Source of the DNA: an uncultured Methanosarcinaceae archaeon | GTDB lineage: Archaea > Halobacteriota > Methanosarcinia > Methanosarcinales > Methanosarcinaceae | NCBI GenBank assembly: GCA_963847185.1 | Contig: CAWJYV010000001.1 | Location: forward strand, 32,001 to 96,000 | Length of the DNA stretch: 64,000 nucleotides | Direction: 5' to 3' | In this document: positions 1-64,000 of the stretch, in pieces | Layout of the letters: each line of letters starts with the position of its first letter | How positions within the stretch are numbered: position 1 is the first letter of the stretch | Notes under the pieces: generated by a model | What the model was told of the DNA's origin: nothing | What the model saw: the letters and a program-made list of their open reading frames with translations, nothing else | Database searches by the model: none | Made by a program: the position numbers and the translations under genes

Positions 1-28
1 GAGATTAAACTTAAGGGGGGGAAATCAA

Positions 29-121
29 ATGTTTGCACACGATTTCTATGTGAATTTTGCTCTGATTAAAGCATACAAAGCAAAAGTTTATGCAGAGATT
101 ACTCAGGTAATTGTCGCATAA
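29..121 (+). CDS. 30-aa small peptide MFAHDFYVNFALIKAYKAKVYAEITQVIVA
   Basis: G-rich RBS-like tract upstream. The paralog at 205-297 keeps the same frame and length, with 7 synonymous and 4 non-synonymous codon differences. Confidence 0.7.
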   Translation: MFAHDFYVNFALIKAYKAKVYAEITQVIVA

Positions 122-204
122 ACTTAGATGAATAATAAGGAATCCACTCTCAAAGGATTTCCACTGTATTGTAGTGAGAACTATATTGAAAGGGGGAAAA
201 TCAA

Positions 205-297
205 ATGTTTGCATACGATTTTTTTGTTAATTTTGCTCTGATTAAAGCATGCAAGGCAAAAGTTTACGCAGAAATTACCCAGGTAATCGTCGGGTAA
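205..297 (+). CDS. 30-aa small peptide MFAYDFFVNFALIKACKAKVYAEITQVIVG (paralog of 29-121)
   Basis: AGGGGG upstream; 176-bp tandem duplication with mostly third-position changes. Confidence 0.7.
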   Translation: MFAYDFFVNFALIKACKAKVYAEITQVIVG

Positions 298-328
298 ATT
301 AAATAAAAATACAAAAAATTGAATTGAG

Positions 329-356
329 AGTTGCCTGTTTTACATGCAACTTTTTA
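329..356 (+). terminator. Hairpin plus T-tract (AGTTGCCTG-TTTTA-CATGCAACT-TTTT); terminator or operator
   Basis: Imperfect inverted repeat downstream of the 205-297 peptide; a second copy is at 582-608. Confidence 0.4.
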
Positions 357-478
357 GGTCTATAAAACAGTTTCAACGGTTACCTCTTAAAGATATAATA
401 GACAATATCCTGGATTCGTTTGTCTTTAATTGATGACCAATTAATCTATAGATTTAGAAAGAAATGGAGGGAAAAGTA

Positions 479-571
479 ATGATAGTCTTACCATCAATAA
501 ACATAAACATGGCATGGGTATTCGTAGTTCTTTCAAAGAATATCGGCATTTTCATAAATCAGGGTATCTAA
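479..571 (+). CDS. 30-aa hydrophobic peptide MIVLPSININMAWVFVVLSKNIGIFINQGI
   Basis: GGAGG RBS 8 nt upstream of the ATG; same length as the neighbouring peptides; followed by the same hairpin. Confidence 0.45.
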   Translation: MIVLPSININMAWVFVVLSKNIGIFINQGI

Positions 572-581
572 ATTTAATGAA

Positions 582-608
582 AGTTGCATGTTTTGCATGC
601 AACTTTTT
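582..608 (+). terminator. Hairpin plus T-tract (AGTTGCATG-TTTTG-CATGCAACT-TTTT)
   Basis: Perfect 9-bp arms right after the stop of 479-571; part of a ~120-bp direct repeat with 329-450. Confidence 0.45.
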
Positions 609-1034
609 AGGTCGTAGTAATCTCAATAGCCATATCTTCTAGTATAATGGACAAATTTCCTGGATTCATTCATCTAGAGTTGATGGCTATGAATTCTCTA
701 TTTACTTTAATGGCTTAGTTTTTTATTTTTCTCTACATTCACTAGATTTTTATTCAATTAGATACAATTTCAAGGCTATTCTTTTGCCTCTGGCGTATTT
801 CGAAATTGCATCAATATAATATTGTACTCGTTAAATATAATGTCTAAAGAAATACAAATAAGAAACTGACATTAAGATGCAGTTAGTTAATTTATTATTT
901 TCTTTGCCTATTTGCGGGTCGAAATTTCTCTATTTAATCCTACTACTTATATATGCACGTTTACAAAATTAATCTTTAATAGTAGATAACCAAAACGTAG
1001 GGTTGTCCCTCATTATATGGTTGATGTTTTCATG

Positions 1035-1164
1035 GAGCCTATCCCAAAACCAATTTCTGTTTCCATATCCATAGGAATTTCATACTATTTTCCTGATCTG
1101 TAGCTCAATTGATTATTTAAAAATCAAGATTCAAAGAGCAGTTTTTGAGTTTTGGGATGAGCTC
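1035..1164. mobile_element. MITE-like element (~130 bp)
   Basis: Terminal inverted repeats GAGCCTATCCCAAAAC / GTTTTGGGATGAGCTC resembling the IS5-family ends in this window; no ORF. Confidence 0.6.
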
Positions 1165-1281
1165 ATATAGCAGCGAAGATCGAGCCAAATAGATAGGTTC
1201 GCACCTACAAAACTAATCAAAAACCGGGCTCAGAAATAATAATAATAAGAATAAAAGGAAAAGCTTGAGCAAGTACAATAA

Positions 1282-1408
1282 TATATACCATAAAATGTTT
1301 CAAAAACAGGTATGTTATTTCGGAGTTTTCGTTGCCCAATGACAGGTATATACCATAAAACATTATTAGGCGTCAGAATTCGCGTACAGGTATATATCAT
1401 AAAATGTT
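1282..1408. repeat. Three iteron-like direct repeats TATATAYCATAAAAYRTT
   Basis: Copies at about 1282, 1347 and 1391, directly downstream of the wHTH gene stop. Confidence 0.7.
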
Positions 1409-1412
1409 GGAG

Positions 1413-2036
1413 TTAAGCAGACTCAGCTTCACTACTAAGTTGCCTTATACGATTTTCCATGCGTAATATATGTGTTTCCTTATCGAGCCCATGCTCTTCA
1501 TCAAACGCTTTACCCATTTGCGTCATTGAATAATACGGCAGTAGTTGTGAAGGTAGTAGATCAAAGTCTTCCAGTGTCCGTAGTTTGCGCTGTGGGTATT
1601 TCCCGTAGGCTTCCATTCGCTGAACTTTACCAACCCGTTTCAGACTAACTCCCCGCCTAATTCGGTGTAAATAGGCTACATATGCTTCTATACCCTTCTT
1701 TGTGATCTTATACCTGTAAAGTCCATTAGGTCCTTTCGCCTCTAATCGCTGTATATAAGGCAGTTTTATTATCTTACCACTTCTTTTGTGAACCTTCTGA
1801 TACCGTGACATTGCACTCGAAATTGTGGTACGTTGAACACCTGTTATTTTTTCAATGTCGCGTGTAGTCAGTGGTTCTTTAGATTTAAATAAAGCTTCTA
1901 GGATACGGAACTTCAAAAAATTGTTCTTATGAGCATATCCCAATGCAGCTATGTTATCACCTGAAAGTTTTATGCATAAACCAATATCTAGAGCCTCGAT
2001 AATAAAGGTTTGTTCTTTTCCGCTATTGGCGGGCAC
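1413..2036 (-). CDS. Winged-helix DNA-binding protein (paralog of 31084-31710); true start may be near LGYAHK
   Basis: KFRILEAL...LTTRDIEKITG..TISSAMSRY...YKITKKG wHTH pattern; clear paralog in the window. Confidence 0.75.
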   Translation of the reverse strand: MPANSGKEQTFIIEALDIGLCIKLSGDNIAALGYAHKNNFLKFRILEALFKSKEPLTTRDIEKITGVQRTTISSAMSRYQKVHKRSGKIIKLPYIQRLEAKGPNGLYRYKITKKGIEAYVAYLHRIRRGVSLKRVGKVQRMEAYGKYPQRKLRTLEDFDLLPSQLLPYYSMTQMGKAFDEEHGLDKETHILRMENRIRQLSSEAESA

Positions 2037-2709
2037 AATATGTATTAATAGGGTTACTCAGACAAGTCTTTCAGGATATGTTTAGTACTGTGCCGAATTC
2101 AGCTATCCCGTACCCGTTTTACGGACCTCCAATAATTAAGGAGATATAAGTGCCTTGGAAGGGGCTAAACGCTTGGCTGCGAGGCTTAGCGTGGGTTGTG
2201 GCAATAAGTATGTAGAATAAAGATCCGATAGGATAAAAACGAGATTGGAGTGGTTGCCTTCACGCTACTATTTTACAAAATAAACCATGGGATACCTTAT
2301 TTTATAGACATAATTGTTTGCATGTCTGAGTTCCATTTATAGTACAAATGTGGCTAAAAATATGAAGCAATTATTTAACAACGTTTCTAGGGGAAATCTT
2401 CTTTTAAGGGTAAGAAGTCCAAAGGTAATCATATTCACCCGACTCAAGAAAAATCCTGGCTAAGAGGAATACAGAGCCAATATTCGAGGTCATTTTGGTG
2501 GGTGTAGGTCTGCCTATGTAGACGTTGTCAGTTTGTAAAGTCTAGACCTTAGTTTCCTGTCCAGTGATATTATCCTGTAAAAAGATTGTCCTATAACTTA
2601 TCCCGTTCTACTTATTTTTTCATTCCAATAACTTAGCCTGTTTTACTTATTTTTTTCTATGTCACTTAAACTTCTATTTGGATAATTTAGATCTAGAGAA
2701 AAACACTGA

Positions 2710-3440
2710 AGTAGTAAAGTTTGGATATTGAAAGAGTCCTGAAAGAGTAATACAACTTTTTTTAAATATATGTGTATATTTCGAGTTTTTAAATTGAGTT
2801 TAATTAGAAAATAAGGTATATTAATTCCATAAATGCCTCACTTGTACTATTAAGGTCTTTTTTTTGCATAAAAGCTTGAATTATGGACTAAAACTCCTTA
2901 TTTTGCTGAGGGATTTCTTGATTTAAATCTAATAATAAATATAAAAGTATGTATATTATTTAAAGCCCTGTTAGTCTAATTTTTAAAAGCCTATTAATAT
3001 TAAGTAAAAGTAATTCTATCCATTTTATATAATTATGAATTATATATTAGGTTGTACTTTCTGGCAGCTAAGATCAAATGTGTCCTCTCCAACAAAAGTA
3101 AGTAACCAGAAAAGTTTCTAAATGCGATTGCCAAGAGTAACTATAGATCTGAGGAGTAGATAAATAATTTTTATTAGAGGATTATATGTTCAGTGTATAC
3201 TATGGATAATTATACACTCCATATCCATCATACTCTAATCTTAAAGCTTTGTCTTCTCCTAGATATAAAACAAGTAGAAAGTACAAGTGCAAAAAGAATA
3301 CAATAAACTAAAAATATAAAAATTTAAAAATAAAATAAAAATATAAAAACTAAAAATATAAAAATTTGATACATAAAAATATACTAAACATGGGGGTAAA
3401 ATAAATGTTCGGATTTGGTGGATTTGGTGGATTTGGTAGA
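2710..3440 (+). repeat. Left arm of a ~700-bp diverged inverted duplication (partner about 6005-6660)
   Basis: Shared blocks in opposite orientation, e.g. CATACTCTAATCTTAAAG, TTGAATTATGGACTAAA, TACTAAACATGGGGGTAAAATAAATGTTCGGATTTGGTGG. Confidence 0.8.
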
Positions 3441-3665
3441 GGACGTGGGTTTGATCGTGGATTTGGCTTTGGCGGCTGCGGTGGATGTGGCGGAGGCTGC
3501 GGTGGCTTTGACGGTGGCTGTGGCGGAGGCTGTGGACCAAGGGGAGCTTGCGTAACAACCGTAATTCGTAGAGTCTGCGCCATAGGTGGCAGGGGCGGCT
3601 GTGGCAGGGATGGGTTCGACGGGACTTCGACGGCGGCTTCGACGGGTTGTTTTAATAACCACTGA
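3405..3665 (+). CDS. Gly/Cys/Phe-rich low-complexity peptide (86 aa)
   Basis: GGGGGT RBS; FGG and GGC repeats; a paralog with the same N-terminus is at 5936-6037. Confidence 0.75.
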   Translation: MFGFGGFGGFGRGRGFDRGFGFGGCGGCGGGCGGFDGGCGGGCGPRGACVTTVIRRVCAIGGRGGCGRDGFDGTSTAASTGCFNNH

Positions 3666-4386
3666 ACCTGAAATAAATTAAGGATGAAATAATAAATTGT
3701 AGTCATCTTTTCAAGACACGAGGGGCCATGTTACCCAAAATTATCTTGTTTTGAATTGGTGACTCTCCTTCTCATTTCTTATGAGTTTGTAACTACACCT
3801 TTTGTGTTTTATGATTACTCATTGATTCCAAAATAAAGACATATTTAGGATCTTTTTTATATTCAGTTCGTAAGAATTTTAGAAATAATTAAATGCCATG
3901 GAAGACGCAAACACAGTATTCTCACTGGGTTTATGGCAAATAGGGGAAGAGGAATAAAACTCCTGGACTGACCCAACTACTAGCTAAGAGGATAACAGAG
4001 CGTTTTTCGGGCTTGATTTTGGAGTAGTAAAGCCCTAGATAAAGTAATAGAGAAGATAAGTGGTTGCTTCTTTTTTAAATTTACACTGTTTTTAGTAGAA
4101 CAGCACCAGCGCAGCTTTGATTCAGGTTTTTAAAAAGAGGGGGCTTATTTCTTCTATCCTATCGGGTAGTATGTATAGCTTCTTTAAAAGAAGTCCTCTA
4201 AATGAAGTATTAGCTTTCATGTATTTTTCACCAATATTAATATAAATGCACAAATGCGTTTTACAATTCTATAATGTACATATTATTGTTCCTGCTTTTT
4301 CTTATATAGGTTTATTTATATTTTTGAGATATGATATAAACAAAGCTTAATAAGATAATATGAAAGCAGAAGATAAAAGGGGTAAT

Positions 4387-4620
4387 ATGGTCTGTCCTGT
4401 ATGTGTGGTTGGAGGAATTGGATTTGTTCTCAGTACGATTTTTGGGTTTCCTGATGTTGTTGTGGCTTTTGTGAACGGAATGCTGGCGACTTCAATGGCA
4501 TACTGGACAAATCATGTAATAGCAAAAAGATGGAAGAAAAGAAGAGGTCAACTTGTAGCAATAAATATTCTGCTAGGGATTGTGTGCTTGTATTCTCTCA
4601 AATGGATTGGATTGTGGTAA
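4387..4620 (+). CDS. Small membrane protein with N-terminal MVCPVC motif
   Basis: AGGGGT RBS before ATG 4387; two to three hydrophobic segments; CxxC at the N-terminus. Confidence 0.7.
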   Translation: MVCPVCVVGGIGFVLSTIFGFPDVVVAFVNGMLATSMAYWTNHVIAKRWKKRRGQLVAINILLGIVCLYSLKWIGLW

Positions 4621-4702
4621 AGTAGAGGGTATTTTCCGCCAAACCCAGAATTGAAACTTTAATATTTAGGCTGTCTCAAAACTACCCTGAATTATACATT
4701 TA

Positions 4703-5590
4703 GAGCGTGTCTGAATATTATATTTTTCTCATTCGCTTAACGTTTTGATACGACTCAGTCGTCTAATCATTATGTGTATCATCGCAGCATATACCAACGC
4801 TTGACTTGATTCTGTCAAACCTTCGTAATCTTTACTCAAACGTCGATATCGACCCAGCCATGCAAATGTCCTCTCTACAATCCATCTGTGAGGAAGTACT
4901 TTAAAGCCTTTGACATCTTCACTACGCTTAACTATTTCCATCACCCATCCACACATTACATTGACCCAATCAACCAGTTTACCCGAGTAACCAGCATCAG
5001 CCCAAATAAGCTGCAATCGAGAAAATCTTCCCGTAACTTGTTCCAGAACAATTTTAGCCCCATCTCGATCCTGAATATTTGCTGCATGAACTACAACTAT
5101 TAACAGTAGCCCTATTGTATCCACCAGAATATGGCGTTTTCTCCCTTTTACTTTCTTGCCAGCATCATAACCGCGTATTCCGGGTGTTTCTGTGGTTTTA
5201 ACTGACTGGCTATCTAAAATCGCTGCACTCGGCTCTGGTTCTCTGCCATACGCAACTCTCAATTCCGTTCTCAATGCAGCATTGATATGTTCCCAAATTC
5301 CTTTAATCCGCCAAAGGCGGAAATAATGGTAAACAGTTTTCCATGGTGGAAATTCGTGGGGTAACATTCGCCATGCACAACCAGAACGTAACAAATAAAA
5401 TATGGCATTCAATATTTCTCGATAGGAATGAATGCGCTTTCTACCTCGATTCGTTCTGGGATTCTGGAAATAAAGCTTAATTAATTCCCATTCTTTATCG
5501 GTTAAATCACTAGGATAAGAAAGGCTTCTAGATCGTTTTGGCATTGGCGAACAATCAGGTTATAGGAATATTTAATTTTAAGACAGGCTC
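4703..5590 (-). mobile_element. IS5-family (IS1031-like) insertion sequence
   Basis: Inverted repeats GAGCGTGTCTGAATATTA / TAATTTTAAGACAGGCTC (15/18 match); TTA on both flanks as target duplication. Confidence 0.88.
4729..5544 (-). CDS. IS5-family DDE transposase
   Basis: YPSDLTD..W, W(R)MLP..FPPWKTVY, ILDSQSVK, WADAGY and RWIVERTFAWL motifs. Confidence 0.95.
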   Translation of the reverse strand: MPKRSRSLSYPSDLTDKEWELIKLYFQNPRTNRGRKRIHSYREILNAIFYLLRSGCAWRMLPHEFPPWKTVYHYFRLWRIKGIWEHINAALRTELRVAYGREPEPSAAILDSQSVKTTETPGIRGYDAGKKVKGRKRHILVDTIGLLLIVVVHAANIQDRDGAKIVLEQVTGRFSRLQLIWADAGYSGKLVDWVNVMCGWVMEIVKRSEDVKGFKVLPHRWIVERTFAWLGRYRRLSKDYEGLTESSQALVYAAMIHIMIRRLSRIKTLSE

Positions 5591-5935
5591 TTAGATAAAA
5601 AGATCTAAATTTTCATTTTCTTTAGGAATTACGCACTTGAAGTACAAAATCAACCGTATAAGTCCTCTAGTAAAAGTAGGTTAGACTCATTCGTCAGCCT
5701 TTCTAGCTAATTCCTGTCAATATCAGGAAAGACTCTACAAAACAGATTAGACTTTAATATGCTTAAGTTCTCCTGTTTATGTAGTCCATCGAAAGGCTGT
5801 ACGAATGTGTCTTTATGGATTTCATTTTTTTGAGTGTCTAAGACAGTTTATTTTTATCCTTTCACTATTTAGCAAGCTAATAATAGCTAAACAGCTTTTA
5901 TCCATGAAGCAATTATTCAACGGGCAGCGATTGGT

Positions 5936-6037
5936 TTAGCATCCTCCACAGCCGTCGCAGCCGCCAAAGCCGCCGCAGCCGCCAAATCCACAGCCGCCGA
6001 ATCTACCGAATCCACCAAATCCACCAAATCCGAACAT
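5936..6037 (-). CDS. 33-aa Gly/Cys-rich peptide MFGFGGFGGFGRFGGCGFGGCGGFGGCDGCGGC
   Basis: Same RBS and start context and same first 12 aa as 3405-3665; below the ORF-track size cutoff. Confidence 0.7.
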   Translation of the reverse strand: MFGFGGFGGFGRFGGCGFGGCGGFGGCDGCGGC

Positions 6038-6936
6038 TTATTTTACCCCCATGTTTAGTATATTATTTTAGATTTTTTATTGTGCTTTTTCTTATTCTTA
6101 TTTTCTCTTATTTTCTACTCTTTTTTCTACTCTTTTTGCGTAAGGAGAAGACAAAACTTTAAGATTAGAGTATGAAGTGGGCATACGGCCCTCTAATCAA
6201 ATTTTTTATCTATTCCTCAAATATATAATTACTTCTGGAAATCGTATTTGGAAAATATTCTATCACTTCCTTCCGTCTGGAGAGAACAGATTCAAGTTTA
6301 ACTGCCAGAAGTACAAGTTAATATATAATTCTCGAATATATAAAAATAATAGAATATTTTTTACTTAATATTAATAGTCTTTTAAAAACTGAGCACATCT
6401 GACGTTAAAAAAGCGAAGTTACTTTTATACTAATTGGCAGATTTAAATCCTTTAAGATATCCGCTAAAATGAGAAGTTTAGTCCATAATTCAAACTTTTA
6501 CACAAAAAAAAGACCTCAACAATATAAATAAGGCTTTTACGAGACGAATAAATCCCTTTTTCGAATTAAAGCCAATTTAAGGGGTTAAAATACACATATT
6601 TAGTAAAATAAGTTGTATTACTTCTTCATCACTCTTTCGAGATCTGAACTCCATGACTTTATCATAAAGGAAGTAAAGATTACGGGTTTAAAGTATTCAT
6701 TTTACTCGTTTTAATTGCGTCGTCGAGCCGCTCGGGATATATTTTTGTCTATTTGACTATAAGCGATAGCTTTGGACATTGTACATAGCTTCTCAGCTAG
6801 AGTACGGACCAAGATTATCATATAAAAATAAACATTTTAAAAAGATTTATAATGTATAAATAACTTTAAAGAGTAAATATAAAAGCATTTTTAAGCTGAT
6901 AAACTATCCATAAAAATAGAAATATCGAGGGTTATC

Positions 6937-7335
6937 ATGAAAGACTTAGAAGTGAAAATGTTGGACGAAGAAGACCATATTTTTATTGAAACGTTAAGGA
7001 ATCTAGGAATGTCAAGAAATGTCGCTACAACCATGGCATATCTTATGAATGTAGACGAATCTTCAGCCCGGGAAATTGAAATAAGTACTGGATTAAGGCA
7101 ACCCGAAGTAAGTCTTGCAATAAAACTAATGCACAACCAATCCTGGATCAGTGTGCGCTCGGAAAAAAATCATGGAAAAGGACGGCCGACAAAGATTTAT
7201 TCTCTTGCAGCTCCGGTTGACGAGGTCATAAGTTATTACGAAGACAAGATTTACAAAGAATCTCAGGCAACCGTCTCGGTGATCAAGAAGCTTAAAATGA
7301 TGAGTAAAAGTATGCTTTCTACTCCTTCAAAGTGA
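6937..7335 (+). CDS. wHTH transcriptional regulator (archaeal ArsR/MarR-like)
   Basis: SAREIEISTGLRQPEVSLA...GKGRPTKIYSL wHTH motif; GAGG RBS. Confidence 0.85.
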   Translation: MKDLEVKMLDEEDHIFIETLRNLGMSRNVATTMAYLMNVDESSAREIEISTGLRQPEVSLAIKLMHNQSWISVRSEKNHGKGRPTKIYSLAAPVDEVISYYEDKIYKESQATVSVIKKLKMMSKSMLSTPSK

Positions 7336-7562
7336 AGGATTTCAAATGGGGTTAGCTCCATAATGGCTGACAATCCTTTTTGGGGATTCACTATTATGGA
7401 AAATTAAATTTCTCCGGAATTCTCATTTAACTTTTCTATCTGCTCATCCTTAATGTGGAGCCTTTTGGGATATATCTTGGTCTATTTGGCTACAAGCGAT
7501 AACTGTGGCCTTTGTAAGTGGCTTTTAGATATATGTGTGTCTTCAGGATAGATATGCTGCAA

Positions 7563-7760
7563 TATATCCCAGAAACCTCTCCGATAACTCAGATCTGAGT
7601 CATCGGTAAACATAGTCGGAAGGCTTTAAAGAAATGCTGACATAGAGTATTCATTTTACTCGTTTCAATTGCTTTGTGGAATCTTCAGGGATATATTGGT
7701 CCATCTGGATACGAGCGGTATCCTTGGCCATTGTACGTGGCTTCTAGGCGTATGTGCGTG
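7563..7760 (+). repeat. ~190-bp dispersed repeat with 26-bp palindrome core (7581-7606); partial copies at about 6691-6793, 7455-7528 and 7788-7832
   Basis: ATCCCAGAAACCTCTCCGATAACTCAGATCTGAG...TGTACGTGGCTTCTAGG is shared with copies at 45, 49, 53 and 57 kb. Confidence 0.85.
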
Positions 7761-8094
7761 GAGGCTTCGCAAGATACTCGACAGTGCCAGCCTTCCATAT
7801 ATCCCAGAAACCTCTCCGATAACTCAGATCTGGAACCCCAAAGAGAACCTGATCGACTACAGGTCTTAGCACAGGAACACTTGGAAATCTAAAGTATATC
7901 GGGAAAAAAGATAAGGCGAAGAGGCTGAAAAATTGGGGTTGACACGGACAGAGTACAGTGATTATTGGTTGGACTAGAGAAGGAGAAGAAACAGAAAGTA
8001 ATAAATACAAAATGTAAAGCCACCATTGAAGCAAAGAAGAGGGGAGCTATAATTTGACATTTCTAGTTATGAGGTAAAACGTTGCTAGTTACAC

Positions 8095-8718
8095 CTATTT
8101 TGAAGTTGCATCATCTAAAATTTTAGAGATCAATATATTCATAACCTGTTTAACGGCTTCATCGTCATCGATGTCTTTGATTTCTGAAAAAAGTAAATCA
8201 CCCATAATTTGATTAATAGTATCTTCTGTTATTCCGTGAGCGGTCATCCATTTTCGTTGAACTAACTCCAATTCACGATCCATTTCTTCAAAATAAACGC
8301 TCAGCTGACTAAGTTCTGCTATCATTTCTTCTTGACCACGTGTATGACTGAATTTCATAGCACGTTTCCAAAAATAATGGTGTGCCAAAAAATTTCTTTT
8401 TTCCAACGCATCTGCAAGTTTCTTTTCAAAGCTTTCTGGTAAATCCACTGACTTCTTAATCTGTTTTATCAGTTGACCGAGCGTTTTCTTAAAATTGGCT
8501 TCGAGAATAGAGTAGAACTGAGGTCGAGTAGTATGATTTGCTTCAGAATTATACACTGTAGCACTAAGCATTGATAAAGTTCTTTCTAAGCATTGAATGT
8601 GGTACATGGTAAGTCCAAAAAAAGCGTATACCTCTCTGATACGATAAGATTCAGAATTAATTGTAACATTGTCGCTATCATAAACTCCATAATCCATATT
8701 ATCTACCACGCATCTCAA
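8095..8718 (-). CDS. Hypothetical protein with HEPN-like R-x4-H motif (RNFLAH)
   Basis: Helical-looking sequence, TLGQLI...RNFLAHH pattern. Confidence 0.6.
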   Translation of the reverse strand: MRCVVDNMDYGVYDSDNVTINSESYRIREVYAFFGLTMYHIQCLERTLSMLSATVYNSEANHTTRPQFYSILEANFKKTLGQLIKQIKKSVDLPESFEKKLADALEKRNFLAHHYFWKRAMKFSHTRGQEEMIAELSQLSVYFEEMDRELELVQRKWMTAHGITEDTINQIMGDLLFSEIKDIDDDEAVKQVMNILISKILDDATSK

Positions 8719-9695
8719 TTTAAAACAGCTAACTCAAAATCTTTTCTATTTTACCTTTATGAAATTGTTGTCTCAGCTGTTCTAAAAATCGATTATAGCC
8801 ACAAGGCCAAATAATGCAACTGCTATATGAGAACAAAGTGGTTTCTATTGCACAATTACAGGCGTGACTATATCTAATAGTAGCCGTATTAATTTGAAAG
8901 ACAACAATTTATATTAATTTTCTATTTTGGGCAGTCCATCATTTATTGATTGATATTATTCCAAATAATCGAAATACAGTTTCCAGCTCATTTTTTCCAA
9001 CATTTTGGCGTTGCTGGGATCAGCTCTCTGTACAGTATATAAATGCAAGCAAAGGCCGTGTTGGAGAGAATATGATGAAAACATCGACCAAGTATTAGTG
9101 GACGACCTGTGAGCTTAATTTATCCAAAAACAGCAATATGTAATATGGAACAGCACTATCATTTTAACAAAAAACGCATCATTACCCTTTATATACGAGC
9201 TGAAAGAAATAATAAATTGTCTTTCTGGATTGTTGACTGCCATAAAATTACCAAACATTTGAAACCATTGTCCGCGTATTGTTGTCTTATGCGGACACAT
9301 ATTATAACGCTTTGCGAGAAGAGAACACCTCAAAAGATGAACCATAACTTCTCGTAAAGCTTTCTTCAAGGCTGTCCTTAATTTCCATTGGGCAGCCAAT
9401 TCTGTTTTTATAAAAATACGTTCCTTCTCTCTTTAATGATCGGGATAATTAGAATTAAGCCTTTCATTGCCAAAGGCAAATATCAGGGAGATTAGAATAC
9501 GATAGCTAGCGCCATTTAGCGTTGCTTCTGGCACCGTCTACGAGATAAAGTTGGGAAAAAGAGCAAAAAAATTATTCGTCCTTCTTCATGCAAAACAACT
9601 ACAGTCTTCAATAATTTTATTTATTATAAATACAGTTTTCCTACATTCTAACTCAGAGATAAAAAGCTTGAAGTGAAAAGGAGATCTATTAACTA

Positions 9696-9836
9696 ATGAA
9701 AAAATTTGAGTACAAATGTGTCCCTATTCTGAAAATGGGAAAAGGTACCACAAGGGAACTTAATGAATATGGTGCAGAGGGATGGGAACTTGTCTGCGTA
9801 TGGGCTTTCTGGCATTATTTGAAAAGAGAACCTTGA
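9696..9836 (+). CDS. DUF4177-like small protein (46 aa)
   Basis: AGGAG RBS; MKKFEYK...LNEYGAEGWELV...YLKRE pattern. Confidence 0.7.
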   Translation: MKKFEYKCVPILKMGKGTTRELNEYGAEGWELVCVWAFWHYLKREP

Positions 9837-9839
9837 GAA

Positions 9840-10232
9840 AATCTTCCAATAGCTTTTTCACTTCCTCTCGTATTAGTGGAAGCATTACAGATTTTTCCAT
9901 AACTCCACCACCTAAAATAATGCGTTCTGGCGATAATATGCAGATATAGTTAGTTAATGCAAGTGCTATATAATGTGCTTCCAATTCCCAAGCTGGATGG
10001 TTGTCAGGCAATTCCTCTGCAGTTTTTCCCTATCTTTTAGAAATAGCTAGTCCGGAGGCTAAGCCCTTCAAAACAATCATTGTGATATCGGCACAAACCT
10101 TCAAAATGGTCTTATCCCCGATCGTGCAGAATTATAGATATGTCCCATCTCAGGATGAACTAATCCATGCGTTAGTTTACCATTTATCATACCGCCACCA
10201 CCAATTCCTGTGCCAATAGTCAAGTAAATAAA
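9840..10232 (-). pseudogene. Fragment of ROK-family sugar kinase (fructokinase-like)
   Basis: [17 protein letters not shown], CxxHxxCFEG and SPERIILGGGVM motifs spread over frameshifts and a stop; 5' end lost at the IS1 remnant. Confidence 0.8.
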
Positions 10233-10691
10233 ATGAAATTTGGTCAGGAGCTAGAGGAACTGAAAAGCGAAAATGAGATCTCTATTGTTGAAATGGATGA
10301 GATGCACACTTACATCGGTAACAAAAAAAATATTGCTGGATCTGGATTGCTGTTGATAGAGTTGGGAAAAAGTTCATCAACTGCTCTTTTGGCAGCAGAG
10401 GGACGGAAACTGGACAAAAACTCTGGGAAAAGTTAAAGGAAAAAGAGATTGGAAAAGTGATGACTGATCACTGGAGAGCATATGCAGAGTTTATTCCAGA
10501 AAAAATTCATACTCAATCAAAAGCAGAAACTTATACTGTTGAAGGATATAACAGCATATTAAGGCACTTTCTAGCAAGATTGAGGCGAAAGACAAAGTGT
10601 TATACTAAGAGTCTTGAAATGCTAAAGTACTCGGTTATTCTCTTAATAAAATACAGAAATAATGAGTTAACTATATTTAGGTAACAATGTC
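10233..10691 (+). mobile_element. Truncated IS1-family element (transposase in two frames)
   Basis: EMDEMHTYIG, TDHWRAY and VEGYNSILRHFLARLRRKTKCY motifs; A-rich slippery tract near 10324. Confidence 0.85.
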
Positions 10692-13371
10692 AAATTTTTA
10701 TAGGGAAAAGAAACTATATATGAGATACTGTATAAAAAATATGATAAAGATGAAGAGAAATAAGATGAAAACCAACCAAAAGTTTCATTCGATAGTGGTA
10801 GCATCAACAACTTTGATTTTATTTTCAATTCTAGTTTCATCTACGGTATCGGCATCTAAACCTTCTCATGATCAAAATACTTCTCTATCTATTGCAGGCC
10901 CATATGTAGGCTCTCTTGTATATGACTCTCCGGCATCTGGAGTAAATAATCAATACGGTCTCGATACAGGGAAACAGTCCAGAATAAGGCAGAATGGATA
11001 TATTAATGGGGTACAATTTGCAATCGCTAATGCAAATAAAGTTAACAGGTTCAATGTTTGCATTTGGAGAAGAAACGATGATACTGGTAAATATAACCTG
11101 GTTGCAAAAAGTAACAATCTAACTCCTGATATTACAACTAGCGGGATCCAAAATATCCTTCTTTCCACTCCATTATACGCACATGAAGGTGACTATATTG
11201 GATGGGAAGCAAATTCAGTAGACACTACGAATATAATTGTGACATCTAAAGTTCCAGCAGGAACAACTGATGCTAAAATTCATTGGGGTACAGCTCGTAC
11301 TTTCTCAGTTGGCGATGAATACGACTTTGTAAACTCTTCAACTTACCATATTTCTAATAAAACATATCGTTTAAACGTGTTTATGGGTGCAGTAGACACT
11401 GCTTTCATAGGGGATTCGGTGGTCTCTGGTAGACCCGTACATACATCCTATGTGGACCCGGCTGCTTATTACAACCCCTGGTCATCAATGTCTTATTGGT
11501 GGGGTCTTTACTCAGGTAGGACATACCAAAACCTCGGGTGGAAAGGACAAACTACAGCTGAAATCAAAAATAGATTCTACGCAGATGCAATTGCTCTACA
11601 TCCGTCAAATGTCTTCATTGAAGGTGGGTTAAACGATTGGGCATATTCGATCAATAAGACTACAACTCTTTCAAATTTGTGCTGGATGGTAAACGAAACG
11701 GTAGCTAATGGAGCACACGCCTATCTATGTGAGATTCCCCCGTCTACTGGAAGCGGGAATGCTATAAATTGGGCAGACTGGCAATGGATAAATAACCGAT
11801 TAAAAACGATTTATGCAAATAATTCAAGTGTTACTTTAGTTCCAATTAGAAATTATGTTGGACAGAAATATGCTTATGGTCCGGCTGGCAACCTGTGGGC
11901 AATAAATACTGCCTATGATGGTGGAGATGGCCTGCACTATAATATTGCAGGGTATCAAAAATTTGCATCTGTCATTTACAATTATTATTCAAATAGGTAT
12001 ACAGCAGATGTGATAAATGGAACTGCACCACTGCCGGTTCACTTTTCTACACTGAGACCCGCAATATTAAACTCATCTCTTCCAACTCTGGCAGGGTGGA
12101 GCAGGTCAGCAGCAATCGAACCCGCAACAAATATCTCTTTAAGTGAGTACATTTACATTCCAAAATATCCAGATATGAAAGCCGATAGTAGCGACATAAG
12201 GTTCTTCCTAAGTAACGGAATGATTCTTCCTTCTCAGTATCAATCAACCTCATCCGGAGTATATTTCATTTACAGATATGCTCATCCAGCAAACACTCCA
12301 GTATATTGTGCGTGGGGGAATAACAGTGCTCGCAATCTGACCCAGGTTACATATTTCGAGGATGGGGAAAGCACTGCAAACTGGAAAAACATGTCAGGCG
12401 GTAAGATTGAATCATCCACGGCGAGAGTATACAGCGGCAATCATTCCTTCAAATATACAGACCTATCTGCTACTACATATAATGATGACTGTACATTTAT
12501 GTTGCCTGTAAAGACAACTAATGCAACTGTAGAGTGGTATGCAAACCCAAGTCAAAACAACACATACTCGATGCTTACTATTTTAGACGGAAATGCATCT
12601 CTTAAGAAAGGACCTTGGACTGTATTCGGAAATAATGGACAGATTCAATATTGGAATAGAACAGGATATAAAAATATAAAAAGATATTCAGCAGGCAACT
12701 GGTATCATTTCAAATTGGTGGTGAAATCTGGAACTAAATATGATCTGTACGTGGATGACACTCTAATAGCAAGCGGCATCAACACATTAAATCCAGCTAC
12801 AGCCTATGATAGAGTAGTGATTTTTGGATATAATGTCGCTGGCAGTTCGTGTTATTATGATAATATTAATATAACAGTACCGGTAGGCTCAGTTGCAATC
12901 ACTTCTAACATTTCATATTTTACAATTCCGTCAACATCTCTTCCAAATACATATTCGTGGAACTTTGGAGACGGAACTGATTCAACCGAGCAGAATCCAA
13001 CGCATACTTACTCAACAGCAGGAAACTATACAGTTAACCTGACAGTAAAGAATGCAGTGGGCAATAATACGCTAACGAAATCTAATTTCATTAAAGTAAC
13101 GGCAAGCAATACGACTACGACATCAAAACCTGTTGTAAGCTTCTGGGGATCGCAAACCTCAGGAAGGGCTCCTCTTACAGTTACTTTCACAGATGCAAGT
13201 ACAAACATACCTATAGCATGGAACTGGAGTTTTGGAGACGGAACATATTCAACAGTTCAGAAACCAAAACATATATACTCAAAGGCAGGAAACTATTCAG
13301 TAAAGCTTACAGCAAGCAATGCTGCCGGAAGCGGAACATTAACCAGATCTAATTATATAAAGGTAGCATAA
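10687..13371 (+). CDS. Secreted/surface protein: SGNH-hydrolase domain, beta-rich domain and two PKD domains (likely start about 10765)
   Basis: Signal peptide; FIGDS, GWKG, GGLND and DGLHY SGNH blocks; WNFGDG and WSFGDG PKD repeats. Confidence 0.85.
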   Translation: MSNFYREKKLYMRYCIKNMIKMKRNKMKTNQKFHSIVVASTTLILFSILVSSTVSASKPSHDQNTSLSIAGPYVGSLVYDSPASGVNNQYGLDTGKQSRIRQNGYINGVQFAIANANKVNRFNVCIWRRNDDTGKYNLVAKSNNLTPDITTSGIQNILLSTPLYAHEGDYIGWEANSVDTTNIIVTSKVPAGTTDAKIHWGTARTFSVGDEYDFVNSSTYHISNKTYRLNVFMGAVDTAFIGDSVVSGRPVHTSYVDPAAYYNPWSSMSYWWGLYSGRTYQNLGWKGQTTAEIKNRFYADAIALHPSNVFIEGGLNDWAYSINKTTTLSNLCWMVNETVANGAHAYLCEIPPSTGSGNAINWADWQWINNRLKTIYANNSSVTLVPIRNYVGQKYAYGPAGNLWAINTAYDGGDGLHYNIAGYQKFASVIYNYYSNRYTADVINGTAPLPVHFSTLRPAILNSSLPTLAGWSRSAAIEPATNISLSEYIYIPKYPDMKADSSDIRFFLSNGMILPSQYQSTSSGVYFIYRYAHPANTPVYCAWGNNSARNLTQVTYFEDGESTANWKNMSGGKIESSTARVYSGNHSFKYTDLSATTYNDDCTFMLPVKTTNATVEWYANPSQNNTYSMLTILDGNASLKKGPWTVFGNNGQIQYWNRTGYKNIKRYSAGNWYHFKLVVKSGTKYDLYVDDTLIASGINTLNPATAYDRVVIFGYNVAGSSCYYDNINITVPVGSVAITSNISYFTIPSTSLPNTYSWNFGDGTDSTEQNPTHTYSTAGNYTVNLTVKNAVGNNTLTKSNFIKVTASNTTTTSKPVVSFWGSQTSGRAPLTVTFTDASTNIPIAWNWSFGDGTYSTVQKPKHIYSKAGNYSVKLTASNAAGSGTLTRSNYIKVA

Positions 13372-13903
13372 GGACCATATAAATGGGTTGCAAATTTCTG
13401 GGACCACTATCCCAGAATAAGCAGCCTTGAACCTAAAAGTATTAATTACTTGAATGTTTGGGGTATAATATCCTATTTTATGATATATCAAAAGAAGTAG
13501 AACCAGACAAGGTTTGAATCTGGATCTTAAGTATTTATATCAACCCTAGTTCAGGATATTATGAAAAGTAGTAGCTTGAGAGTTAAATTTCCTACAAAAC
13601 AAGAAAAGCACTCCCAGTCTGGACTTCTGATATTTTTGTGATTAAAAGGACAGCCATCCAGCTTCTTGCTGAGTTTATGGGAAGGTAAAAAATAAGGCTT
13701 GTAGGTGTAGGGGTTTCAAGACTAAGAGAAAGAGATGCAAGGCAGACTTTGATTACGGATTTTTAAAGTATTTTCGGGATCATTCAATTCCAGACATTGG
13801 ATTTGGATATAACTGCAAGGAAGTCAATTTACGAGCGCTAGCGCCTATTACAGTGGCTTCTAGATAGGCCTACAAGATGAAGTTGGGAAAAAAAGCAAAA
13901 AAA

Positions 13904-14314
13904 TTATTCTTCAGATTCTGACTCAGCTAATTGGTATTTTTGTACTTCTATGATGGTCTTTAACCAGTCGTTTAAAAAAGCATTTAATTCCTCCTTTAGC
14001 TTTGGTCGATACTTACCCGGTTCCGGGTAGACCTCTTGGAATATCCCCAAATAGTCGTTTTGAAAAGTCATTGCCTCGGCTTCTTTATGGTCCGGGTGAA
14101 TCCATACTTGCATATCCGGGTCTGCCATGACGTCGCCGTTTTGCTTCCCGTTGTGAGCTAGGCTAATAGTGTTATTTAATAAATTGTCCACATGTAGGTC
14201 CATAAGCCCAGGACTTTGAAATCTCATGTAAGAAGCTTGCATTACCCCGTTTTCATCAATAATCCCAAGGGTTTGTAACCTTGTAAAAATATTCTTGTAT
14301 ATTTTTCGTTGCAT
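13904..14314 (-). CDS. DUF1249/DUF6908-like protein
   Basis: MDLHVD...SLAH...NGDVMADPDM...AEAMTFQND pattern, common on mobile elements. Confidence 0.65.
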   Translation of the reverse strand: MQRKIYKNIFTRLQTLGIIDENGVMQASYMRFQSPGLMDLHVDNLLNNTISLAHNGKQNGDVMADPDMQVWIHPDHKEAEAMTFQNDYLGIFQEVYPEPGKYRPKLKEELNAFLNDWLKTIIEVQKYQLAESESEE

Positions 14315-14735
14315 TTTCTAAATTCTCCTATTTTGTGGCGCATGTTATCGTTTTCGCCAATTTTTAAAATACATCGGGGAGATATTTATATTTATTTGAG
14401 AATCAGACCATATTTTTCAATTTATATTCAAGGAAAATTGGGATCTTACTTGAGATTTCCCTATTCTTACATTCTCATGACCATTTTCAAAGATCAAATT
14501 ATACGAGGAATATGTAGGTACAAGATGAAAAGTGAAAACCGATGAATACAAAAAACGGAATCAAGAAACACAACGTTGGACTCAAGATATAAATACATCT
14601 TGAAAGAATGTATATTATTGTACTAAGTAAGATCGTAAATAGTTACGATTGTCTAAACTTAAGCAGTACCTCGGCGGAGGCATGTGTCTCTGATGTGTAA
14701 CAGACTGCTTTTCTAAGAATCGAGGAGGAACTGCA

Positions 14736-14927
14736 ATGGTAGACGCAATAAATATTGCTTTCACCCCAGAATATGATCCGCTTATAGAGATAATAGACGA
14801 AGCTTGTGATGCTTGTAGAATTTCACGTTCAGGGCTCATTAGATCGATTTTGTGTGACATTTTCGAGTTCACACCAGAACGTCCACGAAAACATTACAAC
14901 TCACACAAGAAAAGAGCAAAACAGTGA
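14736..14927 (+). CDS. Ribbon-helix-helix (CopG-like) protein
   Basis: GAGGAGG RBS; INIAF strand, IIDEAC helix, ISRSGLIR turn-helix. Confidence 0.7.
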   Translation: MVDAINIAFTPEYDPLIEIIDEACDACRISRSGLIRSILCDIFEFTPERPRKHYNSHKKRAKQ

Positions 14928-15105
14928 ATATTTTATGCTTTCGCAATGCTGTGATGTTTAATGAGACCACGGGAGAGGTTCCAATTCCCCGTGAGCCCAC
15001 AACAAAAGATATGGTAAGAGCCTTTAATCAATAATTATATACTTTATATTGATATTTATATCTTTTGTTGGTACAAATCAGGGTTCATGATAATGGTTTC
15101 GTTTA

Positions 15106-16947
15106 ATGTCATCGGATAAAATAAAGTTAAACGGTGATAAAATGAAAACAAACGAAAATATGGATGTTAATGTTGAACCGATGATTGAAAATATTTCAAG
15201 CGAACACAGAAATATTAAAATAAAAACATCTAATGAAGACTTGGTTTGTATAATATCATATAAAAATAATAAATGGTTTACTCAGTTTAAATATAAACTT
15301 GAATTTCTCCCCCCAATACCCAGCAAAGCACCATTATATGAAGTAAACAATGTGAGAGATGGTCAATTAATTGATTCATTAATTGTAGGTAAAATTGTCG
15401 AAGATAAAAGTATAGCCAAAGAGATTCTACAAGAAGTTCAAAAAACTGCGTTTCAATTATCTAGTCAAATTAATCATTTAACATTTGCTCCTGAGAAGAG
15501 ACATAAAGAGAAGCCCGAAGAGGCAGAAAAACTGGATATAAAGGATCTTCTTATAGAACAATACGGTGAGACTGTTTTTGATAAAGCTCAACAATTGATT
15601 AATGATGGACATGCACAAAAATTTATTGTTGAAAAGCATTGTTCTACCTATGCAGGTGTGAGTGATAGGATAAGTTGGGCCCTATCCTGTGTTTTTGCAG
15701 TAACCCATATCTCGTCGTCGGTTGGTGGAGTACATCTTAAATTATCTGGTCCGGCAGGTAATGGTAAAAATACTCTGGTTACAAATTTTACTAATCTAAC
15801 AATACCAGAAGTATGGAGAATGACAACACCGTCCGGAAAAAACATGTTTTATAATGACTGGATAAAGCCGAATATGGTCGTTATTATTGATGAGTTTGAT
15901 AATGGCGATAAAGATATAATAAAGACATTGAAACTTTCTACCAGTCGGTTTCAGGATAAAACAATGTTAGATACGGTTATTTTGTTTGCCGCCAAAACAA
16001 AAATAATGCCAGAACGGATTGCATTTATTATAATGAGTGTATTACCGCTAGAAAATGAGGAAATGATTCAGAGATATCTTACAGTGGATGTGCCAAACAA
16101 TATCAAATATTTAACAGCTATAAATGAAAAACAGAAAGGCAGAGAGCATAATCTTCCTACTATAAATAATGCTCCGGATTTTGATACTCAAGTTTGCAGG
16201 TGCATATATCATATTCTTAACCAAGGAGTATATGACATCCGCATTCCATTCGCACCAGTAATTGAATGGCAAAATGTAGAACGTACAAGAAACTGGGAGT
16301 TATTTGCAGATATAATTAGGTGTTCGGCATTTTACAATATTCCTAATAGAGAGTATTTTCATAAGCCAGGGGATGAAGAAACCGGAGTTTTTCTTGCAAG
16401 TTACGAAGATTATGAAAATGCCGTTGAAATATATGATAAGTTGGCAGACAATAATGTTACGAAATTATCTACCAACGAACTTAAACTCATAGATACTCTC
16501 ATCCAAGAAAGGAAGCGAGATATTGAATCAAAGCTGAATAGAGATAGTGCAGAGGCAATTAAAAATATCAATCGTGAAGTTAAACCACTAGATATGGAGG
16601 AAATTACACAATTTGGTGTAATGGATATAGCTGGATCTATGGATATAATAGGACTGGCTAAGGCTACTGGAATAAGCGATAAAACCATTGACTCTATGCT
16701 ACATGGTAAACAAAATACCGAAGGACTTACAGGAAGAATAGTTGGGTTACATAGCGAAAAAGTTGCTATACAGGGCACCAATCACATTGTACATAAAAGA
16801 AAAATCTGGTATGACGGACCAGATAATATTGTAACTAATGTTTCAAAGGTTCCTCGGGATAAATGTGATGCAGAGACCATTAGATGTAAGCAGAATTGGA
16901 TAGAAGCTTGGCAGCTTGAAGATGCAAAATGGAATAGATGTTCCTGA
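15106..16947 (+). CDS. P-loop ATPase, putative replication helicase/initiator of the element
   Basis: Walker A GPAGNGKN, Walker B VIIDEFD, C-terminal HTH-like LAKATGISDKTI; follows the RHH gene. Confidence 0.7.
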   Translation: MSSDKIKLNGDKMKTNENMDVNVEPMIENISSEHRNIKIKTSNEDLVCIISYKNNKWFTQFKYKLEFLPPIPSKAPLYEVNNVRDGQLIDSLIVGKIVEDKSIAKEILQEVQKTAFQLSSQINHLTFAPEKRHKEKPEEAEKLDIKDLLIEQYGETVFDKAQQLINDGHAQKFIVEKHCSTYAGVSDRISWALSCVFAVTHISSSVGGVHLKLSGPAGNGKNTLVTNFTNLTIPEVWRMTTPSGKNMFYNDWIKPNMVVIIDEFDNGDKDIIKTLKLSTSRFQDKTMLDTVILFAAKTKIMPERIAFIIMSVLPLENEEMIQRYLTVDVPNNIKYLTAINEKQKGREHNLPTINNAPDFDTQVCRCIYHILNQGVYDIRIPFAPVIEWQNVERTRNWELFADIIRCSAFYNIPNREYFHKPGDEETGVFLASYEDYENAVEIYDKLADNNVTKLSTNELKLIDTLIQERKRDIESKLNRDSAEAIKNINREVKPLDMEEITQFGVMDIAGSMDIIGLAKATGISDKTIDSMLHGKQNTEGLTGRIVGLHSEKVAIQGTNHIVHKRKIWYDGPDNIVTNVSKVPRDKCDAETIRCKQNWIEAWQLEDAKWNRCS

Positions 16948-17340
16948 ACCCAATTTTAGGATCAGGTTTAGGTGCCTTTTTGGACCTTTTCAGGAACATC
17001 TATTAAGGCTCCAAATATTGCTTTTTCATTTTTAAAAATAGATGTTCCTGAAATGGCTTCAGGAGAATAAAACGGGCTCCAATTATTGAAACGAGAGCTG
17101 CTCCTGAAACTTTTGCGAAATATGCAGGAACAGAAAAAAAAATAAAAAATTTTTCTTCTAAATTTTGATCGTTCAAAAAAATATTTTTTATTCTTTTATA
17201 CTTTTATTTTTTTTCAGGAATAGCTATTCTATATATATATTATAATTAAATAATATATAATGGGAGCAGGACTAGATGGTCCTGAAACATTGATTCAGGA
17301 GCAATCAGGAATAGTCAGGAGAATCAGGATCAAGTTTAGG
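16933..17340. repeat. Iteron cluster with AT-rich tract; candidate replication origin
   Basis: AATAGATGTTCCTGAA exact at 16933(+), 16989(-) and 17037(+); variants at 17213(-) and 17271(+); several more TCAGGA cores. Confidence 0.7.
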
Positions 17341-17507
17341 CGCCATTCTAATAATTAACTCTTAGCCATAGGTTTTTGTAAAATTCAATAAAATTCTAAG
17401 CCTCATTAGCAAAGTCCTATAAATTACCTTAGCTCGTTAAATAAGCCTGGCCATGAAGCTCACAGACCTGATGGCACAGCTATTAGAAGGCATAAATGCG
17501 AAACTTA

Positions 17508-20141
17508 TTATAACTTTTCTTCTGTGGTGAATTTTATGATGAATTTCGTCCCTTTATCTCTTATTACTTCTATCGTGCCATTTAGTTGGTCTACAAGGAT
17601 GTTTACGAGCTGTAAACCAAGGGTGTCGGGACTTCTAAAATCAATTTTTTCAGGGATGCCAACTCCATCATCTGAGACTATAAGAGTGTATTCAGTACTT
17701 TTTTCTTTATTGTCTTTTAGCTTATCTTCAGCTTTTTCACTGAAGAGTTTAATTTGAACTTCTCCGGTTTCCCTATTTAGAAATGCATATTTTAAAGAAT
17801 TCGAAACAAGCTCATTAACAATTATCCCTAAAGGGACTGCAATATCCATATCAAAGAAAACATTCTCTTCCATGTCAATGTTTAAGCTAACAGCTGTATT
17901 TCCAAGACTGTATGTGTGAAGAAGGTTTTCGACGAGCTTCTCAAGGTATAGTGAGAAATTCAGTGCTTCTTCTCCTTCGCCTTCATGCAGTTCCTCATGG
18001 ATAAGGGCAATGGATAATACCCTGTCATGACTTTCCCTAAAGGCTTCAAGGACTTCTAAGTCATTAATACATTCTCTGTCCTTGAACTTTCCAGCCTGAA
18101 GATCAAGAAGGGACGAGATGACTTGAAGGTTGTTTTTGATCCTGTGATGAATTTCCTTTTTACGGGCAGCTTCGATTTTCAAAAGGGTATTTTCTGCTTT
18201 TTTCCTATCAGTGATGTCCCTGGTAATAGCTGAGATGGCTACTAGTTTTCCATACGAATCAAAAACCGGAGAAAGAGTTATTGAGACATTGATTATTTTG
18301 TCATCTTTTCTTAATCGTAACGTTTCATAGTGCTTGATTTTATCTCTTTGTTTAACTCGTTCAACTAATCTTTGAATTTCCCCTTTAATATTATCCGGTT
18401 CAAGTATTGACACTTTTTTTCCAAGAATTTCTCCAGCTGAATAACCATAAATCTGCTCTGCACCCTTATTCCAGCTGGTAATTATGCAGTCAAGAGATAA
18501 AGTTATAATAGCATCATTTGACGATTCCACAGCATCTGCCAGTGTCTTGATTTTTTCTTCTGTTCTTTTACGTTCAGTAATATCCTGAGCCACTCCTCTC
18601 ACTCGAATAGGAGTGTTGTTCTCATCAAAAATAACTTCGGCTTTTGCATGAACTATGCGCTCTTCTCCACTAGCTAAAACAACCCTATAATCTATGTCAT
18701 AGGTCTTTCCGTTAAAAGCATCTTTAATGACATTAGCCAAATAGTCTCGATCGTTGGGGTGTACAGTACTTAAAGCGTCATTGTAGGATAAAGACTTTAG
18801 AGGGGTAATCCCAAGAATGCGATAAAGCTCATCAGACCAGTAAATTTTATCATTTACAATGTCCCAATCCCAATTTCCAACGTGTGCCATTTTTTGAGCT
18901 TCAGCAAGACGTCTCTCACTTTCTTTCAACGAATTGTAAGATTTCTCAAGCTCTACTGTCCGTTCTTTAACTTTTGCTTCCAAGCTATCATATGCTTTTT
19001 TAAGGGCATTTTCTACTTTTTTACGCTCTGTAATATCGATGAAAGCGGAAATTGACCCAGTTGGGTTTCCATCCTCATCAAGCAAGGGACTAGCGTTTCC
19101 CAATATATGTCTCACTGTGCCATCGAGATAGGCAATATCAAATTCATAGTTGCGTATTTCTTTGCCTGCTGCAGATAATTGAACAGGCAACTCTTCAGGT
19201 TGGAGCTCAACCCCATCTCTTAACATTTCAAATGTCTCAGGTCTCTCCCCTTCTGGGGCAGATTTGGATGCGTTTGCACCTTCAGGAATTCTGAGCCATT
19301 CATAGGATAGCCTATTCCCAGTTATATGAAGGGCTTTAGGATCATGTGTTATCCACACGGCTGCAGGGACTGCATCCAGTAACACTGCCAATTCATTAGA
19401 ATGAGCCCTTTCACGCTCTTCGCTTTCTTTAAGCGCTTCCTCTGATTTCTTACGCTCTGTAATATCAATTTGCACGCCATCCCAGATCGTTCGACCGTCT
19501 GATAGCCTACGAGGGTGGGAGCGTAATCGCATCCAGCGTATCTGACCATCTGGACGTCTCAGCGGTAGATCAATCTCAAAATCGGAGAGTTCGTATGCAC
19601 TGCGTGCCTCGGCTTCAACGAGCTTTTCGAAATAATCTGGTAGTATTTGTCGATGCAGTGTACCCGGATCTCGCAGTACATCTAGAGGGCTAACACCGTT
19701 AAGCTTCTTAATACCTGCACTGCAGTACAGGAAACGGACACTACCATCGGATTCATGGGTATATTGATAGACCGCACTATCTGGCAGGTTGTCGCCTAAG
19801 AGACGAAGCCGTTCCTCACTCTCACGAAGCCTTTCTTCAAGCTCCTTTTGGTCACTTATATCGAACCCATAAATGTTTACACATTCTTCTTCAGACAATG
19901 GGTGAAAAGATACAATATAGACTCTTTTATCTACTCTAACTTCAATTTTCTTAGGGCTATTACTCGAAATTACCCTTTGAACAAAATCTCTGACATTTGA
20001 AGGCAATATTTCTCCAACTCTCACCCCCCAACTATGTAACAAGGGCTCACCTGCCACATTTGAATAAAGAATTGTCCCATCCTTCCCTGCGCTCAGCACT
20101 GGGTTTGGATTCTGTTCAGGAAATTTTTCCATTCGTTTCAT
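17508..20141 (-). CDS. Multi-PAS sensor histidine kinase (HisKA_2 type)
   Basis: DITERK PAS ends, EIHHRIKNNLQV H-box, NELVSNSLK N-box, DDGVG G1-box. Confidence 0.95.
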   Translation of the reverse strand: MKRMEKFPEQNPNPVLSAGKDGTILYSNVAGEPLLHSWGVRVGEILPSNVRDFVQRVISSNSPKKIEVRVDKRVYIVSFHPLSEEECVNIYGFDISDQKELEERLRESEERLRLLGDNLPDSAVYQYTHESDGSVRFLYCSAGIKKLNGVSPLDVLRDPGTLHRQILPDYFEKLVEAEARSAYELSDFEIDLPLRRPDGQIRWMRLRSHPRRLSDGRTIWDGVQIDITERKKSEEALKESEERERAHSNELAVLLDAVPAAVWITHDPKALHITGNRLSYEWLRIPEGANASKSAPEGERPETFEMLRDGVELQPEELPVQLSAAGKEIRNYEFDIAYLDGTVRHILGNASPLLDEDGNPTGSISAFIDITERKKVENALKKAYDSLEAKVKERTVELEKSYNSLKESERRLAEAQKMAHVGNWDWDIVNDKIYWSDELYRILGITPLKSLSYNDALSTVHPNDRDYLANVIKDAFNGKTYDIDYRVVLASGEERIVHAKAEVIFDENNTPIRVRGVAQDITERKRTEEKIKTLADAVESSNDAIITLSLDCIITSWNKGAEQIYGYSAGEILGKKVSILEPDNIKGEIQRLVERVKQRDKIKHYETLRLRKDDKIINVSITLSPVFDSYGKLVAISAITRDITDRKKAENTLLKIEAARKKEIHHRIKNNLQVISSLLDLQAGKFKDRECINDLEVLEAFRESHDRVLSIALIHEELHEGEGEEALNFSLYLEKLVENLLHTYSLGNTAVSLNIDMEENVFFDMDIAVPLGIIVNELVSNSLKYAFLNRETGEVQIKLFSEKAEDKLKDNKEKSTEYTLIVSDDGVGIPEKIDFRSPDTLGLQLVNILVDQLNGTIEVIRDKGTKFIIKFTTEEKL

Positions 20142-20473
20142 TTTCCCTCTACCCAGATATCTTTGTTAATGAAATACACTAATCTTAATGGTCAAGAAAG
20201 GTTAATATCTTAACTTTATATTTTTTTATCGGTTATAACTCATAAAAATAATCTTCTCAAATACATTTTTTCGGCAGTGGTCACTGTAAAAGGACTGTTG
20301 GAGTCAGTGACTCTCGCTAGAGTGGATAGGATAATTACTAACGAACCCTGATTTCGGGCTTATAAGAAGGCTCGATTACCCTATACAAATCCCGAAATAA
20401 TATTAAAAAACGACATCAATTAACACTCTCAACGAACCCATATTTTTTATATTTTACGTTGTAATATATTTTC

Positions 20474-20818
20474 ATGCTGAACTCAATAGTAATAGAACTC
20501 GATGATGAATACATCGACAACGACCTCATGTATTTGAGCGAAGAGGGACTTTTTGGGCTTACTCAGTTAGGTACTCTCTATGGCATAGCCCTGTTATTAG
20601 CAATGAAGAAGATGGACGAGGGCTACACGCCTTTAGAACCAGTTATATATCACAATTATCCCGAGGACGCACTCATTTCACCAGCGAATGGTGGCATGAC
20701 ACTAACGCGTGTTGGTATCGACTGGACCGTACAATACATGGCAGATCACAAATTTAATCAGTTCGTTTATGATGTAGCTCGAAAAATCTATGAGAAGAAC
20801 ATAAAAGAAAATATCTAA
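20474..20818 (+). CDS. Hypothetical protein
   Basis: Isolated 114-aa ORF with protein-like composition. Confidence 0.6.
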   Translation: MLNSIVIELDDEYIDNDLMYLSEEGLFGLTQLGTLYGIALLLAMKKMDEGYTPLEPVIYHNYPEDALISPANGGMTLTRVGIDWTVQYMADHKFNQFVYDVARKIYEKNIKENI

Positions 20819-21070
20819 ACATTTATCAGTCTTACTTAATCATTTCTTTTTTAAAAGTGTCTCACTTCCAAACAGGACTATAACTATATTTGGTATATAC
20901 TATACTACTCCTTATATACTCGCCTAAACTTTTTTAGATTTAAGCTAAGTGTTCAGGATAAATTAGGAAGTGACGGTCAAATTTGCTTCCACTTCTTAAC
21001 AGACAGATCGAGAAACGTATAGAATTTCTTCTATTTTTGCACAAACGATATCAGTAGGCACAATTATCGG

Positions 21071-21095
21071 CAATACGTATAAATATGATACGTTT
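21071..21095. repeat. 25-bp direct repeat CAATACGTATAAATATGATACGTTT (copy 1; copy 2 at 21908-21932)
   Basis: Two identical copies; ACGTAT-N7-ATACGT dyad. Confidence 0.85.
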
Positions 21096-21179
21096 CTGAT
21101 GGCATAGCTATTAGAAGGCTCTATTACCTATACAAATCCCGAACTTCTTTCTTCCTTCTTTAAAAACACATCACTTCTT

Positions 21180-21301
21180 GGCTCTGTAGAAAATCGATTT
21201 AATTCAACTACAAGAGACTGAAATCAGATCAATGAAAGTGTATCAGGTTATTCAGTTCAAATTAATGAAGATTCGCTGTTTCAGAGGATTTCTACAGAGC
21301 C
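21180..21301. mobile_element. MITE-like element (~122 bp)
   Basis: Terminal inverted repeats GGCTCTGTAGAAA / TTTCTACAGAGCC. Confidence 0.6.
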
Positions 21302-21325
21302 AAAAAATGAGTTGAAAATAAATAA

Positions 21326-21562
21326 CTATAAAAACTCAAACCTTAGCTGCTCTGCCATCTCACGAAAAATGTTTCCATTGGTAGTCGTAACAAAAATTCC
21401 TTTCTCGAGTCTAATAAGTTGTCTGTCCTCCAACAATTCTAAATATCTATTGACAATGTTGAAATTCACTTTCGCTGCATATATTATCTGCGTTTTGCTG
21501 GCCCCATTCACCGCTATTTTTAAAATTTCTTCTGCAATGTCAACCCTGCTCCTTTGCACCAT
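21326..21562 (-). CDS. Small archaeal wHTH regulator (COG3432-like)
   Basis: RSRVDIAEEIL...KTQIIYAAKVNF...YLELL...TTTNG pattern; GAGGGG RBS. Confidence 0.85.
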   Translation of the reverse strand: MVQRSRVDIAEEILKIAVNGASKTQIIYAAKVNFNIVNRYLELLEDRQLIRLEKGIFVTTTNGNIFREMAEQLRFEFL

Positions 21563-21989
21563 ACAACCCCTCTTTGAAAGCTTAAAAAAGTTTTAAAAAA
21601 CATTCATTAAAAGATACTATGATGGACATTTATGCTCATTATTTGGCCAAATATATTCTACTCATTCTATATAACGGTGTTTATTTTATATAATAAACTA
21701 GATTTTCAAATAATAAAAATCCCAAATCGTAAATGGGATGATGATTCTCTACTTAAATATACTAAAATATATACTTTCACACGACTAAAATCACAAACAA
21801 AATAGGTTTTCTACAAAGCCCACCTCTTTTCATCTTTCCTTAAAATGGAGCAACGTGATCTAAAATCTCATTTTTGCATAAACCGCATCAGTTGGCTCAA
21901 TTTAAGACAATACGTATAAATATGATACGTTTTTATTAATATTGTCGATAAATTGACAAACAAGTTAATTAAAGAGGAGATTTTAGAAA

Positions 21990-22445
21990 ATGGTTGCACC
22001 AAAAGTTGAAGTTGAGAAAAGCAAGCACAAAAGTTGAGACACCAGTGCAGAACAAAGTAGATGAATATTTCCAGCAGAATGAGAAGTTCTTTAATACGGG
22101 CGACATAAACGCAAAAAAAGCATTTTTCATGCTCGGGCAATATTGCCGAAAAGTCGGGTTTGAGTGCGAGGAAAAGAAAATTGCTGAGAAGCGGCACAGA
22201 GAGCAAGTTTCAAGCAAGATTGGCACGTGAAATATAGTAACAACATGACTTATAGAGCCTTTACGATAATAATGAAACTGCTGGATAGCGCCGCTTTAAA
22301 GTGCAACCCGCAACTGTTTTATAAATGTCAGTGGTGCGTGCAAGGAACTGATGATCAATAGTAATCTTGTTAGTGACAAGAAAGCTCTAAGCACCGAAGA
22401 TGGAAATATGGCTTTCTCCTCGGACTCTACCAGCAATTCAAATAA
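21990..22445 (+). pseudogene. Multiply frameshifted ~150-aa gene resembling the Cas8b/Csh1 C-terminal (Cas11-like) domain
   Basis: GAGGAG RBS and ATG at 21990. Joined frames give ...EYFQQNEKFF..AKKAFFMLGQY...LSTEDGNMAFSLGLYQQFK*. Confidence 0.5.
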
Positions 22446-23733
22446 GTATTTTTTTTGCTCTTTTTCTTGCTTGAATGATTCATTGCTATTTATTGATGCA
22501 CGGTCACCAACCTTTTTACTATTTTTGGGATATTATTAGATTTTAAAAGTTCATCAGGATCTCCTCTACTAATTCTTTTACTTTTTTTGTTTCTCCTGTC
22601 TTGGGATCAGTTATTTCTTTTTTCATTGCATCATTACATGAATCAGTAGCCGTAATCATAGAGTTCTTTTGTAAACTTCTTATTTTCAAATTATTATCAA
22701 CATTAAGTGCGGAAGAATCACAATTCTCCGCATTCGGTTTCTTAACTAAAGAAGAAATATTCGATTTATTCTTTCCATAATATTTGTCCCATGTAGTTTT
22801 AAGGTCGGTTTCGTGTACATTATCTAAAAATTCCATCCAACGAAAGATCCACTCTGAACTATTTAATCGGCTTACATATGTTCTGAACACTTCTTCACAG
22901 TTAATTAAGTTATTAATAAACTCAGCATAAAGAGTCATCCAGTACAAATTATGTAAGGAAATAAGTATTCCTGAAGTAGTTTTCATATCCCATAAGTATT
23001 CAGGTTTCTCTAACTGTTTACAAATTGGGCAAATACATTCAAATGAACGAGAGTCCTTATTCTTCTGGCTTCCATTCATCTTCATACCAGGACCATAAAA
23101 ATCAAGGTGAAACATAAACTTACGGAGTGTTCTTCCAAAAGATGCAGATGACGAGTCAAAGTATATTTGAGTGTTAGTATATCTATTTGCATATGCAATT
23201 AATGGTAGTAGATATGGAGAGGATAGACCTAATAAATGGAAAGGTTTACTCACACTATATTCTATCGCGAAACCAAGTCTTAATGGCATTAAATATTTCA
23301 TCTCTGAGCTGGTAGACAGAGAAAATCCATCGTATTCATAATTGTGATTATCTGTTGTTACTTCATACCAGCGTTCCATATCCTCATAACAGTCACCATG
23401 AATACAGTTAAACAACTTAAAGTCTGAATTATAAGCATCATCTATATGTTTATCTTTATACTCAAACATTGATTGAGCATTTTTCGCAGACTCTTTTAGA
23501 CAATCTTCAAAAATCTTCTTATCTTTAAATTGACTCCATTTTCTCGGTGTTGGAATATCAAGAGTCATTCCAACATCACAAACATCCATTTGCCATTGAA
23601 TTACTTTTTCCCACGTAAGTTTTTTATGAATATCTGGATCTTTCAATTCACCCATTTTAGATTTCAAGATTTGATAACCACCGGAGTCACCAAAAAACAA
23701 AACATCGTTTCTAATTTCATTTCTGCCTTTTAC

Positions 23734-25376
23734 CTTGACTTTGTCACATTTCCTTTTCACGTCTACCGTGAAGTATAATTTTATTCCTATATATTTGAGA
23801 TCGTGAAACAAATAACAAGTGACTTTATCAAGTCAAACACTATCTCTGTAGAAAAATACATTTCTGAAACGAATCTTGAATTCTATTTTCAAACTAAAAC
23901 TCGTTGTGTCGCTTCAACGTGTATTGATTACCTTAATGGTTTGATGCTTCTTCCATATCGGAAAAATTTGAGAAAAATGGCAATTTATTGTTGTAAATGC
24001 TCTAACAACGAATCACTCAGCCATTTCCTCTCAACTTCTCCTTGGCTTTCTGCAGATCTCCTCAAATCTGTTCGAACAAAAGCCATTCAAACTATAGGCA
24101 AAAATGGTGTTCTTATACTTGACGAATCAAGCATAAAAAAATCTGGAAATAGTTCTGTTGGAGTTTCTCATCAGTATTGTGGCAACCTTGGAAAAAAGGA
24201 CAATTGTCAGGTTGGTGTATTCCTTGCTTATTTTAAAAAGAAGAGAAGAATGTTGATTGATGAGAGATTATATCTCCCACAAAAATGGATTGATGATAAG
24301 GTACGTTGTTTAAAGGCTAAAGTTCCTCTTGAAGAGATTAAATTCCGAACCAAGCATGAGCTTGGTCTTGAAATGATTGATAATGCAATAGAAGAAGGTA
24401 TTCCTTTTTCCTATGTTACAATGGATGGATTCTACGGTGAAAATCCGGAGTTGTTGACAGAACTTGAAATTAGAGGTTTAACTTTTGTTGCAGACATAGC
24501 TGTCGATACTCTTGTTTATATTGAGGAACCAGTTGCTGAGATACCTGCGAAAAAGGGAATAAGAGGAAGAAAACCCACTATCCCCAAGGTTTTGAATACA
24601 TTATCAACAAGAGTAGATTCTCTTTCCAATTCAGTTGAGGGATGGGAACTTATCAATGTTAGAAAAACGGAAAGAGGGTATAAAAAAGTCTATTTTAAGG
24701 CTATAAAAGTTTGGAGACGTCAGAATAAATTACCTTGTGAGAAGCCGGTATGGCTTCTTATAAGTAAAGATTCAGAATCAAATGAAATTAAATATTCACT
24801 ATGTAACGCCTCTGAAGATACATCATTCGATAAACTTGCAAAAATGCAGAGTTCAAGGTATTGGATTGAGAGAGCATTTCAAGATGCGAAAGGAGACTGT
24901 GGAATGGCAGAATACATGGTGAGAAATTGGAATGCGTGGCACCATCATATGGCATTAGTAATGCTTGCAATGCTTATTTTACTCTCCTATCAGAAAAAAT
25001 TCAACAAAATGTATAAGATGTCAATTCCTGGAGTTTTATGGATACTGAAGTACCATAATCCATTGAAAAGAATCGATGCTCGGGAAATTGCAGGAATCTT
25101 AAATCAAGATAATGAGTTGAGAAGGAAAGCAAGGGTTAGCAGATTAAGAAGTTCATAATAATTTTCTGATTGGAATAAAATGGATTCGTGTTCCGACGAC
25201 TGGTAAGTATACAATTTTGACAGGAAAAATTTATGACAGTAGAAATAATGGAGATAGTGATCAAGAAAAAAATAGAAGAAACAAGAATAGGAAAGGGAAA
25301 AGATTAAAGATACAGCAAATTTGAATGGAAATAAGTTGTGATGATTGTAAAAATGAGTTAATTTGACAAAGTCAAG
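23734..25376 (+). mobile_element. IS701-family insertion sequence (1643 bp)
   Basis: Inverted repeats CTTGACTTTGTCACATT / AATTTGACAAAGTCAAG (16/17 match); 4-bp TSD TTAC at 23730-23733 and 25377-25380. Confidence 0.93.
23803..25158 (+). CDS. IS701-family transposase
   Basis: ILDES..K.G..SVGV..QYCGNLGK..NCQV, DGFYG, RYWIERAFQDAK and WHHHMALV motifs. Confidence 0.93.
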   Translation: MKQITSDFIKSNTISVEKYISETNLEFYFQTKTRCVASTCIDYLNGLMLLPYRKNLRKMAIYCCKCSNNESLSHFLSTSPWLSADLLKSVRTKAIQTIGKNGVLILDESSIKKSGNSSVGVSHQYCGNLGKKDNCQVGVFLAYFKKKRRMLIDERLYLPQKWIDDKVRCLKAKVPLEEIKFRTKHELGLEMIDNAIEEGIPFSYVTMDGFYGENPELLTELEIRGLTFVADIAVDTLVYIEEPVAEIPAKKGIRGRKPTIPKVLNTLSTRVDSLSNSVEGWELINVRKTERGYKKVYFKAIKVWRRQNKLPCEKPVWLLISKDSESNEIKYSLCNASEDTSFDKLAKMQSSRYWIERAFQDAKGDCGMAEYMVRNWNAWHHHMALVMLAMLILLSYQKKFNKMYKMSIPGVLWILKYHNPLKRIDAREIAGILNQDNELRRKARVSRLRSS

Positions 25377-25708
25377 TTACATTATCTATTCCATAGTAAG
25401 CAGATACTAGCATTGCATTATAAGAAAAAAATGGATTATCCGACCACCAACTACACTGTTTATCTTTGCCTAGAATAGAGACACTAGATGGATAAAAGTA
25501 ATCAATATCTTCAGGTGTAATCGTAACCGGAATATAAATTAATTTATTTTCTTTAAATGTGTTTACCATGTTGTAACCCCTTAATTTCCTGATCTTTAAC
25601 GGACTTTGCGAAATTTAAAAAAAGAAATGAAGAGATAGATTTTTGTTAAAAATAAAAAATTTAAAGTTTTGGGTTGTATTTTTTGGTTTTTAAAACCTTT
25701 TCAGGATA

Positions 25709-27118
25709 TTAGATAGCACTAGAAGCTTTGCCATCTTTTTTATCTTCAATATCTTCCACAAATGTTGGTTTTCCCCAGTTCTCGAGTTCAGTTTCATGGA
25801 AGGGATCTACATAACTTCCACCAGGGAACATTTTCATTGCAATCTGGTAAACTGGCATATACTTGCTTTTATCCTTTTCACCTTTTTTAAATATAATATC
25901 AGGTTGATAATCTTCAACTGGTTCTAAATTACCTTTAAGTCCAAACAATACAAACTCGACAACACCGTTGAAATATACACCAGGTTTTCTTTCAGCATCA
26001 TATATCCCGATAGATTTCAGACTGAAACCCCAACTTCGCATGAGACCCCATCTATCTTCGAGATTTTGAGTAGTCGCCCATAAAAAAAGTGCAGAATCTT
26101 TTGAAATTTTGGTTTCTGTTTTCTTAGCTTCGTCGGCATTTTTTGGATCCGCAACTATAACATTATACACCCCTGGTGGTGGTACAGCTATCATTTTAGG
26201 TGGCTTATTAGTATGTTCTTTCTTGTACTTCTCGAAATCTTTATCGGCTTTGTTTGGTGTGACAGCGCCTGTTATAGCTTTATCTACAAGCTCTTTTGCT
26301 TTCGCAGCAACGTCCTTAATTTCTTGTGGAGCATCTTCTTTAGCGTTAGGGTCTTTTGCAGCTTCCATTAACTTGAGTAACTTATATCCTGCATCAATTG
26401 AGAGGCGATCAGCCCTCATTTCATCCATAACATATTTGGCATCTTTATCTTTGTTATTATACGACTTCCCTATATATTTCAGATTTGAAAGGGTGCCTTC
26501 ACTGAGACCTATTACTTTAGCTTGCTTTTCGGTAGTGCTACCATATTCTTCGTCCCGATAACTCAGATCTGAGTTAACGGAATTTTGTTTAAGTTTACTT
26601 TGTTTTCGCTCATCGGCGCGTTTAGTGTAAATTTCTTCTAAAAGTTCAGTTTCTTTAAAAATCTGTAATGGATTTTTCTTTCGATGCTTATTGAATTCAA
26701 TTATAGCTTCTTCTTCATCTACATCTAAAGAAAACGGCTTCATGAAGCACAGAGCTTCAATTTCTTTGTATTCTTTATTTTCTTTTTTCTTATACTCTTC
26801 TTCTTTTTGTAATTCTTTTAATGCTCTCCATCTGCGATGACCAGATATAATCAGATACTCCTGGTCAATGACAATAGGTTCAAGCTGGCCAAGGTCTCTA
26901 ATACTCTCTTTTAAAGCCTCATCAATTGTTTCCTTCCCATATATCTCAATATTTTTTGGATGTTCTTTAAGCTTTTTAGGATTGATAGGAAAAATTCCGC
27001 TAATTACTTCTTTTTTCTTTGGTTGTTCTTGTTTTTCATCTTGCAGTACTTGTTCATCTTGCAGTACTTGTTCATTATCATGAACATGTTTTTGAGTATC
27101 TTCTTTATTTACTTCCAT
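25709..27118 (-). CDS. ParB/Srx-domain + HTH + degenerate MT-A70-like methyltransferase fusion
   Basis: LKESI..LGQLEPIVI..IISGHRRWRA (ParB); QAKVIGLSEGTL (HTH); YNVIVADPK, ALFLWAT, WGF, EFVLFG (MT-A70-like, DPPW changed to DPKN). Confidence 0.85.
   Translation of the reverse strand: MEVNKEDTQKHVHDNEQVLQDEQVLQDEKQEQPKKKEVISGIFPINPKKLKEHPKNIEIYGKETIDEALKESIRDLGQLEPIVIDQEYLIISGHRRWRALKELQKEEEYKKKENKEYKEIEALCFMKPFSLDVDEEEAIIEFNKHRKKNPLQIFKETELLEEIYTKRADERKQSKLKQNSVNSDLSYRDEEYGSTTEKQAKVIGLSEGTLSNLKYIGKSYNNKDKDAKYVMDEMRADRLSIDAGYKLLKLMEAAKDPNAKEDAPQEIKDVAAKAKELVDKAITGAVTPNKADKDFEKYKKEHTNKPPKMIAVPPPGVYNVIVADPKNADEAKKTETKISKDSALFLWATTQNLEDRWGLMRSWGFSLKSIGIYDAERKPGVYFNGVVEFVLFGLKGNLEPVEDYQPDIIFKKGEKDKSKYMPVYQIAMKMFPGGSYVDPFHETELENWGKPTFVEDIEDKKDGKASSAI
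26555..26580. promoter_or_regulatory. Intragenic 26-bp palindrome, candidate parS-like site
   Basis: CCGATAACTCAGATCTGAGTTAACGG is the exact reverse complement of the copies at 53509-53534 and 57130-57155. Confidence 0.55.
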
Positions 27119-27190
27119 ATATTATAATAAAAGTTTTTATTATAAAAGACTTACTAATATTTTTATATATGTTTGTGTTAATATATTGTT

Positions 27191-28756
27191 ATGTTCTATG
27201 AAATTTTTGAAAAAAAATGGTTTAATTATAAGCCTTATAACACTTATTCAAACGAAAAAAAAATTGATGTACTTCTTACCTTACGTAGTGTTTTTAATAT
27301 AAAATTAGAAGCAACTGAAAATATTAGAGAATTGAGATATTTAGATGTTTTAGAGGAAAAAATATTAAGACTAGTACAGTCTGACTTAATAGAGGATATA
27401 TATAAGTGCGAGAATGAAATAAACAAACTAAACGAAGATATTACAGATCCAGATATACTAGAAAAAATAGAGACTGCTGGTATTGATGGGACAATGCATA
27501 AAATAACTGGACATGAAAAATTATCTGATAACGGCTTTGATCATATTAAAGGACTACTTCTATTGAATGAACTTCACGTACTTCAAATGGAATCGTTAAA
27601 GGATCGAAAACGTATTCCTTATATCAGTGAATATGAAAAAAAAGTTTTGAGTGAAATATTAAACATTTTATCAATTTCTATTTTCGATAACTACCAAAAA
27701 ATGGAATCTATTTATCGTCGGAAGATTCCAATTGATTTTAAATATAGACGAGAATTAAAAGATGCAATAGAAGATTCAGAAATAGAAAATTCTAAAGTTT
27801 TAGGTCCGGAAAAAAGTCATATCCAGGTTGATTACCTAAAAACAGAAGATCTAGATTTAAGAAAATGGGAGCCTAAAAAATGGTTTACAAGACGATATGA
27901 TTTATTTCGGGCTTCATACGATCCATATTATTTCGCTTATATATTTAATTTTCAAGCGTTAATGAACGGTTTTGACAGATATTCTCTAAAGAAACAAATT
28001 GAAGTTGGTCTTGCTAATTATTGCTCAATTCAAGTACAACTCAAAGCTCTTTACATGCGGTTAAATGAAAAAAAAGAGCTAACTGAGTATGAAGAAATAA
28101 TATGGAATTATAGAATTAGAACACTTTTCTCCAGTAAGATTTATTATGACGTTCTTATAGCAAAAATATTCTTAATCGATATCAAAAAGGATCATTTTTA
28201 TAAAGACAATATATTAAACGAACTTGAAAGAAAAGTATCAAAAAATATTAAATTAGAGAAGTACCACATAGAAAATGACCAACCATTTACTCTATCTATG
28301 GAATCTTCTTATTGTGAACCTGCTAAAAAAAATAAAGAACTTCTAGAAGAAGCAGAAAAAGTTTACAACTATAAGTACAATTCTTTGTGTTGTTTTATTA
28401 AACCTGATCAAATGAGTGTTGACAGAGCCTATATACCTCCTAGTGATCCTTACAACCCTAACCAAGCAGAGTTCATTAAATTTCTTTTGGCAAAACATGA
28501 GTTAGAAACAGTAGAAATCGAAGCATTGCTTCAATATAATCGAACATTAAATAAATCGAGATATGAAAATAAATATGATAAAATTTTCGTTAAAAGCCTA
28601 TGTGCTTACAAAACATCGTGTGTTCTACTGACAGATGAAGAAATATGGGATGCATACTATACGCTCCCAGATGATTATCCTGATAAAGGAAAAATTCTCA
28701 ATGAAATAAAAAAGGCAAAGGTTGATCTTGATCCAAAGGAAATTAATAAAGAGTAA
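27191..28756 (+). CDS. Hypothetical protein (521 aa, very AT-rich)
   Basis: Long ORF; no motif recognised. Confidence 0.75.
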   Translation: MFYEIFEKKWFNYKPYNTYSNEKKIDVLLTLRSVFNIKLEATENIRELRYLDVLEEKILRLVQSDLIEDIYKCENEINKLNEDITDPDILEKIETAGIDGTMHKITGHEKLSDNGFDHIKGLLLLNELHVLQMESLKDRKRIPYISEYEKKVLSEILNILSISIFDNYQKMESIYRRKIPIDFKYRRELKDAIEDSEIENSKVLGPEKSHIQVDYLKTEDLDLRKWEPKKWFTRRYDLFRASYDPYYFAYIFNFQALMNGFDRYSLKKQIEVGLANYCSIQVQLKALYMRLNEKKELTEYEEIIWNYRIRTLFSSKIYYDVLIAKIFLIDIKKDHFYKDNILNELERKVSKNIKLEKYHIENDQPFTLSMESSYCEPAKKNKELLEEAEKVYNYKYNSLCCFIKPDQMSVDRAYIPPSDPYNPNQAEFIKFLLAKHELETVEIEALLQYNRTLNKSRYENKYDKIFVKSLCAYKTSCVLLTDEEIWDAYYTLPDDYPDKGKILNEIKKAKVDLDPKEINKE

Positions 28757-28886
28757 ACACCAGATAGAGAGTTATACAAGCATATAACTGTCCAGGTTCG
28801 AAACCTTCATCCATTTCTTGATTGGGTCTGATAGGTGATAGAGATGTTGACATATTTCTTGTCAGCATCAATTACTGGTCTTGTCA

Positions 28887-29030
28887 TTAGGCCACTTCAC
28901 TTGCAGCTTCGAGAACAACTTCGACCATTGCCTTTTCAATTGATGATCCATGCTTCAGTACATACTCAATACTCTCAGGATATTGTTTGATAATATCCTG
29001 TGCCGTTGTAACCTTCTTTTGTAACCTCAT
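28887..29030 (-). CDS. 47-aa hypothetical protein MRLQKKVTTAQDIIKQYPESIEYVLKHGSSIEKAMVEVVLEAASEVA
   Basis: Helical-looking ORF downstream of the integrase; its stop overlaps the next ATG (TAATG). Confidence 0.5.
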   Translation of the reverse strand: MRLQKKVTTAQDIIKQYPESIEYVLKHGSSIEKAMVEVVLEAASEVA

Positions 29031-29368
29031 ATAAACTATAAATTATTGATTCATTCCTAATGTAAGATAAGATCGTAGTGATTAGATGCCTTCTTTTATA
29101 AAACAAAATTACATTGAGGCTTTAAAACAATACGTATTTATAGGATTCGACTTGCTCAAGATTTGATCTATCCCAAAGACAAAACAAGAATCGAAATAAC
29201 TAAAGGGCACTGGATTTTCCAGGTCATATAACCTTAGTAGTCTCCTGTTAGATTAGTGCGTGGCTTCTAATAAGATATGCACCCAATAGGGGTTTTAGAG
29301 AAAAGTAGAGAGAATAACGATAATCACAATATGTATTAATAGGAATCGCAAAAGTTGAGCAAAAAAAA

Positions 29369-30565
29369 TTACTTTATTTTGGATGAAACTTTAGCCAGTA
29401 AGGTTGGATCTTGTTGTAAATATGTGAGTAAATCTGATATTAGCATTTCCTTATCCTGTGCTGCTTCCTGTGTGACCGGCATCCCACAATCACAATATCT
29501 CATTCCTGACGGGATCGGCATACTGCACCTGGCACATCTATTAATCTTGTTTCCTTCCTTATCCTGAACAACTCTTATCCCGTAAGATGCAAGTACAGCA
29601 TTATCAATTTCGGGATTCGACAAATGTATATACGTTTCCGTTTGGCTGCTAGATCCAGCCCATCCAAATTGCTTCTTAAGCTGTTGTTCAGTCATTGTAT
29701 TGGCGAGTCTAGTTGCCTGAGAATGGCGGAGTAAATGACAATATACGTTCTTTTTAATCCCAGCTTTCTTGGCTGCCTTTTTTAACAACAGATTCATTGA
29801 TATTGTTCTTAGTGGCGTGTGCACACGCGGTTCGTCCTTAGCTTGTTTCTGTTTATTCTTACTATAACTTCTATTAGTATACTCTCTAGCTGTAGTGAAT
29901 AATGGAGCTTGGGGATCATTTGCATTTGGATGATCAACAAGCCACTGCTTAAGATACACCTGGTACTTATGCAACAACACCTGTCTCTTCCCAGTTTTAC
30001 CATTAAGTGTTATATGGAACCCATAGGGATGATCTTTAACATCGCCTATTTTACAGTTTTGGATTTCCCCAACTCTTGCTCCTAACTCATAAATTATAGC
30101 TACCAATGCTTTATCCCGGATGCCAATACAACATGCAATTATTTTCTCAACTTCTTCCTCACTAAGGATATCTTCCGACTCTAATTTTTTACCTTCTACT
30201 CTAGCAAACCCGAACTTTGCAAGCTCAATTAGCTCTTTATTATCAGTGCTTGCACCATATCCTTTCAGGAACCTTTGAAACGTAATTTTGTACTGCATCT
30301 TACTTGTCGGGCTGGCAGGATTCCCATTTTTCTTTGTCCAATCATTGATTGCGTCTTGGATATCATTAACATCCTTCTTGGTCAACTTGTCCAGGTCGGT
30401 CTTAGTATGTGTCAACAGGAACCGCAAAAAATGCTCATTGTTTCTAATGGTAGCTTCCTTCAAACCACTACGATTCAGGTCCTTTAGATACTCAAGAACA
30501 ATGCTCTGGTTATGTTCGGAAATATTATTCTCAATACAAAAGTTAACTATATTATGCGTATCCAT
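29369..30565 (-). CDS. Tyrosine recombinase/integrase with C-terminal Zn-ribbon
   Basis: R (GARVGE), K (GKTG), HLLRH, FGW and Y (TYIH) residues; CARC..CDCG; GGAG RBS before ATG 30565. Confidence 0.92.
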   Translation of the reverse strand: MDTHNIVNFCIENNISEHNQSIVLEYLKDLNRSGLKEATIRNNEHFLRFLLTHTKTDLDKLTKKDVNDIQDAINDWTKKNGNPASPTSKMQYKITFQRFLKGYGASTDNKELIELAKFGFARVEGKKLESEDILSEEEVEKIIACCIGIRDKALVAIIYELGARVGEIQNCKIGDVKDHPYGFHITLNGKTGKRQVLLHKYQVYLKQWLVDHPNANDPQAPLFTTAREYTNRSYSKNKQKQAKDEPRVHTPLRTISMNLLLKKAAKKAGIKKNVYCHLLRHSQATRLANTMTEQQLKKQFGWAGSSSQTETYIHLSNPEIDNAVLASYGIRVVQDKEGNKINRCARCSMPIPSGMRYCDCGMPVTQEAAQDKEMLISDLLTYLQQDPTLLAKVSSKIK

Positions 30566-30960
30566 AGAAACTTTCTCCAATTTATAATTATACAACGCAT
30601 AATATATATAAGATTGGATAATGTATATTATTAACTGGTTTTTGGGAAGGAAATGATTAATATTACTAAACATTTGTAAATAAATTACTTTTAGGAGTAG
30701 AAGGTTTTGGGGGTGGTAGGCAAAATAACCTTTACAATAAAATTTAGTTTATAGAGTTTTAAGTAAGCTAGCTTCCATATGAAATTTAATAAGCGTGTGA
30801 CGTGGTGCCAGTCTAAACACTTGTAGAAGAGATTGTCCGCGGGATATGTAGAAGACTGTCCCCGCACCTGTTATTAATTTATACCCCTGTGACTGTAGTC
30901 GGGCAGCTCGGAAATAATAATAATAAGAAGGGAAAATATAAGCAAACTGTTCGTATAAAA

Positions 30961-31080
30961 TATATACTACAAAAGTTTCAAAAAAGGAATGATGTTTATT
31001 ATCGGATGGATAATAGGTCTATACCACAAAACATTATTGAGCACCGGAATTTGTAATAAGTTATATACTACAAAATGTTG
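30961..31080. repeat. Three iteron-like direct repeats TATACYACAAAA
   Basis: Copies at about 30961, 31019 and 31062, in the same position relative to the wHTH paralog as 1282-1408. Confidence 0.65.
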
Positions 31081-31083
31081 ATA

Positions 31084-31710
31084 TTACTCCAACTCGACTT
31101 CACCGCTAACAATCTCCCTCATGCGATTTTCCATGTATAATATTGTTTCTTTCTTTTTTATATACTGCTGCCCGTATGTGGTTATTGAGTAGTACGGCAA
31201 TAGTTGTTCAGGGAGCAATTTCAAGTCTTCTTTTGTTGTTATATGACGACTGACAGGGAATTTACCATAGGTCTCCATATGCTGAGACCTTTTTGCAACC
31301 CGATTCAGGCTAACGCCGCGCTGAATTCTGTTCAAATAATTTGCATACGCCTCTATGCCCTTTTTTGTGATTTTGTAGCGATAGAGACCATTCGGCCCTT
31401 TCTTTTCTAATCGCTGTATGTAAGGTAGTTTAATGATCTTGCCATTTCTTTTCTGGATCTTCTGATACCGTGACATGACACTTGAAACTGCTGTATATTG
31501 AACCCCCGTAATTCTTTCAATATCTCGTGTAGTCAGTGGTTCTTTATCTTCTAACCATGTGTTATACAGCGCCTCTAAAATACGGAACTTTAAAAAGTTG
31601 GGTTTATGAGCATATCCGATTTTCACGATATTTCTCACCTGAAAGTTTTGTGTGAAAATTAATATCGGAAGCCTCGATAATAAGGGTTTGTTTCCGCTAT
31701 CCGCAGGCAC
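31084..31710 (-). CDS. Winged-helix DNA-binding protein (paralog of 1413-2036)
   Basis: Shares GYAHK.NFLKFRILEAL, LTTRDIE.ITGVQ and KGPNGLYRYKITKKG with 1413-2036. Confidence 0.75.
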   Translation of the reverse strand: MPADSGNKPLLSRLPILIFTQNFQVRNIVKIGYAHKPNFLKFRILEALYNTWLEDKEPLTTRDIERITGVQYTAVSSVMSRYQKIQKRNGKIIKLPYIQRLEKKGPNGLYRYKITKKGIEAYANYLNRIQRGVSLNRVAKRSQHMETYGKFPVSRHITTKEDLKLLPEQLLPYYSITTYGQQYIKKKETILYMENRMREIVSGEVELE

Positions 31711-32228
31711 AATATATATTAATAGGGTTACTCAGGCAAGTTTTTCGGGATATAAAAAAGCAAAATTCCGACTTTACATTTATCCCTGTATAATTCCCTT
31801 AATTATATGGCTTCCCGGAAACTGGAGATACAAGCCTTAGAAGAAGCTAAAAGCTTGGCTGCGAGGCTTAGCGTGGCTTCCAATAATAAGTATGTAGAAT
31901 AAAGGTCCGGTAGGATAAAAAAGAGATTGGAGTGATTGTCCTGTTAATTTTATGGTCACAATGTTTGGAGTTGAATTAAGGGTAGCCACGAGCTAAAAGC
32001 CTATTAATTAAATTCAGGTGAAACCATTATTTATTTTTTGGAGTCATTTCTGAGTACAAGCTGGTTTTTTAACTTCTTATATTTAAAGTGCCCTTTGTAT
32101 TAGCAATCCTTACTCAGAATGTCTACATATCAGTTTCTTTTGATATCCACCCTACCGGTTTTTAATATTTAGATTATATCATTGTTTATATTAGCTTTTG
32201 AAATTCAATCAATTAAAGAGGCTGGGAA

Positions 32229-32378
32229 ATGAAAGAAGAAAATGAAATAGCACCGGAAGAGGGTTCTGAAAGCAACTCAAAAGATGACGATGAAGACCTT
32301 CTGTACACTCATAAGCCTGAAAGTCGAGGTAGTACTATGCAGTGGAACTCTGCTTTTTGCAGAAAGCCTGGTCATTGA
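32229..32378 (+). CDS. 49-aa acidic small protein
   Basis: GAGG upstream; lies in front of the CMD gene on the same strand. Confidence 0.45.
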   Translation: MKEENEIAPEEGSESNSKDDDEDLLYTHKPESRGSTMQWNSAFCRKPGH

Positions 32379-32418
32379 ATTTCACCATATATCTAGTTGT
32401 TTTTAGGAGTTGATTTAA

Positions 32419-32769
32419 ATGTCATTTTTGAACGAAATGATGCCTGAAACTGCTGAAGCTTTCGGACAAATGAGAAATTCCATTTTCAAAGATGGTTTCT
32501 TGGATCTCAAAACTAAGGAACTGATCGCTATTGCATCCTCAGTACTTATGCGCTGCCAATTTTGTGTTGACACCCACTCACAAAGAGCAATTACAGCAGG
32601 AGCCACAAAGGAAGAGATTGCAGAAGCAATTTCAGTTTCAATGTTTATTGCTGCTGGTTCACAGATAGGATGGACCAATATATATGAAGAAAGCATATAT
32701 GATAAAATCTTTAAAAAGGATGCTAAAGAAGAAGGAGAAGAAGACTGTAATTGTTGTTGTAGTGACTGA
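32419..32769 (+). CDS. Carboxymuconolactone decarboxylase/AhpD-like protein
   Basis: LDLKTKELIAIA..CQFCVDTH..A..AGAT.EEI.EA motif. Confidence 0.9.
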   Translation: MSFLNEMMPETAEAFGQMRNSIFKDGFLDLKTKELIAIASSVLMRCQFCVDTHSQRAITAGATKEEIAEAISVSMFIAAGSQIGWTNIYEESIYDKIFKKDAKEEGEEDCNCCCSD

Positions 32770-32822
32770 AAGCTAATTTTATTATTTTTAAATTTTCCTT
32801 CACTTCTTATCTAATTTTTGTT

Positions 32823-33290
32823 TTAATTTTGCTCCTTTACTACAAATACAGAACTTTTTGAATGCCTTACTACCTTATCTGTTACGCTTCCAAGCAAAAA
32901 TCTTTCTAATCCTCCTTTACCAAGAGTTCCCATTATTATCACATTTACTTTTTTCTGCTCTGCAAATTCTAAGATTGCATTAGCCGGATTACCTTCCATA
33001 ACCATACCTTCAAAGTCTATTCCCTTATTCTTTGCAACATCATTCGCATATTGAATAGCATTGGCTCCTTCTTGACGTAGAGTTTCCTCCATAACATCCC
33101 ATTTAGAACCGAGATAAATTGGTGTTTCCAACGTAGGCGGAATATATGCATTTTTGTCCAAAACATAAAGGGCATAGACTTTTGCACCCATTAATTTTGC
33201 AAGTTCCATTCCTTGAAGTACGGCATTTTGACTACACTTAGACCCATCTGTTGCGATTAAAATTGTTTGAAAATTATTGTTAAGAGTCAC
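32823..33290 (-). CDS. Universal stress protein (UspA family)
   Basis: ILIATDGS...IIMGTLG...LLGSVTDKVVR motif. Confidence 0.93.
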   Translation of the reverse strand: MTLNNNFQTILIATDGSKCSQNAVLQGMELAKLMGAKVYALYVLDKNAYIPPTLETPIYLGSKWDVMEETLRQEGANAIQYANDVAKNKGIDFEGMVMEGNPANAILEFAEQKKVNVIIMGTLGKGGLERFLLGSVTDKVVRHSKSSVFVVKEQN

Positions 33291-33917
33291 TGATTTCCCC
33301 TCAATTCCAGAATAGTAGCAAATTACGTTGATTACAAATAAACACGGACAGAGTTATTACAGTATTATTTGAAATACAAACAAATAAGACTATGGTAACT
33401 ATTATGCGATTTTTTTGAGAATACAACTTTTAGTTCAACATAATTTTTTTGGTGACGTTTTAGACCAACAAATGCTTAGTGCATTTTGCAGCAAGTTATT
33501 GCCACCTAACAAGGTAAAATAGAACTATTTATGTTGCCTATGTAAGCCATTTTATGGTGTTTTTGTTAGTTATCTACGGGAAGGCAGTATTTATAGGGAA
33601 TCTATGATGCTGAAGAATCTTACTGAAGTCATGGATGGACCATCTATGGGCCGAGGTTTTTAAGGATTATCCTTTGTCTGAATTTAAAGGAATGAGAGAG
33701 ATCGCTATATTCCTAGATGGACTTACAAAGTGAGCTGAGAAAAAAATAATGTAAGTTCCTCAGATTGCCTGGAGCCTGATTTTTTAGACTCTTTAACTTA
33801 AAGTAAATTATTTATATGATAGGGTCTATTTGAATATATAATCATATCTTGATATTATGGAACCTTTTTCTTGTTTCTTAGCTAGAAAACGGAATTTAAA
33901 GAACATGGAGGATTAAA

Positions 33918-34553
33918 ATGAAACGAATGCATAGAATACAAGGTAAAGAAAGGATATCTTTTTCATTTTCTTTAGTTTCAATGAATTTTTTCGTGATTTT
34001 GGCTATTTTTTGTATCCTTTTCTTCAGCTCAGGTTGCACGGACACTAATAATAGTCTTGGAAGTGATACTAAGCCTGCTGAAGTCGCAAACAATGTTAAT
34101 AATGCTGAAAGTGATTCTGATATTACAAAAGTCACAAGTGATGTTACTGAGTCTGGCGACAAAGCAGAACTTGTTGAGGTTACGAATTTGAGTCAGATCG
34201 ATGAGGCTCTCAATAAAGGCCCTGTTGTGTTGAAGCTTGGATCTAAGGAATGCACTCCCTGTAAAGAGCAGGAGAAAGTGCTTTCAGAGCTTCTTCCTAT
34301 GTATCAGGACTTTGCATCATTTATGCTTATTGATGTCAATGAGTATCCTGAACTTGGAGAGGCATTCGACGTAATAAACATTCCTGACACCTGTGTTATT
34401 GTAGGTAAAGAGGATGGGAACTACATTTATGTAAAACCCGACGGTAGCAAAACCTCAGAGAGAATGTCTGCAAGGTTCATAGGTGTTACAGATAAAGAAA
34501 CCCTTTCAGAAACTCTTGATAAAGCTATTGAATCCTGGAAAACAAAGGAGTGA
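33918..34553 (+). CDS. Thioredoxin-fold lipoprotein
   Basis: Lipobox-like SSGC; CTPC active-site motif. Confidence 0.85.
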   Translation: MKRMHRIQGKERISFSFSLVSMNFFVILAIFCILFFSSGCTDTNNSLGSDTKPAEVANNVNNAESDSDITKVTSDVTESGDKAELVEVTNLSQIDEALNKGPVVLKLGSKECTPCKEQEKVLSELLPMYQDFASFMLIDVNEYPELGEAFDVINIPDTCVIVGKEDGNYIYVKPDGSKTSERMSARFIGVTDKETLSETLDKAIESWKTKE

Positions 34554-34557
34554 ACCT

Positions 34558-35193
34558 ATGTTTTCTAATTTTTTACCTATTGCAGCTTTTTTTGCAGGGT
34601 TAGTCAGTGTGCTTTCTCCCTGTATCCTTCCCGTAATTCCTGCAGTTTTTGCTTACTCAACTAAAGAAGGAAAGTTTAGACCCCTTGCTATAGTTTTAGG
34701 TTTATCTCTTTCCTTTACTTCCATGGGAATCATTACTTCCCTCTTTGGATCAAAATTAACGCCTTATCTCGGTTACCTTAATATTTTTGCCGAAGTACTC
34801 TTGATAATTATGGGTATTGCACTTCTTTTTGACCTCAATATTTTCAATGTTTTTGGAAATTTCTCATTCCTTGCAAATCCTAAACGAGAGGGACTCTTCG
34901 GAGGATTTTTGCTTGGTCTTTCTCTTGGAGTTGTCTGGCTTCCATGTGTTGGTAAGGTACTTGGTGCAATTCTCACAATGGTTGCCATCTCAGGTAAAGT
35001 TATCTATGGAGCATCAATGCTTTTTATCTATTCTATAGGATTTTCTATTCCGATGCTTTTTGTCGCTTATTCTGCAAGCTTCTCTTCCTCAAAAATAAGA
35101 AGTGTTTCAAAATACGGACACCAGCTAAAAACAATTGCAGGTTCAATAATACTAGGGGTCGGTTTTTATATGATTTACAAAAATCATTTTTAA
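34558..35193 (+). CDS. ccdA: CcdA/DsbD-beta transmembrane electron transporter
   Basis: SPCILP and WLPCVG motifs; about six TM segments. Confidence 0.88.
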   Translation: MFSNFLPIAAFFAGLVSVLSPCILPVIPAVFAYSTKEGKFRPLAIVLGLSLSFTSMGIITSLFGSKLTPYLGYLNIFAEVLLIIMGIALLFDLNIFNVFGNFSFLANPKREGLFGGFLLGLSLGVVWLPCVGKVLGAILTMVAISGKVIYGASMLFIYSIGFSIPMLFVAYSASFSSSKIRSVSKYGHQLKTIAGSIILGVGFYMIYKNHF

Positions 35194-35286
35194 AACTTCA
35201 ATACAAATTTTTTAGAAAAGTTAGAAACTTCCGTTTTGAATAATAAAACTAAAGAAAGGTAATAAGAGAAAAGCAACAAAAGTACT

Positions 35287-35691
35287 TCAAGTATCTCTTA
35301 TTACACGTATAATTTTTTCTATGTATTCGGGCTTTACATCCGAAGGAATTGTTTTTTTAATACCTAAATCAGTAATCATTATATGGATATCTGATTTCAA
35401 GCCTGCCTCATCTAGCTTTTTTGTTGCACAGCAATCAGTGCAGCCATCAATAACTAGAATTCGGAAGCCATCTGCGACTGCATCTTCTACAGAGGCAACT
35501 CCTTTGTGAGCCGCTGCAGCTCTGTACATATCCGGTCTTCTGAAGGCAAGAGCTGACGCTGCCTGCATCGTAAGTTTTCCGGTGTTTGAAAGACCTGAAC
35601 AAGCAAAAATAAGGGTTCTTCTTGTAGCTTTTTGTGCTTTATTCTCACTTTGAAGTAAAGGCTCTGAGTATCCTGTTTCTACTGATTCCAT
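35287..35691 (-). CDS. DGC-domain (putative Zn-binding) protein
   Basis: FACSG.SN.G and IDGC..CC motifs. Confidence 0.85.
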   Translation of the reverse strand: MESVETGYSEPLLQSENKAQKATRRTLIFACSGLSNTGKLTMQAASALAFRRPDMYRAAAAHKGVASVEDAVADGFRILVIDGCTDCCATKKLDEAGLKSDIHIMITDLGIKKTIPSDVKPEYIEKIIRVIRDT

Positions 35692-35794
35692 GCCTAATTA
35701 CAACCTTCTAAGAAATTATTTTAAAAATGTTGAAATAGGTAATATAATAGTCTCTAAAGCATTGTCTAAGAAAGAATAGTTGTAGTGAAGAAAT

Positions 35795-36118
35795 TTAGAC
35801 AGCATTGAATTCTATACTGATGCTACCTGCTTTTTTTACCAGAGATTTTGCAAGGAAACCACTTTCCATTCTACAGAGGTTGAGTACTGCGCAGGGTACA
35901 AGGCAATTTGAAGAACAATTTGCTTCCTGTGCCCTATCAATCACATAATTGTTTTTGATGTCCAGAATTTCCATCATAGGAACTTCCATATGAGAGAACT
36001 TCTTTATCTTTTCACATGGGGTTTCTATGTCAACAATAATTTTATTTCCTTTTTTGCTTCCAGTTATCTTATGGACAAAGCCACAAATAGTGGAATTTAC
36101 AGTAAATTCAGTCAACAT
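35795..36118 (-). CDS. Conserved Cys-containing hypothetical protein (DUF6951-like)
   Basis: ICGF, TPC and CLVPC motifs; operonic position. Confidence 0.75.
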   Translation of the reverse strand: MLTEFTVNSTICGFVHKITGSKKGNKIIVDIETPCEKIKKFSHMEVPMMEILDIKNNYVIDRAQEANCSSNCLVPCAVLNLCRMESGFLAKSLVKKAGSISIEFNAV

Positions 36119-36209
36119 GTCACCTTCGATGTTAATCATTTAAGTCTATTTTAAGTCATTATATGAAAGATAGCTTTAAGCGATATATATAAGTTAATTG
36201 AGTCCGAGA

Positions 36210-36593
36210 TTACTCGGACTGCAGTATCTCAAGGGTTTTTTCTAGAGCTTCTGAGATCTCACTGTCCTTGAGATTTTTATCTTTATTCTTTTTGATCCCC
36301 AGCTCAGAGATGATAATATGTTCATCTACTTTGAAACCTGCAAGTTCGAGAGTTTTGCTTGCACAGTTAACCGGGCACCCGTCAATAGCAACTATCCTGT
36401 CCGAACTTTCAGCGGACTTCATAAGTCCAGGGGCCCTAGCTCCTATTCCTACGGTACACATTAAATTCCCAATGTTTTGTTTTTCGAGTTCAATTGCGAT
36501 TATATTTGAGATCTGACCCACATTTGAAGCCCCAACACATGGGAAAATTGCCACATTTGCTGAACCGCATGCACATTTTGTCTCTTCTGTCAT
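36210..36593 (-). CDS. DGC-domain protein
   Basis: FPCVGASNVGQ and IDGCPVNCA motifs. Confidence 0.88.
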   Translation of the reverse strand: MTEETKCACGSANVAIFPCVGASNVGQISNIIAIELEKQNIGNLMCTVGIGARAPGLMKSAESSDRIVAIDGCPVNCASKTLELAGFKVDEHIIISELGIKKNKDKNLKDSEISEALEKTLEILQSE

Positions 36594-36657
36594 TGTTTAT
36601 CCTCCTTTCTGAATTCTCATCTGGCTGTTAATCTTTTTGCTACAGACACGTCTTCTT

Positions 36658-36891
36658 TTAATGAGAAATCCATTTTTTGATTTCTTTTTCATCTGGAACT
36701 TTGCCTGCAAGTTTTACGTCTCCATCTATAACAACTGCAGGGGTAACCATAACGCCATAGCTCATTATTTTTTCAATATCCTCAACTTTAATTACCTCAG
36801 CCTCAACACCAGTTTGCTTGAGTACTTTTTCAATTGCTTCTTTTGTTTTCTTGCACTTGGAGCATCCTGTTCCGAGAACTTCTATTTTCAT
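36658..36891 (-). CDS. Small redox-active disulfide protein (thioredoxin-like, MTH895 family)
   Basis: MKIEVLGTGCSKC...GVMVTPAVVIDG motif. Confidence 0.9.
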   Translation of the reverse strand: MKIEVLGTGCSKCKKTKEAIEKVLKQTGVEAEVIKVEDIEKIMSYGVMVTPAVVIDGDVKLAGKVPDEKEIKKWISH

Positions 36892-36986
36892 ATATTTTCC
36901 TCCATTTTCGTTAGCTGAATTATTTTCCTATTTTGCCTTTATTTATAAATTTTAAATTGCCAAATCTTAGGAAGGCAATGGCAGAT

Positions 36987-37958
36987 TTACAATATTATAT
37001 TGAATAAATATCCTGTAAAAATTATCGATACTGCTACAATTGAAACAAAGATTGCTATCAATTCTTTTTTCAGTACCTTTCTGAGGATAATCATCTCAGG
37101 AAGAGATACGGCTGTGACAGACATTAGAAAGGCCAAGGCAGTTCCGACTGGAAGCCCTTTTCCTATCAAGCTTTCTACAATGGGAATCATAGCCATAACG
37201 TTCGAGTAAAGGGGTACTCCAATAAGGACAGCAATCGGCACTGCAAGCAAATTATCCTTACCAGCATATTTTTCTAAAATGCCTTCAGGCGCATATCCAT
37301 GGAATATGCCTCCTATAGCGACTCCTATTATTACATAGAGCCATACTCTACCCACAATTTCCTTTACACTCTCAAAGGCAAACTCTACTCTTTCCTTAAC
37401 TGTGAGTTTTTGATCTTCTGTAGCTTGTTTTCCTACTTTCATTCTATATACAAAATCTTCTACATATCTTTCAAGCTTCAAATGTCCAATTATATAACCA
37501 CCCAAAACACCAAGCGCAACCCCTGATATAACATAAAGTACAGTAGCCTTAAGTCCGAGAGTTGCCCATAGAGCTGCTACAGCGGCCTCATTTACAAGAG
37601 GAGAAGTGATCAAAAAGGCAAAAGTGACTCCAAGAGGCACTCCAGCTTCCACAAACCCTATAAAGATTGGAACAGAAGAACACGAACAAAAAGGAGTTAC
37701 TGTCCCGATAAGAGATGCAAGAAAATAATATTTGATCCCTTGCTTGCTTCCAAGAACCTGCCTTGTTCTTTCGGGAGTGATATATGTCCTGAGGTAGGAA
37801 ACAAGAAAGATCATTACAGCTAGAAGAACGAAAATTTTCATTACATCATAAATAATAAAATTAACACTAGCTGCAAGGTGGGTACCGGGTTCGATACCTA
37901 ATACTTTATATGTCAGTTTGTCAGCAATCCATTGAAGAGGATAGAATACGTCAACCAT
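36987..37958 (-). CDS. ArsP-like (DUF318) permease
   Basis: TPFCSCS, GVPLYS and SLPE motifs; multiple TM segments. Confidence 0.9.
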   Translation of the reverse strand: MVDVFYPLQWIADKLTYKVLGIEPGTHLAASVNFIIYDVMKIFVLLAVMIFLVSYLRTYITPERTRQVLGSKQGIKYYFLASLIGTVTPFCSCSSVPIFIGFVEAGVPLGVTFAFLITSPLVNEAAVAALWATLGLKATVLYVISGVALGVLGGYIIGHLKLERYVEDFVYRMKVGKQATEDQKLTVKERVEFAFESVKEIVGRVWLYVIIGVAIGGIFHGYAPEGILEKYAGKDNLLAVPIAVLIGVPLYSNVMAMIPIVESLIGKGLPVGTALAFLMSVTAVSLPEMIILRKVLKKELIAIFVSIVAVSIIFTGYLFNIIL

Positions 37959-38012
37959 TTTAGATCCTCCTTGATTATTAATTATTCTTTGCTAGCATTT
38001 CAATTTCCAAAT

Positions 38013-38032
38013 ATATCAATATACATTGATAT
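38013..38032. promoter_or_regulatory. Probable ArsR-family operator ATATCAAT-ATAC-ATTGATAT
   Basis: Perfect 8-4-8 dyad upstream of the permease operon, near an ArsR gene. Confidence 0.55.
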
Positions 38033-38441
38033 TCATAGTACTATATAAAGATTTCCATAATGCCTGAATAGTATCAGTTTGATCTCAAAATATTTTTACT
38101 TACAACAAAAGAATTTCCGAGTATCCTTTCAAAATAAGTAGCAAATTCGCTGAATAGGTGAGAAGAACAAACGATGGAATAAAGAAAAAAGTCCCTAAAA
38201 ACTTGAAGTATATCTAAATTCACTATTTACAGAAAAAAGAGAACTTTCTTTTCATAAATAGTCAGTAAGTTGATGCAATAAGTACTCTGTTGATCGCTGA
38301 ATAACAAGAAAAACAAGAACAATTCGTTCCTTTTAAGGAGGAACTGTTGGTGTCTGGAATCCCTAATAAAAATCTCACCTACTTATAACTTTCAGCGAAT
38401 ATAAATATCAAATTTTATCTATATTGGTATACAAAATCTTA

Positions 38442-38738
38442 TTATTCAAGGGCTTCCAAAATTTTCTTAACTTTCTCATTTTGTATAGAATATAGCCTCT
38501 TTTTCCCTTCTTTCCTTACTTTAATTATCCCCCAGTCCTGCAACTTTGCAAGGTGCATTGAGGTATTGGATTGAGTTCTACCAATTATTTCTGGAATCTC
38601 ACAGGCGCATATTTCTCCTTTATTACCGTACTTATTTTCCTTGCATCCACTCTGAGATTCAATCAAAGCTTCAATAATTCTGTACCTCGTATCTTCGCTG
38701 AGAGCCTTGAAGAGCTGTATGTTTTCTTCATTAATCAT
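38442..38738 (-). CDS. ArsR/SmtB-family regulator
   Basis: FKALSEDTR, ICACEI and TQSNTSMHL motifs. Confidence 0.9.
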   Translation of the reverse strand: MINEENIQLFKALSEDTRYRIIEALIESQSGCKENKYGNKGEICACEIPEIIGRTQSNTSMHLAKLQDWGIIKVRKEGKKRLYSIQNEKVKKILEALE

Positions 38739-38985
38739 ATCAACAATTATTGAATGTGTTAAACTATATATATCTTTCTAAGTCGAAATATCTGACCTGC
38801 ATTATTGAAGAGGGGAATGAAATCTTTCTGGCGTATGCACTCTTCTAACTTTTTAGGAACTAATTACTTGCTCCTGATTTATTCCATTTTAAAAGTAATT
38901 CTCCACAATTGGAAATCTTTATATTAAACATCGACATATATCGATATGATCACATTATGAGATGTTGTAATAGAGGTATGCCTTA

Positions 38986-39291
38986 ATGAGCAAAATTGGT
39001 AAAAATTTACTTGGAAAGCTCTTTGGAAACGATAAAAATTGTTGCTGTTGTGGCCCTTCAATCGTTAGTGTCAAAAAGATCAAGGTTGCAGGCAAAGATA
39101 TGGATATTGCCGGATTAGATGAAGAATTTAAAAAGCATCTTGATGCAGGAAAAGCACCAGAGGATTTGGATGCTGAAGAGCTCGTGCAAAGCCTTTTGAA
39201 AATTAATGTGATTCCTGAAAGAGAGCTGGAAAATTTTAAAGCTGCAGTCTTAAAAGAATATGCAACATACTGGCATGAGAACAGACATTAG
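38986..39291 (+). CDS. Hypothetical protein with CCCC motif
   Basis: GAGGT RBS; first gene of the putative ArsR-permease unit. Confidence 0.75.
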   Translation: MSKIGKNLLGKLFGNDKNCCCCGPSIVSVKKIKVAGKDMDIAGLDEEFKKHLDAGKAPEDLDAEELVQSLLKINVIPERELENFKAAVLKEYATYWHENRH

Positions 39292-39359
39292 ATCATATCG
39301 ATATTTATAGATATAACATAAATCCACATCTTAAACATAAATTATTTGGAGTTTTGTAA

Positions 39360-39524
39360 TTGAACCTTAAGTGTGCAATATGTGGAAAAGAAGAATATTC
39401 TTTGTTTAGGGCTAACCACAAAGATCTAGGAAATGTAAAGCTCTGTGTAGATTGCTGGTCTAAGGAACAGAGCAAAAACAAGTTGCTTTCCTTAGAAGGT
39501 GGAAGCAACTGTTGCAGGCAATAA
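39360..39524 (+). CDS. 54-aa Zn-finger-like small protein (CAIC..CVDC..CC)
   Basis: GGAG RBS, TTG start; two CxxC pairs; fills the gap between co-oriented genes. Confidence 0.65.
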   Translation: MNLKCAICGKEEYSLFRANHKDLGNVKLCVDCWSKEQSKNKLLSLEGGSNCCRQ

Positions 39525-39549
39525 CAATAAAAGATGAAGGAAGACTATT

Positions 39550-39936
39550 GTGACTGACAGAACTGGAGTAGAAATTGAAAGATTGAAGCGCTTCATCCCT
39601 GATAAAGACCAGTTTGAGCTAAGGGCACAAAGACTCAGTTATCTGGTGAGCGGGCTGAGTGAAAAGGTATTATCTTCAGAAGCCAAAATTTTTAAGGCTC
39701 TTGCAGATACCAATCGTCTTAAAATTATAAAACTACTAAAAGAAGGAGAACTTTGTGTCTGTGAACTAACGACCGCACTCTCTACTTCTCAATCAACTGT
39801 TTCTCACCACCTTTCTGTGCTGAAAAATGCGGGCTTAGTTAAGGAAAGAAAAGAAGGAAAATGGTCATATTTTCGCCTTTCTGAAGGGGCAGTCATTGAA
39901 ATCCTTAACCAGGCAAAATTGCTTATTGATGAATAA
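39550..39936 (+). CDS. ArsR/SmtB-family regulator
   Basis: FKALADTNR, ELCVCEL and SQSTVSHHL motifs. Confidence 0.92.
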   Translation: MTDRTGVEIERLKRFIPDKDQFELRAQRLSYLVSGLSEKVLSSEAKIFKALADTNRLKIIKLLKEGELCVCELTTALSTSQSTVSHHLSVLKNAGLVKERKEGKWSYFRLSEGAVIEILNQAKLLIDE

Positions 39937-40174
39937 TTTTGATACAAATTCTTCCTTTTAAAAGATAAAGTTTTGGAAAAAATAACCTCTCAAAACAGCT
40001 TTTTCTGGAGATTGGGGTTGCAAATAGAATAATCGTAGCCATTCATGATTGCGTATAGCGGTAGCTTTCACTGATAATCTCATGGTTGCTGTTCTCTGTA
40101 ATTGCATTTGCAGATATAGCAGCAAACGAAGTGATCAAACATGTAAGGTTTTAAAAAATAGGAGAAGAGATAAA

Positions 40175-41074
40175 ATGTTTTGGAATAACTTAGTTGTGGC
40201 AGTCAATTACTTTATTGAAATCGCAGTCGAGCTTACTGTTTTATTCATAGGGATAACCTTTCTCGTGGGGCTGATTCAGGAGTACGTGTCGGACGAGACT
40301 ATAAAAAAAGCTCTGGGAGGGCAACACAAATTTATAGGAAGTATCCTTGGAGCGGGATTCGGTGCCTTAACTCCTTTCTGTTCCTGTTCAACTATACCGC
40401 TTCTTTTAGGAATGCTTAACGCTGGTGTGCCCTTCGCTGCAGCAATGGCATTTCTATTTTCCTCTCCTTTACTAAACCCGGTGATAATATCACTTTTCAT
40501 CATTCTGTTGGGCTGGAAGGTAGCCACGATCTACTTTGTCGTCACCTTCGTGGCTTCAATTACCATTAGCCTCTTGCTTGATGGACTAGGCTTTGTCCAT
40601 CAAGTCAAGTCAGCTGCAGTTATACGAAGTAGCTGCGATTGCCAGCAAGCAACGGATGCAAGATCTAGGGTACAAAGGGCTGCAAAATTTGCATTCAGCC
40701 TATTTCGCCAGCTTATACCTTATCTTCTCATAGGAGCGGGCATTGGCGCATTCATTCATGGATTCGTACCTACTGAAATTGTTTCCCGTCTCGCCGGACC
40801 TACCAATCCTCTGGCAGTTCCTGTGGCTGCAATTGTCGGTATTCCTCTCTATATCCGAGCAGAGACCATGATACCTATTGGGCTGGCACTTATTGAAAAA
40901 GGGATGAGTGTAGGAGCAGTCCTGGCATTAATAATCGGAGGTGCAGGAGCCAGTATACCCGAACTGGCGCTTCTTTCAGCTATATTCAAGAAGAGATTAC
41001 TAGCTGCTTTCGTAGTAACCATTTTCATAATTGCTATAGCTGCGGGATATCTTGCTAATCTGTTAGTGATATAA
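40175..41074 (+). CDS. ArsP-like (DUF318) permease
   Basis: TPFCSCS, GIPLY and ASIPE motifs; AGGAG RBS before ATG 40175. Confidence 0.9.
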   Translation: MFWNNLVVAVNYFIEIAVELTVLFIGITFLVGLIQEYVSDETIKKALGGQHKFIGSILGAGFGALTPFCSCSTIPLLLGMLNAGVPFAAAMAFLFSSPLLNPVIISLFIILLGWKVATIYFVVTFVASITISLLLDGLGFVHQVKSAAVIRSSCDCQQATDARSRVQRAAKFAFSLFRQLIPYLLIGAGIGAFIHGFVPTEIVSRLAGPTNPLAVPVAAIVGIPLYIRAETMIPIGLALIEKGMSVGAVLALIIGGAGASIPELALLSAIFKKRLLAAFVVTIFIIAIAAGYLANLLVI

Positions 41075-41422
41075 AATCAGTAAGAAAGATAAATGATGAT
41101 GCCAAGAAAGCAAAAACTTGGTATCATCTCCCAAATATCTGGAAGATCCAGTCTTTTATTTCATCTCTAACCAGCTGGAAGACCTTGAATCTGAATTATG
41201 GGTGCATAAAAAAAGAATCTTCTTTTTTTCCTGCAATTTCGTATTTGTTCTCATCTTGCTTTCATTGCACACAATATTAAATCAGGATTGTGATTCATAC
41301 TTTGAAAAGATAAAATTCGCAAAATATCAATATTAATAAGTTGCATCTACATGAAAAGACTGAAACACTTTCCTAGGCAACCTTTATTGCTTCTTTCGCA
41401 AATATGGAAGCCTCAGTTTTCA

Positions 41423-41704
41423 TTATCTTTTCGCCTTCTGCACCTCTTTTGTTACTCTCTTCATCATCTCTCCTACTAGATTTGCTTTATCACAGTGAGA
41501 AGCTTCTTTAGGCTTACAATTAAGGAGAATACTCATCAATCTGTCAGCTGTTCGATAATATTTCATGTCTTCAAGCCTGACCAGAAGTGCAGATAAATTT
41601 TCACTAAACTCTCTGCATTTTTCATGATTGCAAATAGCTTGTTCATGCAACTGGCAGACAGATTGAAGATTTTTTACTATTTCTTCTGGGATATTCTCGA
41701 CCAT
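41423..41704 (-). CDS. Hypothetical Cys/His-containing protein
   Basis: 93-aa ORF, co-oriented with the dsrEFH-like genes. Confidence 0.65.
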   Translation of the reverse strand: MVENIPEEIVKNLQSVCQLHEQAICNHEKCREFSENLSALLVRLEDMKYYRTADRLMSILLNCKPKEASHCDKANLVGEMMKRVTKEVQKAKR

Positions 41705-41918
41705 AGTGATCGACTCGACTCAGTAATTCTCTTTAATGATGTTTTAAATTAGGGTCGTGGGTAGTTACTGAAATCAAGAGTCAAATTTCATTTAACGGCT
41801 GTTTAGTGTCATGACTCAACTACCTATTAGTTAAAAATGAGAAGGTAAAGTAGTATTTTAATTAAACATCAAAGATTTGAGTTAAAGAATGAAATTTTAA
41901 ACTTATAATCTAAGAACT

Positions 41919-42221
41919 TTAAAATGTGTATCCGCGCCCGCAGTTTTCCATAATGTCGTGAATAAGTGTTGCGTAAAAGTCATCAGGAACCGTAACTTTC
42001 TCTCCTGCCGTGATAGCTCTTGCTTCCAAATCTTCCTTGCACGCATAGACCTTGCACTCTGGCAGTCTTTCCTCTATCCCGGTAAGCAAGTGATAGACCC
42101 CATCTCCTGCAAGGTAAAGCCTAAAGTTTCCTGTACGAGATACAATTTTGAGACACAAATCAGATCTTGGATTAAGAGGAGGTTTTGTCAGCAAGAAAAC
42201 GTCCTTTTGTTCTTGTTTCAT
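41919..42221 (-). CDS. DsrH/TusB-like sulfur relay protein
   Basis: LAGDGVY and EDLEAR motifs. Confidence 0.8.
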   Translation of the reverse strand: MKQEQKDVFLLTKPPLNPRSDLCLKIVSRTGNFRLYLAGDGVYHLLTGIEERLPECKVYACKEDLEARAITAGEKVTVPDDFYATLIHDIMENCGRGYTF

Positions 42222-42256
42222 ATTATCATCCTATTCATCCTACTCAGCAGTCAATA

Positions 42257-42601
42257 TTAAAGCAGGATAACGCATTCCGAGTTTTCCATAGCTTTGAAAA
42301 AATCTTCCTCATCTGTCAGTTCTAGAGTTTCGATGAGGATTTCCCCAAAAAGGCCTCTCTCAACAAGTGAAGGTTCATGCACAAGCACTTTTAACTCTCC
42401 ATATGCATAAAGAATATCCGCAAGGTTTGGTACTCCAAGTTTTCTGCTATCCTGGCCTGCAATTGCCAGATAAACTCCATCTCCATAAAGGCCAAGAATG
42501 GTATCCATCCTACTAAGACTTACGACAGCTGCATTTAATGCTCCAAAAGCTTTTTCACTGCCATATGGAGCTGTATCCAGCAGATAAAAAACTGATTTCA
42601 C
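42257..42601 (-). CDS. DsrF/TusC-like protein
   Basis: TAPYGSE, GDGVY and SLVERG motifs. Confidence 0.8.
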   Translation of the reverse strand: MKSVFYLLDTAPYGSEKAFGALNAAVVSLSRMDTILGLYGDGVYLAIAGQDSRKLGVPNLADILYAYGELKVLVHEPSLVERGLFGEILIETLELTDEEDFFKAMENSECVILL

Positions 42602-42625
42602 CGTTTAGACCTCATTTCTTTTGGT

Positions 42626-43021
42626 TTATCTTGACAATGAAATTACTTTATCACTCTTACTCAGCATTTCCGATAGCTCATAAAGGCTGGTAATTTTTAT
42701 TCCAGGAAAATAATCACTGCAGTTACTTCCTTCTATAATCTCTTCCCCTGGAAAGTACCCTCTTGCACCAGCACATCTTGCACATGCTCGAATTACAACT
42801 CCTTTTTCCGCAAGTTCGGAAAATAGTTGCCCTGCATTGGTAAAGAATGATGGATTCTGGCCTTTTTTGGGAATATGTACTGCATCCAAGTAAAGGAATA
42901 TGTTTACCTTATGTTGTTTGAGTGCAGCCTCAGCGAGTTTGTAAGCAATTTCAGCGTATTCGGAAATGTAAGGTCCATCAGTGAGCACTATTGTTAGCGT
43001 CTTCATAAATCCTCCAATCAA
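42626..43021 (-). CDS. DsrE/TusD-like sulfurtransferase
   Basis: DGPY, FLYLDAV and CARCAGARG motifs. Confidence 0.85.
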   Translation of the reverse strand: MIGGFMKTLTIVLTDGPYISEYAEIAYKLAEAALKQHKVNIFLYLDAVHIPKKGQNPSFFTNAGQLFSELAEKGVVIRACARCAGARGYFPGEEIIEGSNCSDYFPGIKITSLYELSEMLSKSDKVISLSR

Positions 43022-43044
43022 AAGATACAGATAGTGATCGTAAC

Positions 43045-43871
43045 TCAGATATAGGCAGCCAAAAATTGCAAACGCTCCTGATTGATTGCATATTCTGGTT
43101 CTTTAAGGGGTGTACACCTGTCCAGAGAAGCCTGTCTGGCCATAAATTTTATAGCAAAGCTGTAACAACCCTGTTCACCGCATTTTCCACAATTGGTTTG
43201 GGGCAGGTGCTTATATATCTCTATTAGATCAACCTTTATCTTTTCTCTGGGAGCTGGAGCTTCCCCTTTTGCAATAGCCTCATTGATAATACTCTTCAGT
43301 CTTTCAAGCTCTTCTTTAGCTTCATTCTCATTTTCGACCATTCTGATGGAGACTTTCCCACTACCGTAAATAGTTGTGATGATTTCTCCTTTTTGAATTA
43401 TCAAGCTATCTTTTCTATCTGAGTAGTTACTTCTTGGAAAGAGGGGCTCCAGGAGTTTCAGGACTACACCCAAAGGTGGAGTCATATTTGCACTCACCCT
43501 GAATTTTGAGGAATCAGCTATACAGGGCAAAACCTGCCTGATCCTTGCAATCTCTATTGGTTTTGCCTGAGAAAAGTCTACAGTTTTTTCTTCACTTTTT
43601 TCGGTTTTATTCTTAAGGAAATTCTTGCCATATTCGCTTAGCTTTACGTTTCTTCTTCTAATTCAATCAGACTTGCCTGCTGCAAAATCTTGAGATGAAA
43701 ATCAAGCGTTGCTTTCCCGACTATTTCTTCTATTTCCCAGGTACTTCTATAGCCGTCTGCCAGGAAGTTAATTATTTTCCTTCGAGTACCATTGGCCATA
43801 GCAAAGTTTACCAGCTTTGTCTCTTTTGGATTCTCCGTCATTTTTAACACCTGGAAAGCTATTTCTGCCAT
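43045..43871 (-). pseudogene. ArsR-like HTH + Fe-S-binding protein, 1-nt frameshift near 43648
   Basis: Both halves align with the intact paralog at 44134-44940; LPQTNCGKCG..C..C motif. Confidence 0.8.
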
Positions 43872-44133
43872 GAACCTCTTATGGCAGTATGCTGATTACA
43901 ACTCATTTTTCCGCAACCTCGCTGAAGAAAGCCTATGAAAATAAAAAAGAAAATATATGATCTTGATATTATTATGTCTGGATGTCATATATTCAAATAA
44001 TATCGTTTAAGTGCTTCTTTAGCGAGTTTACAGCCTAGTTTAACCTGTTAGAATCTATGATGAAGGAGCTGTCAGTAAAAAATATAGTCAAATTTTTTAA
44101 AGCTCTCCGGTTAAATGAATTTCATAAAACGGT

Positions 44134-44940
44134 TCAGATATATGCACACAGAACCTGCAGTTGCTCTAAATTGGTTGTATATTCCGGTTCTTTGAGAGAT
44201 GTGCATTTATCCAAAGTGACCTCTCCTCCCATGAGTTTTATAGCAAATGTATAGCAGCTCTGCTCACCGCACTTGCCACAGTTGGTCTGAGGAAGGTATT
44301 TGTAGATTTCCATAGGTTCGACCCTGACTTTTTCACGTGGGGCTGGGACAACTCCTTTTGCTATGGCTTCATTGATGGTATTCTTCAAGTTCTGGAGAGA
44401 TTCCTTGGCTTCACCTTCACTTTTTATCATTGTCATGGTTACTTTACCAGTACCATAAATAGTTGTAATAATATCTCCTTTTTGAATAATCAGGGCGCCT
44501 ATTTTGTCCGAATATTTGCCTCTGGGAAAGAGTGGCTCAAGCACCTTGAGGGTTCCACCCAGGGGAGGAGCTATGTTTGCAATTACTCTGAATTTTGAGG
44601 AATCAGCTATACAGGGCAATAGCTGCTTTACTTCAGTAATTTCTATTGGTTTTGCCTGAGAGAGATCTGCAGTTTTATCTGTACTTTTATCTTCTTTCTC
44701 TTTAAGGAAATTCTTACCATATTCGCTTAATTTCACAGTCCCTTCTTCAATCTCTATCAGACTTGCCTGTTGAAGAAGCTTGAGATGGAAATCAAGCATA
44801 GTCTTCCCTACTTCCCCTCCAATTTCTTCGGTACTTTTATCTCCTGTCGATAAAAAGTTCATTATCTTTCTTCGAGTAGCGTTGGACATAGCGTTGTTTA
44901 CAAGCTTTATCTCATTTGGATTTCCAGGCATCTTTAACAC
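44134..44940 (-). CDS. HTH + putative Fe-S cluster domain protein
   Basis: N-terminal TRRKI..LDFHL wHTH; C-terminal LPQTNCGKCGEQSC..C. Confidence 0.85.
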   Translation of the reverse strand: MLKMPGNPNEIKLVNNAMSNATRRKIMNFLSTGDKSTEEIGGEVGKTMLDFHLKLLQQASLIEIEEGTVKLSEYGKNFLKEKEDKSTDKTADLSQAKPIEITEVKQLLPCIADSSKFRVIANIAPPLGGTLKVLEPLFPRGKYSDKIGALIIQKGDIITTIYGTGKVTMTMIKSEGEAKESLQNLKNTINEAIAKGVVPAPREKVRVEPMEIYKYLPQTNCGKCGEQSCYTFAIKLMGGEVTLDKCTSLKEPEYTTNLEQLQVLCAYI

Positions 44941-45344
44941 CTACAAGAATTACAAAATTTTAACTAATTCCTTAAATTATAATATCGAGAATTCTTCTTT
45001 TAAAAAAATGATTTGATTCTTTTTATTTATATGGATTCAATTCATAAATATTCACAAGCCAGATATCAAAAAAGATTGATATGAAATAAGAGGATAATTT
45101 CTCATTGTTCTTTTACAAATAAGCTATTCGATCATTATCTTGAAAATGATCAAGAGTGTCAACAGGCCTCGTAAAGAATAGTAGTTGAAAAAAAGCCTAA
45201 GTATGGATACTTTTTCTATTAAAAGACACTTTTTCACGAAATCCTATTTCTTCTAATTCCCCCAGAGCCTCTATACTCAACTAAAAAAAGCTTTCTTACC
45301 TATGTTATTATGAGTAGATCAGGCTTTACGGAGTATTCAACCGC

Positions 45345-45760
45345 GCCAGCCTTCCACATCTACCAGAAACCTCTCCGATGACTCAGATCTGGGAATCGGT
45401 AAACATAATCAGAAGGCTATAAAAGAAGTGCTGATATAGAGTATTTACTCTTTTTAATTGCTTTGTGGAATCTTCTGGGATATATTGGTCCCATCTGGCT
45501 ACAAGCGATAGCCCTGACCATTGTACGTGGTTTCTAGGCATATGTGCGTGGAAATGAGGGTAGACGTACCGCGCCAGCCTTCCACAATTATCCCAGAAGC
45601 TTAAATAGCACTTTATTGGCATTAAAATCCCTGTAATTACAGGGCTTCCCGGAAGCAGGGAGATATAAATGCCTAGGAAGGGGCTAAACGAGGTTTGTAC
45701 GTGGGTAGAATTACTCCCAGGTATATGCACGTAGAAGGCTCGGGATAGGCCTGTAAAAAA
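45345..45760 (+). repeat. Dispersed ~190-bp repeat (degenerate palindrome at 45375) followed by a related type-B unit
   Basis: Homologous to 7563-7760 and 57113-57490. Confidence 0.8.
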
Positions 45761-45974
45761 TTAAATTGTCGGACAGCCTGTAAAAGACAGGGTACTCGTG
45801 ACCACACGGACTCCCGAAGTAATAAATGATTGATCAAGTTCAAAACACATTTTCAAATACTAGATGCCGTTAAATTCCTCTGTTATCAAAAATTATGTAG
45901 AAAAAGTCTTTTAATATTTTTTAGTGATCCATAGGACTTAGTCCCATTTTATGTAATTTAGTTCAGTACTTAGT

Positions 45975-46223
45975 AAGTTACTACTCATTTAAGTCATTAC
46001 TTAGTTAAATTACTTTAATCAAGTTACTACTCATTTAAGTCATTACTCAGTTAAATTACTTTAATCAAGTTACTACTCATTTAAGTCATTACTCAGTTAA
46101 ATTACTTTAATCAAGTTACTACTCATTTAAGTCATTACTTAGTTAAATTACTTTAATCAAGTTACTACTCATTTAAGTCATTACTCAGTTAAATTATTTT
46201 AATCAAGTTACTACTTAGTTGAG
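45975..46223. repeat. Tandem array of 46-bp units (5 full + 1 partial) bracketed by an inverted repeat
   Basis: AAGTTACTACTCATTTAAGTCATTACTYAGTTAAATTAYTTTAATC at 45975, 46021, 46067, 46113 and 46159; inverted repeat at about 45925-45946 / 46258-46279. Confidence 0.92.
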
Positions 46224-46741
46224 TTACATCCCTCCTTTGTACGTCTTCTTCATACATTGGGGACTGAACCTATGGATCAATTATATAACTGTGATAAAAG
46301 GTATAAGTAGATAACGATGGGAAAAGGTAAATTGCTTCTTTCACAAGAGAAAAATCGACTCTAAAATCAAAAAATTTCAGGTCGGTAATTTATAAGATGC
46401 ATATTAGGATTACAGCCCCAAAATGGATTAATCAACTTTTTCTGGGAGTACCCCATATGAACATTTAAAGTTGACTCCTAACTAATTCATATCCTTTTAT
46501 AGCACTTTTTGCATTAAATATCTACTTACGGGCTTCTTGGAAGCAGGGAGATATAGATTGCCTATGAAGTGCATACGATGACTATACGCCTTTAGCGTGG
46601 TTACTGGATATACGCACAAGAAGGCTCTGGATAGTGCAAAAATAGATATGCTTGTTAGCTTCGTATATAAACCAGCTTCAATAATAGTGGCTTGTCCAGT
46701 TTATACTGGCTGGACAGGTTCGAAGGTTATTCAATTAATTG

Positions 46742-49168
46742 TTATGGGGCTGACGCCGATGCCGGATTATTTTTTTCTGTTACTGTGAACCTTATAGTGA
46801 ATTCCGTCCCATGATTCCTTTTCAGTTCAAGTTCACCATCTAACTGGTCTACAAGGGAAGTTACCAGCTGAAGCCCAAGGCTATCAAGATCTTCAATATC
46901 AAGACTTTTAGATATACCTATTCCATCATCTGAAACTGTAAGAATGAAACTGGTACTCTTACAGCCTTCGCTTTTGTTTTCTTCGTTTTCTTTTCTATGG
47001 AGTTTGATTCGGATTTCTCCTTTATCTCTGCCTGAAAATGCATGTTTAAGAGAATTTGAAACGAGTTCGTTAATGATTATGCCTAATGGAACTGCAGTGT
47101 CCATGTCAAAGAAGATGTTTTCTTCCAGATCCATGTTTAATCTGACATTGGTATTTCCGAGCCTATATGTCTGGAAAAGATTTTCAGCGAGTTCCTCAAT
47201 GTACGGCGAAAAGTTAAGTGTGTCGAGTCCTTCACTTTTGTGCAGTTCCTCATGGATAAGAGCCATGGATATCACTCTGTCCTGGCTTTCCCTAAAAGCT
47301 TCCATAACTTCTGAATTTATTATGAATTCTCTGTTGCCGAACTTTTCCGCCTGAAGGTCAAGAAGGGACGAGATAACCTGTAAGTTATTCTTGATCCGAT
47401 GGTGGATTTCCTTTTTACGGGCAATCTCGAGATTTGCCAGGGCTTCCTCCGCCTTGATACGCTCAGTAACATCTCTTACAACACCTGAGATAGCCACAAG
47501 CTTTCCAGTGATGTCAAATACAGGAGAAAGAGTAATTGAAACATTTATTATAGTGCCATCCTTTCTTAACCGTAAAGTCTCATATTGGTGGACTTTTTCT
47601 CCTTGTATAACTATTTCAGTTAATTTTTTTGTTTCTTCACGTAGATAAGATGGAGCTAGGATGGATACGCTCTTTCCAATGACTTCCTGTGCTGAATAAT
47701 CATAAACCTGCTCTGCAGCCTTGTTCCAGCTTGTAATAATACCGTCAAGAGACACAGTTATAATAGCATCACTCGACGATTCAACAGCATTCGCCAGTGT
47801 CTGAATTTTCTCTTCTGCTTTCTTATGCTCAGTAATATCCTGAATTATTCCCTTTAGTCGAATAGGAATATTTTCATCATTAAAAATAGTTTCAGATTGT
47901 ATATGGACTATACGTTCTTCCCCATTAGCCAAGATAATCCGATGATCAATGCTGAAAGGTTTTCCATTTAGAGCTTTCTTATGGGCATTATCCGCATAGT
48001 CTCTATCATCGGGGTGTACAGAACTTAAATATTCATTGTAAGGTGGTGCAAATTCTTGAGGACTACGTCCAAAAATACGATATAATTCATCAGACCAGTA
48101 TGCTTTATCATTTGCAATATCCCACTCCCAATTTCCAATATGAGCCATTTTTTGAGCCTCAGCAAGACCTTGCTCACTTTCCTTCAATGAGTTGTAAGCT
48201 TTCTCAAGCTGGGTTGTTCGTCCTTTAACTTTTTCTTCTAAATTGTCATATGCTTTTTTAAGGGCTTCCTCAGCCTGCCTCTGCTCGGTGATATCTATTT
48301 GCACGCCGTTCCAGATTGTTCGACCATCGGGCATCTGGCGCGGACGGGAGTGCAATCGCATCCAGCGTATCTGGCCGTTGGGCAGCTGCATAGGTAATTC
48401 CATATCAAGATCCGACAACTCGCGGGCGCTCTGAGCCTCGGCTTCGACAAGTCGTTCAAAATATGTCTGCGGAACTTGCCTGTACAGCGTGTCGGGATCA
48501 CGTAGTACGTCCTGAACACTGACACCGTTGAGTCGCTCGATGCCTGTGCTGATGTACAGGAACCGGACACTGCCGTCGGGCTCATAGACATACTGATAGA
48601 GTGCACTGTCCGGTAGGTTGTCGCCCAAAAGGCGCAGCCGTTCCTCACTATCTCGTAGAGCTTCTTCCGCCTGCTTGTACTTTGTCGTTTCACGCGATGA
48701 GAAGACTAAGCCAGTTACATTTCCAGAGCTATCCTTGACTGGAGTAAGGCTCCAGTCCCAATAGGTGACTCCTCTCTCAGGCTGATCAGCGAAGAAAAAA
48801 GGTTTGTCCTTGTAGAACACCCCTTCTCCAGTATCCCTGACTTTCCGGAAAATTGCTTCGTTCTCAGCATGAGGATATAAAGAGAAATGATTCTTGCCTG
48901 CCATTTCTTCAGGCTTCATCCTGCATGTTTCAGCGTAGGCAAGATTTACCCATAAAAAGTTGAACTGAGGATCAAGATAGGCAAACATAACGTCAGTAGT
49001 TTTCATGACGTTTTCAAGCAAGCTCCGCTCGCGGATAAGTGTCTCATCAGCACGTTTACATTCCAGATTCTCGGCACGCAAGTCTCGATTAGCCTTTTCC
49101 AATCCACCGATCCTTTTTCGCAACTGGATCTCTATTTCATCCTTATCCGAAGAGTTAAATAAAGTCAT
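46742..49168 (-). CDS. Multi-PAS sensor histidine kinase (HisKA_2 type)
   Basis: PAS repeats, EIHHRIKNNLQ, NELVSNS and DDGIG; start inferred from the shared TTGGGGAATTATG context. Confidence 0.95.
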   Translation of the reverse strand: MTLFNSSDKDEIEIQLRKRIGGLEKANRDLRAENLECKRADETLIRERSLLENVMKTTDVMFAYLDPQFNFLWVNLAYAETCRMKPEEMAGKNHFSLYPHAENEAIFRKVRDTGEGVFYKDKPFFFADQPERGVTYWDWSLTPVKDSSGNVTGLVFSSRETTKYKQAEEALRDSEERLRLLGDNLPDSALYQYVYEPDGSVRFLYISTGIERLNGVSVQDVLRDPDTLYRQVPQTYFERLVEAEAQSARELSDLDMELPMQLPNGQIRWMRLHSRPRQMPDGRTIWNGVQIDITEQRQAEEALKKAYDNLEEKVKGRTTQLEKAYNSLKESEQGLAEAQKMAHIGNWEWDIANDKAYWSDELYRIFGRSPQEFAPPYNEYLSSVHPDDRDYADNAHKKALNGKPFSIDHRIILANGEERIVHIQSETIFNDENIPIRLKGIIQDITEHKKAEEKIQTLANAVESSSDAIITVSLDGIITSWNKAAEQVYDYSAQEVIGKSVSILAPSYLREETKKLTEIVIQGEKVHQYETLRLRKDGTIINVSITLSPVFDITGKLVAISGVVRDVTERIKAEEALANLEIARKKEIHHRIKNNLQVISSLLDLQAEKFGNREFIINSEVMEAFRESQDRVISMALIHEELHKSEGLDTLNFSPYIEELAENLFQTYRLGNTNVRLNMDLEENIFFDMDTAVPLGIIINELVSNSLKHAFSGRDKGEIRIKLHRKENEENKSEGCKSTSFILTVSDDGIGISKSLDIEDLDSLGLQLVTSLVDQLDGELELKRNHGTEFTIRFTVTEKNNPASASAP

Positions 49169-49473
49169 AATTCCCCAACGCTGTTTTAAAACAGGCACTA
49201 ATACTTTGTTAGACCCTCTTTTATTAGATACTATTAGTCTAATAGAATTTGACCTTAATATAATACTAAGCAGATCCCTAACAATGTCTTACTACAAATT
49301 AATTCTTCATTCAATATTCATAAAATTGTTCTATAATAAGATAGTACATACTAAGAAGCCATCTGGAAACTATTTCGAACTCTCCCTGAGCCTCTACACT
49401 CAATTAAAATAGCTACCATACTTCTTTTATCCTGAAAACTAGTACAGGCTTCGCAGATAAACCGACTGCACTA

Positions 49474-49685
49474 CCCTTCCAAATATCCCAGAAACCTCTC
49501 CGATAACTCAGATCTGAGTTATCGAGGAAACATAGTCGGAAGGCTATACAAAAGTGCTGATATAGAGTAATTATTTTACTCGTTTTTAATTACATTGTAG
49601 AGCTGTCCGGGATATATTTGTGGTCCATCTAGCTACGAGCGATAGCCCTGGCCTTTGTACGTGGCTTCTAGGTATATGTGCGTGG
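49474..49685 (+). repeat. Dispersed ~190-bp repeat with perfect 24-bp palindrome (49501-49524)
   Basis: CGATAACTCAGATCTGAGTTATCG. Confidence 0.85.
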
Positions 49686-50165
49686 TTAGGTATGTGCGTA
49701 GAAGGGTTATTAATTGCCGTCTTCGTCTCGCAAAAAATGTCTCAAATTTTACGCAAAACAGTTAGTGTCAATAAAATAAAAATAATTTTACATATTTAGG
49801 AGTAGTTGAATAATTTAATGATAGCAAATAATTTAATTGTAAGAAATATTTTAATCCGTATATTATATATAAATTCATAATATATATGCAGAGTAGATGA
49901 TTAAGAGTTAAGGGGTTATCTTTTAATCGTTTGGTTGTATCACGAAATTGGGAGCCAAATAAAAGGTGGCAATCGGCTCCCAATTAAACAAATTTAGTAG
50001 ATTTACTTGCTTGAGAACTTTCCTAGGCAGACAGATAGCCTTTTTGGAGTTCATGTACTTAATTTACTGCACATTTACAGGTTCAAGAGCAGTTCAAGCT
50101 CAAGATTAGGATCAGAATAAATAAGCTGCACAATAGAAAAGTATCAAATGCAGAGAGACAGAATA

Positions 50166-52889
50166 TTAATTCCCTTTTTCTTCTGCGCTGAAGCTTATAA
50201 TAAACTCAGTACCTTTATCTTTTTTTAGCTCTATTTCGCCGTCTAATTGATCTACCAAAATGTTTACAAGCTGCAGACCAAGGGTATCTGAGTCTTCTAA
50301 ATCGATGTTTTCGGGGATGCCAACTCCATTATCTGAAACAATTAAAGTATATTTTTTACCTTTTTCGAAAACTTTCCCTTTGATATCCAGCTCATTTCTA
50401 GCATCTTTGCTAAAGAGTTTAATTTGAATTTCTCCGGTTTCTCTGTTTGGAAATGCATATTTTAAGGAGTTAGAGACTAGCTCATTAACAATTATCCCTA
50501 ACGGGACTGCAGTATCCATATCAAAGAGGACATTCTCCTCAAGGTCCAGATTTAGGCTGATGTCAGTATTTCCAAATTTGTATGTCTGAAATAGACTCTC
50601 AACGAGTCTCTGCAGGTATAGAGAAAAATTCAGGGTGTCGTTTGTTCCTTCCTCTTCATGTAATTCCTCGTGAATCAAGGCAATTGATGTTACTCTGTCC
50701 TGGCTTTCCCTGAAGGCTTCCAGAACTTCTGAATTCATTATGAATTCTCTGTTGCCGAACTTTTCAGCCTGAAGATCTAAGAGAGAAGAAATAACCTGAA
50801 GGTTGTTTTTAATTCTGTGGTGGATTTCCTTTTTGCGAATTATTTCAATGCGCGCCAGATTTTCTTCCGCCTTTTTATGCTCGGTAATATCTTGAACTAT
50901 TCCTCTCATTCGAATAGGCTTATTCTTTTCATCAAAGATGACTCCACCTTGAGAATAGATTACACGCTCTTTTCCATCAGGTAAGATTATTCTATAATCA
51001 ATGCTATACGGCTTTCCTTTTAATGCTTCGTTAATGGCATGACTCACGTAATCTATATCTTCGGGATGTATATAACTTAAAAATATGTTGTGGTTTAACT
51101 CAATTTTGGGATCAAGCTCAAAAATACGATAAACTTCATCAGACCAGTATTCCTCATTAGTTATAATGTTCCAGTCATAACTTCCAATATGAGCCATTTT
51201 TTGAGCTTCAGAAAGACTTTTTTCGCTTTCCTTCAAAGAGTTGTAAGCTTTTTCAAGCTCTGATGTTCGCTCTTCAACTAGTTTTTCTAAATTATCATGT
51301 GCTTTTTTTAGAGCTTTTTCTGCCTTTTCAATTTCTGTAATATCACGGGCTGCAGCAAAGATCCCAAGAACCTTTCCAGACTCATCCTTATAAATTGAGG
51401 CATTATACAAAACAGGAGTTATATGTCCATCTTTATTCTGAATTTCAAGGGGATAGTCCCTTACCAATCCTTCCTGAAATGCGCGCTGGTAACCTTCTTT
51501 AGCTTTCTCAGGCTCAGTAAAATAGTCTGAAAAATCGGTACCTATGAGTTTGTCTCGAGAATAACCTGTCACTGTTTCGGTGGAGTTATTGACATCGGTT
51601 ATTTTTCCATCTGGTCCGATAGTCACAAGCGGGTCCAAACTGGCTTCAATCAAACTGCGATTATATATATTTGATAGCTTCACAGCTTCCTCTGCTTTCT
51701 TACGTTCTGTAATATCTATGAATGCAGAGACCGATCCTCGTAGATTTCCCTGCTCGTCATGTAAGGGTCTGGCATTGCCCAATACATGTCGTATATTGCC
51801 GTCAGCAGATACAATGTCTAGCTCGCAGTCATTTACCTCTCTACCTGCAGCTGCTATCTGCGACGGCATTTTTTCAGGCTTGATCTCCCTCCCGTCCTTG
51901 AATAACTTAAAAAACTCTGGTTTCTCTCCTTCAGGAGTTGACTTGGAAAAGTTTGTATCCACAGGAACACGTAGCCATTCATAGGAGATACGGTTACCAT
52001 TTATCTTAAGTGCCTGGGGATCGTGCGCTATAAACACAGCAACAGGCACAGCATCTAATACTGCTCCCAACTCCTCCGACCGAGCTCTCTCACGCCTTTC
52101 ACTATCCTGCAGTGTTTCTAAAAGGGCATTGCGGTCCACCAGTGACTGGGAAAGCTTGATATTGCTGTGGCTTAGCTGTGAGATCATATTTGCAAGTTTC
52201 ATGAAAAAAGACATGCTTGTTTCAACAGTTTCTCTGCTCAACCTTGGAACTTTTTCGAGCGCTGCTATGTATTCCTCTTCATTAAAGCCGTATTTTTTCG
52301 CCTGGGATCGGAAGAATTCATAGTCCAGAAACTCGTCGTCAAAAAAGAACTGTCCTGAGAAGATATTGCCGACATGTTGACTACCAGAGAAAACTGGAGT
52401 TACTACATCCCACATATTGTTCTTGCACTTGTATAACTTAAACTCTCCCAGAGGAACTCCTGCGGACAGCTTTGTATCGCTTTCTATGCAGTGCTTGCAG
52501 GTTCCGGGATGAAACCTATGGAACTTGGTGCAGATATCCTGCCATCCAACACCTATCAGAACATTGCCTTTGAGATCAAGTAAGGCCATGGTAATGTGAG
52601 CAAATTTATAAAAGTCATCCATGATGGACTGAACTGCCTGAACATCAATAATCTCTGCTAGCTCAAAGTTTTCTGCATTCATAGAATGTGAGAGGTGAGT
52701 TTCTAACTTCATCCCGAAAGATTGCTCATTCTGGCCCGATGCATCCTCAGCCCTTTTGCGTTTGGTGATATTCTGGTTCATTGCCATATTCTCGGCACGT
52801 AACTCTTTATTGGCTTTTTCCAGTTCAGCGATCCGTTTTTTCATTTGGATCTCCAGTTCATCCCTGCTCGGAAGGTTAGATGCAGTCAT
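50166..52889 (-). CDS. PocR + multi-PAS sensor histidine kinase
   Basis: GWQDICTKFHR..C..C and YKCKNNMWD (PocR-like); PAS domains; HisKA_2 boxes. Confidence 0.93.
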   Translation of the reverse strand: MTASNLPSRDELEIQMKKRIAELEKANKELRAENMAMNQNITKRKRAEDASGQNEQSFGMKLETHLSHSMNAENFELAEIIDVQAVQSIMDDFYKFAHITMALLDLKGNVLIGVGWQDICTKFHRFHPGTCKHCIESDTKLSAGVPLGEFKLYKCKNNMWDVVTPVFSGSQHVGNIFSGQFFFDDEFLDYEFFRSQAKKYGFNEEEYIAALEKVPRLSRETVETSMSFFMKLANMISQLSHSNIKLSQSLVDRNALLETLQDSERRERARSEELGAVLDAVPVAVFIAHDPQALKINGNRISYEWLRVPVDTNFSKSTPEGEKPEFFKLFKDGREIKPEKMPSQIAAAGREVNDCELDIVSADGNIRHVLGNARPLHDEQGNLRGSVSAFIDITERKKAEEAVKLSNIYNRSLIEASLDPLVTIGPDGKITDVNNSTETVTGYSRDKLIGTDFSDYFTEPEKAKEGYQRAFQEGLVRDYPLEIQNKDGHITPVLYNASIYKDESGKVLGIFAAARDITEIEKAEKALKKAHDNLEKLVEERTSELEKAYNSLKESEKSLSEAQKMAHIGSYDWNIITNEEYWSDEVYRIFELDPKIELNHNIFLSYIHPEDIDYVSHAINEALKGKPYSIDYRIILPDGKERVIYSQGGVIFDEKNKPIRMRGIVQDITEHKKAEENLARIEIIRKKEIHHRIKNNLQVISSLLDLQAEKFGNREFIMNSEVLEAFRESQDRVTSIALIHEELHEEEGTNDTLNFSLYLQRLVESLFQTYKFGNTDISLNLDLEENVLFDMDTAVPLGIIVNELVSNSLKYAFPNRETGEIQIKLFSKDARNELDIKGKVFEKGKKYTLIVSDNGVGIPENIDLEDSDTLGLQLVNILVDQLDGEIELKKDKGTEFIISFSAEEKGN

Positions 52890-53480
52890 AATTCCCCAAT
52901 CCTACTTTTGAAAAGTAGGGCATTAATAATTATATTAAATCTCGTTTGTCTGAGCCTTTTTTCTAAAGGATTAGCGTAAATACGATCCTAGATAAATCAT
53001 AATTCCTAGCAATTATTACTTCTCCATCCAATCTTATTTATAAAATTACAATATATTTATTTTTAAACTTTTAGTATGAAAGTTATTTGAGAGAAGTTGT
53101 ATTTTATCTATCACAGATAAAAAGATCTAAAAAATTCAGAAAAGATCTAAAAAATTCAGATAGAAACTTATTTTTTGGCAAAAGAGGTGTTGAAAATTCC
53201 ACGTAGGAATCTCAATCATTAGGTATTTCTACAACTAAGCTAGCAAAATACCTTAATTATGTTTAAAAGACAATTTTTGCTTCTTAGATTGCGCAAGCCT
53301 CTTCACCCTCACCCCAACATCTAAAAATAATTCAAAAATCCAACAGATTAGTTAATCAATTATTTTAAGTAGTATCCTCTTTCAATCCATCTTTTTTCAG
53401 TCAAACACTCGAATCAGGTTAGTGCATAAGAGCTGCATCTTTAACATAACCTTTGAAACGTATAGGTTACTACAGAGATA

Positions 53481-53675
53481 CCCTTCCATAATTATCCCAG
53501 AAACCTCTCCGTTAACTCAGATCTGAGTTATCGGTAAACATAGTCAGAAGGCTTTAAAGAAATGCTGACATAGAGTATTCATTTTACTCGTTTTAATTAC
53601 GTGGAGTCTTCAGGTATTGAATCCATTTGGCTGCGAGTGATAGCCTTGGACATTGTACGTGGTTTTTAGGGATGT
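53481..53675 (+). repeat. Dispersed ~190-bp repeat (palindrome at 53509-53534)
   Basis: CCGTTAACTCAGATCTGAGTTATCGG. Confidence 0.85.
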
Positions 53676-53902
53676 ATGCATTGTTAGATGTGAAAAGTTA
53701 CAAAGAAGCTATGCTTGATTCTTAGCCTAGTGCTTCGATTCCAAAATAAATTCCTTATTTAATAGGAAATTCGTGATTAATGGGTAGATTCAAAAGTCAG
53801 GTTTTATGAACATACTTCGGAATCGCAGTACTAGTATATGCGCCAGCTTCAATAATACTGCTTCTGTGCCCGTTAAGTTGGCTGAAAAGTTTTTAAGCAT
53901 AT

Positions 53903-56475
53903 TCAACTGATTACTGAATTTGATGCCAGATTATCTTTTTCTGTTACTGTGAACCTTATAGTGAATTCCGTCCCATAATTCCTTTTCAGTTCAAGTTCAC
54001 CATCTAACTGGTCTACAAGGGAAGTTACCAGCTGAAGCCCAAGGCTATCAAGATCTTCAATGTCAAGGTGTTCAGGGATACCTATACCATTATCTGAAAC
54101 AGTCAGAGTAAAACTGGTACTCTTAAAGTCTCCTTTTCTTTTTGTCATTCTCCATTTTCTTCCCTATGGAGTTCGATTCTAATTTCTCCTTTACTTCTAC
54201 CGGGAAATGCATGTTTGAGGGAGTTAGAAACGAGTTCATTGACAATTATTCCTAAAGGAATTGCAGTGTCCATATCAAAGAATGCATTTTCCTTCAGATC
54301 CAGCTTTAAGTTAATATCTAGATTTCCGACTGCATAGGTCTGTAGAAGGTTCTTAACAAGTTCCTCAATATAGGGTGAGAAGTTCAAAGTTTCGAACCCT
54401 TCACCTTTATACAGTTCCTCATGTATCAGAGCCATGGATATAACTCTGTCCTGGCTTTCTCTGAAAGCTTTAAGGACTTCAAAATCCTGAATACACTCTC
54501 TATTATTGAATCTCTCAGCCGTAAGATCCAGGAGGGAAGATATAACCTGAAGATTGTTTTTTATCCTGTGATGAATTTCCTTCTGGCGAGCAATGTCTAT
54601 TTTTGCCAGAGTTTCTTCTGCCTTTCTTCTCTGCAGTGCCTGCGTCACAGCCGGCGCTATTGCTTCGAGATCCTCCTGCTGCTCAGAGCTATAGCCGCCT
54701 TCGCGGTTTGCTACCGCAATCGTGCCCACAGTTTTTCCGTCCTGGACAAGGGGGACGCCAAGGAACGACGTGATAGGCGGATGTCCGTGTGGAAGACCGA
54801 TACTATTTGGATGCAACTGCGGTTCATTGGTGAAGAAGCTTTTTCCTTTATCAATTACACAACCATACAGTCCATGCAGGATAAAATCTCCAGGTGGACG
54901 ACGATGCCCGGTTTTGTCATACATCAGACACTGACTCCATCCCATATCGCTTATTGCGATATCGTGAAGTAGCCCGTCAGCGCCTACTTCACCAACGAAT
55001 CCAATCTGGCTGCCGGTTACTTCAAGAACTACAGATAAACATTCATTCCCCAACTCTTCTTCTGTTTCGGCCCTTACCACACTGCCGAATATCAGGTTAA
55101 TTCCCTCAAGAATGTGGTTGTATCTGCGAATACGATGCTCTTCTTGCTTGCGCTCGGTAATGTCTCTGGCAATAGTTGAGACGGCCACAAGTTTTCCAGA
55201 GGAATTGAAAACTGGAGAAAGGGTTATTGAAACGTTTTTTAGTGCGCCATCTTTTTTTAGCCGTAAAGTTTCGTAGTACCTTACTTTCTCATTATTTTTA
55301 ATCTCCTCAATTAATTTCTTCATCTCTCCTTTTAAATTAGCCGGCTCAAGTATTGAAAAAGTTTTCCCAAGAATTTCTTCGGCCGAATAACCATAAACCT
55401 GCTCTGCTCCTTTATTCCAGCTGGTAATAATGCCTTCAAGAGATAAAGTTAAAATAGAATCATCTGATGACTCCACAACGTTTGCCAGGCGCTGAATTTT
55501 TTCTTCTGCTTTTTTACGCTCTGTAATATCCTGAACTATTCCTCTCGCTCGGACAGGAGTATGTTTTTCATCAAAAATAACTTCTCCCAGTGAATGGACT
55601 ATGCGCTCTTGACCGTCAGCTGAGATTATTCTGAAATCAATGCCATAGGGTTTTCCGCTTAATGCTTCTTTGACGGCATTATTCACATAGTCTCGATCAT
55701 CTGGATGCACATAATTCAAAAATGAATCGTAAGTTATACCGGATTCTAGAGGATCAAGTCCATAAATACGATAAACTTCATCAGACCAATATAATTTATT
55801 AGTCAATATATCCTGATCCCAATTTCCAAGATGAGCTATTTTTTGAGCTTCATTGAGTCTTATTTCATTCTCCACTAATGACTCATAAGCTTCTTCAAGC
55901 TCTATGGTACGTTCTTTAACTCTTTCCTCTAGATTGTCATGAGCTCTTTTTAGGGCTTCTTCTGCCCGCTTGCGTTCGGTTATGTCGCTGGCAGCACCAA
56001 ACCATTCAATGATTTCGCCATTCGCATCCATCAGCGGAACCGCACGCGAGGACGTCCATCCCAAGCTGCCGTCCGCTCTCCTGACCCGATGTTCCATTTC
56101 GAAAATGCTCTTCGTCCTAATGGCTTCATTGATGACGGCTGTCACTTGTGGCTGATCATCCGGGTGAATGTATTCTTGAAGCCAGTTACGGTTTGGCCTT
56201 TCAGTGTTGGCGAGAAAACCTCGGCTATGGAGCTGGCGCATCTCGCTCCAATCAGGGTTCATGCGATATAACACTTCAGAACTGGCCGTTACCAGAGCGC
56301 GAAAGCGCTCCTCACTCTCCCGTAGCGCCTCTTCGGCCTTCTTACACTTGGTAATGTCAAGGCTTAGTGCCATATTTTCAGCACGCAAATATTGATTATT
56401 TTTCTCCAACTCAGAGACCCTTTTTTGAATCCGGATCTCCCTTTCGTCCTTATCCGGCAGGTTAAAAACAGTCAT
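53903..56475 (-). pseudogene. PAS/GAF sensor histidine kinase, frameshifted near 54145 inside the HATPase domain
   Basis: The H-box and N-box are in 54145-56475; the G-boxes are in the overlapping ORF 53903-54148. A sequencing error cannot be excluded. Confidence 0.8.
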
Positions 56476-56889
56476 AATTCCCCAACCCTGCTTAAAAGTA
56501 GGGCATTAGTACTTCCCATTAAATTTCCTTATCTTATCCTGTTGTCTAATTGAATTGAAGTAAACATGATTCTAGGCAAATCCACAATGCAAGCAATTGA
56601 TAAATATTTATCTAATAATTTTTATGAAAATTGATCGTATATACTTTTTAAGAATTGAAATGAAGAAGTTATTTGGGAGAAGTAATACTCTATCTATTAC
56701 ATATAAAAAGTTCTAAAAAACTTAGATAGAAACTTTTTATTCATGCAAAAAAGCATTAAAGACTTCTTGTTTGAATTTTAATCATCGACTTTACTATAGC
56801 TTAATTTTATCAAATATTCGAGTATTGTGCATAAAAAAGGGAATATAAAAGGCAATTTTTGCTTATTTTGCAGTCACTTTTACATTCAA

Positions 56890-57490
56890 CCCTTCCAAAT
56901 ATCCCAGAAATCTCTCCGATGTGCCAGATCTGACACATCGGGGAAACATAGTTGTATAGCTATAAAAGAAGTGCTGATATAGAGTATTTACTTTCGTTAA
57001 TTGCTTTGCGGAGCTGTCCGGGATATATTTGGTCCATCCATATCAAGAGCGATAGCCCTAGCCTTTGTACGTGGCTTCTAGGTATATGTCTTCAGAATAG
57101 ATGCAACGCAGCATATCCCTAAAATCTCTCCGTTAACTCAGATCTGAGTTATCGGTAAACAGTATCATTTGGCTTTAAAATAAGTGCTGATATAGATTAT
57201 TTTCTCATTTTAATTGCGTTGCGAAGTTTCAGGGATGTATTTGTTAAGCTCAATCCTGAGCGATATCCCTGGCCTTTGTACGTGGCTTCTAGTCTGAGAT
57301 AGGCGGACCGCCCAGCCTTCCACATATCCCAGAAGCTTGCATAGCACTTTATTGAAATTAAAAATCTACGTACATGGCTTCCCCCGAAAAGCAGGGAGAT
57401 ATAAATGCCTTGGAAGGGGCTAAACGCTTGGATCGAGGCTTAGCGTGGCTTCCAGTAATAAGCATGTAGAAGACTCGAGATAGACTTGTC
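56890..57490 (+). repeat. Two tandem ~190-bp repeats (palindromes at 56916-56941 and 57130-57155) plus a type-B unit
   Basis: Homologous to the other copies; the first palindrome carries compensatory changes. Confidence 0.85.
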
Positions 57491-57707
57491 AAAAATAGCT
57501 ATATTTGTTAGCTTAGTATATGCGTCAGTACTTTTGATAAAGGGGAAGTCTGCCCCCATCTGAGACTTTCCTCTTAGAAAAAGAGGAAATTATAAAAGAG
57601 TCAATCTTAAGCTGAAAAAAAGATATAACGCTTGATATTATAATGCTGTCTTAATTTAGAGGTCCCGGAAATACAGCCGGATAAACATTTCAGGTGGGAA
57701 TAGAAGC

Positions 57708-58319
57708 ATGAAGGATATAGAAGATTTAATCCAAAAAGCTGTAGAACTGCAGAGTAACGGGCTTATTACCGCCCAGATTGCCGATGAACTCAACGTTTCA
57801 AGAGAAACTGTTACCTGGCTTTTAACCCGTTCAAAAAAAGAAGAAACAACCCCAGCTCCAAAAGATATTTCTGTAAACTGGAACAGTATAGGAAAAAGCG
57901 CTAAACGTCTCCACAGTATCTCGCTTGCACTCTGCGACATGGTGCTTGAGACCTTGGAAAAAATAAATGCTGAAGTAGACGTGGTTGTTGGCATTGCCGC
58001 CAATGGTATTCCCCTAGCAAGCATGATGGCATATGAACTGGGTGCAGATTTAGCGATTTATCATCGTAAGGGACATGATATCGTTCAGACAGATCGCAGA
58101 GGAACCATAAGCAGAAATTTTGGGTCCGTTGCCGGTAAAAACTGTGTTATCGTGGATGACGTTATTACCACAGGTTCAACCAGTATGGAAGTGATTGAGC
58201 AGCTAAGAGAAATGGATGCGAAACCAAGAGTTGTAGTGGTACTGGTCGACAAGAAAGGTGTAGATACAATATATAACGTTCCGATTCAATCTCTTGTAAG
58301 AATTGCACGTTTGGACTGA
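57708..58319 (+). CDS. gfcR: HTH + phosphoribosyltransferase-fold protein (orotate PRTase-like, GfcR family)
   Basis: [19 protein letters not shown]; [14 protein letters not shown] motif. Confidence 0.8.
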
Positions 58320-58641
58320 AAATATCTAGAGCTCGTTACGAAATAACTTAGACAACATATGATTATTTTGGAAAAAAATAAGCGTATTAGGACTTACACA
58401 CTTGAGTTTCAAGATCAAAAGCGATAGAAATTACTGCTAAAGCCAAGTTTTATACAGTTGAAGGTTTAACGCAGTTGATTATTTAGTTCAACTGTATAAA
58501 CCCTATTAATTCTCTTTTTCTGCGCTGAAGCTTACAATAAATTAAGTCCCATTATCCCTTTATAAACAAAGTCTGCTTTTCTCATTACTTTATTGGAGAA
58601 ATTTCTCGTTTTCTTATATTATATAAAAAATGAGTTTTGTT

Positions 58642-59749
58642 TTATACAGATTGCTCCTCAGGGATTGATTCGTACAGTTTTCTCCTCTCAGGTGGCATGG
58701 ACTCGATATATTTTTTTGCTTCTTCCGGAGATACGACTCTGCGGGTTCCGTCAGGTTCCTGTATGACCACTCCACTTTCTATGAGCATTCTGTATCTTGC
58801 TTTTCGAACTTCCTTGTCAGGGTGACAGACGAAATGGCAGTTGGAACAGGTATATTCCATCCTGGACCCTGGAATCAGGCATATGAAAAACCCACCTTCG
58901 AACTTTGGCCTGCCGAGATACGCTTCTATGGTACCGGGCAACGCAGCAGTGAAATCCTCATCTTTTTCGGGGATTTTAAAGCGTGCCGGAGACCAGGTGG
59001 ACCATTTTCCGGAGGAATTTAGACCTGTAAGTCCCCCGCAGACAAGGAAGCAGCGGCTATTGCTTCTTCGCTTCCCGTAGCTAAACTCTTTTCCTCCAAG
59101 GGTTACAGTGACCTTCTCAACCGGGTCCACATATCCAGACGAACATACTGAAAGGCAGAGCTTGCATTCGTCACAGTAGTTTTCTTCTTCTGGCAAGGGG
59201 TCTGTCGGGATGAGTTCTGCGTCCGTAACGACCGAGGCCAGGACAATAGCGGATCCATATTCTTTTGTAATAATATTCCCTGAATATCCAAAATGCCCTA
59301 TCCCGGAGCGTACTGCTAGGTACCTGTGGGAAATAGGGGGATGCATATCCAGCAGCCAATTTTCCGTATCTTGCCTGTACACGAAATTTGCAGACTGAGG
59401 GACAGCTTTGTATCCATACTGTTGCAAGAACCCTGCCATCTCAAGGGCGATCCCGTTGGCAAGGGTAGTGGTCCGCACCTTATTAGTTTCGAGAGATTGA
59501 TGATCTTCTTTTCTAAAATAAGGGTCGATCAGGTTCTGGTCAAAAGCCAAGTGCAAAACAGACAGCAGATTTTGCCTCTGGCAACACATAGGTCAGATCG
59601 GCAGAAGGAGGGCCACCTGAAAGGGTTTCAGTTGTTGCAATACCCACCTTGAAGGCCCCTAGGGTCAACGCCATCTCTTTGAGGGCTTTGGTCAGTTCTA
59701 TTATTTTTGATTCTTCGGTTGGTTCTTCCATTTTCGATTCCTCAGGCAA
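58642..59749 (-). pseudogene. QueG/reductive-dehalogenase-like Fe-S protein, +1 frameshift near 59550
   Basis: SHRYLAVRSGIG, CDECKLCLSVC and CSNCHFVCH motifs; the N-terminus is in another frame (59540-59749). Confidence 0.75.
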
Positions 59750-59887
59750 ATTAAAAATGTATCAAGTTTCAACGTAAATTATATAAGGTAACTGATATAT
59801 ATTTAATCTGCATTACAATGTACCAATTCTCTAAAAGTATATTTTGATAACCTTTTGGATTAATTTTCGTATGATACTCCGATTTGT

Positions 59888-60095
59888 AGGCTGTCTCAAA
59901 CTGACTCAATTCTACATTGCGACAGAAGTTATGAAACATGTTGCGTACACTCTATCTCTTCTGTATGGGATAATCTTAATAGGCACTTTCGGAGCCGTCT
60001 GGGTATATGTATGTGGAGATAAGGGATGTCCATTCCGGTTTTGCATATTACTGATTGCAAAAGTTACAGTAGATAATCACTTTTCGGATAGGCTC
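59888..60095. mobile_element. MITE-like/IS-end remnant; partial second copy at about 60931-60993
   Basis: Ends AGGCTGTCTCAAA / TTTTCGGATAGGCTC resemble the other IS5-type ends in the window. Confidence 0.4.
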
Positions 60096-60305
60096 TTAGT
60101 CCATGCAAGTGCCAAAAAACAGCTAAAGAAAATACGATTTGAAAATTGACGGTTGTAGCTAATAATTTCCAGCTCTGCCATTAAATTCTTGAAAGCAATA
60201 ACAAATTTCATTAGTATATTTTATCTATTAAAATATATATAATTAATAAGAGGAAGACACCCTGGGATAGGTAAAAATTAACAATATAACAAAAGAGAAA
60301 AAGAA

Positions 60306-60839
60306 TTGAAAGGGATGGGAAATATGGGGACTTCGAAAGTTATAACAGAGTTTAAAGAGTTCATTTCTTTTCTTCAAACTTTATGGGGCATCCTTGCAGG
60401 AGTGTCCGTTCTGTTTCCTCTTTCCAATGCTTTAATGAAGATAATTCCTTTGGGAGAATCGCCTGAAGAAGGTGTTTTGAAGTATTTCTCTCCCGAGCAG
60501 GTTACCGTTGTAACCATGCTGATTTGCTTGTTTGTAATGTTCCATATATTTAGCAAACGCCGCCTCATGAAAGCGGAATGGGAAAAGGATCAAGAGAGAC
60601 AACTGCAACAAAAATCGGTTAATTCCTTTTTCTTGGGAATTTTAGCCCTCCTTGTATATTTTTCTATTATCCACTTGAACTTTTACGGCCTCTTTGGCTG
60701 GGAAAGCGATGATCCTATTTTTGTATTTGTTGACATCTTTTTTTTAATATTCTACAGTGCATTCTTCGGATTGGTAACGAGGGCGTTTGTGCTTCTGGGA
60801 ATGATAGAATTTTTGTCAGAACAAATGGAAAGTCAATGA
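60306..60839 (+). CDS. Hypothetical membrane protein
   Basis: About four hydrophobic segments. Confidence 0.75.
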   Translation: MKGMGNMGTSKVITEFKEFISFLQTLWGILAGVSVLFPLSNALMKIIPLGESPEEGVLKYFSPEQVTVVTMLICLFVMFHIFSKRRLMKAEWEKDQERQLQQKSVNSFFLGILALLVYFSIIHLNFYGLFGWESDDPIFVFVDIFFLIFYSAFFGLVTRAFVLLGMIEFLSEQMESQ

Positions 60840-61137
60840 GTAATTAGTTACATAAAGCTTAGAGACTATATGAAAAGTCAGTAATGAGTGTTGAAGAGTT
60901 ACAATAGGTCTATAATATTTTAGCATCCGCTCCGGTTTTGCACATTGCATATTGTAAAAGTTATAGCAAGTAACCACTTTTCGGATAGGCTCTAAAAGAA
61001 TGGTCGCTTATATCATGAACAAAGAAGTTCCTGCCTGAGCAAGGTAGAATAGAACATGTATCTAAACACGTTACTGGAGACTAAATCATAGAAAGGTATT
61101 GCTTCTTTCACGATCTAATCTCCGGTTAAATTCTATT

Positions 61138-63528
61138 TTATTTTCTTCTATATAGAGATGTTACAAACAGACAAGCTATCCCATAAGTTATTTCAAACCC
61201 AAAAGTGCTCATGATCTTCTTCTCAGAAGTGCTTGTATTTTCTCTACTCTCCTCAGTCTGTTCCATATTTCCTACTGTACGCCCATTGTCTCTTTTAATA
61301 TCTGCTTCAGGCTTTATTTCAGTAACCGAGTCCTTTTCTATTCCCTCACCTGTTATTGCAAATGGAGAGAATCCCGGAGCTTCTGCTTTGAAATATAGGT
61401 ATTTGTCATCTTCTCCTGAAAGGGTGGTTGGAAGTTCATTCCATTTCTTTTCATTGTACCTGTTCAGGACAATTGAACTCTGGTCAATACCTCTATCTTT
61501 TACCCAGGACTTTTCAACTCTGAAATTTATGACTGCATTTTCGAGATTGTCCTCGTCACTTCCATAACCACCGTTTCCAATCCAGATATTGAGATAGTTA
61601 TATACCTCTCCATCGGGTGTCTCCAGAGTAAGCGTGGACTTGTTTTTAAGCATTTCAACAATAGTTGTTGTCTTACCAACAGTTTTCTTGGAGTCAAAGT
61701 TCAAGGATACAATAGAAGTTGCATTCTTTGTAAAATCAAACTTCACATTCTTTCCACTTGTAATGAAGACCTGACAGAGTTCCTTTACTTTAACATTCTT
61801 TGCAGGCTCGGGAGACCCACCACCAGTTCCACCACCTCCGCCACTGCCACTGTGACTGCCACCACTACTTTCACCGCTTGAACTTCCCTCTAATACAGTA
61901 ATTGTCGTGGATTTTGTAGAGGTTCCGTTTTCATTTGTTGCAATAAGGTTGACATTATAGGATCCTGGATCTGTGAACACATAAACAGGAGCTTTATCAG
62001 CGGAATCAATCTGCCAGTCATTATTGAAGTCCCAGCCCCTTCCGGTCAAGTTTTGCGAAAGGTCTGTAAATTGAACAACAAGAGGAGCATAACCTCTGGT
62101 GATATTGGTTCTGAAATCAGGCACAGGGAGACCTGGTTGTTCTAAAACAGTTATTACGACAACTTTAAAATCTGAACCATTTGCATTCTTTACACTAAGC
62201 GTCACATTGTAATTTCCTGGAGAAGTATAAATGTGCTTTGGGGATTCCTCATTTGAATAAGCTCCGTCTCCAAAATCCCATTGCCATGTTCTAGGATTGT
62301 TTATACTTGTATCATTAAATTGAACTGCTAATGGAACCTTCCCAAAAGTAACGTTGTTTGTGAAACTTGCAATTGGTGGATTATTTTTTGATGAAATTCG
62401 AACTTCCCATCCTCTAGTTGATAAATTATTTGCATGTTCCGTTCCTATAATTGATGGTGCAGCGTTTCCAGTTAAATCTAAAAACCCAGCACTGGTTTTA
62501 TAAGAATCTAGTGTTTGGAGTATCCCATCTACTGCTTCTTGATTTAATAAATTAAGACTAGCATTTAAGTAAAGTAAACCAGGATCACTGGAAATATCTA
62601 AACTTATGAGGTTATTATTTTGAATTTCCACAACAGCATTTCTACCTACGGGAAAACAACCAGATAAAAGAGCTTCATTATAATGATTATTGGCTGAAAG
62701 AACGCTTTTTAAATTTGTTGAAGTTAGGTGCAGAGTGCCGCTTTGATTATCATTCCAGTTATAAAAATCTCTCAAAAGTGGAAACTGACTGAATGGGAAT
62801 GTGCTTGTTATCTGCGGATTATCTCTGACACATATATGCCATATATTAGCCCCTGTAGAACCCCAATTTATAGTATATGTTGAGCTTCTCTGAGATGCTC
62901 CACGAAGATCAGCCAGAGAAGGAGCTTCTGATAGATCAAGATAAGAAATATTGGATTGTTCGATGCAAAGCCTGTTCAGAGATGGAACATTACGGAGCCT
63001 GATAGTAGCCAATGATCTGCAAGAAAAACACTCAATAGTATGCAGTGCAGTGAAATTACTGAAATCCAACTCAGTTATTGGATTATAGTTTGAAGCCCAT
63101 ACCTGGAGGTATGGTGCAACATTTTCTAAACCGCCAACAGCTATCACATTCTGTTCTGCTAAATTTGCTATTGTACTAGAACTTGGAGACACTCCACCAT
63201 CTGAACCGTCATAGCCTATATTGATTTTAGTTACTGCACTCCACGGAGTTACTACCAAAGTGTTTTCTCTTGTCGCCTTTGAACCGAAATTTACAATAGG
63301 AGACGCGGAATTAGATGTGGAACCATCACCAAATACCCATTGAATTGTAGGATTACCTGTGACTGTAATAACAGGTGAAAATGATGAACCAGTAGTCACA
63401 AATGTAATATTTGCAGATGGCGCTGCACCTGCCACACTCACCAGCATTACAAGTGCCAGCAATGTTGTTCCTAAAATTTTTAAAAAATTATGTTCTCTAT
63501 GTGTTTTATCATTTTCTATTCCTTTCAT
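61138..63528 (-). CDS. Cell-surface protein: LRR-like region, PKD domains and PGF-pre-PGF domain
   Basis: Signal peptide; LxxLxx repeats; WDFGDG PKD motif; Gly/Ser linker; PGFSPFAI. Confidence 0.9.
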   Translation of the reverse strand: MKGIENDKTHREHNFLKILGTTLLALVMLVSVAGAAPSANITFVTTGSSFSPVITVTGNPTIQWVFGDGSTSNSASPIVNFGSKATRENTLVVTPWSAVTKINIGYDGSDGGVSPSSSTIANLAEQNVIAVGGLENVAPYLQVWASNYNPITELDFSNFTALHTIECFSCRSLATIRLRNVPSLNRLCIEQSNISYLDLSEAPSLADLRGASQRSSTYTINWGSTGANIWHICVRDNPQITSTFPFSQFPLLRDFYNWNDNQSGTLHLTSTNLKSVLSANNHYNEALLSGCFPVGRNAVVEIQNNNLISLDISSDPGLLYLNASLNLLNQEAVDGILQTLDSYKTSAGFLDLTGNAAPSIIGTEHANNLSTRGWEVRISSKNNPPIASFTNNVTFGKVPLAVQFNDTSINNPRTWQWDFGDGAYSNEESPKHIYTSPGNYNVTLSVKNANGSDFKVVVITVLEQPGLPVPDFRTNITRGYAPLVVQFTDLSQNLTGRGWDFNNDWQIDSADKAPVYVFTDPGSYNVNLIATNENGTSTKSTTITVLEGSSSGESSGGSHSGSGGGGGTGGGSPEPAKNVKVKELCQVFITSGKNVKFDFTKNATSIVSLNFDSKKTVGKTTTIVEMLKNKSTLTLETPDGEVYNYLNIWIGNGGYGSDEDNLENAVINFRVEKSWVKDRGIDQSSIVLNRYNEKKWNELPTTLSGEDDKYLYFKAEAPGFSPFAITGEGIEKDSVTEIKPEADIKRDNGRTVGNMEQTEESRENTSTSEKKIMSTFGFEITYGIACLFVTSLYRRK

Positions 63529-64000
63529 GTTTAAACCCCAGAATTTAGATTTCTATATAAGTCAAAAGCAGACAAATTAAAATTAAATAATAGGGTCTGG
63601 ATTATGAACTAGATAAAAAAATATATACTATATATCCATCCAAACTATTTAATATCTTTTTGATCCTTCTATTCAGTCTTAGATTGCTGACTTACCGACT
63701 GACTTTAGAATCTCCTAAAAAGGTGCTGGCTTTAGACTCGACTGGTCAGCCTTAGCTCATGGTCACTTTTACAGGTAATCTCAAACCTAAAAGTCGTTTT
63801 TAAAGCCAACCATTAATATCCTCGTATTCTTTAATTAGTAGGCAAACTCCTCATTTATCCTAAAAAAGCGTAAACGTTCAAAACTAATTAAGGTATATAA
63901 CCTATGAGTAACGAAGAGGTTATTATATCCCTGCGACAGAAGAAGAGAATCTTAACATCGATGTTCTATATCTGGAACTTCGATGAAAACATAGTCGGAG

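Follow-up and report, generated by a model that had tools for sequence, protein, structure and literature searches.

The window, a stretch of 64,000 nucleotides from an uncultured Methanosarcinaceae archaeon, probably carries a disrupted gene for a virus-type, ArcTGT-derived DpdA-like DNA-guanine transglycosylase. The gene is interrupted by an IS701-family insertion sequence. On this reading, which we base on sequence comparison, it travels as cargo of a small element with an integrase, inserted in the chromosome of a methanogen, and lies beside the element's gene for a ParB-CTPase/dead-MT-A70 protein. The locus has the following features, in window coordinates.

21994-22539, plus strand: split remnant of a gene for a protein of 148-169 aa that is whole in related elements, within the conserved block 21870-22516 (ORFs; comparison with related elements).
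22543-23733, minus strand: 3' part of the TGT-fold gene, corresponding to codons 64-459 when numbered on the intact 459-aa database protein P0002, with GDSGG, LDxP, HLLG, FDSSS and CxCxxC...H (TIGR00449, 45.9 bits; TIGR00432, 39.6 bits; 87% to P0002).
23730-23733, no strand: duplicated target site, which reads GTAA on the minus strand, with its second copy at 25377-25380 (sequence).
23734-25376, plus strand: IS701-family insertion sequence of 1,643 bp with terminal inverted repeats and a transposase ORF at 23803-25158 (NF033540, DDE_5, inverted repeats).
25377-25569, minus strand: 5' part of the TGT-fold (DpdA-like) gene, made up of codons 1-64 plus base 1 of codon 65, with the GTAA duplicate at its end (ORF; 58/64 identical to P0002 residues 1-64; junction).
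25570-25708, no strand: 139-nt spacer that separates the TGT-fold gene from the ParB/MT-A70-like gene (ORF coordinates; spanned by a 1,384-nt contig of metagenome run X1).
25709-27118, minus strand: fusion protein of ParB-N and a degenerate MT-A70-like domain, 469 aa (ParB_N, PADLOC MTase_II and family-profile matches).
26138-26149, minus strand: position of the MT-A70 DPPW motif, residues 324-327, here reading DPKN; compared with active relatives, 21 columns are deleted after it (translation, alignments).
26807-26944, minus strand: ParB N-terminal (CTPase-fold) core, residues 59-104, with GHRRWRA (ParB_N match; motif conserved in the family alignment).
27191-28756, plus strand: 521-aa protein of unassigned family, a divergent neighbour conserved in the element family (no Pfam, NCBIfam, PADLOC or PHROG match).
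29369-30673, minus strand: tyrosine recombinase (integrase) of the element (Phage_integrase, E 4e-18).

Three minus-strand ORFs occupy the locus, at 22543-23811 (422 aa), 25372-25569 (65 aa) and 25709-27118 (469 aa), and a plus-strand ORF of 451 aa (23803-25158) sits between the first two. Its product is an IS701-family transposase (NF033540, 301.6 bits against a cut-off of 150; DDE_5, E 6.5e-50). The ends of the insertion are 20-nt terminal inverted repeats, flanked by a 4-bp target duplication, and the genome has several copies, including one that is 100% identical. Compared with the IS701 family, the transposase, the terminal inverted repeats and the short target duplication are all present, and there is no unusual feature.

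The insertion interrupts a 459-codon, minus-strand TGT-fold gene at codon 64/65. When we removed the insertion sequence and one GTAA duplicate by script, 459 stop-free codons resulted, and the product aligned to P0002 without gaps and was identical at 402 of 459 residues (87%). Contigs from three of four public metagenome runs contain an IS-free allele whose junction lies exactly at the predicted site; relative to the window, they skip 1,647 nt, from 23729 to 25377. An intact allele of the TGT-fold gene therefore exists in nature. The first-pass annotation, made from the DNA letters, had proposed looking for intact copies elsewhere, and P0002 and the IS-free contigs are such copies. In the present genome the enzyme is presumably inactive, because its first 64 residues are separated from the remainder.

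The ParB/MT-A70-like gene lies upstream in the same orientation, and the 139-nt spacer agrees with the co-oriented pair 140 bp apart that had been claimed. One IS-free contig (run X1, record 2; 1,384 nt) continues across the spacer into the ParB gene. The 469-aa partner matches ParB_N (28 bits; cut-off 26.3) and, at residues 338-448, the PADLOC model MTase_II (E 1.9e-10). A profile of its family finds the MT-A70 chains 7f4r and 7f4l (E 8e-12), METTL3 (1e-6) and Noc/ParB (E 3e-8). The homologue P0182 matches PF05063 (30.3 bits; cut-off 23.9), and the window partner itself has no Pfam MT-A70 match at E ≤ 10.

The partner reads VIVADPKN at the MT-A70 motif. DPPW had been described as decayed to DPKN; DPKN is present and DPPW absent, but this is not decay of the window copy, since DPPW is found in 0 of 18 aligned family members and the Trp is lost in all of these members of the methanogen-element clade. 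Aligned with the active viral relatives L124 and L125, three element proteins lack 21 columns right after the motif. These relatives (26-30% by tblastn, 31-36% in alignment) combine GHRRW[QR]A with an intact DPPW. The window protein and its relatives have the architecture of viral and archaeal ParB-CTPase/MT-A70 fusions, of which L124 and L125 keep DPPW whereas the element clade is without it. As far as these alignments go, degeneration of MT-A70 is family-wide, not local decay. Because the Trp of DPPW and the 21 columns after it are lost, the MT-A70-like domain is very probably not a methyltransferase, in agreement with the earlier suggestion of a non-catalytic domain. Dead MT-A70 partners such as METTL14 offer an analogy. 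ParB-methyltransferase fusions are described as enriched in archaea in PMC12704722.

Related elements are present in two genomes of the same genus, G192 and G214, with the ParB/dead-MT-A70 gene, a conserved 600-bp block and the integrase. Integrase copies 89-93% identical in nucleotide sequence occur in the window's own genome and in G192 and G214. A counterpart of the 521-aa gene is found in G192 only, with two matching segments (27% over 156 aa and 43% over 75 aa), and G214 has a different ORF of 728 aa in that place. Neither element contains a TGT gene. In this family of small integrase elements, the ParB/dead-MT-A70 gene belongs to the backbone.

The pair had been viewed as a minimal two-gene unit. 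The adjacency does recur on the X1 contig, but the rest of that view fares less well. In its strict form, the ParB/dead-MT-A70 and TGT-fold proteins would be an obligate DNA-modification unit, with the ParB protein standing in for DpdB and either loading the transglycosylase onto DNA or activating it there. We consider this unlikely, even though the co-orientation and close spacing of the genes are what such a unit would show. Four close TGT homologues, P0004-P0007, match the ParB-MT homologues P0184, P0180, P0181 and P0182 in source, contig count and length of the longest contig; however, homologues of the 521-aa neighbour share contig signatures with both proteins and co-occur just as well, as expected of a shared backbone. 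The ParB box GHRRW[RK][AV] is conserved in the family, and good conservation of the dead MT-A70 domain in 18 sequences means that it does something, yet that domain is also found in the TGT-less elements G192 and G214. None of the 120 loci searched, of which 115 were TGT-relative loci, had a ParB-MT relative, and none of 51 ParB-MT-like viral loci had a TGT. The TGT gene is also IS-inactivated in this genome.

The comparison with DpdB points the same way. Bacterial DpdA is reported to need the ParB-fold ATPase DpdB, an NTPase with a DGQQR motif and a helical C-domain that is required for preQ0 insertion (PMC10164549), whereas phage DpdA is described as working without DpdB (PMC6884629). The window partner consists of ParB_N, an HTH-like middle and a dead MT-A70 domain, not a DGQQR ParB fold with a helical domain. 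No model named DpdB matches it in PADLOC (E ≤ 1) or NCBIfam (E ≤ 0.01); of its three PADLOC matches, two are to MTase_II models and one is to SspB, and otherwise only generic ParB_N/ParB models match. The pair co-occurs on the same contigs in close relatives, and shared element ancestry explains this equally well. Most likely, the ParB/dead-MT-A70 protein is a backbone DNA-binding protein of the element that does not depend on the transglycosylase, though it may assist it.

The translation of the TGT-fold gene contains GDSGGYQ, LDIP, FHLLG, FDSSS and CICPIC...SLHNLYW. This confirms the reconstructed 459-aa protein of the first-pass annotation with its DSGGYQ, LDIP, FHLLG, FDSSS and CxCxxC..H. 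The reconstruction keeps 18 of 18 conserved family positions, among them D79, D256 and C296/C298/C301/H324 (P0002 numbering), which are invariant or nearly so in alignments of 17 and 78 sequences. In the alignment to the ArcTGT structure 1iq8, the D95 region, FDSAS and CSCPVC...HNL correspond to the family motifs. The sequence motifs that mark the TGT superfamily (the DSGG Asp, the FDS Asp and a CxCxxC...H zinc site on a TGT-type catalytic domain) are all present. At the level of these motifs, both catalytic Asp residues and the zinc site are retained.

These residues are those of TGTs in general, and they would also fit a tRNA-guanine transglycosylase paralogue that acts on tRNA in the archaeosine pathway, not on DNA. 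By profile, ArcTGT is indeed the nearest relative among both solved and cellular proteins: among solved proteins, 1iq8 is best at 90.1 bits and bacterial DpdA 7ui4 reaches 28.2 bits, and 73 of 78 family members weakly match the ArcTGT model TIGR00432. These scores count against the DNA-directed reading that we prefer. However, the TIGR00432 score of the TGT-like protein (36.1 bits; 39.6 bits in a second scan) is tenfold under the cut-off of 350, and the host's own ArcTGT, 22% identical over 229 aa, scores 635.6 bits. The hhalign match covers ArcTGT residues 80-327 only, stopping at the end of the catalytic domain, and BLASTP aligned only residues 79-301; neither program aligned a counterpart of the C-terminal tRNA-binding domains beyond the catalytic domain. 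The family was split from 10 cellular ArcTGTs with an SH-aLRT of 100 in two trees. The host already has an ArcTGT and an ArcS-like gene. The family is nearly absent from cellular genomes; its genes are found on viral contigs, next to DNA-replication genes and preQ0 operons. Taken together, the comparisons support a protein other than housekeeping ArcTGT, and action on tRNA appears improbable. With ArcTGT, the family shares the catalytic Asp pair, the zinc ligands and, presumably, the use of preQ0; it differs in forming a separate clade that is viral or mobile instead of housekeeping.

The label DpdA-like holds in part. Separation from ArcTGT and the preQ0-gene context of the nearest lineages support it, but the NCBIfam DpdA model NF041059 does not match P0002 and reaches just 6 of the 78 family members, which weighs against our preferred reading. 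PADLOC gave no match of any kind for the window TGT fragment, P0002 or the protein of viral locus L107, and its DpdA models also fail to match 9g DpdA1 and nt-1 DpdA2. Our family HMM scored Vibrio phage nt-1 DpdA2 at 53.3 bits and 9g DpdA1 at 15.2 bits (hhalign probability 85%), and with these two as queries, family members were matched ahead of any ArcTGT. The phylogenetic check that had been proposed gave a mixed answer: the protein does not cluster with housekeeping ArcTGT, and 9g and nt-1 DpdA fall on the viral side with long branches, but the AU test does not reject their grouping with ArcTGT (p 0.318), a further point against the preferred reading. Like viral DpdA1 (9g/CAjan) and DpdA2 (nt-1), the family has a TGT fold on viral or mobile DNA, with its nearest lineages right behind folE/queD/queE/queC; the sequences are very distant, and the window family retains a complete ArcTGT-type CxCxxC...H zinc site.

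The family HMM had no match in Campylobacter phage CP220 (DpdA3) at E ≤ 10, nor to HVTV-1 gp69 (DpdA4, DUF6610; hhalign probability 2%), which also speaks against the preferred reading. DpdA4 of haloarchaeal viruses such as HVTV-1 resembles the window family in its archaeal virus context, with QueC/QueD/QueE/FolE and then a transglycosylase, but has no detectable sequence similarity to it. The bacterial Dpd system of Salmonella Montevideo (7ui4) likewise has a TGT-fold gene adjoining a ParB-fold gene, but the dpdC-K genes are absent here. The TGT-like protein has no Pfam match at E ≤ 10, and PHROGs hold almost no counterpart (19 of 78 family members match an unnamed phrog and 3 of 78 match phrog_887).

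The TGT-like family is mostly viral. In its nearest lineages, on virus-like contigs, the gene comes immediately after queD-queE(-queC)-folE. Placement behind preQ0 genes is the hallmark context of DpdA. Flanking folE and/or que genes were found at 11 of the 14 closest loci and at 50 of the 120 loci searched. Locus L107 reads QueD, radical-SAM, QueC, GTP cyclohydrolase I and the TGT-like gene, followed by PD-(D/E)XK nuclease, primase, ERCC4, RFC and PolB; L105 reads QueD, radical-SAM, FolE and TGT, and the neighbours in both were confirmed by Pfam. Among cells the family is rare (0 of 200 genomes in the order sample, 1 of 58 in the genus and 1 of 400 in the phylum sample). The sole other copy found in the genus is also truncated, and the window's own element has no que genes; both facts count against the preferred reading.

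The first-pass annotation had argued that the element would need no que genes, and this agrees with what we see in the host, a methanogen (McrA, 224.9 bits). Its genome encodes ArcTGT, QueC and QueD, plus the ArcS-like gene, and a host supply of preQ0 is therefore plausible. DpdA-only viruses that rely on host preQ0 are described in PMC6884629 and PMC8651126. Since substrate specificity is reported to vary between DpdA subfamilies (PMC10516641), the enzyme could exchange another base or substrate (a 7-deazapurine such as CDG or preQ1), or the family could be non-modifying. We give this a slim chance, slightly below that of action on tRNA: the nearest lineages are linked to the full preQ0 pathway including QueC, and similarity is highest to the preQ0-using ArcTGT. 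Least probable of all is that the protein marks self DNA as the modification component of a defence system of the Dpd-like restriction-modification kind. In another archaeal genome (G496), BrxD-like, weak DpdH-like and DpdJ-like (E 1.7e-35) genes do follow a distant family member, but PADLOC finds no Dpd restriction component among the TGT fragment, the ParB-MT protein and the 521-aa protein, and the close relatives are carried by viruses or elements and come with preQ0 operons, not with a helicase/nuclease set.

We therefore return to a DpdA-like DNA-guanine transglycosylase. The intact enzyme would act by TGT base exchange, in which the Asp of FDSSS would attack C1' of deoxyguanosine and guanine would leave. 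It would then insert preQ0 from the host archaeosine pathway, giving dPreQ0 in the element's DNA. In phages with DpdA, modified DNA is protected from restriction. By analogy, dPreQ0 may shield the DNA of the element from restriction in replication or transfer.

The DpdA-like, TGT-fold gene is interrupted by an insertion sequence, and a co-oriented gene encoding a ParB N-terminal domain and a degenerate MT-A70-like domain lies beside it. The features are:

22543..23811, minus strand: 3' ORF of the TGT-fold gene, 422 aa
23803..25158, plus strand: transposase ORF between the two TGT fragments, 451 aa
23734-25376: IS701-family insertion sequence (IS), 1,643 bp, from sequence reading and script
25372..25569, minus strand: 5' ORF of the TGT-fold gene, 65 aa
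25709..27118, minus strand: ParB/MT-A70-like ORF, 469 aa

The 451-aa product belongs to the IS701 transposase family (NF033540, 301.6 bits against a cut-off of 150; DDE_5, E 6.5e-50). The IS has 20-nt inverted repeats (23731-23750 and 25360-25379), and GTAA is duplicated at both flanks. When the IS and one GTAA copy were removed by script, 459 codons without a stop were obtained. The repaired product aligns without gaps to the intact 459-aa database protein P0002 (402/459 identical), and it keeps 18/18 of the family positions that are invariant or nearly so. The same contig carries a second full IS copy that is 100% identical, and other copies in the genome are 91-100% identical. When four public metagenome runs were compared, contigs from three of them (X1, X2 and X3) joined 23729 to 25377, with precisely 1,647 nt left out. 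One X1 contig (1,384 nt, 37 differences) runs from the 3' fragment through the empty site, the 5' fragment and the spacer, and ends 716 nt into the ParB gene. Because this contig bridges the empty site to the ParB gene, an intact TGT-fold gene adjacent to the ParB gene exists in another population. The IS insertion is recent and strain-specific, and the TGT-fold gene is dead in the window's genome. The first-pass annotation had described a reconstructed TGT-fold protein and its co-oriented neighbor gene, which the ORFs, the IS removal and the IS-free metagenome junction confirm; P0002 and the IS-free allele in three of the four runs provide the intact copies.

No Pfam model matched the window TGT fragments, even at E<=10. 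The fragments scored 45.9 bits with TIGR00449 (cut-off 47.6) and 39.6 bits with the ArcTGT equivalog TIGR00432 (cut-off 350), and there was one weak match to an unnamed phrog. PADLOC also gave no match to the TGT protein. We do not count this against a DpdA function because phage 9g DpdA1 is also without a match and Vibrio phage nt-1 DpdA2 has only a marginal, unrelated one. A word-indexed search of ~5.8 billion non-redundant proteins returned only 31 proteins at E<=0.001, and a PF01702 match was precomputed for most of these. An exhaustive search of 1.84 billion representatives returned 461 at E<=0.001, a number that fell to 217 at 1e-10 and to 14 at 1e-30. The best match of a 17-member profile was ArcTGT 1iq8 (E 1.2e-12), in which the Asp residues of DSG and FDS and the CxCxxC...HNL zinc site have aligned counterparts; these residues presumably have the roles known for ArcTGT. 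A 78-member profile scored ArcTGT at 90.1 bits, bacterial and eukaryotic TGTs at 42-56 and the solved bacterial DpdA 7ui4 at 28.2. Among the 78 members, 73 weakly matched TIGR00432 (best E 2.1e-21), 19 matched phrog_10773, six matched the NCBIfam DpdA model NF041059 and three matched phrog_887 "queuine tRNA-ribosyltransferase". P0002 had no match among plasmids, the homologue P0005 had no pattern match among viral contigs, and GenBank phages gave only 10 weak, partial matches. Family members also occur in a handful of cultured jumbo phages infecting Vibrio, Pseudomonas putida and Xanthomonas (MT366761, L187:5623-7212; PP496436-PP496444; PV764601-PV764603), where they are annotated as TGT-domain or hypothetical proteins. 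The 12-kb neighborhood around the gene in the Vibrio phage has no annotated que genes.

The window protein stands apart from housekeeping ArcTGT, a distinction on which its proposed DNA-modifying role depended. The host's own ArcTGT scores 635.6 bits, whereas the window gene scores 36.1. The host ArcTGT is 22% identical to P0002 over 229 residues, and the profile alignment of ArcTGT to the TGT-like family stops where the catalytic domain ends. In two quick maximum-likelihood trees, 10 cellular ArcTGTs were split from all family members (SH-aLRT 100). The window clade (6 rows) is sister to L105/P0017, followed by L106/P0024 and then the L107 group. On the family HMM, the host ArcTGT scores 71.7 bits, a Vibrio phage nt-1 protein 53.3 (the sole match in that genome, taken to be DpdA2) and phage 9g DpdA1 15.2 (hhalign probability 85%). 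HVTV-1 DpdA4 and Campylobacter phage CP220, a DpdA3 phage, gave no match to this HMM, and we rejected a DpdA4 identity for lack of similarity. When nt-1 DpdA2 and 9g DpdA1 were used as queries, family members were matched ahead of any of the 10 ArcTGTs, all weakly. The trees put DpdA1 and DpdA2 only tentatively with the family: their branches are very long, and grouping them with ArcTGT instead is not rejected by the AU test (p 0.318). Judged by sequence, the TGT-like family is closer to ArcTGT than any named DpdA.

We used the Que and FolE proteins of two loci with TGT relatives, L105 and L107, in tblastn searches of 120 stored loci, 115 of which had been fetched as TGT relatives. FolE was found in 50 loci, QueE in 20, QueC in 8 and QueD in 3. 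Ranked by TGT match, the top 14 loci (E<=1e-14) include 11 with at least one of the four; two of the three que- and folE-less loci (L026 and L108) have the TGT match at a contig end. Gene identities in L105 and L107 were read from ORFs and confirmed by Pfam. L107 encodes PTPS/QueD, a radical-SAM (QueE-like) protein, QueC (231.9 bits), GTP cyclohydrolase I (170 bits) and the TGT-like protein, after which come a PD-(D/E)XK nuclease, a protein resembling the primase large subunit, ERCC4-HhH, RFC and a family-B polymerase. The order in L105 is QueD, radical-SAM, FolE, TGT (PF01702, 30 bits) and DHH. Both have the arrangement of viral dpdA, as seen in phage 9g and HVTV-1 and as described in excerpts of PMC6884629 and PMC10516641. 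The DpdA-like reading in the first-pass annotation is well supported by the context of relatives, and by no named DpdA model.

The TGT-like gene is rare in cells, being found in 0/200 other genomes of an order sample, 1/58 other genomes of the genus and 1/400 of a phylum sample. The sole other copy found in the genus (L185, G205:C286:2483-3436) begins near residue 213, ~130 nt from a contig end. It is preceded by unrelated sequence with stops, which could reflect a further insertion or a break in the assembly. An archaeon of the same phylum (G496, L211:9987-20000) encodes a distant 342-aa family member, and behind it lie genes for a BrxD-like ATPase, a weakly DpdH-like protein and a helicase resembling DpdJ (PADLOC E 1.7e-35). 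This archaeal locus has the look of a Dpd-type defence island.

McrA (224.9 bits) marks the host as a methanogenic archaeon, and its genome has genes for ArcTGT, an ArcS-like protein, QueC (203 bits) and QueD (96 bits). Given these genes, preQ0 should be available, which fits the first-pass suggestion that the host supplies it. Viruses with only dpdA are thought or shown to use host preQ0, as in 76 phages (excerpts of PMC6884629) and in HRTV-29 and phage 7-11 (excerpts of PMC8651126).

The 469-aa partner has a ParB N-terminal domain (residues 59-104, 28 bits; cut-off 26.3), in which GHRRWRA sits where ParB proteins have their nucleotide-binding box. Toward the C-terminus, residues 338-448 match a type II methyltransferase model of PADLOC (E 1.9e-10). 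An 18-member partner profile matched the MT-A70 chains 7f4r/7f4l (E 8e-12), METTL3 (1e-6) and Noc/ParB (3e-8). The homologue P0182 is above the Pfam MT-A70 threshold, but matches only from profile position 36 on. The change of DPPW to DPKN had been read as decay of the window copy. We reject this reading, as the loss is family-wide: DPPW occurs in 0/18 partner-family members, which have DPK[NSGI], DPPD, DPQD, DPIN, DPDD or others instead. The viral relatives L124 and L125, with the same ParB and MT-A70 architecture and 26-30% (tblastn) or 31-36% (alignment) identity, keep GHRRW[QR]A, DPPW and the following loop. Compared to these two, the window protein, P0182 and the homologue from the same-genus genome G192 lack 21 alignment columns directly after ADP[KP]. 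The domain is thus very probably a conserved pseudo-methyltransferase that descends from an active ParB-MT-A70 enzyme, in agreement with the earlier proposal that it is non-catalytic. Fusions of ParB-CTPase and MT-A70 domains are enriched in archaea according to excerpts of one survey (PMC12704722), in which the words DpdB and transglycosylase are absent by term count. The 5' end of the partner gene contains an 18-nt tandem repeat (2.3 copies, 27035-27075) encoding a QVLQDE repeat, in which metagenome contigs and the window differ by one 18-nt unit.

If the two genes form a minimal module, as first proposed, then they should travel together. They are co-oriented with a 139-nt spacer, and their adjacency is repeated in the second population represented by the X1 contig. 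Four of the six closest TGT homologues (P0004-P0007) match the partner homologues P0184, P0180, P0181 and P0182 in source, contig count and longest contig (two contigs, longest 40234; 33768; seven contigs, longest 9040; 13271); this co-occurrence was judged from these signatures. Homologues of a neighboring 521-aa protein share signatures too (4892 with P0002; 40234; 21139 with a P0005-cluster member), which is what a shared backbone predicts and counts against a functional pair. G192 and G214, genomes of the same genus, carry a related element with a conserved 600-bp block (77-85% nucleotide identity) and the ParB/dead-MT-A70 gene directly after it (42% identical, motif DPPD, same deletion). 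Next in G192 come a 625-aa homologue of the 521-aa protein and an integrase that is 89% identical, and a DUF3987 gene is located upstream; these G192 genes have no TGT gene between them. In G214, the ParB/MT-A70 gene is open only over the C-terminal 203 aa, and a different 728-aa ORF precedes the integrase. A ParB-MT relative was found in 0/120 of the loci searched (115 of them TGT-relative loci), and a TGT or que gene in 0/51 ParB-MT-like viral loci. On these data, the ParB/dead-MT-A70 gene most likely belongs to the element backbone, with the transglycosylase gene as probable cargo. The two-gene module is weakly supported, and the adjacency recurs in X1 but not in G192 and G214.

DpdB, the ParB-fold partner of bacterial DpdA, has a helper role in the DpdA system (excerpts of PMC10164549), and it is possible that the ParB/dead-MT-A70 protein would act similarly. 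In a more elaborate and rather unlikely scenario, methanogen mobile elements would have retained the ParB-CTPase clamp with its fused dead MT-A70 domain as a subunit for DNA loading or targeting that serves a recently gained DNA transglycosylase of ArcTGT origin. What began as a ParB-adenine-methyltransferase device against restriction would then have turned into one that inserts 7-deazaguanine, fed by the host archaeosine precursor pool, and the result would be a DpdA/DpdB-like pair independent of the bacterial one. METTL14, a pseudoenzyme partner, offers an analogy for the dead MT-A70 subunit.

The surrounding element is low in G+C (0.31-0.34) and encodes a tyrosine recombinase, the 521-aa protein and a wHTH protein; it also has a small gene that is split. 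No att-like direct repeat was found flanking the element, no tRNA gene in the window, and no Rfam match in 19000-33000. The small gene of 148-169 aa is whole in the G192 and G214 elements and split into two ORFs here (21994-22539), and the DUF3987 gene is absent from the window. The window copy looks like a decaying remnant, which the split small gene fits. A ~775-nt segment bounded by 63-nt direct repeats (21033-21095 and 21870-21932) contains a winged-helix gene (21326-21562, HTH_45); the segment is missing from related G214 sequences, where its flanks are contiguous. A second integrase copy in the same genome (L212, C1:6049-8015 and C1:8215-11500), 93% identical in nucleotides to that of the window, is a pseudogene split over two frames beside homologues of a 208-aa ORF (31084-31710), which has a third homologue at 1431-2036. 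There are therefore several related element remnants within ~60 kb. Elsewhere the window contains an IS4/IS5-type transposase (DDE_Tnp_1 and DUF4096, 4729-5544), four PAS/HisKA_2 histidine kinase genes (17508-20141, 46742-49198, 50166-52889 and 54145-56475) and an ArsR/ArsP-permease/DGC-domain cluster (around 35287-41074).

Bacteria, phages, and viruses of haloarchaea and Sulfolobus are known to carry 7-deazaguanine DNA modification. A full-text search found no literature linking DpdA with Methanosarcina, and the titles and abstract openings of the 12 best-ranked of 159 papers report no such modification in methanogen viruses or elements. The family is a divergent ArcTGT-like branch of a known type of system, first seen here in methanogen elements, and supplementary lists of DpdA papers may already include members. 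Within the TGT superfamily it forms a large viral branch (461 representatives at E<=0.001), most of it uncultured. The curated DpdA models that we tried (NCBIfam NF041059, PADLOC and Pfam DUF6610) largely miss it; therefore, surveys built on such models may count too few deazaguanine DNA systems among archaeal viruses and elements. The dead MT-A70 domain fused to ParB is also a clean case of a conserved pseudoenzyme. Because this locus is a broken copy, its interest lies in the family and not in the physiology of the window's genome. We infer functions throughout from homology and context. Should the enzyme act on DNA, the archaeosine precursor of the host could serve to modify methanogen elements, which would be relevant to genetic tools and restriction barriers in methanogens.

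Follow-up and report, generated by a model that had tools for sequence, protein, structure and literature searches.

A gene for a ParB-like protein in this archaeal DNA contains, within its own coding sequence, a 27-nt palindrome that recurs, letter for letter, between other genes. Does the protein recognize this palindrome, or did the gene receive it as a piece of a repeat? The question was examined over the whole stretch of 64,000 nucleotides, referred to here as the window, whose numbering is used throughout. The preliminary description of the locus had proposed a parS-like system, in which the HTH of the protein would recognize the palindrome; the intragenic copy would be a putative loading or autoregulatory site, and the repeat copies would be further sites. 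In such a system, the protein might bring its fused MT-A70-like domain, or the TGT-like enzyme encoded next to it, to these sites.

The ParB-like gene and its product

The ORF at 25709–27118 (minus strand) codes for 469 residues. A ParB_N domain, an HTH-like middle region and an MT-A70-like C-terminus follow one another in the order described earlier, and the palindrome lies directly before the HTH-like region. ParB_N at residues 59–104 scored 28 bits with Pfam PF02195, just above the cut-off of 26.3. The GxxRxxA-type motif was intact in the translation as GHRRWRA (in the context ISGHRRWRA), in keeping with the GHRR that had been reported. PHROG 4715 ('ParB-like') matched residues 27–337 (2.5e-19). 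The C-terminal part was matched by PADLOC MTase_II (1.9e-10, residues 338–448) and by the MT-a70 entry 7f4r of the PDB (E 0.003, residues 335–442); the 469-residue protein gave no match to Pfam PF05063 (MT-A70). The nearest clusters in the atlas were MT-A70 + ParB_N fusions (score 0.96). Both domains are present in one polypeptide, the MT-A70 matches being weak.

The catalytic motif of MT-A70-type enzymes is of the DPPW type, (D/N)PP(Y/F/W). At this position the protein reads DPKN (VIVADPKN), and the segment that follows is short. Methyltransferase activity is therefore doubtful.

No Pfam HTH model matched the 469-residue protein, even at E values up to 10, and the single-sequence AlphaFold model was unusable (mean pLDDT 35). 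Two distant ParB-family proteins (24–30% identity) could be aligned over residues 45–296, with SGHRRW invariant. The linker that carries the palindrome was not obviously longer than in these two proteins. The alignment therefore does not point to a simple insertion of 27 nt; an existing linker could equally well have been replaced or selected. A C-terminal dimerisation domain was not found, the C-terminus matching MT-A70-type methyltransferases instead. No ParA-binding motif (LG[KR]GL-like, as given in the extracts of PMC12704722) was visible in residues 1–50, and the Pfam scan of 42 ORFs gave no ParA/CbiA-type domain.

Relatives of the gene were sought in 185,579 species genomes by exact matches of six 8-residue peptides, a search that detects close relatives only; none was found among the 303 candidate stretches. 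Because exact 8-residue matches were required, diverged ParB/MT-A70 genes in other genomes would be missed. A tblastn search with the protein returned four phage and four plasmid records, all of them partial and below 34% identity.

The palindrome and its copies

The plus strand at 26555–26581 reads CCGATAACTCAGATCTGAGTTAACGGA. Its reverse complement, TCCGTTAACTCAGATCTGAGTTATCGG, forms nt 538–564 of the ORF 25709–27118(-). These 27 nt are codons 180–188, which encode S180–R188 (SVNSDLSYR, the linker codons named previously); the conserved G-L-S of the HTH-like region follows 15 codons later. The copy is a 26-nt dyad with one T.T mismatch, and consists of 10-nt inverted arms flanking a 6-nt AGATCT spacer at its centre. 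TCC and CGG occur only once each in the ParB-like gene, both within the palindrome. Out of the six reading frames of the palindrome only one is stop-free, and this is the frame used by the gene.

When the window was searched with the 27-mer, allowing up to three mismatches, five sites were obtained, each found on both strands. Three of them (26555–26581, 53508–53534 and 57129–57155) had no mismatch, so the 27-bp identity that had been claimed is exact. The other two, at 7580–7607 and 49499–49526, had 2–3 mismatches and correspond to the near-identical sites listed at 7581 and 49500; the degenerate sites named at 45375 and 7816 also exist. A compensated variant at 56913–56938, CCGATGTGCCAGATCTGACACATCGG, was absent from that list. 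The perfect 16-mer AACTCAGATCTGAGTT starts at 26560, 49505, 53514 and 57135, and at 7586 with one mismatch. The expected number of 16-mer sites was 0.57, and none of 100 shuffles reached five. For the 27-mer, no match with up to three mismatches appeared in any of 100 dinucleotide shuffles. Together with the identity at 27 of 27 positions, the asymmetric one included, this refutes chance resemblance, to which we attach a negligible probability.

Several features of the gene and the palindrome are in accord with a parS-like system. The ParB motif is intact, ParB_N passes its Pfam cut-off, if narrowly, and the linker shows no lengthening against the distant relatives. The perfect 16-bp dyad is of parS size and stands 15 codons ahead of G-L-S. 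A position inside a gene is also ordinary for parS, one such site being present inside spo0J. According to extracts of PMC4368675, parS sites within coding sequences are common; 9 of the 10 predicted sites of P. aeruginosa are so placed.

The palindrome as the core of a dispersed repeat

All copies of the palindrome outside the gene occupied the same place within a dispersed intergenic repeat of about 215–260 nt. A profile of this repeat matched the gene at profile positions 50–78 only (26553–26581, E 3e-5), bearing out the earlier remark that only the palindrome is shared. All of the following units are on the plus strand. The two identical 27-mers lie in the unit 53463–53675 and in the unit 57085–57297. 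The latter is in tandem with the unit 56875–57088, in which the palindrome arms are compensated (GTGCC...GACAC). The unit 49455–49678 has a perfect 24-nt dyad (49501–49524) bracketed by internal inverted repeats of 22 nt that are 77% complementary. The right arm is degenerate in the unit 45330–45544, and one arm of the palindrome 7580–7607 is altered in the unit 7533–7754, which is directly preceded by a partial unit (7454–7534). Of three solo units, two had internal inverted repeats, one pair of 22 nt (77%) and one of 14 nt (93%), both placed away from the termini of the conserved unit. Tandem arrangement of units was frequent.

The repeat, with the same palindrome, was also present in four other Methanosarcinales assemblies, namely OW818660.1 and three MAGs (incomplete). 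Its neighbours there were unrelated housekeeping genes (catalase, subtilase, PGK, UDG, radical SAM and histidine kinase). In the window and five outside loci together, 17 dyads had AGATCT at the centre and pairing at 7 or more of the 10 arm positions; 16 of them were inside repeat units, and the sole solo dyad was the gene copy. The variant with the T.T mismatch (CCGTTAAC...TTATCGG) accounted for 7 of 18 repeat-borne palindromes and was seen in the four assemblies as well as in the window. As the T.T asymmetry of this commonest variant recurs in the gene copy, the latter was in all probability copied by descent and did not evolve independently.

Across 16 aligned units, 92.7% of the dyad positions were paired, and there were 11 double-changed cells at four pairs. 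None of 500 shuffles gave a value as high, and only 22–41% pairing was obtained in slid controls. Such compensatory changes within one genome fit a hairpin better than they fit recognition of an invariant sequence by a single HTH.

These results tell against a parS-like system, which we consider unlikely. Every site other than the gene copy is embedded in a conserved repeat of more than 200 nt. The repeat occurs in four other assemblies, whereas a close relative of the gene was detected nowhere in a search of limited sensitivity. The arms differ among copies of the same genome, and do so by compensation. Selection by the protein would be expected to give a perfect dyad, but the asymmetric mismatch is common to the gene copy and the repeats. 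Partner and domain are wanting as well: there was no ParA-like ORF among the 42 scanned, and the protein is without a ParA-binding motif or a C-terminal dimerisation domain. Finally, the survey in PMC12704722 reports, in its extracts, that archaeal ParB-HTH proteins are unlikely to act in segregation.

A folded nucleic acid is what the compensatory pattern would suit, and the hairpin might function as RNA or be bound by a host factor. The gene copy would then place the gene under the same host control (processing, pausing or a roadblock), a possibility that we rate as slim. It appears just as improbable that the repeat itself codes for, or shapes, a small structured RNA or that a host regulator binds to it. 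In its mRNA context, the gene copy gave a stable RNA hairpin of -16.9 kcal/mol (z -2.5). All nine unit matches longer than 40 nt in the window were on the plus strand, and in three cases a unit lay 257–574 nt upstream of a paralogous PAS histidine-kinase gene. However, this association may simply reflect tandem duplication. The whole-unit consensus folded weakly (-11 kcal/mol, two helices only), the z-score of the unit fold being -1.65, and no Rfam family was obtained for the window at the gathering level or for 56700–57700 at E up to 1. No tRNA was found in the window. Counts in a scan for sigma-70 promoters and terminators, a model unsuited to archaea, were at or below those of shuffles.

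No transposase or other factor that moves or maintains the repeat was identified, and there was no Y1 transposase or RAYT among the 42 window ORFs scanned. The unit had no match among the plasmids or phages searched. The 16-mer string was not found in the literature searched, nor was a published description of the repeat found among the matches listed.

The island that carries the gene

The ParB-like gene lies on an integrated, partly decayed mobile island, and its ParB_N/MT-A70-like fusion belongs to a type that is common in viruses. The GC content at 26–28 kb is 0.31, compared with 0.33–0.42 elsewhere. The tyrosine recombinase/integrase of the island is encoded at 29369–30673 (minus strand; Pfam Phage_integrase 4e-18, PHROG 1 integrase 2.9e-27). 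It also matched an XerA-like NCBIfam model (2.4e-24, below the model cut-off). Direct repeats bounding the island were sought, and none was convincing. A neighbouring ORF of 521 residues had no phage match and no Pfam, NCBIfam, PADLOC or PHROG family, with atlas scores below 0.9.

The adjacent TGT-like gene lies downstream of the ParB-like gene on the same strand, but it is not intact. Its C-terminal part (DpdA/arcTGT-like) is at 22543–23730 on the minus strand. It matched NCBIfam tgt_general at 3.6e-12 (45.9 bits, below the cut-off of 47.6), arcTGT at 2.1e-10 and PDB 1iq8 at E 0.007. An IS at 23731–25379 (plus strand) splits the gene. This IS has 20-nt terminal inverted repeats, 90% complementary, and a DDE_5 transposase ORF at 23803–25158 (Pfam PF13546, 6.5e-50); its left end is 90% identical to positions 6586–6833 of an outside locus, L001. 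The N-terminal part of the TGT-like gene is probably the open frame at 25380–25569 (minus strand), which runs from MVNTF to the end of the IS and begins 140 nt after the ParB-like stop. When the IS together with 1, 4, 7 or 10 nt was removed in silico, one open TGT-like frame of about 455–458 residues resulted, with its stop at 22543. An island in decay, with an IS in the TGT-like partner and DPKN in place of DPPW, further weighs against a working parS-like system.

A second ParB-like remnant at a repeat

A truncated repeat unit is located at 7775–7833 (plus strand). It comprises the left part of the repeat with the canonical left arm and the AGATCT centre, followed by a right arm of another variant type (GGAAC). 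At 7856–7935, on the same strand and beginning 24 nt past the truncated unit, there is a remnant of the HTH region of a second ParB-like gene, equivalent to residues 194–225 of the intact gene and with an in-frame stop. In tblastn, the match TTGLSTGTLGNLKYIGK had 13 of 17 residues identical (E 0.007), and a local alignment with the intact gene extended over 31 residues (score 72). Over 15 codons, counted by eye, there were eight synonymous third-position differences and two replacements. The junction of this chimera (7775–7935) falls within 7832–7856. A mixed-arm truncated unit joined to a ParB-like HTH remnant shows that DNA is exchanged between gene and repeat at or near the palindrome.

Two related candidates were rejected. 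The repeat to the right of the palindrome was considered as degenerate ParB coding sequence; there was no significant similarity, and the profile envelope ends at 7853. A 'ParB_N-like' tblastn match at 6219–6323 (E 3.4), considered with a half site at 6640 as an attR-type junction spanning 6219–6660, looked like chance. It was dropped because the translations of the match and of its inverted duplicate look non-coding.

Such a chimera could also come from site-specific recombination. The palindrome would be the crossover core of a tyrosine recombinase, possibly the integrase of the island, with the gene copy as an attP-like or secondary site. This we regard as improbable. It is equally doubtful that the repeat units were its many chromosomal targets and that the chimera is an old crossover product. 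Core sites of the dif or lox type have inverted arms around a spacer of 6–8 bp, and the architecture of the palindrome matches them. The integrase gene is 2.8 kb from the palindrome, units are often tandem, and the truncated unit switches arms at the invariant centre and then runs into ParB-like coding sequence, which is attL-like. Yet the present island has neither repeat units nor half palindromes flanking it, and integration at the gene copy would split an intact gene. There was only one clear hybrid (the hybrid-arm site at 7816–7840) among the 18 repeat-borne palindromes, and a matching attR-type junction was not found. Moreover, the sequence at 7833–7856 partly resembles a variant unit in outside locus L005 rather than the gene.

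The remnant has a bearing on protein binding too, because here also a ParB-like HTH stands 3' of a repeat palindrome. In a fuller version of that proposal, a ParB clamp of the classical type (GxxRxxA motif and HTH) with a degenerate MT-A70 domain, encoded by the archaeal integrated element, would load at 26-bp palindromes common to the element and a host-wide repeat family. From these parS-like entry sites it would mark or modify DNA with the TGT-like enzyme of the next gene downstream, the second remnant being the relic of a sister system. We hold this to be quite unlikely.

Origin and meaning of the gene copy

The reading that we favour, giving it an even chance, is a passive copy: exchange would have brought a recombination-prone repeat hairpin into the ParB-like gene, at a linker that tolerates it. 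In the MITE/REP-like repeat, which is non-coding and scattered between the genes of several Methanosarcinales genomes, the palindrome forms a conserved hairpin core. A solo hairpin may have passed from a repeat unit to the gene by gene conversion, a templated patch or recombination at the palindrome. Its new position would be the flexible stretch that links the ParB N-domain to the HTH-like region. We infer the direction, from repeat to gene, and the mode of exchange. As the copy sits in the only orientation and frame in six that is free of stop codons, the protein presumably tolerates it. The copy is probably not needed for DNA recognition by the protein itself. It may be noted that the intact ParB-like gene and the second ParB-like remnant each adjoin a palindrome; from a one-off neutral event, one would expect fewer such cases.

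If the copy is passive, it would be a clean archaeal case of a repeat hairpin written in frame into the gene of a mobile element. It would also be an instance of DNA exchange between a gene and a repeat at a palindrome, useful for the annotation of Methanosarcinales repeats, and would advise caution in taking shared palindromes for binding sites. If the protein binds the palindrome instead, the ParB-CTPase/MT-A70 fusions, a large and uncharacterised class, would gain a defined cis site and a mechanism, and archaea a rare parS-like site.

Comparison with known systems

As in bacterial ParB-parS, the N-domain carries a GxxRxxA-type motif and a helical HTH-like region comes after it; there is also a 16-bp perfect dyad with several regional copies, one of them inside the gene itself. 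In contrast to it, no ParA was found among the 42 ORFs and the C-terminal dimerisation domain is missing. The candidate sites form the core of a larger repeat, which is also present in genomes that yielded no close relative of the gene, and compensatory changes distinguish their arms. In addition, the host is archaeal, with the gene on a mobile island.

The ParB-CTPase/MT-A70 fusions of viruses, mobile elements and archaea, as far as the extracts of PMC12704722 describe them, share the domain order and the mobile-element context. Here, however, DPKN replaces (D/N)PP(Y/F/W), and a short segment follows. No cis site is described for this class in those extracts. DpdA/DpdB, in the extracts of PMC10164549, likewise pairs a TGT-family gene with a ParB-fold protein in one transcription unit. 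DpdB, unlike the present protein with GHRRWRA and an MT-A70-like domain, has DGQQR and an SspE-like helical domain, and the TGT-like gene here is interrupted by the IS and scores 45.9 against the NCBIfam cut-off of 47.6. If the protein did load at the palindromes, the locus would represent a site-loaded counterpart of DpdA/DpdB in archaea, and the ParB/MT-A70 class would have its first parS-like cis site.

With REP/BIME elements and MITEs, the repeat shares a short, non-coding, intergenic, multi-copy nature and a conserved imperfect palindrome. As those elements often are, it is clustered, taxon-restricted and biased in orientation, and inverted repeats bracket the palindrome in two of three solo units. 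The unit is longer than a REP, and no RAYT or matching transposase was seen within the window. Its ends resemble direct, not inverted, repeats, and no target-site duplications were defined.

The gene copy itself may be compared with the Rickettsia palindromic elements (RPEs), as characterized in the extracts of PMC10969869. It differs from them in that only the 27-nt core is involved, in one intact gene, with a linker that is not visibly lengthened. As with RPEs, part of a dispersed palindromic repeat stands in frame within an intact ORF, in a region of the host protein that should tolerate extra or altered residues.

The palindrome in the ParB-like gene and its copies

On the plus strand, positions 26555–26581 of the window read CCGATAACTCAGATCTGAGTTAACGGA. 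The coding (minus) strand of the ParB-like gene (ORF 25709–27118) reads TCCGTTAACTCAGATCTGAGTTATCGG at nt 538–564 of the ORF, and this 27-mer encodes S180–R188 (SVNSDLSYR). It contains a 26-nt dyad centred on AGATCT, with one T·T mismatch outside its perfectly palindromic inner 16 nt. When the window was searched for the 27-mer, it was found with no mismatches at 53508–53534 and 57129–57155, and with two or three mismatches at 7580–7607 and 49499–49526. None of 100 dinucleotide-preserving shuffles of the window gave any match, and the 16-mer matched five times in the window against 0.57 expected; mere chance is given a negligible probability. The preliminary description had stated that the palindrome is dispersed over the window, with further sites near 7581, 49500, 45375 and 7816. 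The dispersal was confirmed, as were the first two of these sites, and the last two are present as degenerate copies; a compensated variant at 56913–56938 was absent from that list.

The dispersed repeat

The intergenic sites fall into families D9, D10, D12, D16, D18 and D19 of the window repeat search (44–112 nt, 6–7 copies). A search with a profile built on six window units gave, all on the plus strand, six full-length units (starting at 7533, 45330, 49455, 53463, 56875 and 57085) and three partial ones (6666–6794, 7454–7534 and 7775–7833). The units are about 215–260 nt long and stand in tandem at 7454–7833 and 56875–57297. In two of the three solo units examined, imperfect inverted repeats enclose a stretch made up of the palindrome and the roughly 90 nt on its right, and the unit ends resemble direct repeats. 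Since the profile matches the ParB-like gene only at profile positions 50–78 (26553–26581), the earlier statement that gene and repeat share only the palindrome is correct. A search of main article texts found no earlier description of this repeat or palindrome.

Four PAS/HisKA_2 histidine-kinase paralogues (17508–20141, 46742–49198, 50166–52889 and 54145–56475) are 65–90% identical at the nucleotide level in blocks; three of these genes are in tandem, with a repeat unit 257–574 nt upstream of each start. A unit also lies beside kinase-like sequence in a MAG contig (L004). Another short repeat (about 100–200 nt, 77–88% identity) occurs at 57371–57471, 31804–31899, 2140–2217, 45561–45761 and 46499–46668; it adjoins the right end of the repeat arrays at 45.6 and 57.3 kb, and is also seen upstream of two 207/208-aa ORFs and in an outside locus (L002 5191–5296). 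A non-coding tandem repeat with a 46-nt period (45975–46215; 5.2 copies, 97% matches) lies 400 nt from a repeat unit.

Variation of the palindrome

When 16 full units were aligned, no variation was seen at the centre CAGATCTG or in the outer CG...CG, and four inner pairs varied on both sides yet stayed complementary (e.g., AACTC/GAGTT versus GTGCC/GACAC and GTTCC/GGAAC). Dyad cells were paired in 92.7%, with 11 double-changed cells; either value was reached in 0 of 500 shuffles, a control that leaves the relatedness of the units in and makes the result suggestive, not a probability. With partners slid by 1–3 columns, 22–41% were paired. Such compensation within one genome is less easily squared with a single sequence read by a single HTH than with a hairpin folded in DNA or RNA, or with self-templated correction of the palindrome. 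A role at the RNA level or for a host factor appears quite improbable; no Rfam family was matched in the search of the repeat and window, and no tRNA was found.

Of the 18 repeat-borne palindromes, seven carry the same variant as the gene, in which T faces T (CCGTTAAC...TTATCGG). This is the most frequent variant of the repeats, seen both in the window and at four outside loci (L001–L004). Because the gene copy has the T·T asymmetry of this common variant, it was probably copied by descent and not independently selected as a perfect dyad.

Occurrence in other genomes

Among 185,579 species representatives, no close homologue of the ParB-like protein was found; none of 303 peptide-pattern stretches encoded a relative, in a scan that required exact 8-residue matches and so covers close relatives, not distant homologues. 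A 20-letter dyad pattern, scanned against the same collection, gave six sites at five loci. Three sites lie on OW818660.1, a 3.69-Mb metagenome chromosome, and the remaining loci are in three Methanosarcinales/Methanosarcinaceae MAGs. All six are flanked by the same repeat sequence, and none is within a ParB-like frame. The outside loci carry many more units, often in tandem, among unrelated housekeeping neighbours (catalase, subtilase, phosphoglycerate kinase, UDG, radical SAM and histidine kinase). In the window and outside loci together, 17 AGATCT-centred dyads were paired at seven or more of their ten arm positions; 16 were within repeat units, the copy in the ParB-like gene being the only solo one. 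The palindrome is present in genomes with no detected close relative of the gene, a partial test of the parS-like system proposed in the preliminary description.

A second junction of gene and repeat

The partial unit at 7775–7833 is normal as far as the AGATCT centre and then altered: the left arm of its palindrome is canonical, and the right arm, GGAAC, is of the type of two variant units at outside loci (L002:1462 and L005:257). At 24 nt beyond the truncated unit, plus-strand positions 7856–7935 encode TTGLSTGTLGNLKYIGK..., where the intact ParB-like protein has VIGLSEGTLSNLKYIGK... (13 of 17 residues identical; E 0.007, window search). The remnant aligns over 31 residues to aa 194–225, the HTH region, with an in-frame stop inside. 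Over 15 codons, counted by eye, there were eight synonymous third-position differences and two replacements from the intact gene. As the codon differences are mostly synonymous, 7856–7935 is most probably a decayed fragment of a diverged coding ParB-like paralogue and not a chance similarity. In strand and in order (palindrome first, HTH second) the remnant agrees with the intact gene, but palindrome and HTH are about 25 nt closer together. Because 7833–7856 resembles the L005 variant unit (20 of 27 nt identical, arm included), the breakpoint can be placed only within 7832–7856. This junction shows that the palindrome is recombination-prone, and that, by whatever route, ParB-like genes and repeat units exchanged DNA at or next to it at least once more. 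Equally, it suggests that more than one ParB-like copy had a palindrome ahead of its HTH. Alternatively, the palindrome could be a tyrosine-recombinase core site and the 7.8-kb chimera a product of crossover there, a reading that the 10-nt arms around a 6-nt spacer and the integrase 2.8 kb away would suit; we consider it improbable.

The 27-mer contains a stop codon in five of its six frames, and it is the remaining frame that the gene uses. The codons TCC and CGG are used just once each in the ParB-like gene, in both cases within the palindrome. A simple insertion is disfavoured because the linker is of similar length in two distant ParB-family proteins, although at their 24–30% identity the linker alignment is weak evidence. 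Replacement of linker codons, by conversion from the repeat or by selection, would be no less likely than a net insertion. The best explanation, to which we give about an even chance, is that a host repeat family has the palindrome as its hairpin core, and that the solo copy would have passed from a repeat unit to the gene by DNA exchange and would now sit, tolerated, in the linker of the protein.

The ParB-like protein and its island

The ParB-like protein (469 aa) has three parts. The N-terminal ParB domain (PF02195, 28 bits, cut-off 26.3) contains GHRRWRA, so that the GHRR motif is intact, as previously described. The middle part is helical and lies under phage ParB-like families (PHROG 4715, 2.5e-19, aa 27–337), and the C-terminus is MT-A70 methyltransferase-like (PADLOC MTase_II, 1.9e-10; PDB 7f4r, E 0.003). 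In place of DPPW, the motif expected of MT-A70-type methyltransferases, the protein has DPKN with a short segment behind it, which makes catalytic activity of this domain doubtful. The closest atlas clusters (score 0.96) are fusions of ParB_N with MT-A70, most of them from viruses; such fusions are enriched in archaea and of unknown function, according to a 2025 survey (PMC12704722). A perfect 18-nt tandem repeat (27035–27075, 2.3 copies) at the 5' end of the ORF encodes a repeated QVLQDE.

A gene downstream on the same strand is TGT-like (45.9 bits with NCBIfam tgt_general, cut-off 47.6) and is split by a DDE_5 insertion sequence (23731–25379) with 20-nt inverted ends. Removal of the insertion sequence leaves one open frame of about 455–458 aa, from 25569 to 22543. 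The left end of this element is 90% identical to L001 6586–6833 (OW818660.1). Across a 72-nt gap from the ParB-like gene, a divergent 521-aa ORF (27191–28756, plus strand) had no match in Pfam, NCBIfam, PADLOC, PHROGs or phage records (best atlas score 0.89). The island also holds a tyrosine recombinase (29369–30673) and a 208-aa ORF, and GC in this region drops to 0.31.

The island has three copies (21064–21106, 21901–21943 and 29121–29163) of a motif with the inverted repeat ACGTAT(N7)ATACGT, a candidate for the operator of a regulator that the island encodes. Two segments of roughly 1 kb, at 1212–2273 and 30890–31955, are paralogous (about 79% nucleotide identity over 256 nt). In each, a conserved module lies upstream of a 207/208-aa ORF without a known family, and the segment at the left window end suggests the remains of a second related island. 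An inverted duplication (2709–3502 and 5938–6659; arms of 33–123 nt, 77–97% complementary) that includes GC-rich short tandem repeats surrounds an IS4/5-family transposase gene (4729–5544).

Comparison with known systems

A true parS-like site is, in our judgement, unlikely. The likeness to parS/ParB lies in the fold of the protein, the size of the dyad and its position inside a gene, nine of ten P. aeruginosa parS sites being predicted in coding sequences (PMC4368675). The differences are that no ParA-like ORF was found in the window, that the dimerisation domain is lacking, and that the palindrome also occurs in genomes where the search for close relatives of the gene found none. The repeat is similar to REP/MITE elements, although the inverted repeats found in its units are internal and not terminal. 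Rickettsia palindromic elements are likewise repeat DNA read in frame (PMC10969869), whereas only the palindrome core is present in the ParB-like gene. Repeats that viruses have in common with their hosts have served as markers of the host (PMC11602168). DpdB/DpdA also pairs a ParB-fold protein with a TGT-family enzyme, but DpdB has a DGQQR motif and another C-terminal domain (PMC10164549).
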